Shown here: one piece after another, positions 1 through 64,000 of the stretch
Position numbering within the stretch: the first letter of the stretch is position 1
Layout: every line of letters begins with the position of its first letter
NCBI GenBank assembly: GCA_002269645.1
Contig: NIVC01000137.1
Span: 124,001 to 188,000 of the forward strand
DNA length: 64,000 nt
Direction: 5' to 3'
Source: Macrostomum lignano
Taxonomy: Eukaryota
Translations under genes and position numbers: made by a program
The notes under the pieces: model-generated
Databases searched by the model: none
What the model was told of the DNA's origin: nothing
The model's input: only the letters and a program-made list of their open reading frames with translations

Positions 1-3000
1 AACAGGTTGGTCTTGATGGCCTCCAGCGTCTCAATGCCCTGGTTGCCGGGCAGGGCCAGTGTTCGCTCCATGAATGTGGGATCGTGAAGGAACTGGTGCA
101 GAGTCTGCGACTGTTGGCAGAACACGCCCTCCAGGTAATCCCTGGGTGAAAAGGTGAAAAATAAAACTGGTGGCTTAAAGGCTTGCCAATCATCATTTAT
201 ATAATTTCTGATTTGAAAAGGCTCATAAAATTACAGAAAGGGCACCCTTAATAATAAAAAATGACACCCACGATCGTATAATTATGAAAAATGGCACCTA
301 TGATTATGAAAAATGGCACCTGTGATTATGAAAAATGGCACCTGTGATTATGAAAAATGGCACCCGTGATTATGAAAAATGGCACCTATGATTATGAAAA
401 ATGGCACCTGTGATTATGGAAAATGACACCTATAATTATGGAAAAGGTCACCTGTGATTATGAAAAATGGCACCTGTGATTATGAAAAATGGCACCTGTG
501 ATTATGAAAAATGGCACCTACAATCGTATGATTATGAAAAATGACACCTATAATTAAGAAAAATGGCACCTGTGATTATGAAAAATGGAAACTTTAGTCA
601 TGAAAAATGGCACCTGTGATTATGAAAAATGGCACCCTGATTATGAAAAATGGCACCTGTGATTATGAAAAACGGCACCTGTGATTATGAAAAATGGCAC
701 CTATTATTATGGAAAATGGCACCTGTGATTATGAAAAATGGCACCTGACTATCAGAAATGGCACCTGTGATTATGAAAAACGGCACCTGTGATTATGAAA
801 AATGGCACCTATTATTATGGAAAATGGCACCTGTGATTATGAAAAATGGCACCCTGATTATGAAAAATGGCACCCGTGATTATGAAAAACGGCACCTGTG
901 ATTATGAAAAATGGCACCTATTATTATGGAAAATGGCACCTGTGATTATGAAAAATGGCACCTGACTATGAGAAATGGCACCTGTGATTATAAAAAAACG
1001 GCAACTCACCTAGCCCACTGAATAGTGTGCTCAATCTGGTAAGGAAAATTCTTCAGAGTACAAATTGGCGTGGTTTTCTCCGGCGGATCCTGCGAGCTGC
1101 TGTAGGACTCGGTGAGAAACGGCAGCACAACCTGAGTGTTAGCCTTGGTCCCTGTGGTGCCCGACTCCATCAGCGGCTTCCTATAATAAACACAACGCCG
1201 ATCAACGTAGGTCCTGGCCTCGACATTGTCCAATGCGTTGACAACAACGGTGAGGTTTTCAAAGAAATCATCGGTATAGATGGCCTCGGTCTCTGGGCCG
1301 ACTCGATTCTCCTGCGATTCGACTTGGAAATTCGGATTCATTCTGATGGCAGCTTTGGCGGCAGTTGTGGACTTGGCGCGGCCAATGTCCCAGGGCCGGA
1401 ACAGGAACTGCCGGTTCAGATTGCTCTTCTCGATCCGGTCCATGTCGGTGACGATCACCTGACCGCCCCGGCTGCCCGTGCCGATGCCCATCAGGGCGAA
1501 GTTTTTCAACAGCTCGCAGCCCAGAGCGCCTGCGCCAACCAGGAACACTCGGGCGGAGCCGAGGCGAGACTGAAGTGAGTTGTTGGAGGGGGAGGGGAGT
1601 AATGCATTTGGGCAATAGAGGATTAATGACACCTGTCATTTAGGGATTAATGCATTTGGGCAATAGAGGATTAATGACACCTGTCATTTAGGGATTAATG
1701 CATTTGGGCAATAGAGGATTAATGACACCTGTCATTTAGGGATTAATGCATTTGGGCAATAGAGGATTAATGACACCTGTCATTTAGGGATTAATGCATT
1801 TGGGCAATAGAGGATTAATGACACCTGCCATTTGGGGATTAATGCATTTGGGCAATAGAGGATTAATGACACCTGTCATTTAGGGATTAATGAATTTAAA
1901 ATAGAGGATTAATGACACCTGCCATTTGGGGGCTAACTATTTCACAATTACGAGCTAATGACACTAAGCCATTTAGAGTAGGGCGAATGCTTATAGATGT
2001 CATGGATTTTGGAAAATAAATAAATCAGAAAACTGGCTCACCTGAAATTCGTCACCAAACACGGCAGTCTGGCCGGTGTACCGCTTCCCGTCGGCTGGCG
2101 CCACCGAGGGCGCGGCGCCTTCTGGCAGGCATTCGAGCGCATCAAAGTACAGAAACTGCCGGATAGGATTGAACCTGCCAGAGCAGGCCTTCATCACTTC
2201 CTGGCTGGCTGTGCCGCCAATCACGGCGTGGACCGGGGCCAGCTGACCCGAGCTGACCTGAGCGAAGGTGGCCGCCAGTTTGGGGTCGGGAGCGGGCTCG
2301 AGACCCTGGCGCTTGGCGATATCCTCAGCGATGCTGGCCAGCTCGGCGGCTTCCGCGGCGTTGCCGGGTTCCGGCCGGCGGCCCGAATGGCGGGATTCGA
2401 ACTCCGACAGGGCCTGGGGATTGATAGATGCACGATAGATCAGTGCGATAGATGTCAGCTGGTGATTGATAGATGCACGATAGATCAGTGCGATAGATGT
2501 CAACTAGTGATTGATAGATGCACGATAGATCAGTGCGATAGATGTCAGCTGGTGATTGATAGATGCACGATAGATCAGTGCGATAGATGTCAGCTAGTGA
2601 TTGATAGATGCACGATAGATTAGTGCGATAGATGTCAGCTGGTGATTGATAGATGCACGATAGATCAGTGCGATAGATGTCAGCTGGTGATTGATAGATC
2701 AGGTTAGATGTCAGCTGGTGATTGACAGATCAGTTTAGATGTCAGCTGGTGATTGATAGATCAGGTTAGATGTCAGCTGGTGATTGATAGATCAGGTTAG
2801 ATGTCAGCTGGTGATTGATAGATCAGGTTAGATGTCAGCTGGTGATTGATAGATCAGGTTAGATGTCAGCTGGTGATTGATAGATAAGGTTAGATGTCAG
2901 CTGGTGATTGATAGACAGTTCGGATGTCAGCTGGTGATTGATAGATCAGTTTGATAGATATGGGCTGGCAATTGATAAACACACATTGTTGATGCGAAGT

Positions 3001-5556
3001 CAAGAAATTACCTGGAACAATGCGTGAATCTGTGCCGGCCTGTCAAACTTGGCAAAGTCCGTGATGACAAACTCGGGACTAGCCAATGCCTCCTGCAGAG
3101 ATTTAAAGCTGATCTGTTCCGGCATTTTCACTTCCTTGCAATACCCGCCCTTCTCGTAGGGCGGAAATCCGCTGGTGTCGCCGATTTTGAATCTGCTTGG
3201 GTTCACCACCTGAAAATTTAGTTGTCATATTTTCAGATATCTACTCTTAGTAGAGTAATAAACAAGGCACATGACAATCGAAATTTATTGTCAGTGTAGA
3301 CAAACTGACGCAAAAGGATACGAAGATCTATTTTTATACTTTAACTCATTGGGTCTGCAATGGGCAGACAGTCACTAGTGCACAGTAATTGACTAAACTT
3401 TCACATGCCGCATTTGGTACTGATGTAGTGCGGAATAAAGAAAATTGATACTAAAAATGCTATCCAAGCAATATCTTTGCGTACATAGCCTGGAAAATGA
3501 ATGTGAACTGACGAAACTTGCTTAGAACAAGTTTTTTCAATTTAATTTTATGGACGATTCGAGTGGGATTTAGGAGTGATTCTTAGATGTAATTAAGAGC
3601 GATTCTTAGATGTAATTAGGAGCGATTCTTAGGTGTATTTAGGAGCGATTCTTAAGTGTATTTAGGAGAGATTCTTAGGTGTATTTAGGAGCGATTCTTA
3701 GGTGTATTTAGGAGAGATTCTTAGGTGTATTTAGGAGTGATTCTTAGGTGTATTTAGGAGTGATTCTTAGGTATATTTAGGAGAGATTCCTAGGTATATT
3801 TAGGAGAGATTCTTAGGTAAATTTAGGAGCGATTCTTAGGTGTATTTAGGAGAGATTCTTAGGTGTATTTAGGAGCAATTCTTAGGTGTGAGTAGGAGAG
3901 ATTCTTAGGTATATTTAGGAGCGATTCTTAGGTGTATTTAGGAGCGATTCTTAGGTGTAATTAGGAGAGATTCTTAGGTATATTTAGGAGCGATTCTTAG
4001 GTGTATTTAGGAGCGATTCTTAGGTGTAATTAGGAGAGATTCTTAGGTATATTTAGGAGAGATTCTTAGGTGTAATTAGGAGAGATTCTTAGGTGTATTT
4101 AGGAGCGATTGTTAGGTGTATTTAGGAGCGATTGTTAGGTGTATTTAGGAGCGATTCTTAGGTGTATTTAGGAGTGATTCTTAGGTGTATTTAGGAGCGA
4201 TTCTTAGGTGTAATTAGGAGAGATTCTTAGGTATATTTAGGAGCGATTCTTAGGTGTATTTAGGAGAGATTCTTAGGTGTATTTAGGAGCAATTCTTAGG
4301 TGTGAGTAGGAGAGATTCTTAGGTATATTTAGGAGCGATTCTTAGGTGTATTTAGGAGCGATTCTTAGGTGTAATTAGGAGAGATTCTTAGGTATATTTA
4401 GGAGCGATTCTTAGGTGTATTTAGGAGCGATTCTTAGGTGTAATTAGGAGAGATTCTTAGGTATATTTAGGAGAGATTCTTAGGTGTAATTAGGAGAGAT
4501 TCTTAGGTGTATTTAGGAGCGATTGTTAGGTGTATTTAGGAGCGATTGTTAGGTGTATTTAGGAGCGATTCTTAGGTGTATTTAGGAGCGATTCTTACGA
4601 GAATTTAGGAGCGTTTTTAGGTGAATTTATTAGTAATTTTAGTTGGATTTATGAGTGATTCTTATATGGATTTAGGAAAGATTTTTATCATTTTAAATAT
4701 TCTAAAACATTTTTCTCAAACCCAGAGCCAGCATGGCACAACTCACCTGCACTTTCCGTGGAGCGCAGCCATTCAACGGGGTCATGCCCTGCACCCCAGT
4801 GAAGGTGACATAGTCCCCATCCTCCAGATCGTGCCTGGAGTCCTGAGCGCAGGTCACAGTCCCATCTGCCGACTGCTCAATCCAGTCTACTATGAAATTC
4901 TTGCACGGCTCGCCATTCTTGTCAGTAACGGAGAACGCATCGCCAAAGTCGCAGAAGATGCCGCCAAACAGGCCGGCAGCAGAGGCGGTAATAAACCTGG
5001 CCCCATGCTTCCTGCACACCTGATTAATGCGCAACTGCTCAGCCATGGGCCAGTCAGTCAGCACTACAACTTGGAACTGTTTAATCGCATCCTCAGTTAG
5101 TTGGCCTTCAAGCGCCGATACTCGAACATAATTGTTGAGTTCGGCCAGCTTAGGCATACAAATTTGAGCTCGAGATTTTGAGCCGCCAATATCTGACTCT
5201 TCAATGTAGAACTGGCTAGTCAGGTCTGACCAATCTGGCGGCGAGTTGTCCATCAGGCTGACCGACTTCACTCCGCCTAGGATGACATTCTTAGCAATCT
5301 CAATGCCCAGACCGCGCAGGCCGCAGATCAGCACATTGGATGTGGCCATACTGCGCATAGCTTCGTGGCCGAGCACGTACAGCTGCCGACTGTACAGCGA
5401 GTCGTCTATCTCGACACCGTTGGTGCCGTTAACAGCTGATTGGCTATTGTTAGACATGCTGTTAGCGCTGGAACCGTTGGCTGGCTGTTGCTGCTGCTGT
5501 GAAACGGTCCCGTTCGAGCGTTCGTCTCCTGTTGCTGTAGCCTGCGATGCCGCTGT
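1..5556 (-). CDS. UBA1: Ubiquitin-activating enzyme E1, 5' part (gene continues past left edge). Exons 5556-4747, 3209-3012, 2413-2042, 1569-1010, 141-<1
   Basis: The exons join in frame at GT-AG boundaries (phases 0,0,0,2). Recognised E1 motifs: [56 protein letters not shown], catalytic PICTLKNFP and WARDYLEG across the last junction. First Met in the window-derived frame is at 5457, with 33 open codons upstream to the acceptor. Confidence 0.96.
293..1000. repeat. 22-bp minisatellite (GATTATGAAAAATGGCACCTGT)n in a UBA1 intron
   Basis: Direct tandem copies with 22-nt period, with minor variants. Confidence 0.95.
1597..1935. repeat. 48-bp minisatellite in a UBA1 intron
   Basis: The unit GATTAATGACACCTGTCATTTAGGGATTAATGCATTTGGGCAATAGAG recurs at 1621, 1669 and onward. 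Confidence 0.93.
2420..2950. repeat. Compound minisatellite (45-bp units, then related 31-bp units) in a UBA1 intron
   Basis: TTGATAGATGCACGATAGATCAGTGCGATAGATGTCAGCTGGTGA repeats, followed by TTGATAGATCAGGTTAGATGTCAGCTGGTGA repeats. Confidence 0.93.
3570..4620. repeat. 23-bp minisatellite (TTAGGAGCGATTCTTAGGTGTAT)n in a UBA1 intron
   Basis: About 1 kb of tandem 23-nt units, with higher-order re-duplication of variant blocks. Confidence 0.95.
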
Positions 5557-7059
5557 CTAAAAAATAAAAGTACATCATTTACAATAGTACTATTAAATCT
5601 ACATTACAAACGCCAATGATAAATATTGAAAATGTGTATAATACCTGTTGTAGTCTAGCGGCTTTAAAATCTCTATACATATAAAATTGAATTAGATATG
5701 TTTAGTCCAACGGATTATCTATATCTCAGTCTGGCTCTCTGATGAAGCTGAAGGATGCTGGAGCCAGTAGCAGACAGCTACTTTATAAGGCCCAGTTTAA
5801 ACCTGTCTAATTGTGTTGGTGAGACTAGGGGGGAGGAGGATATAACCTATGGCAGATGCGAGAGAAACTCACCTGAACTAGCAGCCACCCTCTTTACTCT
5901 TAGTTACGGCTGAACAGACTGAGAAATTCTCTCTATATGCCTCTCCTCTCTCTCTTCCAATCTGAATCTCTCTACCCATAAGCCGGTTCGTGTGTCACTC
6001 TTACCTTGTTTTCTGTGCAAGTACGCAAGCGCAGCAAGGGTCAGGCAGAGAGCGGGGGGGGGGAGGGTGAGAGGTGGAGAGGGTAAGCGAATAGTTGGTG
6101 AGCAGGCAGCTCCCTACTGTACTGTCAGTCTGTCTCTCTGTCTCGCCCTTCTCAGTTCTCTCTTTCTCTATCCCTATTTCTTATCTGAGCAAGAGAGACG
6201 AAAAGAAGTCGAGCTACGCAGAGGGAAAGACGCCAGTTTATAACATACACTTCTGTATATTATAGATGTTATACATTCAGCTTATAGGGGTAGAGAGAGA
6301 GGAGAGAAGAGAGATATGGGGCGTAGCACAGAGTGCTTGCAGGCAAGTGAAATGACGCTATGAAAGAGCTATTTTTAGTCTCCTGTTAGCTAGCAACTGG
6401 AAAGACGCAGTCCAGCCCTGCCTTAAGCTGTGCACTTAGCCTAAAACCCAAATACGCACAAGCCCTAGCTGGGGCAGGCAGGCCAAGTCACATCCGGACC
6501 CATGCAAATCCAAAGAGGCGATGCCACGCATTTCACACCCACTCTCTCCCCGTTCCCTCCCTTCTCTCTCCCCTCTATCCTTGCTGGCTGAACTTGAATT
6601 GTACAGCCCAATCAATGCACTGTACACTACAGTAGCGCATATATTCACTGTTTGTACAGTATGCAGTATAGTTCAGTTGTCATTTTCTAACTTTTTCCAG
6701 TAAACAGTTTTAAACTATTTGCAGTTTTATTAACGATTAAAATTTAAAACATTAAACTTATAATTAAAGGATTAATACCCCAGAAAACCAGAATGATGCA
6801 TCTTGTGCAACAAGAATTATATTCTACTTGTAGTTTGTGCTGTCCTTTAAATTTTAAACAAAAAATTGCTAAATCAGTACAATTATGCTACTATTAGTAA
6901 GGCTGTCGTAAAACTAAAATAATTTGCATTTTTATATTCCAAAAACTCAATTACAATTTCCCAATTCTGGTTACTAGATTTTTAAACTCTAAATTCAGAT
7001 CCTCAATAATCAATAATCTCAACTTTAGATTGTAAAAAACTGAAACTTTAGTTCCCCAA

Positions 7060-7600
7060 AATCTCAACTTCAGAGCCCCCAATAAACTCAACTTCAGATC
7101 CCCAAAAATTTCAGCTTCAGATCCCCAATAATCTCAACTTCAGATCCCCAATAATTTCAACTTCAGATCCCCAATAATCTCAACTTCAGATCCCCAATAA
7201 TCTCAACTTCAGATCCCAATAATCTCAACTTCAGATCCCCAATAATCTCAACTTCAGATCCCCAATAATCTCAACTTCAGATCCCAATAATCTCAACTTC
7301 AGATCCCCAATAATTTCAACTTCAGATCCCTAATAATCTTAATTTCAGATCCCTAATAATCTTAATTTCAGATCCCTAATAATTTCAGGTTTAGATCGAC
7401 AATAATCTCAGCTTCAGATCTCCAATAATCTCAACTTTAAATCCCCAAAGGCAATAATCTCAGGTTCAGATCCCCAATAGTCTCAACTTCAGATGATTAG
7501 TAATTTCAACTTCAGATCAACCTATAATCTAAACTTCAGATCCCTAATAATCTCAGGTTTAGATTCCCAATAATCTCAGCTTCAGATCCCCAATAATCTC
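7060..7600. repeat. 23-bp minisatellite (CAGATCCCCAATAATCTCAACTT)n
   Basis: Tandem copies with 22-23 nt period, degenerating at both ends. Confidence 0.92.
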
Positions 7601-9359
7601 TCTAAACTTCAGTTCAGATCTTCAATTGATTTCTTGATCCAATGATAAATTTAGTTTCTAAGTGCAAGTGTCAAAACCTCTTTTTCAATTAACAAAAATA
7701 ATGTGTTATTTCTTCCACTCTAGTCCTACTTTCAGATAGAATTTTATATTGTTGTCACTCTTTTTTTTCAACATTAGAATGAGTAATAAATAATTTTAGC
7801 AGGCTTTTCCCTGCATGCTTTGACAATCAAGATACATTTAGCATCTAAATATTACATTTTATATGATTCTTTTAATTCAATATTTAAGCAAATAGAATAA
7901 AATAACTATATATTTATAAAGTAATAATGATGAGGTAGTGCTTGTATTAAGTAAGAAATAATAGCCTTTTTGTATACACATTTAATATTTTACATTTTGC
8001 TACGCTACACTTTTTTAGAAATATGCACATTTAAATTTATGCAAACTTTGGCTGAATGTTGTTGCTTGAGAAAATATTAAATTTTGTTTAAAACTACTCC
8101 AAAACATGGTATAAATAGAAGCCCAGTACAGGCTAAGAAGAATAAAGTCATGTTACTATTCTGTGAGCTAAATAAGCAATTTGCAAGCTAATACAATTGT
8201 TCTCATAGTAAAATTGCTAGTTGCAGTATTCAAAAAGACTCATTCCTTTTCTTAGAAGTATCAAGCCCTATATTGGGAGTAACAGAAATCCACTGGAAGT
8301 GAAAGTCGCCTCAGGGCAGGTAAATAGCATAAAGGCTATGACCTTCTGATCCAAGAAATGCCTAGGACTGAAAGAAAAATCTCTATAGATGAATAGTAAG
8401 AATAGACAATGCCATTAGACTGCTCAGGCCAGAAGTACAATACATGTACAAATGCTACCAATATAGAAGTAGATAGAGAAGTAGTCATGCCATCAATAAG
8501 TGCAAGTATATACAAAGAGTATAATAGTAAGAGCATAGAAAATTAACCCTGTAACAACTAGTATCAGCAATTGGGATTTTTTATAGAGAGCCAATAGGCC
8601 TGTTATAGCTTGGTGGCAGCTTAAGGAAATTTACAAAGCAGGAATAAGAAAAAGTAGCCCTAAAACAATTAATGAACTTCAATAAATCAATTTATGTCTT
8701 TAGTTTATTTCGTCTCAAGTCTTCTAAAATATTGAGTGGCCTAGATATGGAAAATATATACTAGGATGGTCCAGAAATTAATATAAAAACACTGTTTTTG
8801 AAAAGTGAACCTTGCACCTCTCAAAATGTTCCTTTTGGTAAAAGAATAGATCATATAAAAATTTGTTCTCTCTGAGATCTCAAAGCGATTGCTCAATACA
8901 ACACAAGTTTAACATGAAAAAATGGTGTTAAAAATGGCCCATTTAGTCACTACTATCAAAATCCACTCTATGATTGCTGTTTGATATTGTATTATTAATA
9001 TTTATTATAATTAATTATTATAACTAATAATTGGGGTCTAATATTAAAATTAAAAATATCAATGATTGGTTCAACATTCTGATTTATTCAACCTATTCAT
9101 AAGATTTGCTTGAAATAGTTTTTATTAGAATAATTTAATGCACTATGATTGTAATTAAGACCATATGAAGTTATAAATGCTAAATATAACTTACTTTATG
9201 CATTAGTAATCAGTAGACAATAGTGACAAAAGGATTTTTTTCTTTAATAGATAAATAATATGACAAATATAAAATAAAACTTTAAAGTTGCTAAAAACAA
9301 TTTTAAAATAAAAAATATGTTTTATCCTGATTTTCATTTTTAGCTGAATGCTTTATTTG

Positions 9360-9480
9360 TGGGATGCTTGCTTTCTGGATGGATGCTTGCTGTTTTAGGA
9401 ATGCTTGCTATCTTAGGGATGCTTGCTGTCTTGGGGATGCTTGCTATCTAGGGAGATGCTTGCTACCTTAGGGTTGCTTT
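9360..9480. repeat. Short degenerate ~20-bp tandem repeat (GATGCTTGCT core)
   Basis: Six to seven imperfect copies of GGATGCTTGCT. Confidence 0.75.
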
Positions 9481-12400
9481 ATTTTTAAGGATAAAGTCTA
9501 TTATCTTTGTGAAGGCTTTATTTTATTGTCTTTTTGTTACTTTTAAAAAGAGATTCACACATCTTTGTGTATGACAATTTTAATTGAATAAGGTGATTTA
9601 TAAAACTGAAAAAGGAATTGGATCTCAAGAAAATGTGCCTTTTTAATGAATTTGCATGAATGATTTTTGCTCTTTGCTTATTGGCCCCCCCTAAAAGGGA
9701 CACTAGATTGCTGGTTATATTACTAATAATAAATATTTTAACAAAAATACCATTAGGCTAAATTGTACAGGAAGCTTATAAGCTTGTACTAGAAATATAG
9801 TGATGGTTTGTGACACATTTTAAATTTGGTTTTTTTCAACAAATAGAGTTTTATTAAAGCCTACTGTAACAATTTTATTGGCTTTTTGAAGTCTATAATG
9901 AACATAAACAATGACAACAAAGATAATAACAAGGCACAAGAGAGAAAAAGAATAAAAATAAAAGCACTTACAACAAAAGCAAAAAAAATATACTCAAAGG
10001 TCTTTTTTAAGTTCCCTGGCTTTTGGTTTATAAATCACAGTTGGATAAATGTATTATATTAAAATTTTATATATAAACCTAATTGTGTATGACAAGCATA
10101 GTGAATATAGTTAATATAGTGAATTTTCATTCACTATGTTGCCACTTCTCATTAAGTGGTCAATAGACTGCATACCTATAAGGCAATGTACAATGCCTTG
10201 GTTATTGTACATAACCAAGGCATTATATTATATGCCTTGCCTAATATATGCCTAATATACTTATATTACCAATAGCTTGTTGGTAATATAAGTGATTTCT
10301 AAACTATTTGACATTGCTTAAAGTGATTGATTGTTTCAGCAAAAGTTTTTATTAATAGGCTAAAATGATGCACAATAAGGTTTTTTATATAAGATTTCAG
10401 TACAATGTGTAACAGTTTTTATTCCTGTTATCTTCTGCTTACAAGTCAGAAATAATTCCTAACACACTGGCCTCTGAGGGCCCTGTTATGAGTGTGAGGC
10501 TCACATCTCTGAATCTCTCTCTGTGCCGCAAATTGTTCAAGACAGTGTATTTTATAGTCAAGCAAGCAAACTGGTTTAGTTGACAAAATGAAGAGCAATG
10601 CATAGTTTGAGCGGGGCAGGGTTATTGCTTGAGCATTTTTCTCTATCCGATTGTTAGGCAACCATATCATCCCCCAAAGCATTGCTGCAAGTCTACTGTG
10701 TCACACGTTCGCAGGCTGCTGGCTTGGCCTTTGAACCTCAGCTTTGTTATTTGCCCTTTAGTGTACAGCTGGTCTGGCTAGATAGAACCAGTTGAGACAA
10801 AAGGAGGCCATTGTTTTTTTGCTTCAATGTAAGCACAATTCCAGTGCTTACACAATGGAAGCTGTATTAAAGGTTACATTCAGGGCAAGTTCAGCCATAG
10901 CTATAGGAAGTTGCAATTATGGAAGTTTTCAGACAGAACATATATGTTTATGGTAGTCCACAAATTATTGTATTTTTTTTTTAAAGTGAAAATCTGGCCC
11001 CCTCAAAATGTTCTATTTGATAAAAGAATGGCTCATTCAAAAAATAGATTTCTATCTTGGGAGTTCAGCTTGACATTTGCTGACATACACTTCTACTTAA
11101 TGTAAAGCTATGAAACTTTATACTTCTCTTGACACATGCAAGATCAACTCTAAAAATACACTACGGAGATAAGAACATAGTTTGTAGGTGAATAACTTAT
11201 GTAGGCTTTAGGGTAGAATGCTGATTTTTGACTTGCCAATGCATCTTGCATGCATCAAGAGAAAAATAAAGTTTCATAGCTCTGCATATATATTAGGACA
11301 TTCTATTGAGTTGCATAATAATATCCTACAAAGATAAGAACATACTTTATATGTGAATTCTTTGTATAGGCTGTTTTTAAATGCCAAGATATTTTATATA
11401 GTTTTTTATCTTTAAAGTTTTTGTAATTTTTAAAGGGTTTTGTTCAAATAAAGAAAACTTATAGGCATGGTCAAGAAGATGGCATTTATGCCAGAAAATT
11501 CCAGAGTATTTTTGCTTTTGCTAACAATCTTGGTATCCACTTAGCATAAAGAATTTGCAGGTTCAAAATGAAGTATACACAGTTGGTGTACAAAAAATAG
11601 CCAAGTTCAAGGCCAATATAATTGTATAATTAAATATCAACCAATAAAAGATTTTTTAAAAGAATCTAAAACTAAAATAAAAGATATCAACACAATTTAT
11701 GAGAAACAAAATTAAAACAAAGAATACCAGCTTTTACAAAAACCAGCCATTTTAAAGTTTAGTAAAACTCTTATTTATAATAGAATTTAGGGCATATTTT
11801 CTAAAAAAAATTGGCATACCAACAACTTTGGGCTTGGCATAAACTTTTTTGGAATATTGAGAAAACATAAATTTTCATTCTGGCATATGCCTACCATGAT
11901 CTGGATCAGTGTTGCCACTACAACAACCAAAGAAATTATCACAGGATAAGAAAAAATTGCAGGAACAAATTTCTTATTTGTCATAGAGAAAAAGGCACTA
12001 GTATGTTAAAACAACTTTTTTTTAGCTTTCCATTTCTAATTCTATCTTGTATTTGACCAAAAAGAACTACTACAATTTGCAATAACTGCATGCAACTCTC
12101 ATTTACGCCAAATCAGTGAAGTAGTCATACAACACTAAGCATTTTCTTAAGGGAAGACAGGCATACATATAATATAGATTACTGATGTTCATTATGAAAC
12201 CAACCAAAGCAACCAACTAAAACACAAGATGCTACGACTGCTGATGAGTAATAACAATTTTACAACTAAATTTTGTGCTATATTCCAGTTGTCTGAATCT
12301 GTTCTCAATTCTATATAGCTGAAATGAATTCTTTTAATATTATTTTAATTGTTGATCAATGTGTTAACTATAGGGGAAGAAATACTTTTATGTGAATCTT

Positions 12401-12941
12401 TGTTTGGCTAGTCAAACATTAGTTAGGCAAAACTGAAGGCTCTTCAGTGGATGTTCATTTTTTCTTTGGAACCTTTGGCAATCGAGTGCCAAACTCTGCC
12501 TGTCTCTTTTGCTGAGCCATTTTGTCAGCAGCTTTCTTCAGTGCTTGCTTGACCGCAGCATGCTCAATCTCCTTTCGCCGAACTTCAAACCAGAGGCTTG
12601 CACAGCCTCATGCTATATTGATAACATTCATGACACTTAAATTGAGCACAAAATGGAACAGAGTACTTGATAAAAAGTTGAAAGGACTGGTGTCCACGAA
12701 AAATCGCAGGAAATGAACAAAATAGACATAATTATTGCTGAGTGATTAAAAATCATTGAGCGACAGTGTTGCCACTACAGCAACAAAGAAATTATCACAG
12801 GATAAGGAAAAAATCACAGCAACAAATTTCTTATTTGTCATAGAAAAAAAGGTGCTACTATGCGAAAACAATTTTTTTTAGCTTTCCATTTCTAATTCCA
12901 TCTTCTATTTGACTAAAAAACTACTACAATTTGCAATAACT

Positions 12942-13531
12942 CCTATTGGAATAAATGTTAAAAACCCGCGGACAAGCGCTTTAGAAAAGAGTCAAACTAT
13001 TTTACCGCGCTTTAGGATTATTAGAGATGTTCCAAAAGATCTGCAGTTTTGTCGAAATCAAAATTTGCTAACTTTCCAAAATCAAAATTGAAATTTCCCA
13101 AAATCATAATTCAGAAAAACAAAGTTTAGTATGATCAACACTCACTTTTTTACTTTCAATTTACTGCTTAAGCAAAAAGTAATGCATGTATATGTAGTAG
13201 AAAGTAGTTTATTTTTAGCGACTTTTTAGACACTACCAAAATTTTCACTTATTTTTTTTTCAAAATTGAAATTTGCTTTAAAAAATTTCAAGTTTTAGAA
13301 ATTAGAAATTTAATTTTCAGAAAATCTCTAAGCTTAATAAATTACAAGTGTATAAGCCCTTTCAATAGAGGTATTATACCCATTTCCATGTATATGTATT
13401 TGCTAGAGCAGCCGCCAGTAAGAAAGGGCAGCGGGCGCGCAGGCGCTGTGCCTGTGCGCATGCTGCACTTTAGAAAAATTTCAAAAGTGTGCCGGACACC
13501 GTCTGCAGTTTTACAACTTTTTCTTATAGGG
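12942..13531. mobile_element. 590-bp non-autonomous DNA element with a 9-bp target-site duplication (Mutator-like by TSD length)
   Basis: GCAATAACT flanks both sides (12933-12941 and 13532-13540), and the paralogous empty site at 12079-12087 has a single copy. The ends are imperfect inverted repeats (CCTATTGGAATAAATGTTAAAAAC versus CCCTATAAGAAAAAGTTGTAAAAC). Confidence 0.65.
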
Positions 13532-13552
13532 GCAATAACTGCATGCAACTCT

Positions 13553-14301
13553 CATTTACGCCGAATCAGTGAAGTAGTCATACAACACAAGCATTTTCTT
13601 AAGGGAAGACAGGCATACATACACTCAGCAACAGTCGAAACTGCCACCCTACCGAGAGGCGACTTCTCTCTTACCTCAACTGCAAGTGACGTAACTTGCA
13701 CCACGGCGTGGCTAAAGCTGGGTGTGAGTGAATTCCAGGGTGAGAGTACAAAAGGGACTGGGGTTGGGGGTGCAACAGTACACGTGACAATGGTCAGGCA
13801 TATGACAGACGCTGAACAATGGTGCGCTGTTGGCATGCTGGAAGCTGGTGCATCCATCAGCGCAGTTGCGTACCGATTTGGCCAATCATGTTCAACAATT
13901 CGAGCGCTGTTAACTAAGTCCCAAGATACTGGTAGTGTTCAGCACGCAGCCATAGGCAGCCAGCGCCATGATCTCCGCGGCTCAATAGCCAGGGCAAATC
14001 AACATCTGCTGCGGATTGTCAGGTGAACTCTGACCGCGCCAGCCACCCTGCTCCATCTAATGTGGGGTGAAAGAAGCAGATGGGGCATCCTCTGCATCCC
14101 CTGATTGCCCTCTCCTGCATTCACTCTCACCCAGCTTTAGCCACGCTGTGGCGCAAGTTATGTCACTTGCAGTTGAGGTGAGAGAGAAGTTGCCTCTCTT
14201 GGTAGGGTAGCGGTTTTGACTGTTGCTGAGTGTATGTATGCCTGTCTTCCCTTAAGAAAATGCTTGTGTTGTATGACTACTTCACTGATTCGGCGTAAAT
14301 G
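13553..14301 (+). mobile_element. Internally deleted Tc1/mariner element with ~190-bp terminal inverted repeats
   Basis: 13553-13740 is the reverse complement of 14113-14301 (CATTTACGCCGAATCAGTGAAG...), with TA on the right flank. The internal frame from 13790 reads MVRHMTDAEQWCAVGMLEAGASISAVAYRFGQSCSTIRALLTKSQDTGSV, resembling the Tc1 transposase N-terminal HTH. No DDE domain is present. Confidence 0.88.
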
Positions 14302-15740
14302 TACATCAGAACATCCATACATCCATAATGAACATCAGACTTATAGACTGATGTTCATTATGGAACTGACCTGAGCAACCAACTAAAACACAATATGCTA
14401 TCTACGACTGCTGATGAGTAATAACAATTTTACAACTAAATTTTGTGTTATATTCCAGTTGTCTGAATCTGTTCTCAATTCTATATAGCTGAAATGAATT
14501 TTTTTAATATTTTAATTGTTGATCAATGTCGGTTACTGTAGGGGAAGAAATACTTTTATGTGAATCTTTGTTTGGCTAGTCAAATGTTAGTCAAGCAAAA
14601 CTGCAGGCTCTTCAGAGGATGTTCATTTTTTCTTTGGAACCTTTGGCAGGACAGATCAAGCGCTGAACTCCGGCTGTCTCTTTTGCCGAGCTGTTTCGTC
14701 AGCAGCTTTCTTCAGTGCTCGCTCGACCGCAGCATGCTCAATCTCCTTTCACTGAGCTTCAAAACTGGAGGCTTGCACAGCCTTACGCTATATTGATGAC
14801 ATTCATGACACTTAAATTGAGCACAAAATGAAACACAGTACTTGAAAAAAAAGTTGAAAGGACTTATGTCCACGAAAAATCGCAGGAAATGAGCAAAATA
14901 GACAAAATTATTGCTAAGCGATAAAAAATTGCAGTGGTGGCAACATTGCTGAGCAATAAAAAATTGCAGTAGTGGCAACACTGAGATTCTAGACTATAGA
15001 GTTACAATAGTGTTGTTAAAATTTTAATGTGAATCTGAATGTCAATTGGGATATGAATGTCTAAATTTTGGTGCAAGGTAAAATCTCTTTATTTGCATGC
15101 AATGCATATCCTTTTTGTCTAAAAATGTTCTAATACATAATTGACATGATTTTGACCATAGCTATGGGGCATAAATACTGAATGAGAAGCTTATTTGACT
15201 ATTATGAGCACCACACTCCGGATCATATAATATACACCCAAAAATTTGGGCGTGCATTGGCCTTGCATGCCAAAACTAGGCATGCATCACTCCTGAGAAA
15301 ATAGTATATGTGCACACCTAATGTGCTCTTTATAGAATCACGCGTGAGAGTTATTGTGAAGTTGAAAAAAGATGAAAATAGTTCATTTTAAGCACAAATT
15401 TCAAGCTTTCCAATTTTTTAAGCTTGTAAAAGAGCATTTAAACAAATCTTTGCATGCATAAATTTTCCACTGTAAATAGTACTGCTGAAAAAGCATAAAA
15501 AGCAACCAAATTATCTGGTAAGAAGGGTCTATTACGCGATTTAAAAAAGGTATTTCATTGTCACAACGTAAAAAAAGTCTTTTATTGTTGCAACACCGGC
15601 ATATTTTTGAGAATGGGCATGCACAACATTTTTTCCATGTGCATTTGTAATTATTTAATTTTTGTTTGGGCATGCACCTAGCATGATCTGGACTATGGTA
15701 TGAGCATACTATACATGTATAAATAATCATTGCCTATATG

Positions 15741-16275
15741 CCATAGTCAGGAAGGTAGCACAGTGTGCGCTAGAATAATTTATGGGACAATTTTTATGCC
15801 GTCTATGCGCTATTTGTGCATTGTCTGTGCGCCGTCTATATGCTACTCTTCACAAGTAGAGTTTTCTAAGAAAGGCCTTCGTACAAAAAGCCTTTTCAAA
15901 ATGTTACGCATATTTTCATTTTAAACAAACTTAAATTATACCTACAAATAGAGTAATGCAAAATTGACATTTTTAGCGATAATTTATACTAATTTTATTT
16001 ACTATTAATTTTAAAGAAGCAAAAAGTTTATCACTGACTTTTTAGACTATACAAATCTCATTTATTTTACGTAAAATTGTTAATTTGCATTACAATTTTT
16101 ATGCATGTCAGGGACCTTATGCGCCATAATTATGCGCCACATGCGCTAGGGACCTCAGTGTGCACAATGATTGTGCTTTAAGTGCACCAAGGACCCCTTG
16201 TGTGCGCCAATATACATTGAAACCTTTTGTGTACGCGGGAATTTTCCCCCTCAGAGGCCACCTTCCTGACTATGA
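15741..16275. mobile_element. 535-bp MITE-like element
   Basis: The TIR CATAGTCAGGAAGGT (15742-15756) is inverted at 16260-16274. The 8-bp direct repeat CCTATATG at 15733-15740 and 16276-16283 is a hAT/P-type TSD length. Confidence 0.75.
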
Positions 16276-16319
16276 CCTATATGGCTATATTTTAAACTAG
16301 CAAATAATATAGGCCTAGT

Positions 16320-16465
16320 CTTATAATTATAAGAAAATAAATTAAAACAAAAAAGCTATAACATAACCATGGCGTTAGGTCAAAATTTAATTTATAATTA
16401 TAAGAAAATAAATTAAAACAAAAAAGCTATAACATAACCATGGCATTAGGTCAAAATTTAATTTA
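16320..16465. repeat. ~72-bp AT-rich tandem duplication (2 copies)
   Basis: TTATAATTATAAGAAAATAAATTAAAACAAAAAAGCTATAACATAACCATGGC occurs twice. Confidence 0.85.
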
Positions 16466-17717
16466 TATATTATTATTTTGTGTACAAAAATTAAAAAAAT
16501 TTAGCTTAGCTTAGTATATCAATAATTAAAGAAGGCCAACAAAAAATTAAAACCAACCAAAAATGAAAGCCTATTATTATTACTAGTCTGATTTGTTAGG
16601 TGTATAATTTAGAATAGGCCATAAAAAACCATTTTTATAATGATAGTCAACTTACATCAGATTCAGATGAGCAAAAGGTACTGTTCTGCTGTAATGCTAT
16701 GGCTTCACTTTCACTTCTTTGACTATTTTCAAGGCGCAGTTTTTTTAGAGGTGGGCTGGTAGTCATTGACAGATCAAATCAAATTATACATTTGGCAAAG
16801 GCCTAATGAAAAAAATGTGAAACTAGTGAACTATATGCGTTTTAGATTTAAAATAGCGATCAACAGAGCTATATCAGCTTATCAGTATCACTGAACCAAA
16901 GATTTTATATGTAAGAGAGTGAGGTGAGTAAGGTGTGAATCCTTCGAAGAAAGCCTGTAAGTTAGAACAAAATAAGCGAACCGTGTAGACCGCAGTCTTC
17001 TATTATTTTAATGAGAGATCCGAGGTACAACCTTCACAGATTAGTTTTTAGGTTGTTGTTGTAAACCGCGAGTTCCAGGCTTCGAAAGATGGTTCATTTC
17101 AAAATAGTGGCAAAGAAAGAAGTCTGTCTATTTAGAATTCTTGAGTGAGCTATGCTAGCTTCAATGCCATACACCAAGAAAAATTAAGTTTTTTGCTTTT
17201 ATAGAATCTATTTGTCAAAAAAAACTTTGTTTTAATATCCGTTTAGTAACCAATTCGGCGGCGTGAAACGACCCACCACGAGCGCGGTCTCTAATCATTC
17301 GGAGTAACGGAGTAACGGAGTATTTCAATGTAACGGACTAACGGTTTAATAATAGGTTTTGAGCAACGTATTTTCCCTATACTTACTCGTACTTTTGATT
17401 GCTTAACGTGTAGCTAATTTCCACTCCAGTACATTTCCGTGGACTACTATAAGCAAACACATGCTAGGACGTAATTGGTCTTGCAAATGATTGGCAGAAT
17501 TCTAAAAGGCCACTTTGAGTGTAACATGTATGTGTCTATGCCATGGTCTTAGTGGCCTCTAATTGCTTGTGAAGCAATGTGTATATATAATAAGTTATAT
17601 AGAAATTTAAGTCAGTGAATTATAAGCCTTGTATCCCTCCCTCAGTTGCACTCGTATTTCATTTATTTAAAAATAATTAATACGTGCTCGTAGCGCGACT
17701 CCTGAACTTGTCTAAAA

Positions 17718-18485
17718 TGTAGAAGCTGTAATCACTTGAAAACGAAGTCTTCATTAGCTTTTGCACTGGGAAGTGGCTCCCGAGTGGCAGACAGAAACAG
17801 AGATTTTAACCAGACCGTGGCGTCTATAGTTTTGATATATATTTGTGGGCTCCTCATGGGCCCCAACATAGGCATGCAGGCGCGCTGTGGCACGAAACAC
17901 GCGTACGAATGGTGCATACGTAGCATGGGGGAAGTGTTCAGAAGGGGTGACTCCGGTGAGTCAGTGAGGGGAGCAAACAGAGTGCAAACAAACAATCAGT
18001 GGGAGCACAGACCATGACCAAGGCTGCGGAGCGATCCCCAGCCCAGGCCATCACATCTCCCCCCTCATGGTGCTCAGCCGAGTCGAAGTCGGTCCGGTGG
18101 TGCCGGGGTGCGCTGCATGGGAGATGGCGCTGGCCGAGTTAATGCCAAAGGGCAGTCTGTTGAGTTGAAACAGCTGCCTCTCGACGTGTTGATGACTAGC
18201 TAGGCACGGCTCTCCTCGGACAGTGGCAGCGACAAGAACGCGTTCGACAAGTCGAGTTTTGTCCGCCGAGCTTGGCGAAGATGTCCTCTATCCGCGGCAA
18301 CGGATAGAGCTCAGGCTTGGCCGCGGCGTTGAAAGGTCGCCTTATAATCGCCGCAGATGCGAGTGTCGCCATTCGCCTTCACCACCGGGACGATTGGAGC
18401 AGCCCAGTTTGAATGCTTGATCGGCGTGATGATGCCCTCGACCTCGAGTCATCTCTCAGCTCCTCGTCCACACGCTGATGTCTCT
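17718..18485 (-). mobile_element. Deleted Ty3/Gypsy remnant: RT fragment fused to PPT and 3' LTR
   Basis: The minus strand reads [49 protein letters not shown]...KLDLSNAF...RLPFGINSA, with frameshifts and a stop. It is followed by a polypurine tract GAGGGGGGAGA (18056-18066) and a 338-bp TG...CA segment (18055 to 17718). Confidence 0.85.
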
Positions 18486-19259
18486 CGATCAGTTTCGGAT
18501 TCCCGTCTCACCAAACCCTAGCTTGTACATGTAAAAGGAATTTGCAAGCCAATGGGGATATTCTTGTAAGTCGCTCGTCGTCAAATATAGACGTATGTAT
18601 AGTATCCAAAAGAGTCGAAAATTTTCATCGAATATGATGGAACAGATGCCGTTGTGAGGCAGTGCAGCACTTACATGTAATACGAGAATGTGCCTCGACA
18701 ATATGTTTTGACAGTTGGTCTGTCCCAACTGTGCCGAGACCACCCATGTGCCGCTTAAAAGTCAAGGGATGTGTATGGAAGGCACATTATTTCTCTTGCC
18801 GAATCGCGCCAGCATTAAGTAAACTTTAGCAGTCATCAAGATGTCTTTACCGTCATAGCGAGAGCATCACCAGGGGGATCATACAAAAGCTGAGTTGAAG
18901 CTGTCGCAAATTAACAGAAACTGATGTCATGGCGTGGATCGGAGGAATTATTTTAACATGGACGCAAGTGCCTCAATATGAGAGGCTGCAGCTGCAGTTG
19001 CAGACATTTGGAAGTTGTTTGAGTCTGTTAGCATGCAATAGCCTAGTTGACTGTAGCGCTCAAGCCTCCGCTGCTCTATCAGCAAGCAGAATGAATGCAA
19101 CGATCTCGTCAGCAATGGCTGCTCTATCAGCAAGCAGAATGAATGCAACGATCTCGTCAGCAATAGCTGCTCTATCAGCAAGCAAGACGCCTCGTTTGCT
19201 GGCATTCCTTAAGCGCTCCACAATGCAAAATGTTGTTGTGTCATTGGCAATACGAGTAT

Positions 19260-19459
19260 TGAAATTTAATTTATGCTACAAGACGAATAAGACATACCAG
19301 AATGCATAAAATGTTGTCATACCTTTGCTGCGATGGGCAAAACCTTCATCCAGTATTCAGCCTCGTCCTCTTCTTTCGGAAAAGTATACACACGGTGCAC
19401 CTTTCACCGATTTTGTAGTTATTGCTGGTGCAGACAGGAACGCAACACTTCGCCGGCAT
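19260..19459 (-). pseudogene. Degenerate THAP-domain N-terminus (possible P-element-like transposase relic)
   Basis: From the ATG at 19459: MPAKCCVPVCTSNNYKIGERCTV, then after a 2-nt shift YTFPKEEDEAEYWMKVLP. This fits the THAP pattern M-x-x-x-C-x4-C...FP...W, but the closing CxxH was not found. Confidence 0.6.
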
Positions 19460-19479
19460 CTTGTATAACTCAAGATGCA

Positions 19480-19855
19480 GACAAATCTTGAATCCCAAAT
19501 CCCAAATCACGAATCGCAAGTCCCAAATCACGAATCCCTATCTCTGATTCAAAATCTTGAATCCCAAATCCCAAATCACGAATCCCAAATCCCAAATAAC
19601 AAATCCCTATCTCTGATTCAAAATCTTGAATCCCAAATCCCAAATCCCAGTCTGATTCAAAATCCCTAGACCGGAATTCCAAAATCCGAAATCCGAAATC
19701 CGAAATTCTAAATCCCTAATCCCAATCTCTGATTTATAATCTTGAATCCCAAATCCCAAAATCTGAATCCCAAATTCTAAATCCTAAATCCCAAATCCCA
19801 AAATCTGAATCCCAAATTCTAAATCCCAAATCCCAAATCGCAGTCTCTGATTCAA
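19480..19855. repeat. Low-complexity (AATCCC/AATCCCA)-type repeat with ~60-bp higher-order units
   Basis: Repeated GAATCCCAAATCCCAAAT and TCTCTGATTCAAAATCTT blocks. Confidence 0.85.
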
Positions 19856-20344
19856 AAGCTAGATTATGTTGGCATGCAAATAGGCTGTTGAAAACCTACA
19901 TGTAGTTTATTTAGGATTTTTATGAAGGTATTCCTTGAAGTTACGAATGAAGAAAAAAAGTAAAAATGAGGGAACCATGTTACTGACAAGTTTACCGAAA
20001 AATTCGCATGTAGAAGCCATGAAGTAAATGCAAAGAAAGAGAGATGCTGCTGATTGTTGATTGTTCACAAATCGATTGCAAAGACATATGAATCTTGTGT
20101 GTGGTGCCAGCATCCGGTGGGCTGCTTTAAGATGCAGGAGAAAATAGATATTGAATATAATTCGAACTCATCACTCATTGTTTGTTTTGTTTTTGGAAGG
20201 TAAGTCGTACAGTAAGCTTTCCTATTTCGAATCGTGTATATAGTCGCGAGCGAGCAAAATTCGTGCTTTTTCATTATTTCTTATTGTTCTGCCATCGTAT
20301 CGTTGTACAGTACAGGGTAATTAAAAGCGTTAGACGGCTACAAG

Positions 20345-21430
20345 TTAACATACAGTTACGTACATGTAGTTATAGAAATGATCAATCATTACTACATGTA
20401 GGTAATTTAGCTGCAGCGGAGGCTGGGAAAGCTGCCTTGAGCCAGCAGCTGCAGCGGAGGCTGGGAAAGCTGCCTTGAGCCAGCAGCTGCAGCGGAGGCT
20501 GGGAAAGCTGCCTTGAGCCAGCAGCTGCAGCGGAGGCTGGGAAAGCTGCCTTGAGCCAGCAGCTGCAGAGGAGGCTGGGAAAGCTGCCTTGAGCCAGCAG
20601 CTGCAGCGGAGGCTGGGAAAGCTGCCTTGAGCCAGCAGCTGCAGCGGAGGCTGGGAAAGCTGCCTTGAGCCAGCAGCTGCAGCGGAGGCTGGGAAAGCTG
20701 CCTTGAGCCAGCAGCTGCAGCGGAGGCTGGGAAAGCTGCCTTGAGCCAGCAGCTGCAGCGGAGGCTGGGAAAGCTGCCTTGAGCCAGCAGCTGCAGCGGA
20801 GGCTGGGAAAGCTGCCTTGAGCCAGCAGCTGCAGCGGAGGCTGGGAAAGCTGCCTTGAGCCAGCAGCTGCAGCGGAGGCTGGGAAAGCTGCCTTGAGCCA
20901 GCAGCTGCAGCGGAGGCTGGGAAAGCTGCCTTGAGCCAGCAGCTGCAGCGGAGGCTGGGAAAGCTGCCTTGAGCCAGCAGCTGCAGCGGAGGCTGGGAAA
21001 GCTGCCTTGAGCCAGCAGCTGCAGCGGAGGCTGGGAAAGCTGCCTTGAGCCAGCAGCTGCAGCGGAGGCTGGGAAAGCTGCCTTGAGCCAGCAGCTGCAG
21101 CGGAGGCTGGGAAAGCTGCCTTGAGCCAGCAGCTGCAGCGGAGGCTGGGAAAGCTGCCTTGAGCCAGCAGCTGCAGCGGAGGCTGGGAAAGCTGCCTTGA
21201 GCCAGCAGCTGCAGCGAGCTGTACGAGTTGAGCAGCTCATCTTTGATTGCAGCGCACTGCCGGTTGGCCTCGCACCAGGTGAAATCTTGAGCAGTGCTCA
21301 CGAACACGCACCCGCCTGCCTCTGGGCTGAAGGGATTCGGACACGCCAGGGCCCGCACTGCAGGCAGCAACTGGATTACAATGCCGGAAAGCGCTTGAAA
21401 CGCGTGGAAGTTGCTGAACGAATATTTCAT
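20345..21430 (-). pseudogene. C-type lectin gene copy A, truncated: signal peptide, N-half of the CTLD, then a translated 38-bp minisatellite
   Basis: MKYSFSNFHAFQALSGIVIQLLPAVRALACPNPFSPEAGGCVFVSTAQDFTWCEANRQCAAIKDELL is a signal-like leader plus a CTLD start. The C-half seen in copy B is absent. The frame stays open through the array (361 aa). Confidence 0.7.
20407..21214. repeat. 38-bp minisatellite, 21 units, almost perfectly homogeneous
   Basis: Unit GCAGCTGCAGCGGAGGCTGGGAAAGCTGCCTTGAGCCA. 21205-20407 = 798 = 21 x 38. Confidence 0.97.
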
Positions 21431-22291
21431 CCTTGTTTTTCAGAGACAGCTGGGATTTTTTGATGGGAAAATTTCTACAAGCAGGTTTGAGTATGGTTGA
21501 GACTTATAAACAGCTAACAGATGTAGCTCCGTCCAATAGCAGTTCTAATAAATGCTTTTAGCCAATGACTTTATCAGTATATGTCGTCCTGGGTTTGCGA
21601 TTGTTTTTTTACATCTCGTGATCTCCCTAACTCGATACTTTAAATACAGCAGCTCATATTTTAGCGTGAGCTCTCGTGTTTCTGAGTGCCTTAAAATTAA
21701 TCAGAGATTTTTGTGTATTCCAATTTAATATTCGCTTCTCAGGGATGCGCTTAAAATGTGCTACACTGTACTTATGTAGCTATAAGAGAAGTTCGCGCGA
21801 ATACGTCAATTTTAATGAAAAGAAATAGGATTACAATTTACAACAATGGCTATGTATTAGAGTAAAAAATAGCTACTATAGCGATAAATTTTGAAACAAC
21901 ACAGACATTTGTAACTAAAACTATAAGATCTAACAACTAACATGTAACTAGTGAATTTATCATTTCTAAATCAATGACAGCTCGTATTTGAATAATGTAC
22001 CAATCAAAAATATTAAAGATGAAAATCTAATTTAATGCTAAGGTTGAATTTATAGTGAAAACGTTTAAAATATAGAAAATTTTTAGAAAAACACACACAA
22101 GTAACACGTAAAACTATGGAATTATGGGACAGAATAACGTTAAAAAAGTCAGGTCATAGTACACTTCTGAAAAAAAATTTAATATTCCTAGGTAGGTTAA
22201 GTAAATTCTGTAACACACCATGCAAAGGCGGTACTGAGCTATTTCTATTTTCAAAACTGCAGTTCACTCATCTATGCATTAGCTGCTGCTG

Positions 22292-25012
22292 CTAGTTCAT
22301 TTCGCCTGTGAAATGGACCTCTTTTTTGGTAATGATGGCCTGGCGATCAGCCCCCAGGCCACATTCGGTGCTGCCAGAGCACCAGCAGCAGAAGCAGCAG
22401 TGTGAGCAGTAAGCCGCATCTCTGCTCGGGCAGCAGCAGCGGATCCATCCTGGCAGCAGCATTCTGATGAGAAACAAGCAGATGGAGACAGCGGACGTGA
22501 TGGGAAATGAATCTAAGTTGTTGAATGTGTTACTCAAAGTTTGTCTGAGCCAAAGTTGAAAATAAATCAATCCAACAATAATCCCAAAGTCAGTTATGCT
22601 TTCAATCGAACTCCAGCTCATCCGTTTGCGAGTAATCTCGAGCGGCTTGTGACGACAGCATCCTGAGCACAGGGCTTCGACGAAGTGCAGTCCGATCAAG
22701 ATGAGTAAGCAGACCCCAACAATGCTGGCATAGACAATTATGATGAGCTGCTCCCATGGACAGTTGCAATCTTCATCAAAAATATGAAAACACAGCGGAG
22801 ACTTCAGAAGGTTCTGAGTTGTGCAATTATCATTTTTAAATAGCGGCGTCGCCACAGCAAAAATTTTTAATAACCGGAAATTCGTCACCAAAAACGACAG
22901 CACACGAAATGTGCCCCAAAAGAAATTCCAGCAAGCAGATATTGTACCCGAAGTCTGCTTTTTCGCGTCAATGAAATCGCTGGGTTCGTCGTTAAACGCA
23001 AGCAACTCAACCTGGTCGAAGGTTACGATTGCTTCGAGTTGCTCAACTTGCTTAGGTTGCACACCTTGCTCGTTTTGCACATCTTGCTCATGTTGCACAT
23101 CTTGCTCATGTTGCAAATCTTGCTCATGTTGCACACCTTGCTCATGTTGCACATCTTGCTCGTGTTGCACATCTTGCTCATGTTGCACATCTTGCTCGTG
23201 TTGCACCTCTTGATCATGTTGCACATCTTGCTCATGTTGCACATCTTGCTCGTGTTGCACCTTTTGATCATGTTGCACATCTTGCTCATGTTGCACATCT
23301 TGCTCGTGTTGCACATCTTGCTCATGTTGCACATCTTGCTCATGTTGCACATCTTGCTCATGTTGCACATCTTGCTCATGTTGCACATCTTGCTCGTGTT
23401 GCACATCTTGCTCATGTTGCACAGCTTGATCATGTTGCACATCTTGCTCATGTTGCACATCTTGCTCATGTTGCACATCTTGCTCATGTTGCACATCTTG
23501 CTCATGTTGCACATCTTGCTCATGTTGCACAGCTTGATCATGTTGCACATCTTGCTCGTGTTGCACATCTTGCTCATGTTGCATACCTTGTTTAGGTTGC
23601 TTAAGTTGCCCTTTATCATTATCTATAGGCTTCGTATATCGGTAGGTTATGCCTTTGTAAACGCAATCATCTGTACTCGGATTAACAATCTCCGTGATAA
23701 TCATATGGTACGGAGTACCCTGCTCCGGGCTTACTTCGACGTGTTCACCGACTCTAAATTCATGACCGTTGGATATCGCTGGTTGACAGCATTTCGAGCC
23801 GCAGCAAAGCGAACTCCAGCAACGGCAGCAACGGCAGCAACTGCAGCAACGGTCGCCAGCCCATGGCAGCAGCTCAATGTCATCTAGCGTAGGAGTTGTT
23901 GACTGTTGCAGCCAGTTGCAGAAGGTCTTGCTATCGATTTTACTCTGAACTGTGCCACGACGATTCAACCAGATGGACTTGCCGATCAATTCTTTTGTCT
24001 TTTCTTCGAAGAATTCTTTTGCAGTCTCTGCAGTCTCTTGAGAAACGGCCGAGAGGCCGAAGCTCTTGATTTCTTGATTTCTTGTTCCTGATTTTACTTC
24101 GACTTTCTGAACCGTAAAGAAGTATAAGTATTCCTTATAACGTTTACAACAGCACGAAGTGTCTTCACTGCAACACGAAGTGTCTTTACACAAGCTGTCT
24201 ACAGTAAGTACCACATGCGATTTATCCTGGTGTCTGAGCTCAGTGCCCTTGGACAAAAAAGTTAACAGTTTTGCATCAATAAGTGCATATCTTTTTCTTT
24301 CACTTGCGTTTTTACTTGCGTTTTTACTTGCGTTTTCACTTGCGTTTTTACTTGCATTTTTACTTGCGCTTTTACTTGCGTTTTCACTTGCGTTAAAAAC
24401 GCTTTTCAGTTGATCAATTGACTTGACTGGAATTTCAAAATACTTCTGGTTGTCGCAGTGCTTGGTGCAGCACCAGCGAACGAAGTCCTGGTCATTGTTC
24501 CATTTGGAATCGTACTTGCGTTCGCCAATGCGAGAGATCGCACGTTGCAGCACCTGCTTTGGTTTCACTTTGACTCCATTACTGCATTTGTATTTCAGCT
24601 TGTACAAGCGCTGTCGCCTGGTGTCCAGCCAGAGTGTCTTCCGTGCGACAACTTTTGGCTGACAGCCGAAGATTGTCAGAAAAAGCTTTATAAGCCATAC
24701 AAAAATTTTATAGTCGCACAACTGTCGAATCGCTGCCGTATCGGATCTATAAGTTATGACTTCGATTTTGTAGCGAGCGCGGCGGTTTTGATTAGTTTTG
24801 ATTTGTTCGGAATTGTGAAGATCTTTGGCAACGATTGCGTAATCAGTATTCCATCGGCTAGTGCAGGCAATGGCGGTGCCTTTCTCCAGATATGGTTCTT
24901 CTGTATTGTTTTGTGCTTCTGGCTCGTTTGCGTTGTTTGGATTGTTTGGCAGAATTCGGACTTCTGGCTCGTCTCGTCTTCCTGGCTGGTCAGAGCTTCC
25001 GAATTGGTCCAT
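22292..25012 (-). CDS. Large membrane protein, copy A: LRAT/NC-like pseudo-catalytic domains, NASx repeat, HEQDVQ repeat, C-terminal TM helices and Cys-rich tail
   Basis: Single open frame of about 906 aa. The ATG at 25012 follows a CAG acceptor at 25019-25021. KPKQVLQRAISRIGERKYDSKWNNDQDFVRWC resembles the LRAT C-terminal motif (..VV.RA.SR.GE..Y....NNCEHF..WC). There are 3-4 hydrophobic segments near the C-terminus. Confidence 0.75.
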   Translation of the reverse strand: MDQFGSSDQPGRRDEPEVRILPNNPNNANEPEAQNNTEEPYLEKGTAIACTSRWNTDYAIVAKDLHNSEQIKTNQNRRARYKIEVITYRSDTAAIRQLCDYKIFVWLIKLFLTIFGCQPKVVARKTLWLDTRRQRLYKLKYKCSNGVKVKPKQVLQRAISRIGERKYDSKWNNDQDFVRWCCTKHCDNQKYFEIPVKSIDQLKSVFNASENASKSASKNASKNASENASKNASKNASERKRYALIDAKLLTFLSKGTELRHQDKSHVVLTVDSLCKDTSCCSEDTSCCCKRYKEYLYFFTVQKVEVKSGTRNQEIKSFGLSAVSQETAETAKEFFEEKTKELIGKSIWLNRRGTVQSKIDSKTFCNWLQQSTTPTLDDIELLPWAGDRCCSCCRCCRCWSSLCCGSKCCQPAISNGHEFRVGEHVEVSPEQGTPYHMIITEIVNPSTDDCVYKGITYRYTKPIDNDKGQLKQPKQGMQHEQDVQHEQDVQHDQAVQHEQDVQHEQDVQHEQDVQHEQDVQHEQDVQHDQAVQHEQDVQHEQDVQHEQDVQHEQDVQHEQDVQHEQDVQHEQDVQHEQDVQHDQKVQHEQDVQHEQDVQHDQEVQHEQDVQHEQDVQHEQDVQHEQGVQHEQDLQHEQDVQHEQDVQNEQGVQPKQVEQLEAIVTFDQVELLAFNDEPSDFIDAKKQTSGTISACWNFFWGTFRVLSFLVTNFRLLKIFAVATPLFKNDNCTTQNLLKSPLCFHIFDEDCNCPWEQLIIIVYASIVGVCLLILIGLHFVEALCSGCCRHKPLEITRKRMSWSSIESITDFGIIVGLIYFQLWLRQTLSNTFNNLDSFPITSAVSICLFLIRMLLPGWIRCCCPSRDAAYCSHCCFCCWCSGSTECGLGADRQAIITKKEVHFTGEMN
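23060..23585 (-). repeat. Coding 18-bp repeat (HEQDVQ, about 30 units)
   Basis: The plus-strand unit TTGCACATCTTGCTCATG repeats in frame within the copy A ORF. Confidence 0.95.
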
Positions 25013-28000
25013 TGAAATCTGCAAAGATTTAAAGGTGATTCCATTAGCTAAAGTTAAAGTTCAGATTCAAGAAATGATAGTTTCAGCTGCCTATTGCACC
25101 TCAAAGCAATAGTGGCAAGTGGCAACAGAATTTCAATTGTTGTTAAAACAAATTTTCTTTTACGCTATTATTAGTAGTCGAGGCTTGTGAAAATGATATA
25201 GTAGCTGAAATGAGAAGGGATTTGCGGGTTTCTGAAGTTGGGATTTCTTTCCCAATTTCTTTGCAATTTCTTTCCCTATTTCTTTGCAATTACTTCGGCC
25301 CTCGGCTTTGGTTTATGGGGTGTACCTGGAATTCTGGACTGCAGTGTGGCTACGAGTAGAACGGGACTTGAGCCCCTTAATCGCACCCGCCCTGCAGGAA
25401 AGACGACCATTCACAAAGTTGATGCCAGCCCTGAGGCTGAGCCCCTGAGGTTGTGTGATCCTCCTTATTGTTTTTATCCCTGCCTTTGTGGCCTTTTATC
25501 CTTTGTGTTTTTATCTTGGCACTTGAGCCACCCAATATTTGGAGTTGCAAATCTCGCCTCGGTGAGGGCGCTCTATAGCTTTGGTCCACCTGCTGTCTCC
25601 TCTGGAAGTTCCCTGCTTTTGTGTCTCGGCTCTCATCTCTGACAGTGGATTGGAGTCCTGGTGAATAAGTTCGTCCCGATTCGGGAAAACCGGCTGAGTC
25701 CGGGTTCCTCTTGCTGACCTTGTGCCCTATCCAACCCCTTGGCCTAGCCCTTATTGAGCTGGATAGCGAAAAAGCCTTGAGGCTCGCAACCCTATAGGTA
25801 TAGAAGGGTCTCCTGTCTGACAGGATCGACTCGCCCTTGGCAATAAGCTTCCAGACTCGCTCCAATAGATAAGTATTTTTCCGTAGACTTAGGATATTGT
25901 CTCTCTCGGACCGCTTATACATATACTCCAATATTGTTTAGAGCTGGGTATTGAAAAAATTAAAAATTCTCGCGCACCCTCTGGTTTTGTCGTTGGGGAG
26001 GGTGGCTTTGGTGGACTCGGTCTTAGCACCGTCCCTGATTCCACTATGGGTTGGAGGTGTCTTAGTCCAAAGGTTTGAGCTAGTAGCCCCAACAAGGTAT
26101 TTCTACCAGGCCTTGTTCCTGGTCCCAATCCCTGGCCGCTCGGGCTTATTGCCCTTGGTAGATGCGACCCTGATCTCTAGCGGCAGAGCCCTTCTTTGGG
26201 CTGATCCGCCGGAGCCCCTAGGCTACCCACCCTCGTTCAACAACAACAACGTCTAGGATTCAGTAATATCAGTGGCAGAATTTTTACAATTCGAACTATG
26301 AGCTAATTACAACGAGTAATCTATCAAGGATAAAATTAAAATTTACAGTAATTAGTAACCTAGATCAGAAAGCCACCATCCCTGAACAATGTGACAATGT
26401 CCAATGGCCTCGTAAAATCCAGAACCGAACCAGTCTATTAGAACCGTAAAAAGTATCCGTTCCACCATGATCTTACTTCACGGTACTCGCTTGACAACTT
26501 ACTTGTACTTCGTAATTTGTTGAACTACCAGCTGCCATTGGTTAAATCAAGTGTTAATTAAGAGTAAAACAAAGTTCAACAAATTGTCAGATTTTAAGCT
26601 TCAAGATTTTAACACTTATGATAATTTTTGCAAACGCTTTTTCTATTTTCTGAAGAGTAGCCTCTAAGATACGAACGCTGCTAAAGAAGGTTACTTCTAG
26701 CTTGGGGGTGAGAAATAGACAAGTTGTATTGCATTTTATTATGCTTTAAATTTGATTTGGTTTGCATGGGTGCGTGCACCTGTGAAAATCAGCTTTAGTG
26801 ATCAGCCAATCCCTGCCGCCTCTGTGGATCCGTGTGGGGTGGGGTGAGGGGGGGGGGCGTCGCCCCGCCACGACCCCTGGCCTTTTTAGTGAGCCGTCTC
26901 GATGGGCAACTGGCTCAATTTACGCGCGATCCGTCTGCCTAAAATTTTGTTGCTTTGGGTTGGGAGGCCGCTTTGTTATCGCCGTTCGCTTGCATACACG
27001 TTTGCAAAGTCTTTCCACTATCTAATCTTCTTCTTTTCAATCTAAATGTACTAAATCTCTAAGGTTTGTATGCTTGCCTTCTATCTTCTTCTACCTTCTA
27101 CCTATACTAAATCTATGCGTCTATTTAGAACGCTTCACAGTCTGAAAGCCTGAATCAATTTTTATCGCGTTTTCACAAAAAAAGAAAATCAGTCAAGGAT
27201 TGTATGGTTCGATTTTGTCAATAGGCTTTAACGCAAAGAGTATTAAATATTCGAAAACGAGTTTCTCCTATGCCTTCAATGGAAGACTAGAAAAAGTCAA
27301 AGGGCCCGTTCTATAAAGATAAGATCGTTCTTAGCTTCTGTCTCTGCTGTGTAGAAGTTCTGACGTACGAGTTCGATAAAACTTACGCTACGACAGCTTT
27401 AATATACGACCCCAAAATCTCTGACTGACTGAATTTCAATTCCAATTGAGTTCGCGCCATAACTTCTCTCTCGCCGCTTTGTTGGCCTACTGGCTGCATG
27501 CAGTGAGCAAGGGAGCTAGGAATGCTCAGTGGCTGCGTGTGTACAATTCTGACCCTGACTGACTGGCGGACTGCATAGACAATTGCTATTTATAGATTTC
27601 ACACAACTGTACATTGGCTCTGCCTGCACACAACCTGTGTACACTGAGCAGCCAATCACTGCTATGTATTTTCGACTGCAGTGCCAAAGCATATATGGCT
27701 GATTTTATCGCCCTCTGATCATGCAGAAGACACTAGGACTTGGATTAGGCTAGGCGTAAGGTCCCAGGTTCGAGTGAGCCTACTGAGGACAATTAAAATT
27801 GAATTGATTCATCATTCATTTGTAGCTACTTGAAAACGTTTGAATTATTTTTGCACAAGTCGTTTAGCAAATTTCATTTTTAAAAACTGCTTCGAGTATT
27901 ACTGATTCCATCATAGTATGAAATTGCCAAACTGCAGACGATGCTGCTAATCTGCTGAAGGTATCGCTAGACGCTGTGTTGTGTAGAAGAACTGCCGATA

Positions 28001-28319
28001 TGTATCGAAAATTAATTAGTGAGCCGTAATAAATGCTGAGCAAATTTTTATATTGTTGAAAGAATCATTGCAGTTTACTGAGGAGACTGAGTAGCCGGCC
28101 GAGAGGAGAACTGCTGACTGCTAAGGGCTAAATGAAAACTGTTAAGAGAACATTAAAATACTTTCCTTCAAGAATAGCCTTATTGTAGGCAGAGAGGAGC
28201 AGGTTAAGCAGATGGTCCGCAGTTCGAATCTGCATTGAAGCAGAGAATTTATCTCTGTACCTGTGACAATGATTGTCTCCCTTGCAGTTTCATGCAGATT
28301 TTGGGGGGGGGGGAGAAGT

Positions 28320-29030
28320 GTTAATCTGGGCAGTGCTAATCTGGGGGTAGTGCTAATCTGGGGGAGCAGTGCTAATCTTGGGGAGCAGTGCTAATCTGGG
28401 GGAGCAGTGCTAATCTGGGGGAGCAGTGCTAATCTGGGGTAGTGCTAATCTTGGGGCAGTGCTAATCTGGGGGTAGTGCTAATCTGGGGGAGCAGTGCTA
28501 ATCTGGGGTAGTGCTAATCTTGGGGCAGTGCTAATCTGGGGGTAGTGCTAATCTGGGGGAGCAGTGCTAATCTGGGGGAGCAGTGTTAATCTGGGCAGTG
28601 CTAATCTGGGGGTAGTGCTAATCTGGGGGTAGTGCTAATCTGGGGGCAGTGCTAATCTGGTGGAGCAGTGCTAATCTGGGGGTAGTGCTAATCTGGGGGA
28701 GCAGTGCTAATCTGGGGGAGCAGTGCTAATCTGGGGGAGCAGTGCTAATCTGGGGGAGCAGTGCTAATCTGGGGGAGCAGTGCTAATCTGGGGGAGCAGT
28801 GCTAATCTGGGGGAGCAGTGCTAATCTGGGGTAGTGCTAATCTGGGGTAGTGCTAATCTGGGGGTACTGCTAATCTGGGGGTACTGCTAATCTGGGGGTA
28901 GTGCTAATCTGGGGGTAGTGCTAATCTAGGGTAGTGCTAATCTGGGGTAGTGCTAATCTGGAGTAGTGCTAATCTGGGGTGTGGGGCTAATCTAAGGGAA
29001 GCAGTGTTAATCTGGGGGAGTATAGTGCAA
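28320..29030. repeat. 17-19-bp minisatellite (GTGCTAATCTGGGGGAGCA / GTGCTAATCTGGGGTA)n
   Basis: Tandem units sharing the core GTGCTAATCTGGGG. Confidence 0.93.
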
Positions 29031-29799
29031 ATCTGATGGTAGTCGAGTATTTATCGCGCAATTATTGCAAAATATCGATATACTAAAATTTATATGGATA
29101 AACAAGACAGAAATTACACAATAAATTAGTAGATAATGCTAAGAGAGTTATAGATTAATTTATTGAATTTTATGTACATGTAACTTTGTGGAGCTCAGTA
29201 GGGTTTATCTCTGTGACCTGTGACAGAAATGATCGTCTCCTATGCTCGTATTTAACAATTAAATTCAAAGATAATTTTGCTGGGCTGCGTTTATCTTCTA
29301 GAGCAGTGCTAATCTGCTGTATGTGCTAATTTGCAGAGGGTATTACTAATCTGGTTGAGCAGCGCTAGTCGGGGAGAGCATTGTTATAATCTGACGTATA
29401 CAATAAAGTAATAAATATGTAAGAGGATCAAATTTAAATTGCAAGTTGCAGAAAGTTCAAATGGTTTTGATAATTGAAAAACCTGTAGATTAGTGGCCAC
29501 CTCCTGCTCACTGATTGTGCCAAACAGTGCTGGTGAAGCAATGTAATTTTTTATCAAAACTTCTTTTCATAGAAACGAAAACTCAACGAAAGAACGAAAA
29601 AAATAATCACCATGTCAACCATAAAAAGCGCGCTATCGAACATATAAGAGTAATTGGGGGAATTGCTAAGATGTCAACGCTCATGGGGAAATATTGGAAT
29701 TATACTGTGGCTGAATTGGCTCCTGAGGAATGGCTGTGAGGGAAAGACATACGGGGAGATTTCTGAATTTTTGTGGCTTATATAAGAGTTGCTGAGATA

Positions 29800-30035
29800 T
29801 CAAGGCTCATGGGGGAATAGCTGAGATGCTAAGGCTCATGGGGGAATAGCTGAGATGCGCGAATAGCTGAGATGCGCGAATAGCTGAGATGCGCGAATAG
29901 CTGAGATGCGAGAATAGCTGAGATGCGCGAATAGCTGAGATGCGAGAATAGCTGAGATGCGCGAATAGCTGAGATGCTAAGGCTCATGGGGGAATAGCTG
30001 AGATGCTAAGGCTCATGGGGGAATAGCTGAGATGC
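29800..30035. repeat. 17-bp (GAATAGCTGAGATGCGC)n array flanked by ~30-bp related units
   Basis: Direct tandem copies just 3' of lectin copy B. Confidence 0.9.
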
Positions 30036-30151
30036 GCTCACACATCGTGCGATTCCCAGCCCTGAGGGCCGACCCCGAAGACACAGAGAGTGCACATGCC
30101 TGACGATTAGAGAGTCAAAGAGCCGCTGTACACCCTGTGTGAGCGTGTGTA

Positions 30152-31950
30152 CTAGAGCGTTCCTGTCCGGGCGTCGGTGAACAGCAGCAGGCGGCAGGCT
30201 CTCAGCTTGCTGTTGTACAGCACGTGTCTGCAGTTGCCCGATCTCATGCCAGCCGCTACGCACTTCATTGCACTGCCAACCTGCAGCAGGTCAGAGTAGC
30301 AGTAGCGAGAGCTGGGCTTGTAGCTGGTGCGCTTGAACGGAGTTCGCTTCCACGAGGCAGCGGAGCCAGTCGGCCCAGTCTGAAGTTCACCTTTGGCAAC
30401 AAACTCGCAAGCGTAGCCACGACGGGTTGAACATTTTAAATCCTTGAGTAGCTCCCTTCCTTCAGACTGCACCAAGCAGTTCTGATTCCCATTGTTAGAA
30501 GGCATATTTGAAGGCCACAAAGCATTATCGAGGGGCAAAATTCCATTGCCGTTGATCTTCGCCCAGCCGGACCTGCTTGTGTTCCGTTCATCGGCCCTGT
30601 CACTGACTCCGAGCCACAGGGAGCAGCTGCAGCGGAGGCTGGGAAAGCTGCCTTGAGCCAGCAGCTTCAGCGGAGGCTGGGAAAGCTGCCTTGAGCCAGC
30701 AGCTGCAGAGGAGGCTGGGAAAGCTGCATTGAGCCAGCAGCTGCAGAGGAGGCTGGGAAAGCTGCCTTGAGCCAGCAGCTGCAGAGGAGGCTGGGAAAGC
30801 TGCATTGAGCCAGCAGCTGCAGAGGAGGCTGGGAAAGCTGCCTTGAGCCAGCAGCTGCAGAGGAGGCTGGGAAAGCTGCCTTGAGCCAGCAGCTGCAGAG
30901 GAGGCTGGGAAAGCTGCCTTGAGCCAGCAGCTGCAGAGGAGGCTGGGAAAGCTGCCTTGAGCCAGCAGCTGCAGCGGAGGCTGGGAAAGCTGCCTTGAGT
31001 CAGCAGCTGCAGAGGAGGCTGGGAAAGCTGCCTTGAGTCAGCAGCTGCAGAGGAGGCTGGGAAAGCTGCCTTGAGTCAGCAGCTGCAGAGGAGGCTGGGA
31101 AAGCTGCCTTGAGCCAGCAGCTGCAGAGGAGGCTGGGAAAGCTGCATTGAGCCAGCAGCTGCAGAGGAGGCTGGGAAAGCTGCCTTGAGCCAGCAGCTGC
31201 AGAGGAGGCTGGGAAAGCTGCCTTGAGTCAGCAGCTGCAGAGGAGGCTGGGAAAGCTGCCTTGAGTCAGCAGCTGCAGAGGAGGCTGGGAAAGCTGCCTT
31301 GAGCCAGCAGCTGCAGAGGAGGCTGGGAAAGCTGCCTTGAGTCAGCAGCTGCAGAGGAGGCTGGGAAAGCTGCCTTGAGTCAGCAGCTGCAGAGGAGGCT
31401 GGGAAAGCTGCCTTGAGCCAGCAGCTGCAGAGGAGGCTGGGAAAGCTGCCTTGAGTCAGCAGCTGCAGAGGAGGCTGGGAAAGCTGCCTTGAGTCAGCAG
31501 CTGCAGAGGAGGCTGGGAAAGCTGCCTTGAGTCAGCAGCTGCAGAGGAGGCTGGGAAAGCTGCCTTGAGTCAGCAGCTGCAGAGGAGGCTGGGAAAGCTG
31601 CCTTGAGTCAGCAGCTGCAGAGGAGGCTGGGAAAGCTGCCTTGAGTCAGCAGCTGCAGAGGAGGCTGGGAAAGCTGCCTTGAGCCAGCAGCTGCAGCGGA
31701 GGCTGGGAAAGCTGCCTTGAGCCAGCAGCTGCAGCGAGCTGTACGAGTTGAGCAGCTCGCCTTGAATTGCAGCGCACCGCTGGTTGGCTTCGCACCAGGT
31801 GAAATCTTGAGCAGTGCTCACGAACACGCACCCGCCTGCCTCTGGGCTGAAGGGATTCGGACACGCCAGGGCCCGCACTGCAGGCAGCAACTGAATTACA
31901 ATGCCGGAAAGCGCTAGAAACGCGTGGAAGTTGCTTAACGAATATTTCAT
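30152..31950 (-). pseudogene. C-type lectin plus PAN/apple-like domain gene, copy B, interrupted by a 29-unit 38-bp array
   Basis: The 5' part matches copy A. The 3' part reads LWLGVSD...WPSNMPSNNGNQNCLV...KDLKCSTRRGYACEF (CTLD C-half), then CYSDLLQVGSAMKCVAAGMRSGNCRHVLYNSKLRACRL (PAN-like). With one repeat unit the halves join in frame. With 29 units they are frameshifted, and variant units introduce TGA. Confidence 0.75.
30623..31734. repeat. 38-bp minisatellite, 29 units, with variant units
   Basis: 31725-30623 = 1102 = 29 x 38. Variants: GCGG>GAGG, GAGCCA>GAGTCA, GCCTT>GCATT. Confidence 0.97.
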
Positions 31951-32766
31951 CCTTGTTTTTCAGAGACAGCTGGGATTTTTTAATGGGAAAATTTCTACAG
32001 GTAGGTTTGAGTATGGTTGTGACTTATAAACAGCTAACAGATGCAGCAGCCCTGTCCAATAGCAGTTCTAATAAATGCTGTTAGCCAATGACTTTATCAG
32101 TATATGTTGTCTTGGTTTTGCGATTGTTTTTTACATCTTACAAATTTTAGTTTGAGCTCTCGTGTTTCTGAGTGCCTTTGAATTAATCAGAGATTTTCGT
32201 GTATTCCAATTTAATATTCGCTTCTCAGGGATGCGCTTAAAATTTGCTACACTGTACTTAATAACTCGTATGTAGAGAAGTTCGCGCGTACACGTCAAAT
32301 TTAATGAAAAGAAATAGGATTGATGCATTGCCAGCAATGTATTAGAGTAAAAAATAGCTACTAGCGATAACTTTTGAAGCAACACAGACATTTGTAACTA
32401 AAACTATAAGATCTAACAGCTAACATGTAACTAGTGAATTTATCATTACTAAATCAATGAAGGCTCGTATGTGGAATAATTTACTAATCAAATATACTAA
32501 AGATGAAAATCTTGTTTAATGCTAAAGTTGAAATTTATAGTGAACACGTTTAAAATATAGAGAAATTTTAGAAAAACACACACAAGTAACACGTAAAACT
32601 ATGGAACTATTGGAGAGTCAGTAACGTTAAAAAAGTCAAGTCATAGTACACCTCTGAAAAAATTTTATTATCTTTTCCTAGGTCAAGTAAATTCTGTAGC
32701 ATACCATGCAAAGGCGGTACTGAGCTATTTCTCTTTTCAAAACCCAGAAAACTGCAGTTCACTCAT

Positions 32767-35700
32767 CTATGCATTAGCTGCATTAGCTTCATTTTGCCTG
32801 CTGAAAAGGACCTCTTCTTTGGTAATGATGGCTTTGTGATCAGCCACCCCGCAACATTCGGTGCTGCCAGAGCACCAGCAGCAGAAGCAGCAGTGTGAGC
32901 AGTAAGCCGCATCTCTGCTCGGGTAGCAGCAGCGGATCAATCTTGGCAGCAGCATTTTGATGAGAAACAAGAGGGTGCCGACAACGGACGCGATGGGTAA
33001 TGAACCTGCGTTGTTGAATGTGTTACTCAGCTTTTGTCTGAGCCAAAGTTCAAAATAAATCAATCCTAAGATAATCAGAAAGTCAGTTATACTTTCAATC
33101 GAACTCCAGCTCATCCGTTTGCGAGTAATCTCAAGCGGCCTGTGACGACAGCATCCCGAGCACAGGACTTCGCAGATGTGCAGTCCGATCAAGATGAGTA
33201 AGCAGATCCCAAGAATGCTGGCATAAATTATTGTGATGAGGTGCTCCCATGGACAGTTGCAGTCTTCATCAAAAATATGAAAACACAGCGGAGGCTTCAG
33301 AAGGTTCTGAGCGGTGCATTTATCATGTTTAAACAGCGGCGCCGCCACAGCTAAAATTTTTAATATCCGAAAATTCGTCACGATAAACGACAGCACACGA
33401 AACGCGACCCAAAAGCAATTCCAACAAGCAGATATTGTACCCGAAATCTGCTTGTTCGCGTCACTGAAATCGCTGGGTTCGTCGTTAAACGCAAGCAACT
33501 CAACCTGGTCGAAGGTTACGATTGCTTCGAGTTTAGGTTCCTCACCTGGCTTAGGTTCCTCACCTGGCTTAGGTTCCTCACCTGGCTTAGGTTCCTCACC
33601 TGGCTTAGGTTCCTCACCTGGCTTAGGTTCCTCACCTGGCTTAGGTTCCTCACCTGGCTTAGGTTCCTCACCTGGCTTAGGTTCCTCACCTGGCTTAGGT
33701 ACCTCACCTGGCTTAGGTTCCTCACCTGGCTTAGGTTCCTCACCTGGCTTAGGTTCCTCACCTGGCTTAGGTTCCTCACCTGGCTTAGGTTCCTCACCTG
33801 GCTTAGGTACCTCACCTGGCTTAGGTTCCTCACCTGGCTTAGGTTCCTCACCTGGCTTAGGTTCCTCACCTGGCTTAGGTTCCTCACCTGGCTTAGGTTC
33901 CTCACCTGGCTTAGGTTCCTCACCTGGCTTAGGTTCCTCACCTGGCTTAGGTTCCTCACCTGGCTTAGGTTCCTCACCTGGCTTAGGTTCCTCACCTGGC
34001 TTAGGTTCCTCACCTGGCTTAGGTTCCTCACCTGGCTTAGGTTCCTCACCTGGCTTAGGTTCCTCACCTGGCTTAGGTTCCTCACCTGGCTTAGGTACCT
34101 CACCTGGCTTAGGTTCCTCACCTTTATAACGGTAGGTTATGCCTTTGTAAACGCAATCATCTGTACTCGGATTAACAACCTCCGTGATAATCATATGGTA
34201 TGGAGTACCTTGCTTCGGGCTTACTTCGACGTGTTCACCGACTCTAAATTTACGACCGTTGGATGTCGCTGGTTGACGGCACTTCGAGTCACAGCAAAAA
34301 AAACGGCAGCAACGGCAGCAACTGCAGCAACGGTCGCCAGCCCCTGGCAGCAGCTCAATGTCATCTAGCGTGCGAACTGTTGACTTTTGCAGCCAGTTGC
34401 AGAAGGTCTTGCTATCGATTTTACTCTGAACTGTGCCACGACGGTTCAACCAGATTGACTTGCCGATCAATTCTTTTGTCTTTTTTTCGAAGAATTCTTT
34501 TGCAGTCTCTTGAGAAACGGCCGAGAGGCCGAAGCTCTTGATTTCTTGATCTATTGTTCCTGGTTTTACTTCGACTTTCTGAACCGTAAAGAAGTATTTA
34601 TAACGTTTACAACAACACGGAGTGTTATTACAACAGCACGAAGTGTCTTCTCTGCAAATTTTACAACAGCACGAAGTGTCTTCTCTGCAACTTTTACAAC
34701 AGCACGAAGTGTCTTCTCTGCAACTTTTACAACAGCACGAAGTGTCTTCTCTGCAACTTTTACAACAACACGAAGTGCTACTACTGCAACATGAAGTGTC
34801 TTTACACAAGCTGTCTACAGTAAGTACCATATGCGATTTATCCTGGTCTTTGAGCTCATTGGCCTTGGACAAAAAAGTTAACAGTTTTGCATCAATAAGT
34901 GCATATCTTTTTCTTTCACTTGCGTTTTCACTTGCGTTTTTATTTGCGTTTTCACTTGCGTTTTCACTTGCGCTTTTACTTGCGTTTTCACTTGCGCTTT
35001 TACTTGCGTTTTTACTTGCGTTTTTACTTGCGTTTTCACTAGCGTTTTTATTTGCGTTTTCACTTGCGTTTTCACTTGCGCTTTTACTTGCGTTTTCACT
35101 TGCGTTTTTACTTGCGTTTTCACTTGCGTTTTTACTTGCGTTTTCACTTGCGCTTTTACTTGCGTTTTTACTTGCGTTTTTACTTGCGTTTTCACTAGCG
35201 TTTTTATTTGCGTTTTCACTTGCGTTTTCACTTGCGTTTTCACTTGCGTTAAAAACGCTTTTCAGTTGGTTCATTGACTTGACTGGAATTTCAAAATACT
35301 TCTGGTTGTCGCAGTGCTTGGTGCAGCACCAGCGAACGAAGTCCTGGTCGTTGTTCCATTTGGAATCGTACTTGCGTTCGCCAATGCGAGAGATCGCACG
35401 TTGCAGCACCTGCTTTGGTTTCACTTTGACTCCATTACTGCATTTGTATTCCAGCTTGTACAAGCGCTGTCGCCTGGTGTCCAGCCAGAGTGTCTTCCGT
35501 GCGACAACTTTTGGTCGACAGCCGAAGATTGTCAGCAAAAGCCTTATAAGCCATACAAAAATTTTATAGTCGCACAACTGTCGAATCGCTGCCGTATCGG
35601 ACGTATAAGTTATGACTTCGATTTTGTGGCAGGAGCGGCTGTTTTTATTAGTTTGTTCTAGGTCGGAAGGGCAAATATTTTTAGCAACTATTGCGTAATC

Positions 35701-35898
35701 AGTATTCCAACGGCTAGTGCGGGCAATTGCAGCGCCTTCCTGCAGAATTGCGTCTTCTTGATTGTTTTGTCCTTCTGGTTGGTCAGAGCTTTTGACTGCG
35801 GTGCCTTCCTGCAGAATTGCGTCTTCTTGATTGTTTTGTCCTTCTGGTTGGTCAGAGCTTTTGACTGCGGTGCCTTCCTGCTGGTCGACTTGGACCAT
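32767..35898 (-). CDS. Large membrane protein, copy B (paralog of 22292-25012): LRAT/NC-like pseudo-domains, expanded NASx, CCKSCREDTS and GEEPKP repeats, TM helices
   Basis: Open 1043-aa frame, collinear with copy A outside the repeats. The ATG is preceded by a CAG acceptor at 35906-35908. Confidence 0.78.
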   Translation of the reverse strand: MVQVDQQEGTAVKSSDQPEGQNNQEDAILQEGTAVKSSDQPEGQNNQEDAILQEGAAIARTSRWNTDYAIVAKNICPSDLEQTNKNSRSCHKIEVITYTSDTAAIRQLCDYKIFVWLIRLLLTIFGCRPKVVARKTLWLDTRRQRLYKLEYKCSNGVKVKPKQVLQRAISRIGERKYDSKWNNDQDFVRWCCTKHCDNQKYFEIPVKSMNQLKSVFNASENASENASENANKNASENASKNASKNASKSASENASKNASENASKNASENASKSASENASENANKNASENASKNASKNASKSASENASKSASENASENANKNASENASERKRYALIDAKLLTFLSKANELKDQDKSHMVLTVDSLCKDTSCCSSSTSCCCKSCREDTSCCCKSCREDTSCCCKSCREDTSCCCKICREDTSCCCNNTPCCCKRYKYFFTVQKVEVKPGTIDQEIKSFGLSAVSQETAKEFFEKKTKELIGKSIWLNRRGTVQSKIDSKTFCNWLQKSTVRTLDDIELLPGAGDRCCSCCRCCRFFCCDSKCRQPATSNGRKFRVGEHVEVSPKQGTPYHMIITEVVNPSTDDCVYKGITYRYKGEEPKPGEVPKPGEEPKPGEEPKPGEEPKPGEEPKPGEEPKPGEEPKPGEEPKPGEEPKPGEEPKPGEEPKPGEEPKPGEEPKPGEEPKPGEEPKPGEEPKPGEVPKPGEEPKPGEEPKPGEEPKPGEEPKPGEEPKPGEVPKPGEEPKPGEEPKPGEEPKPGEEPKPGEEPKPGEEPKPGEEPKPGEEPKPGEEPKLEAIVTFDQVELLAFNDEPSDFSDANKQISGTISACWNCFWVAFRVLSFIVTNFRILKILAVAAPLFKHDKCTAQNLLKPPLCFHIFDEDCNCPWEHLITIIYASILGICLLILIGLHICEVLCSGCCRHRPLEITRKRMSWSSIESITDFLIILGLIYFELWLRQKLSNTFNNAGSLPIASVVGTLLFLIKMLLPRLIRCCYPSRDAAYCSHCCFCCWCSGSTECCGVADHKAIITKEEVLFSRQNEANAANA
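33534..34122 (-). repeat. Coding 18-bp repeat (GEEPKP, about 33 units)
   Basis: The plus-strand unit GGTTCCTCACCTGGCTTA is near-perfect, with occasional GGTACC (E>V) variants. Confidence 0.95.
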
Positions 35899-36789
35899 TG
35901 AAAACTGCAGAGAGTTTAAGGCGATTCAATTAGTTAATTTAAAGTTTATCTTCAAGAAAATGATAAATAAATCAGTTTCAGCTGCCTATCGCGCCTCAAA
36001 GCAATAGTGGCAAGTTCAACAAAATTTCAGTTGTGATATACCCTGTAGGGCAGGTTGTTAAAACAAATTTGCTTTTACGCTACTACTTACTAGTAGTCCA
36101 GGCTTGTGAGAATGTTAGTAGCTGGAATGAGAAGGGATTTTAGTATATAGGATTTGTGGGTTTCTGAGGTTGGGATTATATTTAGACAGGCTTTATTGAA
36201 ACTTTCTTTAACGTTTTGTTGTTAAAACGAGGTGCCGTAGAAATCGGCGCGAGTCAGTTTCGAAGAACTCTGCCGCTGTATTAGCTTAGCTATTGCTTTA
36301 TTTGATCGAAGGAATTTAAAATATTTACAGATCTCGATTTGAATATTTATCGAAATATTGAAATAAAAATATAAATGAATAAAACTATTTTTCAATATTT
36401 TGCAGTATTTTGCACGCATTTGGGGATGAAAAAAGAGGGGAGGGGAATCCCGCACAAAGAATGGATCTGATAAAAAGAGGTAATCTAAGAAAAACGTGGT
36501 AGAATATTTGAAGGCCTGTCAAATGTAAAAAAGCGGCTGTTGAGTAAACATAGAAAATGAAATGCGGCAGCGCATATTTGGATATACATGTATAAGTGCT
36601 ATAAGTAGCTAGAGGTGTAAAAAGAGCAATTAGGAATATTTGTAAAGCAGTTGGGTAAAAAAACACAATTTGAGCAATGTAAAAAAGAACACATGGAGAG
36701 ATCAGAGGTCACCTATTAGTCCTATGTCTGATCAACCGATCTCTGTCTGAGGCAGCGAGCTTAGTTTTATTTAATAGTATAGAGACGAA

Positions 36790-39700
36790 TGACGGCCGGA
36801 TGATGCTGTGCTGAAGTTGAAACAGTCTGATAGCGACCGGAAGCCGTGCAGCAGGTGCTTGTCATCTCGACACCTACCTAGCTAATGTCCGTTTGTAAAC
36901 AGGCGCTGCTTCAACTGCAACAAGACTGGGCACGCATCCAAGGCATGCAAGCAACCGCGTCAGCAGCAGCAGCAGCAGCATCAGCAAGCTCACCAGGTCG
37001 AGGAAGGAAGCGATCAGGAGACGCTTGGAACCACCTACTTCCTCTATCACATCGTCAATGCGAAGAAGCCAAGTAAAGTCCCGCCCTACACAACTCATCT
37101 GCTGATCGACGGGAAGGACTGCGAGATGGAAATTCAGGTATTCAGGTATTCAACACGTATTCAGGCCAGGCCGTCGAGATCCTTGGCAGACTGATCGTCC
37201 ATGTCAAAGTAGCGGCACAGGATAGTCACTTACAGCTGCCACTGCTAGTTGTGGCGGGCAGCGGACCGAATCTCTTCGGCAGGGACTGGCTGCACAGCCT
37301 TCGCCTGGACTGGCGGTCAGTTTAACGACTGTCGTCAACGGCTTCCGATATCGAAAAAGTGCAGCGCGAGTTCCCCCGAGGTGTTCAAGGAACTGGGGAC
37401 ATTCAGCGGCGCCCCTCTATCTATTCCCATCAAGGAAGAAGCGCGTCCTCGGTTTTTCAAAGCCCGCTCCGAGCCCTTCGCACTGAAACTGAAAGAGAAG
37501 GTGGAGCAACAGCTACGCAAGGAGATCAGCCAGGGGATTCTGCAACCGGTAAAGTCGTCCGACTGGGCATCGCCGATCGTCCCTGTGATGAAGTCTGACG
37601 GCGGGCTCCGGGTGTGCGCCGACGTCAAGCAGACCCTGAACGCCGCCGTAGAACCGGACGGCTACCCGCTGCCCAACATTGACAAACTCTTCTCACGACT
37701 GTCACGCGGGACGAAGTTCTCGAAGATTTATCTCAGCCAGGAGTTTCAGCAGCTTCCGTTGGACGAGGCCGCTCAAAAGTTGTGCACTATCAACACCTCA
37801 CTGGGGCTGCTGCGCTACAAACGACTGCCGTTTGGGGTTTCAACGGCTCCCAGCATATTCCAGCGCGTCATGGACGGTCTACTCGTCGGCATTGAGCACT
37901 GCGCAGCCTTCATGGACGACGTTATCATTACTGGTCAAGACGAAGCGAGTCATTTGAGGAACCTGCGGAAAGTCCTGACTGTGTTAAGGACGCGGGACTC
38001 ACTTGCAGCGCGAAGAAGTGCAGCTTTATGCAGGACTCAGTGGTCTACCTTGGCCATCTAATCGACGCTGAAGGCCTGCATCCTCTGCAAGATAAGGTGG
38101 AAGCGATCATCGCGGCGCCACGGCCGCAGAACTGCACTCAGCTGCGCAGCTTATTATGGCAAAGTCAATTATTATGGCAAATTCCTTCCGCGGCTGTCCG
38201 ACACTCTGGGGCCGCTGCACCAGTTGCTCAACAAGGACACTAAGTGGCGCTGGGACCAACCACAGGAAGGGGCGTTCGCCAGGTGTAAGCGCCTGCTGTC
38301 CGACCCTGGGGTCCTAGTGCACTACGACGCATCTCGCGAGGTCTTCTTGGAATGTGACGCCTCCGAGTACGGCCTGAGTGCTGTCATCTTCCACCGCATC
38401 GACGACTCAGACAGACCTGTTGCCTACGCTTCCAGAACGCTGAGCTGGAGAAGGAGGCCCTGGCCCTGGTATTTGGGGTGAAGAAATTTCACCACTATAC
38501 TTGCTCGGCAGAGAGTTCGGGCTTCTCACCGACCACAGGCCTCTCGGCCTCTCCTAGGGCTGCTCGGCCAGGCAAGCCGATCCCAGCTCTGGCGTCCGGA
38601 CGAGTGCAACGCTGGGCGCTCCTGCTGTCGGCCTACCGCTACCACCTGGTTCACCGTAAGGGCTCCTTCCTCCCTGTTGAGAGCCGACGCTTTGAGCCGC
38701 CTGCCGTTGCCCGAGTGCCCTGCTGCCGTGCCCGTCACTCCGGAGGTGGCTCTGGTGATGGACAGCCTGGACTCCTCTCCCGTCTCCTCCGCTGATGTGC
38801 GGGACTCGACGGGACCCGCAGCTGTCGCAGGTCGTCCACTTCTGCCTGTCCGGACGCTGGCCGGAGCCGGTCCCGCCTGAGTTGATGCCATTCAGCGTCA
38901 GGGCTCATGAACTGTCAGTGCACGACGGCTGTCTCCTTTGGGTAGCCGCGTGGTGATCCCTCCTACCGACCGGCGCCAGCTGCTGCAATGTCTCCATCAA
39001 GGCCACACAGGCGCTACTCGTATGAAGGCACTCGCCAGGAGCAGCATCTGGTGGCCCAACATGGACAAGGAGATCTAGGGGTCGGCCGCCGGCTGCATGG
39101 AGTGCCAGAAGCTACGCCCGGATCCGCCTGCTGCGCCACTTCTGCCGTGGCCAGCCCCAGCCGCGCCTTGGCTATGGGTTCATGTGGATTTCGTCGGCCC
39201 CGTAAACAACCGCATGCTGTTTGTCATCGTGGACGCGTTTTCAAAGTGGCTGGACGTGCACATCACGAATTCAACGACCTCGGCCACAGCCATCGACAAG
39301 TTGAGGCAATCGTTTACCACTCACGGGCTTCCGGAAACGCTCGTCTCGGACAACGGGCCCTGCTTTGTCAGCAGCTTCGCCGACTTCTGCAGTCGCAATG
39401 GCATTCGGCCCATCCGGACGCCACGGCTACCGGACATTTGCCCTCCGGCATTTGCCCTCCGGACATTTGCCCTCCGGCATTTCCCCTCCGGACATTTGCC
39501 CTCGAGGACATTTGCCCTCGGGGACATTTGCCCTCCGGACATTTGCCCTCCGGACATTTGCCCTCGGGGACATTTGCCCTCGGGGACATTTGCCCTCCGG
39601 ACATTTGCCCTCCGGACATTTGCCCTCGGGGACATTTGCCCTCGGGGACATTTCCCCTCCGGACATTTGCCCTCCGGACATTTCCCCTCTGGAAAAGTAC

Positions 39701-40960
39701 AGGTAAGGCTGGGGATAGGGTAGGGCGCGGGTATATATTGCTTACTAGAAAAGGATGAGTTGTTGGCTGGAGAAGAACCTGATGGATGCAAGAGGCGGGA
39801 GGATGAGGTTGGTGCTGGAGGAACGACGGGTGGGTACAGGAGGAGGTGAGGTGAGTAATGCGCGAGGGGGTAAATTTGCAGACGGCAAATGTGCGGAGGG
39901 GAAATGTCCGGAGGGCAAATGTCCGGAGGGCAAATGTCCCCGAGGGCAAATGTCCCCGAGGGGAAATGTCCGGAGGGCAAATGTCCGGAGGGGAAATGTC
40001 CCGGAGGGCAAATGCCCGGAGGGCAAACGCCGCCGAGGGGAAGTGCCGGAGGGCAAGTGCCGGAGGGGAAGTGCCGGAGGGCAAATGTCCGGAAGTGGGA
40101 CGCCACCGTATCACCCGGCTTCCAACGGTGTGGTCGAACAAGCTGTGCAGAGCTTGAAACATTCGCTGAAGCGTCAAGCTCAAGGCTCGCTGGAGGCCCA
40201 GGTGTCCCGCTTCCTGCTGTCCTATCGAGTGACACCGCACACGACGACCGGGATGCCGCCCTGCTAGTTGCTGATGCGTCGGGACCTGCGGACCCTTCTC
40301 GAGCAGCCGAGACCGAATGTGACTAAGAGAGTGCACGGCGCGCAAAAGCGACAGAAACAGCACCACGACCTCCGGGCTCGCAAACGAGACTTCGCAGAGG
40401 GGAAAAGGTCTTCTGCCGTGACTTCCGCCCGGGTTCGAACTCACGCTGGGAGCCGGCGGTCGTCAGCGGAGAGAGCCCGGCCGCCGCTGGTTCACTTGCG
40501 CTCTTCCTGGCGGCCAGCTCGTCCGTCGTCACGTCGATCACATGCGTGGCCTCGAAAATTCTGGCGTTTCTCAAAACACAGACCGAGAACAGACCACTCA
40601 GCACCGCAACAGCAACTTTCGGAACAGCAACCCGCGCCCGATGAGTTGAGCAACGAAGGCGCAGCGAGCCCGCTGGCTGCAGCGGTTGGAGTTCAGCAGT
40701 CCGCCAGCCAAACCGATGAGCCTCTACGGCGATCCATGAGAATCCGGAAGACACCCGACCGCCTGGGATATGATTGACTAATGTGGGGAGGAATGGGGCA
40801 AAGTGTTACTGGACTAGTCTGGGGCTGCTTGGGCGTTTAGGGTTGCGTGGGCACGTTGATTATTTCTTAAGTCTATGCACCTCATTGCTTGTCCTCGCGA
40901 GTAAGTGCATCGTGTACTAATTTACGTCGTACCTATTAAATATTTATACGCGTGCGCTAA
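36790..40960 (+). mobile_element. Degenerate Ty3/Gypsy LTR retrotransposon (gag zinc knuckle, protease remnant, RT, RNase H, integrase; PPT and probable partial 3' LTR)
   Basis: RRCFNCNKTGHASKAC at about 36900; WASPIVPVMKSDGGLRVCAD; YKRLPFGVSTAPSIFQR; FMDDVII; LECDASEYGL; HQGHTGATRMK; VHVDFVGP; LVSDNGPCF; YHPASNG. Multiple frameshifts and stops. Purine tract GGGGAGGAA at about 40786. No 5' LTR found. Confidence 0.93.
39425..40097. mobile_element. 673-bp foldback-type element inserted in the Gypsy integrase, 9-bp TSD
   Basis: GGACGCCAC lies at 39416-39424 and 40098-40106, and removing the insert restores IRTPPYHPASNG. The left arm is tandem GGACATTTGCCCTC(C/G) 15-mers and the right arm is their reverse complement. 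Confidence 0.9.
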
Positions 40961-41001
40961 CTAGCAGTCGCTCAAGTTTTTCTCGAGAAGTTTTAACTTA
41001 C

Positions 41002-42570
41002 TTATCCAGTGGATTCCGCGTGAGTTATTACACAAGCCAACCCCAGCTGCTTGACTCTGTCTGCGCGCATCAGCATACTTGCCAGCTTGTGCAGGTATTC
41101 AATGCTGATGTAGGGTGGCACACCATAGCAGATACGGAGAGCCAGGTTTTGAATTTTTTGCAATTTGATTTGGTTTGTCGCACAGATTTGGCTCAGGATA
41201 GGCGCTCCATAGGTGAGAGCGCTTTCTCCGTACGCCCTGTACAGCATTCTGAGGGTGGTGTTACTCAGCTTTGTCATCTTTGCAATTCTGCACAGCGACA
41301 TTACAATGGCTCTGCTGGTATCTGCCATGTTGTCCACATGTTTGTTCAGACAGAGGCTCTGGTCAAGGAGGACACCCCGGAATTTCACCTCCTGACTGTA
41401 CGGAACCTCAGTGTCTCCCAGATTTAGTTTGGGTCGCAAGTCCGTGCGCCTTGTGGGCTTGTAGTTAAAAGCGATAGCTTTGCTTTTCCCGGCATTCAGC
41501 CTGATGCCCTGTTTACCGCACCAGTCAAAGACTCGTCTGAGGTAGCTCAGAAGGGAAGTTTGGAGCCCCACAAAGGTGTCTGCTGAGGCCCAGACGACCA
41601 TTTCGTCTGCGAATTGACTGCAATTGTCGGCATTGAGCTGACGAAGAGGAGATACAGAAGAGGACTCAGGATGCCTCCCTAAGGAACGCCAGCCTGATGG
41701 TGTGAGGGCCCCTCGATTCAAACCTGGATCTGTCTGTCTCGCAGGTAGTCTGACAGGATTCGTATGAGCATAGGTGGAAAACATCATATCAGTGAGCATG
41801 CTATATGCCTAATCTTGTCGTGCCAGGTGGAGTCAAAAGCTGCCTCTGCATTCAGGAAGACTGCAGTGCACTTTTTAGCTTTGCACTTTGCTACCATGAC
41901 GTCCTGTGCAATACGGCACAGGTTGTCATACGTGGAGTGAATTTTGCGGTAGGCGCATTGGTCACCTCCTAGGGTCTTGTTGTCATCAAGGTGTTCGGTG
42001 AGTCTTGTTGCAATTAGCTTCGCAAACACTTTGCCCAGACATGAGGTCAGGCTGATTGGTCTGTAGGAGTTGGGATTTGCGGGCGGTTTGTCCGGCTTGG
42101 GGATCATCGTCACCACAGCTTTCTTCCAGGCGCTGGGGAAAATCCCTCCATCGTAGCAGGCGTTGAAGAAGTTCGTGAGTCTCGTGATTTCCACCCCTCT
42201 ACGAGTAAGCCCAGCTTGAGTACGCAGTTGGGAATCTTGTCTAGCCCGGGAGCTCCATCAGGCCTGAGGTGCTCCAGTTCCCACACTGTGTCTGCCACAG
42301 AGAATGCAGCGTCAAGCGGGTGGGTCTCGATGGGTTCAATTCCCTCCTGAACGGGATAGAACGAGGTGAGCTGTGCCACATCGTCCCCTCACGTTTGAGC
42401 TCGTCGCATGTGGAAGGGACTGGGCGAATCTTTGAGTCCAGAATGTAGGCTAGAAGGTTAGCCTTCTCCTGATCTGTGTGCGCAGTTGTTTGACCCCGGG
42501 TGAGGCTGGGGATGGAGGTTGGCTTGAATTTGCCCATCAGCTTTTTAGTGTCGTGCCTAGGATAGGTTTC
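41002..42570 (-). mobile_element. 5'-truncated, decayed non-LTR retrotransposon (LINE, Jockey-group-like) RT
   Basis: Fragments DQEKANLLA, APGLDKIPNCVLK, FPSAWKKAVVTMIPKPDKP...SYRPISLTSCLGKVF, VKFRGVLLDQSL and KLQKIQNLALR, with frameshifts and an internal deletion. Confidence 0.9.
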
Positions 42571-44545
42571 GCATAAGATTTATTAATATCAGTGGCAGAA
42601 TTTAACAATTTGAAAGATAGCCAATTACAAAAACGAGTAATCCATTAAGGACCGAATTAATTCAATCAGTAACCCCTAGATCAGCAAGCCACCATTCCTG
42701 AACAATGATTGTCATTAAAGGGGCCTCGTAAAAATCAGAAGCCAATGACCAAAAATACAGTTTAGAAGCATAAAAAGTCTCGATTCCACTGATCTTACTT
42801 CACAATACTCGCTTGACAACTTACTTGTTCGTACTTTGATGAACTACCACCTGCCATTGGTTAAAGAGAGTTAACTAAGAGTACAATGAAATCTATGATT
42901 GGGCTGGAAATAAACAAAACTCGGCAGTCAGACTTTAATCTTAGAAATTAAATGACAATTTCTGCAAAAGAACTGTAAGCTGTTTCTCTATTTTGAAGAG
43001 TCGATTCCAAGATACGAACGCTTCTAAAGGCTACTTCTGGCTTGGGGTTGAGAGATGGACAAGTTGTGTTGCATTTTATCATGCATACACGCTTGTAACC
43101 GCAATTTATTGGACTGCAAAGTCTTTCCACTATTTTCTTTCTAAATAAGCAACTCATTATAGACTGCTATTGTCAACTGGGTGCAACTCGAAGCCCCAAA
43201 AACGTGCATTTTTTGTCTTCGTGAAAAAGAGGTGAAAAACTTAATAGAATAAGTATCGTAGTGATGCATGAACTACTTGAGCTAGCGAGGGCTCAACAAC
43301 ACGAGGGCTCAAATAGTTCCTTGGACGAGAACGAGAGAAGAGTTTCATCCAAACTCAATGCGACATCGCGTCTTACTAATAACCTCACCGACTTAGCAAC
43401 GCATTAAAACAAATTCATTGCACAATTTGAGGGTAGGAAGGTCTGTGTTCGAATTATTTTTCACTGCTCAAAGACCCCTGCCGTGGCAACCACTCGAAAG
43501 AGGCGCTCAGTTTGCATCGCTAGCAGATCGAGTGAGGCTGGCCGGAAAGTATCTGAGACTGAGACGGCATACCTGAGAACTGCCTTTAATTCTTAGAAAC
43601 ATTTCGAGGGCTGGGTTAGTCTGCTCGAATAAAAGCATACACAGAGAAGCAAAAATTTTACACCTAAAAGCTGGTCGAAATTTTAAAGCTTTGCTCACTG
43701 AATACACTTGACTTGGCACCTTTGCCTTTGTATAGAAAGATGTCAATATTATATGCTGCCAGGGGGTGTCGCCATGGTTTTTTGGTGGGGGGACACAAAG
43801 CAATGAATTTTACTACGTACATGTACATGACTAAATTTCTTCATGTAAATTTTTTCTGAGAATCCTTGTACGGCGCCAAAGTTTGAAAGCAGCGATTCAG
43901 TAAAATCCTTACAATAGTTTTTACTCATCAGGACGAAAATAAACTTGTTATATGCACTCTAGCTACTCTAAGTAAGCTTTGCAAATATTGCTAAAAAACT
44001 TTTTAAAAAGTTGTTAAAACCGCAGTGAATTTGATAGGGCACAAGAGAACTGTACTTCTTATTCATCAAATGAGAACAGTTTTTGCATAAAAAACTATTT
44101 ACAGTTGAGTGGCAACTCGAAAAGATGCACACAATATAAGCAAGCGTTATTGTCGCAAACATTGAATTACTCCAAATTAAGAGCACAGGCAGGCCATACG
44201 TACCTCTCTTTTAGTCCTCTTTACCCAGTAGCTACTTGTCTCTATTTTAAGACTGCGCTGTACATCTCAGGTACTTAAACTGCGTTGTCAACTGGACCGC
44301 AGGTGGCGCGCTTAGCAACTGAGTGTTTAACTCGAGAATATTTGTGAGATTTAAACCTGCATTCCGGCCCTTAATAACAGTGTTCTAACATCGTTTGAAT
44401 TTATTGCAATTCAGATCAATTTTAATTGGCAATAGTAAATAAAGTCCGAGAGAGGTAAGTTAATTCAGCTACCTGCATGTGTTATTACATTGTTATACAT
44501 AACATAAGCCACATTTGAGCAAATAAACCGATATTTTAGCAGACA

Positions 44546-47500
44546 ATGAACAGCGATGTCCATGAAGACTCAACCAGAAGCAGAAATCAATATGATTGGG
44601 ACGAAATTCTGCGGCTACTCAAAGAAAACAATTTCCAGTCGGCAAACGAGAAACTCGACCAGATTCCCGATGACACTCTCAGCGAACTGTTAGCATCGGA
44701 CAATCGGACAACCCTGACAGCCGCTCACAATGCCGCCATGAGCGAGGCCGGCGCACAGACGCTGCTGCTGTTCGTCAGAAAAGTCGGTCCAATTTGCTTA
44801 AACCGAGCGGCAGGTGAAGATCGGACCACACCGCTACAGTTGGCCTGCCAAATCATGAGCGGAGACACAATTGACAAGCTCGTGTCCTCATTGAGACGCG
44901 ATGCCAAGTTAATTGAATCGGCATTCCAGACAGCCGACGCTCATCAGCACACGGCTCTACACTACGCGGCGCAGAACCTCAAGCACGAGGATTGTTTCTT
45001 CAGTCTAGTTCGAAGCTTAGGCAGCAGCGGCCCGCATCTGCACAGAGGCAATAGAGAAGGCATGACGCCAGTAATGATAGCCTTCGATCAGCAGAGCAAA
45101 GAGGCTTTAAACAAGCTAATTTCCCGTACTCCACTAGAAGATACGTGTTTCACTGACGCGGACCGGAACGGCAATACAGCAGTGCACTATGCGGCACTTC
45201 GTCATCCGAGCTGCTTGCTGACGCTGGTCGGGCAGCTTGGTCCTGACTGCCTGGCCGCCAAGAATGCGTGCAACGTGACGCCTCTTCAGCTGACCATGAC
45301 CAGCATCTCGCCCGACGCCGTCAAGGCCATTCTTCAATTGATCGAGCTGGCCGACCCAAAGAGCTGCATCCTGGTTCCTAACCAGTTCGGCGATACGGTT
45401 GTACATTTTGCAGCACGCGACAGGGGCCAAGCTGAAGCGCTTGACAAGCTAGTTAAAAAACTTGGCCTCGAGTGCTTAAGCATGCCCAACCAGCAGATGC
45501 GATCGCCTTTGCACTATGCGTGCGCCGCTCAAAAAGCCGCCACAGTTGCGGCCCTTGCCAAAGTGAAGGGCGCTAAGAAATTATATCTTAATTTGTCAGA
45601 TCAAAACGGACACAAGCCTCTGCACTACGCGGCTAGGAAGGAGGAAAGAAGCGCCAGAGCGACAAACCAGCCTCCCGACGTGACTCTGGCCAGACTAATT
45701 GACATATTCGGTCCCAAGTGCGTCCGAGTCAAAGACGACGAAGGCAACACGCCGCTGCACATAGCCTGCGGCAACCTCAGTCCGGCAGCCATTGAAGAGC
45801 TGACAAAAAGACTTGACAGTACCCCGGACTGGAGGGACTGGTTCACCGAGGGTGACGAGAATGGAACAAGTGCAGTTCATTACGCTGCGTGCAGTTCATC
45901 GCATCCGGGTTCTCTGCTGAAGCTTGTGGACATCCTTGGACCAGACTGTCTCTCCAAGGAAAATGATGAAGGCAAAACGCCGCTACACCTGGCTTGTGCC
46001 AATCAAAACTTTGAAACGGTTCGAGACCTGCTCGACAACGACGACAAAGTCAAACTATCACTACCAAAGAGCCTGTCAAACAACCCTAAAGAACAAATTA
46101 TCCAGCAAAAGATAAGAAAAACTGACCACAATGGCAACAATGCGGCCCACTATGCTGCTCTGAATAGAAAGCACGCCAACTTTCTGAACAAACTGGTGCA
46201 CACATTCGAGTTGTCGTGCCTGTGCGATAGAAACAAGGATGGCAAAACGCCGCTGCACATCGCTTTTTGCACTCATACGGCCGATATCGTGGCACCGCTG
46301 GTTGAGATCGCGATGAACCTGACTATGCCAATTACGGACGAGCAGAAGGAGGTAAAACTCGAGGCCGAATCAGACGCCGTGCATCAGTGCAGAGAATGTT
46401 CGACCCACACTGGCAACTGTCTGACCTGCCCCGACAATGATGGCAACTCAGTGATTCATTATGCCGCTGGAAGTTCCAGCTTCGCGGACATCTTGCTGAA
46501 TCTGTGCGAGCACTTGGGCTCAGAAATCCTGCTCAATGCAAATAGTTCCGGCATAACACCCCTGCACCTTGCTGTCAAGTACAGCATTTGCGAGCCCGAG
46601 CAAGTTTCTAGGCTACGGACCATTCTCAAGGATGACTTTGAAAAGCAACTCGAACTCGAGGACAAATCAAGTCGAAGTGTTCTATTTTATGCCTGTCTGG
46701 GCCACAACTACAACCTGCTATCCTCAATAAATCCGAAGCACAAAGCCCTTCGCGGCACCGATGAAAACGGAAACACACTGCTTCACGCCCTGTTCCTGGC
46801 CAAGTGGTACATGCTTGGCGAAGCTCAGGTGCCGCGCTTCCTGGACGCAATGTCGCTGCTGCTACAGGCTGGCGTTGACCCACAGGAGGAGAACGACTGC
46901 AAACAGAACTGCCTGCATGCCACGGAGCTGTACGGCTCCAGCCTGAAAGCGGTGCTGACGGCGGCTGCTTCGACTGGCAGAGATAACATTAAAAAGCACA
47001 TGAAGAGCATGCTTCTCAGCTCGGAAGGTGTTCACGCAGTGCATGTGTTCTTTGGTCGCTACCGTGTCAGTAACTTTCTTGAGCAACTCTCCGAACTTGC
47101 AGGCGTCAGCGCCCAATCGCTAATTACTCTGACAGTGAGAAAGGGCCACGCCAAAGGGGCCACGTGCTTGCACTTTGCCTGCGAGTTTGGCAACCAGGAG
47201 AACATCGAGTACTTACTATTGCATCGTCAGAAGCTGTCCTCTAAGACTCAAAGTGGTCAATCGTGCGTAGACTACGCCTTTGACAAGGACAAGCTTGACC
47301 GGCTGCTCAGCGTGGCGAGGATGACAGCGGAGAGGCAGCACAGCAGCAATAGGGGCGCGAAAAAGTGGACTGAGAGAATCGTGCAGACCATTCTGCCGCT
47401 TATTGATCCGCCCAAGCTGGCATTGAAGCTCCCGGATCAAAACAGGGCTGGAAAGTTGATCAAGTCAATTTCGGATCAGTCGGTTCGTTCCAGCACCGAA

Positions 47501-50500
47501 CGGGGTAGAGCTGTCGGCCTGGTGCTCGACAGCGCATTGAACGCCAACAGAAGGGACGATTCGCAGCGTACGGATTTGCTCATATTTCACAGGGCAGTGG
47601 AGCTGGACTCGCCAGAGATACTCCGCAGCATGCTCAGATTGGATTTATTGACAAAGAAGAGTGTCGAAGATTATGCAACTTTTCTGCATATGCGAAAGCT
47701 CGCCATCAAAGACAAAGAGACGGAGCTCTACTTCGAGACCCGATTTCCGCAAATGCAAGAGTTTCTCAAGCACTGGATGCACGGCGGGCACACTTCCGTT
47801 CTTGAAGTAGCCGCGTTCTTTGAAAAAATTGCGATCCTTCCAGACCTCATCATCACTCGGCAGCTGGATCTGATCCCTTCATGCCTGATCGTTTTGCTTC
47901 ACTTAAAGCCGAAGATTTCCAGCAAGCGAGGCAAGCACGAGCAGCTGAAGGAGCTGCAGCGCAAAGTTCTTAGCATAGTAGTCAATGCGTTTGATCTGCT
48001 ATTTATCAACGCAAACAAGGAGGAGCAGAAGCTTTTGTTCAACTATATCGGTGGTCGTTTCAGCGTCAAGGACGATAAATCGGAAATCCTCGGACCAAAG
48101 TTTCCGTGCCGAATCGCTAAGAGTGCAGTTTTAGAAAAACACGGCTATTCCCGAAAGATGCAGGTTGAGGAGCTGAGCATCATCGAACTAGTGGAGAGGC
48201 TGGACCTTGGCGATATCTACTCCACCGACTGCATCAGCATGTTCGCCAAGCAGGAGTGGAACACCCAGCAGGATGGCACGCTGCATTTGGCTGCCACACC
48301 GCAGAAAAAGTTAAAAATTCACACCGTCAGCTTCGCCGCCTTCCTACTGTACTATGCTTGGTTTGTGACTGACTTTAATCGCACGTTTGCCAACATTGTG
48401 CCCGACCTTCTCATGCTTGGCTTTGCGTTGTCGTTCACCGCTCAAGAAGTGACCGACATCTATCGGCGCCGGAGATGTCGAGAGTTCTACCTGCGACCTA
48501 ATTGGGTGGTCAGACTGCCCGTGTACTTCAAAGACGTCCTGAACATTTTCGACATTCTGGCTCTGGTGTTCATGTGGACCGGCATGATTTGGAAGCTCTG
48601 CATTCACGAGGTCGGGTGGCAGCACGCCACGGTGCACTCCTGCCAAATGGTGCTCTGCTCCGGGTTCCTGCTCTGGGGATTCCGCTCGATATCAGTGCTG
48701 AGCTACTTCGAGAAAATCGGCCCAGTGACGGCCATGCTGAAGAACTTACTTCTGATGGACCTGCTTCCATTTCTGACCATCCTGTTTGTCATCTTCTACA
48801 CGTTTGGCGTTTTCTACTTCAATCTTCTGTTCCCCGTCTCCAAAACCAGCCCGGGCGAGCGTAACGCACAAAACTACACCCAGAAAGTGTTCCAGCAAAT
48901 CTTTCTTCTGCCGGCCTCCATGCTGTTCGGCTACTTCGAGTTGCTCGCATTTGAGCCTAGCAACGGTCCGAATCAGGAGATTGGCAAAGTGGCCGAGCCA
49001 ACAGGCCTGAGCTGGTTCAACGGCCTGCTGCTGTTCCTCTTCATGCTCATAGTGAACATCGTGATGCTGAACCTGCTGATCGCGCTATTCAACCTCACTG
49101 TCAGCCGGATGTCCGGTCAAGCGTTGGGCATCTGGCGTCAGACCCGGTTCCAGATGCTGCGCGAGTACCAAGCCATCTCTACGCTGCCGCCGCCGCTGTC
49201 CTTCATCAACTATCTGGTGCGCGGATGCGTGCGGGCTCGCCAACGAGCCAAAGCCAAAATGCGCACTGGACAGGAGCCGCCACAGGTGAGTAACAAATAC
49301 TTAAAGTTGACGCTACTTGATTCGTTTGAGGCTTGAGAAGGTTGCAGAAAAGGCAACTGCACACTCGACAATCGTGTCATTTTGACACTGGAGACCGAGA
49401 CTGGAAGTCTTTTTTAGATTTTTGTCGTTAGACAAGACCTAGTGGTTAGAGCGTCGGACTCTCGAGTTGAAGGTCGGGGGTTCGATTCTCGACCCACTCG
49501 GAACAATTTGTGCCCTTGAGAGCGAGACACTTAGCTCTCTGCATTGCTTGGGTGCCAGAATTAGCTGGGGTAATTGAGGGTGTGTGTGGCGACCCCCCAG
49601 TCCTTGGACTGAACAGCCGTACGCAGCCTTCAGATGCGACACGAAAATGGCATCGGCTGAGCTGTCGGTTGCACATCAAGCTAAAAAACTATGCTTAACT
49701 AAACCACTTAACTATAACACCTTGCTGTGTTATTCAATAAATATTTGCCCAAACAACAAAATAAATACAAGACGAATAACTTCTAGTTCTGCTGGTGCGG
49801 GATCCACTCTACATGTATATCGCCACACGCAGAAAGTATACGTTCGCTATGTGAATAATGAGAAATTCACATTGAACTGCACAGTGGCGCGATAACCGAA
49901 CGTTCTGCATACGAAAGATCAAATAGAGGGTATTTAGTGCGCCGTATATTCGCTGCTAATTAAGCATGAATACAAACTGCACTATCTATACATGTCGCTG
50001 CACGAAGCGTTAAACGAGAGGTGGCTCATCTTAAGTACAGAGCAGAGAGTCGCTGCTATTTCTGAAGATAAGCGCAATCGCATTTAATGCGACTTTCACA
50101 TTGCGCGCGCCAGAAGTGTATAAATATTCCAGACGCCGCGCATTGTGAGAGTCCAAACAATCTAATCCAGCAGACTTCGATCAGCAGAGTTAATTAAGCA
50201 AGCCGCAGTCGCACACAGCCTCCGCACCATGAGCAGCAGCAGGATCAGGCAGAACTTCCACGAAGAGAGCGAGGCCGCCTTGAACCGGCAGGTAAACATG
50301 GAGCTGTTCGCGTCCTACACCTACCAGAGCATGAGCTTCCATTTCGCCAGGGATGACGTCGCCCTGCCGGGCATCGCCGCCCACTTCGCCAAAGAGTCCG
50401 CTGAGGAGCGCGGGCACGCCGAGAAGCTGATGAAGCTGATCAACCAGCGAGGCGGCACCATCGTGCTGGACAACATCAGCAAGCCGAAGAAGCAGGCCTG

Positions 50501-52182
50501 GGGCTCCATGCTGGAAGCGATGCAGGACGCCCTGCAGCTGGAGAGAGACGTCAACCAGAGCCTGCTGGACCTGCACAAGGTTGCATCGAAGCACGAGGAT
50601 GCGCACCTCACCGACTATCTGGAGGGCGAGTTCCTCACCGAGCAGGTGGATGCTATCGAGAAGATCTCAGGTTACATCACGCAGCTCAAGAGAGTCGGCA
50701 CTGGACTGGGAGAGTACATCTTCGACCACGAGGCTTTCAGTTGAACAGGAGCTTCAATGCGTTCTGCAACTCAATTAAGACTCGCCTAAGACTAAACAGT
50801 AAAACTGATTTATAATTTGTCAGTATAAACAATAAGCGCTTTCACGGCAGTAAAATCATGTAGTTATTGCTACTCATATCTGTGATTCATGTCTTTGATC
50901 AATCGTTTCTTTTATGGCACATAAAAATCAAATACACGCAAACATAATATGCCATGTTTTATTTATTCAGAATGGTCTCGAAATATTTGCTATGATTACC
51001 ATACATCATTGTAAATTCTAAATTGCAATTTAAAGGTTTTAAAATTCGCTAACTTGCCTACTGAAATGCATGAAGTAGCATTGGTGTGTTTTCGAATATT
51101 ATTTTGCTGTTTCATGGGTGGCCATTAAGGGGGTACACGCTCGCAGTGTAGGAGGTACTGCTCAAGACAGTCGTCTGCGCAGAGAGAGGGGGCAGGAGAG
51201 TGACTGAGCTCAACATTGCCAACTCTTGGACGTGACATCCATTGGCCTAAGACACAGGGGCGCCCACCAAGAGACAGGGGCGCCCACCAAGAGACAGGGG
51301 CGCCCACCAAGAGACAGGGGCGCCCACCAAGAGACAGGGGCGCCCACCAAGACACAGGGGCGCCCACCAAGACACAGGGGCACCCACCAAGACACAGGGG
51401 CGCCCACCAAGACACAGGGGCGCCCACCAAGAGACAGGGGCACCCACCAAGACACAGGGGCGCCCACCAAGACACAGGGGCGCCCACCAAGAGACAGGGG
51501 CGCCCTCCAAAAGACAGGGGCGCCCACCAAGAGACAGGGGCGCCTACCAAGAGACAGGGGCACCCACCAAGAGACAGGGGCGCCTACCAAGAGACAGGGG
51601 CGCCTACCAAGAGACAGTGGCGCATACCAAGAGACACGGGGGTCCACTCAAAAGACAGTGTCGCAGGGTTGGAGCATTGTTGAGGATACTACAGCAGGGG
51701 GCTTGGGGTACTGTAGTATCAAGAGTTCGTGGCTATAGCTAACCAATACAACACATGAGAATCAACGATCTGTCTAATCTTGAACATCAGTTACAATCCA
51801 GCAACAATCCTAAACTGTCAATCATTCCCTCACGCAGCCCTGGTACCGGAACGTGAGCGCCTACCCGGCAGAGTACGTGGACTTCCTAAAATTCCAAGCG
51901 GTCCAGTTCAGGCACCACAGGCCGGGCAAGCTGCAACAGGAGGTGGGGAAAAATCGCGGCGAGATCGACGCGTTGAAGGCTCACACTGAGAACGCGCTGA
52001 ACACAGTGTACAGAGGGCTGGACGAGACTGTGCTGGACTTGGACGACCGGCTGGAACGATTGGAGTCCGTGGCATCTCGGCAGAGACAGCGACTCAGGCA
52101 GTTGAACAAGAAGATGGATCAGCTGCTGGAAGCTGCCGCTGGTCCCGCGGCACCGGAGGCAGTGAAGGCCGAGGGTATTTAG
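44546..52182 (+). CDS. Ankyrin-repeat TRP cation channel with TRPM-like pore/TRP-box region. Exons 44546-49285 and 51838-52182 (about 1694 aa)
   Basis: About 20 ankyrin repeats (GNTAVHYAA and GKTPLHLAC types), six TM segments, S6 VNIVMLNLLIALF and TRP region WRQTRFQMLREYQAISTLPPPL. The donor CAG|GTGAGT at 49285/6 and acceptor CACGCAG| at 51837 are both phase 0 and add PWYRNVSAYPAEYVDFLKFQ and a coiled coil. A likely 5'UTR intron is at 44455-44539. Confidence 0.88.
49428..49715 (+). mobile_element. tRNA-derived SINE with CORE-like segment, in the TRP intron
   Basis: Box A-like TAGTGGTTAGAGCG and box B GGTTCGATTC are followed by TGTGCCCTTGAGAGCGAGACACTTAGCTCTCTG, which resembles the CORE-SINE/MIR central motif. 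There is no acceptor stem. Confidence 0.7.
50119..50126 (+). promoter_or_regulatory. Putative TATA box of the ferritin gene
   Basis: TATAAATA lies 110 nt upstream of the ferritin ATG. Confidence 0.55.
50229..50744 (+). CDS. Ferritin (H-type/soma ferritin), intronless, nested in the TRP intron
   Basis: 171 aa: RQNFHEESEAALNRQVNMELFASYTY, EERGHAEKLM, NQRGG, ALQLERDVNQSLLDLH, LTEQVDAI, GLGEYIFD. Ferroxidase residues equivalent to E27, Y34, E61, E62, H65, E107 and Q141 are all present. Confidence 0.97.
   Translation: MSSSRIRQNFHEESEAALNRQVNMELFASYTYQSMSFHFARDDVALPGIAAHFAKESAEERGHAEKLMKLINQRGGTIVLDNISKPKKQAWGSMLEAMQDALQLERDVNQSLLDLHKVASKHEDAHLTDYLEGEFLTEQVDAIEKISGYITQLKRVGTGLGEYIFDHEAFS
51250..51640. 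repeat. 20-bp minisatellite (GGGCGCCCACCAAGAGACAG)n in the TRP intron
   Basis: About 19 tandem units. Confidence 0.95.
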
Positions 52183-52280
52183 CGAGGTGTGGTAGGGGTA
52201 TTCAGTAAAGAATTGCAGGGGTATTTAGCAAGGTATGGTAGGGGTATTCAGTAAAGAATTGCAGGGGTATTTAGCGAGGT
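52172..52280. repeat. ~45-bp tandem repeat starting at the TRP stop codon
   Basis: GGGTATTTAGCGAGGT...GGGGTATTCAGTAAAGAATTGCAG occurs in about 2.5 copies. Confidence 0.8.
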
Positions 52281-52922
52281 ATGGCAGGGATATTCAGTAA
52301 TTCAGTGATTTGCCTTGGTTTACAATATAATTGTTTATCTTTTTTATAAATTTATAAATGTATATTTGTACTTTTTACTTATCTTTTTAAACTTCTTGTT
52401 ACAGACTGAATTGTTATAAAAAGATTTAATTTAAAAAGGTAAAACTAACACCAATTAAAACCACGAGAATAAAATACATAGAAAACTCAGTGAAATATTG
52501 AAAATCAGAACACTGCTTTGTACGAGATATATTTATTTATTTATTCAATTTCAAATGCAACTAATACACTGAATTTAGCAATTATACGTATGGGGCTACT
52601 TGTAGTACTATGAAACTTCAAGTTGTTAATAATTTATTTCATTTTAAAATTCATTTTATGAAACGTAATTATTACCTACACAGATGCCAACTTTGTCGGA
52701 AAATGGGAAAACATAATCGAGATCTCCAGATCTTCTAAATTTTCAAAACTCCATGAATTCGAAGTCTTTGTTTCAGGCCATAGACTATGAGTCAGGCATG
52801 TTACATAAGCTGATCGAATTTCCATATTTTTCAGTCAAAAAAAGTTGGCATCGTACTGTATATTGAATTTCTACTGAAGTTTTTGTGTCTCAATGTACCG
52901 ATTTTAGATGTACCTGCGTCAA

Positions 52923-53757
52923 TTATTTTGCCAGCTGTGGCGGGGGCTCCCGCACAATCAGCCTGATGTAGGTTTTCTTCTTATCAACCTTTTTCGTGTT
53001 CAGATAGTTCGCTATTGGTTTGAAATCTTCCACGTAGAGCAGCGTCACCTTCTCTTTGCCACTGACAGCTCCTTGAGGCTCTGAGCTGTCGCCGGCCACC
53101 TCCGTGAGCACCAGGGTCACTAGAAGGTCGGACAAGTTGTAGTTCGGACGGCTGGGATCGCGGTGCAACCGGCTAATCATGCGCACCTGACAATTGGGAT
53201 GCTGCATTTACAACTCGTGAGAAAATATCACTGAAGACCAGCTTGCATGTTCATTTTGGCTTGAACCCAATACGTGAAAAACATATTCCAGTACTTACAT
53301 ATTATACTAACCGCGGCCAAATCTACTTAACTAAGCAGATGCAAACGCAGCAAATGCGCTGACCCATTGTACTTTTTCCGAACCTAAAAGTTCCAACTAG
53401 TCTCATACTACTGAACTGTTAATTTGTAAGTAGCTTTTTGAAAATTTGCCAACGCATCCAAATTTACCACCAATCTATGCATACACGTAGCTATAGTATA
53501 TCTGCATATTCTGAATTCTGAACCTTCAAGGTTACTTGCGGTAGAGCTTCAAGTTTGTAGTCTCATGCGACAACTCTAGCAAATACCTTGATGTCAATCA
53601 TGGTGGTTCTCTGATCGTATTGGCAGCGGTATTTCATGTCACGCCGGGCGCGCTTCATGTGATGGTCCATTGACACGATGACTAGCGTCACTTTGGACTC
53701 TTGCGACTTCTCCGAGGCTTGGGCAGCTACAGTACTGCCAGAATGTGTTCCGCTCAT
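52923..53757 (-). CDS. Two-exon 144-aa protein with predicted ubiquitin-like (beta-grasp) topology. Exons 53757-53587 and 53186-52923
   Basis: The donor AAG|GTATTT and acceptor TGTCAG| are both phase 0. Joined product: MSGTHSGS...KVTLVIVS...MKYRCQYDQRTTMIDIK|VRMISRL...LLVTLVL...VTLLYVEDFKPIANYLNTKKVDKKKTYIRLIVREPPPQLAK. Confidence 0.65.
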
Positions 53758-55528
53758 TGGGTTTGTTGCTCTCAAAAGTCTATATCGCTTAATTTTACGT
53801 GGATATTGACTTTCAATCCGCCAGTACTTCGATTGAATCTCAGTTAGAAAATCAAATTCAATAGATTTGTTCATCTATTTGGGCCATAGACAATCAATTA
53901 TTAAACCCTACTCGATGTATTTGAAAGAATTAATCACTGCATAAAAGCCTTTGGCTCTCTGCCTTACTGAATTTCCTTTGACTTCGACATATTAGGGTCA
54001 TAGACAATTAAAAACTTCTGTTACTAAGTTGCAGTTGAAAATACCCTGAGTTTTATAACTATATACTTGTACATATAATAGGTCTGTGTTTTGAAGTCCA
54101 TCAAGCATTGATATATCAAAATTTATTGAACAATATATCTTTCTGGAACTACGATATATAAATAAACAGCTTTTAATACATATAATAATTGATTTTACAC
54201 AATAAGAAACTAATGCAAAAACTAAATTATTATTTCTATGCAATAAATTTAGAATTCCAAATTAACCTTCATTTTTAACACCTAATAACTATTAGTATGC
54301 TTGTATATTAGTTAGCTTACTGTAGGCCTAGCAAAAGAATCAACTCTAATGCATCAATAGAAATTTCCCCTGTATTATTCCCACATTCATCCCTGCTTTA
54401 TTGCAGAAAAATTATAAAACAAACAATGCAATTTGAAAGTCTGATCCAATTTAGAAAACAATTACTTCAAATAATTTTACCAAGACATCGAAAATTGATT
54501 GTTAGAGAGCATCTATCATAAATATTCTTAATTATCTGCAAAAAATACATAAAATAAATGCAGATGCACTAGAATTATTGACATCCCCATAAATTGCTAA
54601 TAAATTCGAGGTGACAATTAAAAAATTGAAGATTATCTAGCAGGCTAAATTCTCATATTTAGTAAGTAAAAAACTTTTATGCTCTGAACTTTGATGGATG
54701 AGAAGTAAAAATACAATGAATTCTTGTTAACTATTAGTTTAGCCTTTAGAAAATAGGTATACTGAATCAAATATCTATCTAGATATTTTATGGACGACGT
54801 TATTATCTTAATAGCTAACAATAAAAATGTATGCTTCTGTATGCATGCTTTGCAAATTAAAAAGCCTCTTACAACGCATTTATTGCAGGCTTATACATGT
54901 ACCAACTATAGTTACAAATTTAACGCCAGAGATGACACAGCGGAAAGTTCTTTCAAATGGCACGTGTAGAATTTGTTGGTTTCGAAGAATTTCGATTTTT
55001 TGATTTTTTTTCAATGTATAACAAATATTTATCAAATAAATGACACAGTTAAAGAGTTGCTTTAGATTTTAACCTTTAAACAACGAAAATAAATACTCTG
55101 ACTGATCCTTCTTCTGTATAATGAACTTCCTAATACCATTGTATGAACTTTTTCTTCACAGCCAATGTACATTTTAGGCTTTGCTTTAGGGAACAATCAG
55201 AAATGGCGAAGCTGATGACTCATCGTTCGGACGTGCGTTGGCTCAAATAATTGAGTAAGTCACCCACAGATAGGAGTATTTCTTGCCTCACCGCGCAATA
55301 TTGCTTTTGCTTCTATAAAAGAGATTTTGCGCGCCTTGCTTGCATGTCACTTTTGTATAAGTATTTTTTTCTCATTTAGTCCTAATATAAACTAGCAAGG
55401 CATAACTTGACAAAAGTAAGCTATTAATTTTTCTTAGTAGAACTTATTTTCTGTGTTTATGGTAGCAATAGAACTATTATCGTTTATGAGATTTATAGCG
55501 TGGCCGATCAATCTTAGTCGCTGTTGGA

Positions 55529-57124
55529 ATGATAAAGTTTGCTAGATCCTCTTCTTTATCGGATCTTACTTTTGGTGATCAAGACCAAGCATGCGAAGCA
55601 AGTGCCCGTACGCAAGAGACGCCGAAAGAGTACCGTCCAAAAAGTCAACTGAAGCCTCCACAGCAGCAAGAGAGCGACTACGTGTGCAGCTCGGAGCTGG
55701 GCTTCGGCGGTCACATGATTTTAAACCGGGTCATGAAGTCGAAAAAGACATTCCACGCCAAAGATCATCAGCAGGAGAAGCCGCTTCAATCCATACTGAA
55801 AAAGAGTACATCATCGCAGGTACTGATGGATTCCGGTAGCATCGGCAGCAACAGCAGCAGCAGCAGCAGGCGCATGCAGCATCCCCCGAGTACGCTTGAC
55901 GCCTACAATTCAAAGCACAGTTCTCGAATGCAACAACGAAGCCACGAGTCGCCAAAGAAGGAAGCGGCGAAGCACTATTACGTGCTGGACACAAGCGCTG
56001 CTGCACACGGGCAGCTGTCAAAGCAGAGTCTGGGCAGCCACCTGTCCAAATCTACGGCCAACGTGGCGCAGCCGCAGGCTCCACGGCACAGGAAGGCGAT
56101 ACAAGAAAACACCTATCAGCCGATCGTGAAAGCTATCGAGATCAAGCAGGGCAAGCTATTCGTGGAGACGGCCCCAATGCCGAGCCAGAAGCCGACTCAG
56201 GCGTCGTCCAGCAGCGTGAGACGAACCAGCAGCAACGAGAGCAGCTCCTCGAGTTCACTGCATCGAAGGCCTCGGGTGCAGAAGCGGCCCAGCTTTGGCA
56301 GCACCTTCGTCGAGGTGACCAAAGAGGATCCGGAGAGGAGCAGGAGCAAGGCTGAACAGTTGGCAGCTGCAGCATCAAAGTCTCACGGCAGAGGCTCGGA
56401 CTACATGTACATCTCAGATGAGCAGCTGAAGCAGCAGAGGGCGCAGCGGGGAGCCGGCGACTACACCACTCTGCCGAAGAAGTCCGGTCATCAGCAGCAG
56501 CACTCCAGACAGACAAGCGATGGATCTTATCACAGCCAGCAGGCGATGTCGGACACCCAGCAGCACCTGTCCTCGCAGGATATTTACGGTCGCAGAATTC
56601 CTATTCGAACGGTTTCAAAGTCGGAGTCGGGCAGGTACATCGATCCCAGCGCCGACGACGGCATGTCAATCGACATTGACAGGGCCTCCGACCTCAACTC
56701 GTCGTTGTACTCGGACCCAGTGGGTTCCAGCTGCGGCCCCAGCGCCAGCCAAGTTGCTGCTATGAAGAAGCCGAAGTCAATATTGAAGAAGCCCAAGTCA
56801 AAGGAGCAGCAGCTAGCCAGGAATAAGTCTAGCGATTTCATATTTAGCTACGAGAATCCAACCATCCTGGCCACGTTCGATGCAGCAGAAGACGCTACTG
56901 TTAGCACAAGGCCTAAGAAGGAGGCATCTATTCCCACATTTGAGGAAGAGAATCTGAAAGCAAAGATGAGCAGATATTTTAGCTATGACCAGCTCAGCAC
57001 TGTTGGCCTCGGGGCCAGCAATGAAGCAGCTGAGGAAGCAGCAACGGCGCTCCGGCATCACGCGAAGGTAAGCCAGAGAGCAGTGCGAGACGCCTCAAAT
57101 GCGGGTCTGCCCAATATTGAGTAG
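55529..57124 (+). CDS. 531-aa Ser/Gln/Lys-rich, probably disordered protein of unknown function
   Basis: Long open frame in an AT-rich background with exon-like GC content. AATAAA at 57141-57146 follows the stop. No recognisable folded domain. Confidence 0.72.
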   Translation: MIKFARSSSLSDLTFGDQDQACEASARTQETPKEYRPKSQLKPPQQQESDYVCSSELGFGGHMILNRVMKSKKTFHAKDHQQEKPLQSILKKSTSSQVLMDSGSIGSNSSSSSRRMQHPPSTLDAYNSKHSSRMQQRSHESPKKEAAKHYYVLDTSAAAHGQLSKQSLGSHLSKSTANVAQPQAPRHRKAIQENTYQPIVKAIEIKQGKLFVETAPMPSQKPTQASSSSVRRTSSNESSSSSSLHRRPRVQKRPSFGSTFVEVTKEDPERSRSKAEQLAAAASKSHGRGSDYMYISDEQLKQQRAQRGAGDYTTLPKKSGHQQQHSRQTSDGSYHSQQAMSDTQQHLSSQDIYGRRIPIRTVSKSESGRYIDPSADDGMSIDIDRASDLNSSLYSDPVGSSCGPSASQVAAMKKPKSILKKPKSKEQQLARNKSSDFIFSYENPTILATFDAAEDATVSTRPKKEASIPTFEEENLKAKMSRYFSYDQLSTVGLGASNEAAEEAATALRHHAKVSQRAVRDASNAGLPNIE

Positions 57125-58358
57125 GCCCGATATTTAAACAAATAAATGTTGTTCGGCATCTGTATGCTTCAGTTTTCCTGGTTTTGGTTGAGTTTGTGGT
57201 GGGATCATAGCTAGAACTCAGCAGTTGCAGGTATTCAATTAAATCTTTGTTTGCCCACCTTTTTCCTTAAACAATTTTAATGTCTATGAATTGTGTCGTG
57301 ACTCCTTGTTGTTGTTTTTTTGTTTATCTTAACTATAACTGTTTTGCTGATTTTGTCTTGATGACTTCCATCCCGTGTTGTCTGCTTTCATGCTTCTTTA
57401 ATTTATGCCATTTTGCGTGTGTTTGCCTTTATTTTTGTATGTGCAGTTCCAGCATTAGGTAACTCTCCATCCAATCTATACACCCCAGAATCCCGCGCAC
57501 GTACTCGGCATACTGTTTATACAGAGCAGAACAGAAGCTATATGTCCAAGAGAACAGGAAGGTCAGAAATGAGCTGTCAAGCAGAAGAAATGCCAAATAG
57601 GAATAACGCAGAGGATAGACAGGGGACAGTGAGAGGTGGGTCAGAGAGGTTGAGTTCGCTAATAATGATGCCACTCGTTTCAAACAGGTAAGGCAACCTG
57701 GGGGGCATGCTTGCACTCGGTGCCAGCCATAGTCGGCCAAGGCACAGGAGTGGGGCAGTGGGGCACAGCAACACAGCCACCTGCAGCTCATTCTAATTCC
57801 TATTTTCTCTGACTATTCGACGACCAGTCGGGCGGGAGGGGCTTTCTATTCGTCCTTTTTTGCATACTGCGCCATTTGTTTTGTGCGTTTAATTCTTTAT
57901 TTTCTAAAGAGAGAAGGGTACGTACGTGTACAAGCAACAGAGCTTCGACTCTGTGTGCATTTATTTGTGTGTGTGTGTGTGTATATAGAAGCGGCGATCC
58001 TATTAGCCTCAAATAAGGTCAGTGTTTGAAACGAGAGAAAAGAACAATCCGGTTTCCCTATGCAGTCTCTGATTTTTCTATATAGCTCCGATCTCTGTTG
58101 AACGCAGGTAAGAAAATAAACACACTTTCTTTCTTCCAAAGCAGAAGTTCAGCATATTTTAGCAGGGTCACAGTTTGAACTGAGACTTTCTTCGAATCTC
58201 TCGATCTTTTTATCGCAACTGGTCTCAAAGGAATTTTTCACTGCGTCATTGCGGCACGCCTTAAATATACCTACCTGAGCACTAATTATAAAGTCGACTC
58301 AACCGAACTGCCTTCGTTTCGGCTTTCGGGGTTAATTTACAAAAAAGCACGACCAAAA

Positions 58359-63472
<5,114 letters not shown>

Positions 63473-63549
63473 GTGAGGGGGGGCAGTTTAACAAATGGTG
63501 GATTCAATCTTCGAACTATAAATTATTCAATTATTCAAACTACAATTTT

Positions 63550-64000
63550 ATAATTACTATAATTACTATAATTACTATAATTACTATAATTACTATAATT
63601 ACTATAATTACTATAATTACTATAATTACTATAATTACTATAATTACTATAATTACTATAATTACTATAATTACTATAATTACTATAATTACTATAATTA
63701 CTATAACTACTATAATTACTATAATTACTATAATTACTATAGTTACTATAATTACTATAATTACTATAATTACTATAATTACTATAATTACTATAATTAC
63801 TATAACTACTATAATTACTATAATTACTATAATTACTATAATTACTATAGTTACTATAATTACTATAATTACTAAAATTACTATAATTACTATAATTACT
63901 ATAATTACTATAATTACTATAATTACTATAATTACTATAATTACTATAATTACTATAATTACTATAATTACTATAATTACTATAATTACTATAATTACTA
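63550..64000. repeat. 9-bp (ATAATTACT)n array, SHANK intron 6
   Basis: Tandem to the window end. Confidence 0.98.

Follow-up and report, generated by a model that had tools for sequence, protein, structure and literature searches.

Two tandemly duplicated genes of Macrostomum lignano probably encode membrane proteins with degenerate, non-catalytic LRAT/PLAAT modules

Two paralogous genes, here named p1 and p2, lie in a 64,000-nucleotide stretch of Macrostomum lignano DNA (positions 124,001 to 188,000 of contig NIVC01000137.1, assembly GCA_002269645.1; hereafter the window). They form a tandem pair of single-exon duplicates in a Macrostomum-type flatworm and are real, fast-evolving genes, since their frames contain no stops or frameshifts and a relative, P0001, is collinear with them from end to end at 51% identity, with sharply conserved blocks. 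Sequence comparisons and structural models favour, with reasonable probability, membrane proteins composed of degenerate LRAT modules with a non-catalytic binding role. Alignment places p1, p2, and P0001 as a short, triad-less branch of an uncharacterised Macrostomum multi-LRAT family.

The two genes have the same architecture with different repeat expansions, as seen by BLASTP and alignment. Briefly, p1 is made up of three LRAT-like units, low-complexity repeats, poly-Cys clusters, a C-terminal hydrophobic region, and a Cys-rich tail (Table 1). A 38-bp minisatellite was detected by TRF 3′ of the gene in each duplication copy. The splice-acceptor-like sequence ttgcag is located 6 nt upstream of the p1 ATG, and AATAAA/ATTAAA occurs 108 nt past the stop; both copies have kept this start context and the poly(A) signals. 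The strings quoted in an earlier sequence-only reading were all found in both paralogs, on the minus strand, and the frames that it described as intact are indeed open over 906 (p1) and 1043 (p2) codons. No further LRAT-like units were found when the window was scanned beyond those of p1 and p2. The two proteins themselves were not found in the protein collections searched, in which the only near-identical entry, P0002, is a 70-aa fragment.

Table 1. Positions of p1, p2, and their features in the window (unit and residue numbers refer to p1 unless p2 is named)
Feature	Position	Strand	Basis
Tandem segmental duplication, copies A and B	20409..25223 (A); 30622-36140 (B)		blastn self-comparison, TRF
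p1, single-exon CDS, 906 aa	22292..25012	-	ORF list and translation; ATG at 25012
p2, paralogous single-exon CDS, 1043 aa	32767..35898	-	BLASTP, alignment
Unit 1, aa 42-185, LRAT/PLAAT-fold domain	24458..24889	-	Pfam, unit alignment, PDB profile matches, AF2, Foldseek
p2 unit 1, aa 52-195, with Asp67/Thr97/Asp184	35314..35745	-	Pfam, unit alignment
Asp57 (GAT), equivalent to PLAAT3 His23 (YRHWAIY)	24842..24844	-	Alignment; p1 context NTDYAIV
Thr87 (ACT), equivalent to PLAAT3 His35 (VVHLAPP)	24752..24754	-	Alignment; p1 context EVITY
Asp174 (GAC), equivalent to PLAAT3 Cys113 (NCEHF)	24491..24493	-	Alignment; p1 context NNDQDF
Hydrophobic insertion of ~24 aa inside unit 1 (LCDYKIFVWLIKLFLTIFGCQPKV)	24650..24721	-	Alignment, hydropathy, AF2
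12-bp coding repeat (NAS[K/E])n, 8 copies	24298..24394	-	TRF, translation
Unit 2, aa 239-372, degenerate, LRAT-like	23897..24298	-	hhalign, alignment
Poly-Cys cluster (CCSCCRCCRCWSSLCCGSKCC), candidate S-acylation site	23777..23854	-	Sequence; role putative
Unit 3, N-terminal half (RVGEHVEV..PYH436MIITEIV..YKGITYRY)	23627..23770	-	In-register alignment, hhalign; weak
18-bp coding repeat (HEQDVQ)n, ~30 copies, in unit 3 loop	23038..23583	-	TRF, alignments
Unit 3, C-terminal half (LEAIVTFDQVELLAFNDEPSDFIDAK..SAC694WNF)	22928..23041	-	Alignment
Hydrophobic region and Cys-rich tail (CSHCCFCCWC)	22295..22927	-	Hydropathy

LRAT/PLAAT enzymes remodel membrane phospholipids. With regard to unit 1, profiles and a structural model assign it to the true LRAT/PLAAT fold (circularly permuted papain-like, NlpC/P60), which had been proposed for both paralogs; the match is far beyond chance. 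When excised, unit 1 reaches 25.9 bits in p1 and 25.8 bits in p2 with Pfam LRAT, PF04970 (E 1.3e-5; curated cut-off 24.3 bits), over profile positions 54-116 of 120, whereas full-length p1 gives no match and full-length p2 a sub-threshold 22.8 bits. The Pfam result is thus borderline, and it is reinforced by transitive matches. In a phmmer search of 1.84 billion proteins, unit 1 retrieved M. lignano 'LRAT domain-containing' proteins (E 1e-14 to 1e-10), which themselves reach 35-64 bits on Pfam LRAT. A 51-unit profile matched PLAAT3, PLAAT2, PLAAT4, and an HRASLS3/LRAT chimera in the PDB in register (E 1.6e-7 to 2e-4). Only the profile succeeded there, as single-sequence phmmer with unit 1 and with a mollusc unit found no match among PDB sequences. 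A word-indexed homology search returned nothing for unit 1 and P0001 only for P0001 itself; that it also returned nothing for the 51-unit alignment is uninformative, because the exhaustive search did recover relatives.

The AF2 model of unit 1 (pLDDT 79.7, pTM 0.73) was built from an alignment of LRAT-like units and hence depends on sequence homology. Its best PDB matches by Foldseek, the comparison that had been suggested at the outset, were PLAAT3 (7zom, target-normalised TM 0.70), HRASLS2, AdPLA, and PLAAT4; the top matches had probabilities of 0.99-1.0, target-normalised TM of 0.66-0.70, rmsd of 3.5-4.8 Å, and modest E-values (7e-3). The domain had been located at 24550-24950, an interval that falls on unit 1 but leaves outside the NNDQDF motif (24479-24496), with the Asp174 codon about 60 nt beyond its edge; the limits of the unit are rather those of Table 1. 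The hydrophobic insertion is common to p1, p2, and P0001 only and forms a helix at residues 75-88 of the AF2 model.

The LRAT/PLAAT triad has been defined as H23, H35, and C113 of PLAAT3 (PMC7140883). Human PLAAT3 was added to an alignment of 63 units to place the triad columns, at which p1 carries Asp, Thr, and Asp. The codons in p2 are identical (35698-35700, 35608-35610, and 35347-35349), in keeping with the residues claimed for both copies. LRAT-family catalysis depends on an acyl-thioester intermediate. Since Asp, Thr, and Asp stand at the positions of His23, His35, and Cys113, unit 1 is predicted to be unable to form this intermediate and to have no activity. The broader claim that all catalytic positions are substituted is proven for unit 1 but does not extend to units 2 and 3, which keep the first His (H266 and H436). 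By alignment, the dead state of unit 1 did not originate in the p1/p2 lineage, because every larger Macrostomum paralog already has a degenerate homologous unit (K/Q/E/T, S/Y/F/M, and S/R/G/D at the three positions). The notion that these paralogs keep the first His in that unit proved wrong; their conserved His is the second of an HH pair and corresponds to PLAAT3 W24, with K, Q, E, or T found at the His23 column.

After P0001, the closest relatives of p1 and p2 are the M. lignano multi-LRAT proteins (PAA47238/P0004, PAA65928/P0005, PAA47239/P0006, and PAA52141/P0009), with E-values of 1e-14 to 1e-10, which are annotated as hypothetical or 'LRAT domain-containing'. Their genes also occur in tandem clusters, two of them on one contig. 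In the unit alignment, unit 1 of p1 corresponds to their WN[NS]SxDF[AV]RWC unit, unit 2 to the ..S.DFC.WLK unit, and unit 3 to the terminal unit. The Macrostomum multi-LRAT proteins have 5-6 units, whereas p1, p2, and P0001 have the last three only. NNCEHF in the last unit is kept in most full-length members but, by alignment, is gone in these three, which have gained the hydrophobic insertion and poly-Cys clusters; the long repeats are found in p1 and p2 only. In the larger paralogs, the last unit leads into a membrane region different from that of p1, and hhalign detected no similarity between the two (probability 0.4%, E 0.16). More distant similarity (E 5e-7 to 9e-7) was found to bivalve proteins from Potamilus (KAK3603616/P0010) and Mercenaria (XP_053378500/P0011), which are arrays of many LRAT-like units, one of them His-His-Cys and the rest mostly His-His-Ser. 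In contrast to p1, their active unit is N-terminal and followed by membrane segments, and their dead units keep both His. Such proteins were not found in the literature on Macrostomum LRAT, tandem LRAT domains, and PLAAT/LRAT pseudoenzymes.

A second, more degenerate unit had been suspected, and unit 2 can be traced to LRAT through a two-step profile chain: hhalign links it to the corresponding unit of the larger paralogs (E 3.6e-6, probability 87%), and that counterpart to mollusc LRAT units (E 5e-6). HMMs built from the counterparts matched unit 2 weakly (E 0.006). His266 occupies the probable first-His position when KSHVVLTVD is matched by eye to YSHHAILRD (MAFFT aligned it otherwise), and Ser361 lies at the Cys column (DSKTFCNW). 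A third unit, also suspected, is weakly supported as an LRAT-like module by in-register profile matches and collinearity. Its N-terminal half aligns in register with the NCEHF terminal units of the larger paralogs (hhalign E 0.015 and 0.001), but p1, p2, and P0001 have lost the NCEHF helix, by deletion or replacement. HMMs from the terminal units alone did not match unit 3 in the window, and a spliced unit 3 construct modelled by single-sequence AF2 reached a pLDDT of 55, with only a long helix (aa ~678 to 721) confident. Cys694 lies within 3 residues of the expected Cys place. The equation of SACWNF with NCEHF, which would give unit 3 an active Cys, was downgraded: the alignment is ambiguous, MAFFT puts a 6-residue deletion exactly over CEHFVN, and P0001 has no Cys there (NLDWLW).

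With His266, His436, Ser361, and Cys694 close to the expected position, units 2 and 3 may have residual non-canonical chemistry. It is unlikely, on these residues, that p1 and p2 are still enzymes with a non-canonical site in unit 3 (His436 and Cys694) or unit 2 (His266 and Ser361), unit 1 being an accessory dead module like those beside one NCEHF module in the larger paralogs. This explanation draws on the His at the first-His column in unit 3 of p1, p2, and P0001 (YHMII/FHLII) and in unit 2 of p1 and p2. In addition, by our own reading, Cys694 aligns with the NCEHF Cys if a 6-7-residue gap is put upstream rather than downstream. The recurrent Cys-to-Ser change (His-His-Ser in 21 of the 63 units) might be functional, and Thr at the second-His column, present also in the NCEHF-bearing terminal units of Macrostomum paralogs, need not disable a unit. 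It is opposed by the MAFFT deletion and by P0001, which lacks the unit 3 Cys as well as a His in unit 2, so that the subfamily does not conserve these residues. Moreover, neither unit 2 nor unit 3 matches Pfam LRAT, and in the model a single long hydrophobic helix, hence a membrane segment, begins at Cys694.

The dN/dS ratio between p1 and p2 is ~0.9 overall (about 0.88) and 0.75 in unit 1, and substitutions are as frequent in the coding sequence (8.5-9.6%) as in the 3′ non-coding flank (8.5%); for these reasons, the amino-acid sequence has recently been under weak constraint. The divergence pattern is mosaic, which suggests gene conversion between the copies. Between the copies, evolution of the amino-acid sequence and of the repeats is nearly neutral, but the reading frame is strictly kept. 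While ~1050 nt of 3′ flank contain 12 indels, unit 1 (526 nt) contains none, and the gaps in units 2-3a are of 9 nt and in frame; other gaps (17, 1, and 133 nt) fall at the ends of comparison pieces inside repeats, where the open frames show no frameshift. The flank indel rate predicts 17.5 frameshifting indels in the coding sequence (P(0)=2.5e-8), and the probability of no stop at the observed divergence is 0.0015-0.03. Against P0001, identity is 67-70% in the C-half of unit 1 and the next linker and 35-46% in most other regions, a comparison in which long-term constraint is seen.

Such data could also be read as young duplicates drifting to pseudogenes or neutrality, with the LRAT-like domain a functionless, decaying relic, and the near-neutral ratio, the equal coding and flank divergence, and the mosaic pattern all fit this. 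So do the repeat expansions, which are unconstrained and differ between the copies, and the fragmentary P0002 as the only near-identical entry. We nevertheless find such drift rather improbable, given frames of 2.7-3.1 kb that are intact although the observed divergence should have brought ~17 frameshifting indels and several stops, the lengths of all coding indels and the repeat periods (12, 18, and 33 bp), each a multiple of three, the end-to-end collinear P0001 with its conserved blocks, and the conserved start context and poly(A) signals. A dN/dS near 1 combined with missing expression had been named beforehand as speaking against the pseudo-enzyme proposal; the ratio does come out near 1, and only the intact frames and the conserved P0001 rescue functionality.

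The proposal of a multi-domain membrane protein agrees with the multi-modular build of p1 and p2 and with hydropathy, which indicates C-terminal membrane segments, arranged as a multi-segment region instead of a single anchor. In p1, the hydropathy scan gave segments near aa 702-725, 756-774 (score 2.96), and 835-853; another near aa 815-833 was recognised by eye, and only its p2 equivalent (931-951) passes the scan. The p1 membrane region matched no Pfam family. The p2 counterpart of the NAS repeat has 28 copies (34914-35250, by TRF), and the unit 3 loop contains (PGEEPK)n in p2 (33533-34123) and no repeat in P0001.

It is quite improbable that the large N-terminal part lies outside the cell or in a lumen, the NAS repeats being N-glycosylated, the hypervariable repeats serving recognition (e.g., in reproduction or immunity), and the LRAT-like fold having only a structural role in a fast-evolving surface protein. 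The N-x-S/T sequons (9 in p1 and 22 in p2, mostly in NAS repeats) would suit such a protein, and paralog-specific repeats with dN/dS near 1 are typical of rapidly evolving recognition genes. However, no N-terminal signal peptide or hydrophobic start was seen in the translation, known LRAT/PLAAT domains work on the cytosolic side of membranes, and the CCxCC clusters beside hydrophobic segments would be typical cytosolic S-acylation sites. Chance similarity, transposon origin, and viral origin were rejected on the strength of the host paralog family: picornavirus 2A H-box/NC and giant-virus LRAT proteins share the fold class of unit 1, and Aichivirus 2A and Catovirus LRAT (the best viral match) were among its structure matches, weakly (E 0.005-0.56), but nothing points to a viral source, the nearest relatives being paralogs from the host.

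Compared with PLAAT1-5 (HRASLS) and LRAT, the phospholipase A/acyltransferases of PF04970, unit 1 is alike in fold by profile and model structure and in the order of H-box, second His strand, and NC helix, and in both groups the membrane anchor is C-terminal to the LRAT-like region. On the other hand, PLAAT/LRAT proteins have a single module and a single anchor, whereas p1 and p2 have three tandem modules and a multi-helix hydrophobic C-terminus; the Asp/Thr/Asp triad, the 24-aa hydrophobic insertion, the long repeats, and the poly-Cys clusters are likewise unlike PLAAT. Inactive LRAT domains are already known, so that the present case is not unprecedented: in vertebrates, LRATD1/LRATD2 (FAM84A/B) form one well-known inactive branch and, like unit 1, have an LRAT-fold domain without the catalytic Cys. 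They have no PLA/AT activity and are presumed to be proteins without enzymatic function that are associated with membranes or trafficking (PMC7140883, PMC8536394). FAM84B keeps H23 and H35 and loses C113 alone (PMC7140883), whereas unit 1 loses all three. LRATD proteins have a single module, are soluble or peripheral, and contain Pro-rich regions, in contrast to the tandem modules of p1 and p2. As no specific sequence relationship between p1/p2 and LRATD1/2 was found, the losses look independent, and the likeness is that of an analogue rather than of membership.

In the preferred explanation, the large N-terminal part of p1 and p2, most likely cytosolic, would consist of three degenerate modules of the LRAT/PLAAT type (H-box/NC, permuted NlpC/P60) in a row. 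These are collinear with the last three of the larger Macrostomum proteins, are split by hypervariable repeats and poly-Cys clusters, and are followed by the multi-helix hydrophobic region and the Cys-rich tail. These non-catalytic proteins would use the retained fold as a binding surface for lipid, acyl chain, or partner protein at the membrane, chiefly through the strongly conserved ex-nucleophile helix and next segment (SRIGERxYDSxWNNxQDFVRWCCTKHCDNxKYFEIPxKS). The poly-Cys clusters may be S-acylated, and the proteins may be scaffolds or regulators of still-active paralogs. It is conceivable, though doubtful, that p1, p2, and P0001 constitute a clade, specific to flatworms, of membrane proteins that are obligate pseudo-LRATs, with the triad lost in every module and the ex-nucleophile helix nonetheless the best-conserved part of the protein, acting as non-catalytic regulators or substrate-presenting partners of active multi-LRAT paralogs, possibly via heavily S-acylated poly-Cys clusters, by analogy with iRhoms and rhomboid proteases. 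A linked idea is that the lophotrochozoan His-His-Ser modules could be a previously unrecognised serine-nucleophile NlpC/P60 variant.

The practical significance of p1 and p2 is modest for now. The loss that they carry appears independent of, and more radical than, that of LRATD1/2, with all three triad residues replaced, and it sits in a tandem module array on a multi-pass membrane region, in a family whose other members keep one intact module. They also draw attention to the many uncharacterised multi-LRAT proteins of flatworms and bivalves, a set dominated by Cys-to-Ser modules. Macrostomum lignano, in which RNAi and transgenesis are usable, thus offers a natural series of active and inactive paralogs that may be used for asking what a non-catalytic LRAT fold does.

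Unit 1, the first of three successive LRAT-like modules in the membrane proteins encoded by the tandem paralogous genes p1 and p2, has an LRAT fold and lacks the Cys-His-His triad, and PLAAT/LRAT acyl-thioester chemistry is therefore impossible in it. When excised, the unit scored 25.9 bits (p1) and 25.8 bits (p2) against Pfam LRAT (PF04970; cut-off 24.3 bits), with an E value of 1.3e-5; the full-length p1 protein gave no match to this profile, and full-length p2 remained below the cut-off (22.8 bits). LRAT-like units from p1/p2 and their relatives (63 in all) were excised and aligned, and a 51-unit version of this alignment, with p1 unit 1 as its first sequence, matched PLAAT3, PLAAT2, PLAAT4, and an HRASLS3/LRAT chimera in the PDB in register along the entire domain (E 1.6e-7 to 2e-4). 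An AlphaFold2 model of unit 1, built with the LRAT-unit alignment, reached a pLDDT of 79.7 and a pTM of 0.73. Six of its seven best Foldseek matches in the PDB were PLAAT structures (PLAAT3, HRASLS2, AdPLA, HRASLS3, H-REV107, and PLAAT4; probability 0.99-1.0, target-normalised TM-scores 0.66-0.70), and the top viral match was Catovirus LRAT.

The catalytic triad of PLAAT3 is composed of His23, His35, and Cys113 (PMC7140883). With PLAAT3 added to the alignment, these residues correspond to Asp57, Thr87, and Asp174 of p1, and the triad codons of p2 are the same (GAT, ACT, and GAC). The sequence-only reading, which had described an LRAT domain with D, T, and D at the catalytic positions of both copies, is thus confirmed for unit 1, and all the peptides it quoted are found in both p1 and p2. 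The sole correction concerns coordinates: the NNDQDF motif (Asp174 codon 24491-24493) falls about 60 nt outside the proposed interval 24550-24950. No LRAT-like units beyond those of p1 and p2 were found when the window was scanned.

An exhaustive phmmer search with p1 aa 37-470 against 1.84 billion proteins returned 19 matches. The top match, P0001 (A0A1I8HFC8), is an uncharacterised Macrostomum lignano protein of 680 aa (51% identity, E 1e-79), which is collinear with p1 across aa 41 to 881. A further seven M. lignano matches are 826-1379 aa long, with E values of 1e-14 to 4e-10, and more distant matches include bivalve proteins. Judged by the best matches, the window probably comes from Macrostomum or something closely related to it. 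A 70-aa M. lignano fragment, P0002 (A0A1I8H6L1), shares 87% identity with the N-terminus of p1. It takes in two residues encoded 5′ of the p1 ATG and diverges abruptly after YKIE, within unit 1, which suggests that M. lignano has another p1-like copy, a third one, that is truncated, disrupted, or mis-modelled. Pfam LRAT scored 35-64 bits in seven of nine relatives and was sub-threshold in the other two (P0001, 20.0; P0008, 21.8).

The larger Macrostomum proteins comprise 5-6 units, the last three of which are matched by p1, p2, and P0001. In most full-length members the last unit carries NNCEHF and precedes a set of membrane helices. The homologue of unit 1 is degenerate in all of them (K/Q/E/T at the first His, S/Y/F/M at the second, and S/R/G/D at the Cys); the death of unit 1 is therefore older than the p1/p2/P0001 subfamily, and Asp/Thr/Asp is, judging by this comparison, merely the local state of an already dead unit. 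Among the 63 units, His-His-Ser occurs in 21, His-His-Cys in nine, and Asp-Thr-Asp in p1 and p2 only. The His-His-Ser units could be a variant in which Ser acts as the nucleophile, or they could be a dead state that is common. In P0010, P0011, P0014, and P0016 (multi-LRAT proteins of bivalves and others), most units have both histidines and Ser at the Cys position (GN[RTS]SxxF), and outside Macrostomum such proteins usually have one Cys unit each. No similarity was found between the membrane regions of the p1 subfamily and the larger paralogs.

With regard to the protein layout, unit 1 has a hydrophobic insertion of 24 residues (LCDYKIFVWLIKLFLTIFGCQPKV) that separates the second-His strand from the next one; this insertion is common only to p1, p2, and P0001 and is a helix in the predicted model. 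Unit 1 is followed by (NAS[K/E])n, unit 2, a CCSCCRCCRC.. cluster, and unit 3, whose two halves are separated by a repeat of 18-bp period. At its C-terminal end, p1 has a series of hydrophobic segments, of which that at aa 756-774 is the strongest, and finally a CSHCCFCCWC tail. The HEQDVQ and PGEEPK repeat families occupy the same position in the two paralogs (DNA identity 61-65%), and P0001 is devoid of the 18-bp, NAS[K/E], and 33-bp repeats.

It had also been proposed that a second, more degenerate LRAT unit and perhaps a third follow the first. A Pfam scan yielded no match for either unit 2 or unit 3. In an hhalign profile-profile comparison of independent sequence sets, unit 2 of p1, p2, and P0001 matched the last unit but one of the larger Macrostomum paralogs at E 3.6e-6 and 87% probability; this unit in turn matched non-Macrostomum LRAT units in register over 99 columns (E 5.4e-6). 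Unit 3 can be aligned without a register shift to the NCEHF unit at the end of the paralogs (HVEV/HIIL, YHMIITEI/VHFIVTKW, YKGITYRY/GVGMTYEF, and DFIDAK/DQIDAK), but its profile scores are weak (E 0.015 against these units and 0.001 against mollusc units). Because of this profile and register evidence of differing strength, unit 2 is considered probably, and unit 3 plausibly, LRAT-derived. The canonical triad is present in none of the units of p1/p2. Leftover non-canonical catalysis would use His436 and Cys694 in unit 3, or His266 and Ser361 (the Cys column) in unit 2. His436 is kept in p1, p2, and P0001, and Cys694 (SACWNF) of p1 and p2 can be aligned to the catalytic Cys under another gap placement. 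However, MAFFT deletes the CEHFVN stretch of unit 3 in all three proteins, P0001 has no Cys equivalent to Cys694, and His266 is found in p1 and p2 only, and such activity appears unlikely.

The two genes are parts of a tandem segmental duplication (about 20409-25223 versus 30622-36140), which includes a 38-bp minisatellite about 1 kb 3′ of each gene; this minisatellite gives rise to long spurious ORFs on both strands. Both copies keep a splice-acceptor-like (t/c)tgcag 6 nt upstream of the ATG and have AATAAA/ATTAAA about 100 nt 3′ of the stop. Their divergence is mosaic (pS from 0 to 0.24), a pattern suggestive of gene conversion. Near-neutral decay of both genes would agree with a dN/dS (Nei-Gojobori, p1 versus p2) of 0.88 over 674 non-repeat codons and 0.75 in unit 1; a ratio near 1 combined with absent expression had been named as evidence against the pseudo-enzyme reading, and the first half of this is seen. 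In addition, the coding sequence (5.7-9.6% nucleotide mismatch) has diverged no more than the 3′ non-coding flank (8.5%), and recent amino-acid constraint is therefore weak. On the other hand, neither frame is interrupted anywhere, as first read, and frame-shifting coding indels number zero against 17.5 expected from the flank (12 indels per about 1050 nt, nine of which are not multiples of three; P(0)=2.5e-8). The simulated chance of avoiding stop codons is 0.0015-0.03, and every coding repeat has a period divisible by three. Conservation against P0001 is also sharply uneven: the C-terminal half of unit 1, together with the linker after it, is 67-70% identical (35 of 39 residues around SRIGERxYDSxWNNxQDFVRWCCTKHCDNxKYFEIPxKS), and that of unit 2 is 60% identical; most of the remaining regions reach 35-46%. 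Because of the open frames, the repeat periods, and this uneven conservation, we conclude from the sequence comparisons that p1 and p2 are real, fast-evolving genes, decay being quite improbable, and that constraint is strongest in unit 1, on the helix that once held the nucleophile and on the segment after it.

The window is animal nuclear DNA, in which ubiquitin-E1 exons, a retroelement, and an ankyrin/ion-transport ORF are present. The E1 exons show that intron-bearing genes adjoin the single-exon p1 and p2, and the ankyrin/ion-transport ORF is apparently intronless, as they are. The retroelement remains directly adjoin copy B, in surroundings of 55-60% GC with many short Pro/Gly/His-rich repeats. 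One (SIYL)n tract extends an ORF (58359-59030) whose protein has a weak talin-head FERM_f0-like match.

Features of p1, p2, and the surrounding DNA (nucleotide positions in the window unless marked aa)
Feature	Position	Strand	Description
p1	22292-25012	-	ORF, 906 aa counted from ATG at 25012
p1 unit 1	about 24458-24889	-	aa 42-185
p1 unit 2	aa 239-372
p1 unit 3, N-terminal half	aa 415-462
p1 unit 3, C-terminal half	aa 658-695
p2	32767-35898	-	paralogous ORF, 1043 aa
12-bp coding repeat (NAS[K/E])n	p1 24298-24394; p2 34914-35250		8 copies; 28 copies
18-bp coding repeat, unit 3 loop	p1 23038-23583; p2 33533-34123		HEQDVQ, ~30 copies; PGEEPK, ~33 copies
33-bp Cys-rich repeat	34628-34790		CCCKSCREDTS, expanded in p2 only
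38-bp minisatellite, copy A side	20409-21216		21 copies, 96-99% matches across both arrays
38-bp minisatellite, copy B side	30622-31734		29 copies, 96-99% matches across both arrays
7-bp AATCCCA array	19491-19839		degenerate, ~50 copies, upstream of copy A
19-bp tandem repeat	28317-29018		40 copies, AGTGCTAATCTGGGGGC, between copies A and B
Ubiquitin-activating enzyme E1	1006-1632 and 4702-5457	-	two exons; ThiF, E1_FCCH domains
Retroelement remains	37249-41799		reverse transcriptase 37249-38061, integrase core 39097-39723
TRP-like channel ORF	44546-49336	+	uninterrupted, 1596 codons; many ankyrin repeats, C-terminal ion-transport domain
Microsatellite tracts	58800-59030 and 61989-62880		long, read (SIYL)n in several frames

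The fold, the domain family, and inactive LRAT domains were already known. In FAM84B/LRATD2 the Cys is absent but both His are retained (PMC7140883), whereas unit 1 of p1/p2 has all three triad residues replaced. The database relatives are annotated as hypothetical or, automatically, as 'LRAT domain-containing', and no paper on multi-LRAT proteins or these flatworm genes was found in the literature. New features are a triad replaced in full, degenerate modules arranged in tandem, a hydrophobic insertion, a distinct membrane region of several segments with poly-Cys clusters, and coding repeats specific to each paralog.

An extracellular glycosylated recognition protein is a very improbable reading of p1 and p2. 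They are probably non-catalytic, membrane-embedded LRAT-fold proteins, whose conserved ex-active-site surface may serve as a binding site for a lipid, acyl chain, or partner, and whose juxtamembrane poly-Cys clusters are candidates for S-acylation. A regulatory or scaffolding role toward the NCEHF-bearing paralogs would be an attractive possibility.
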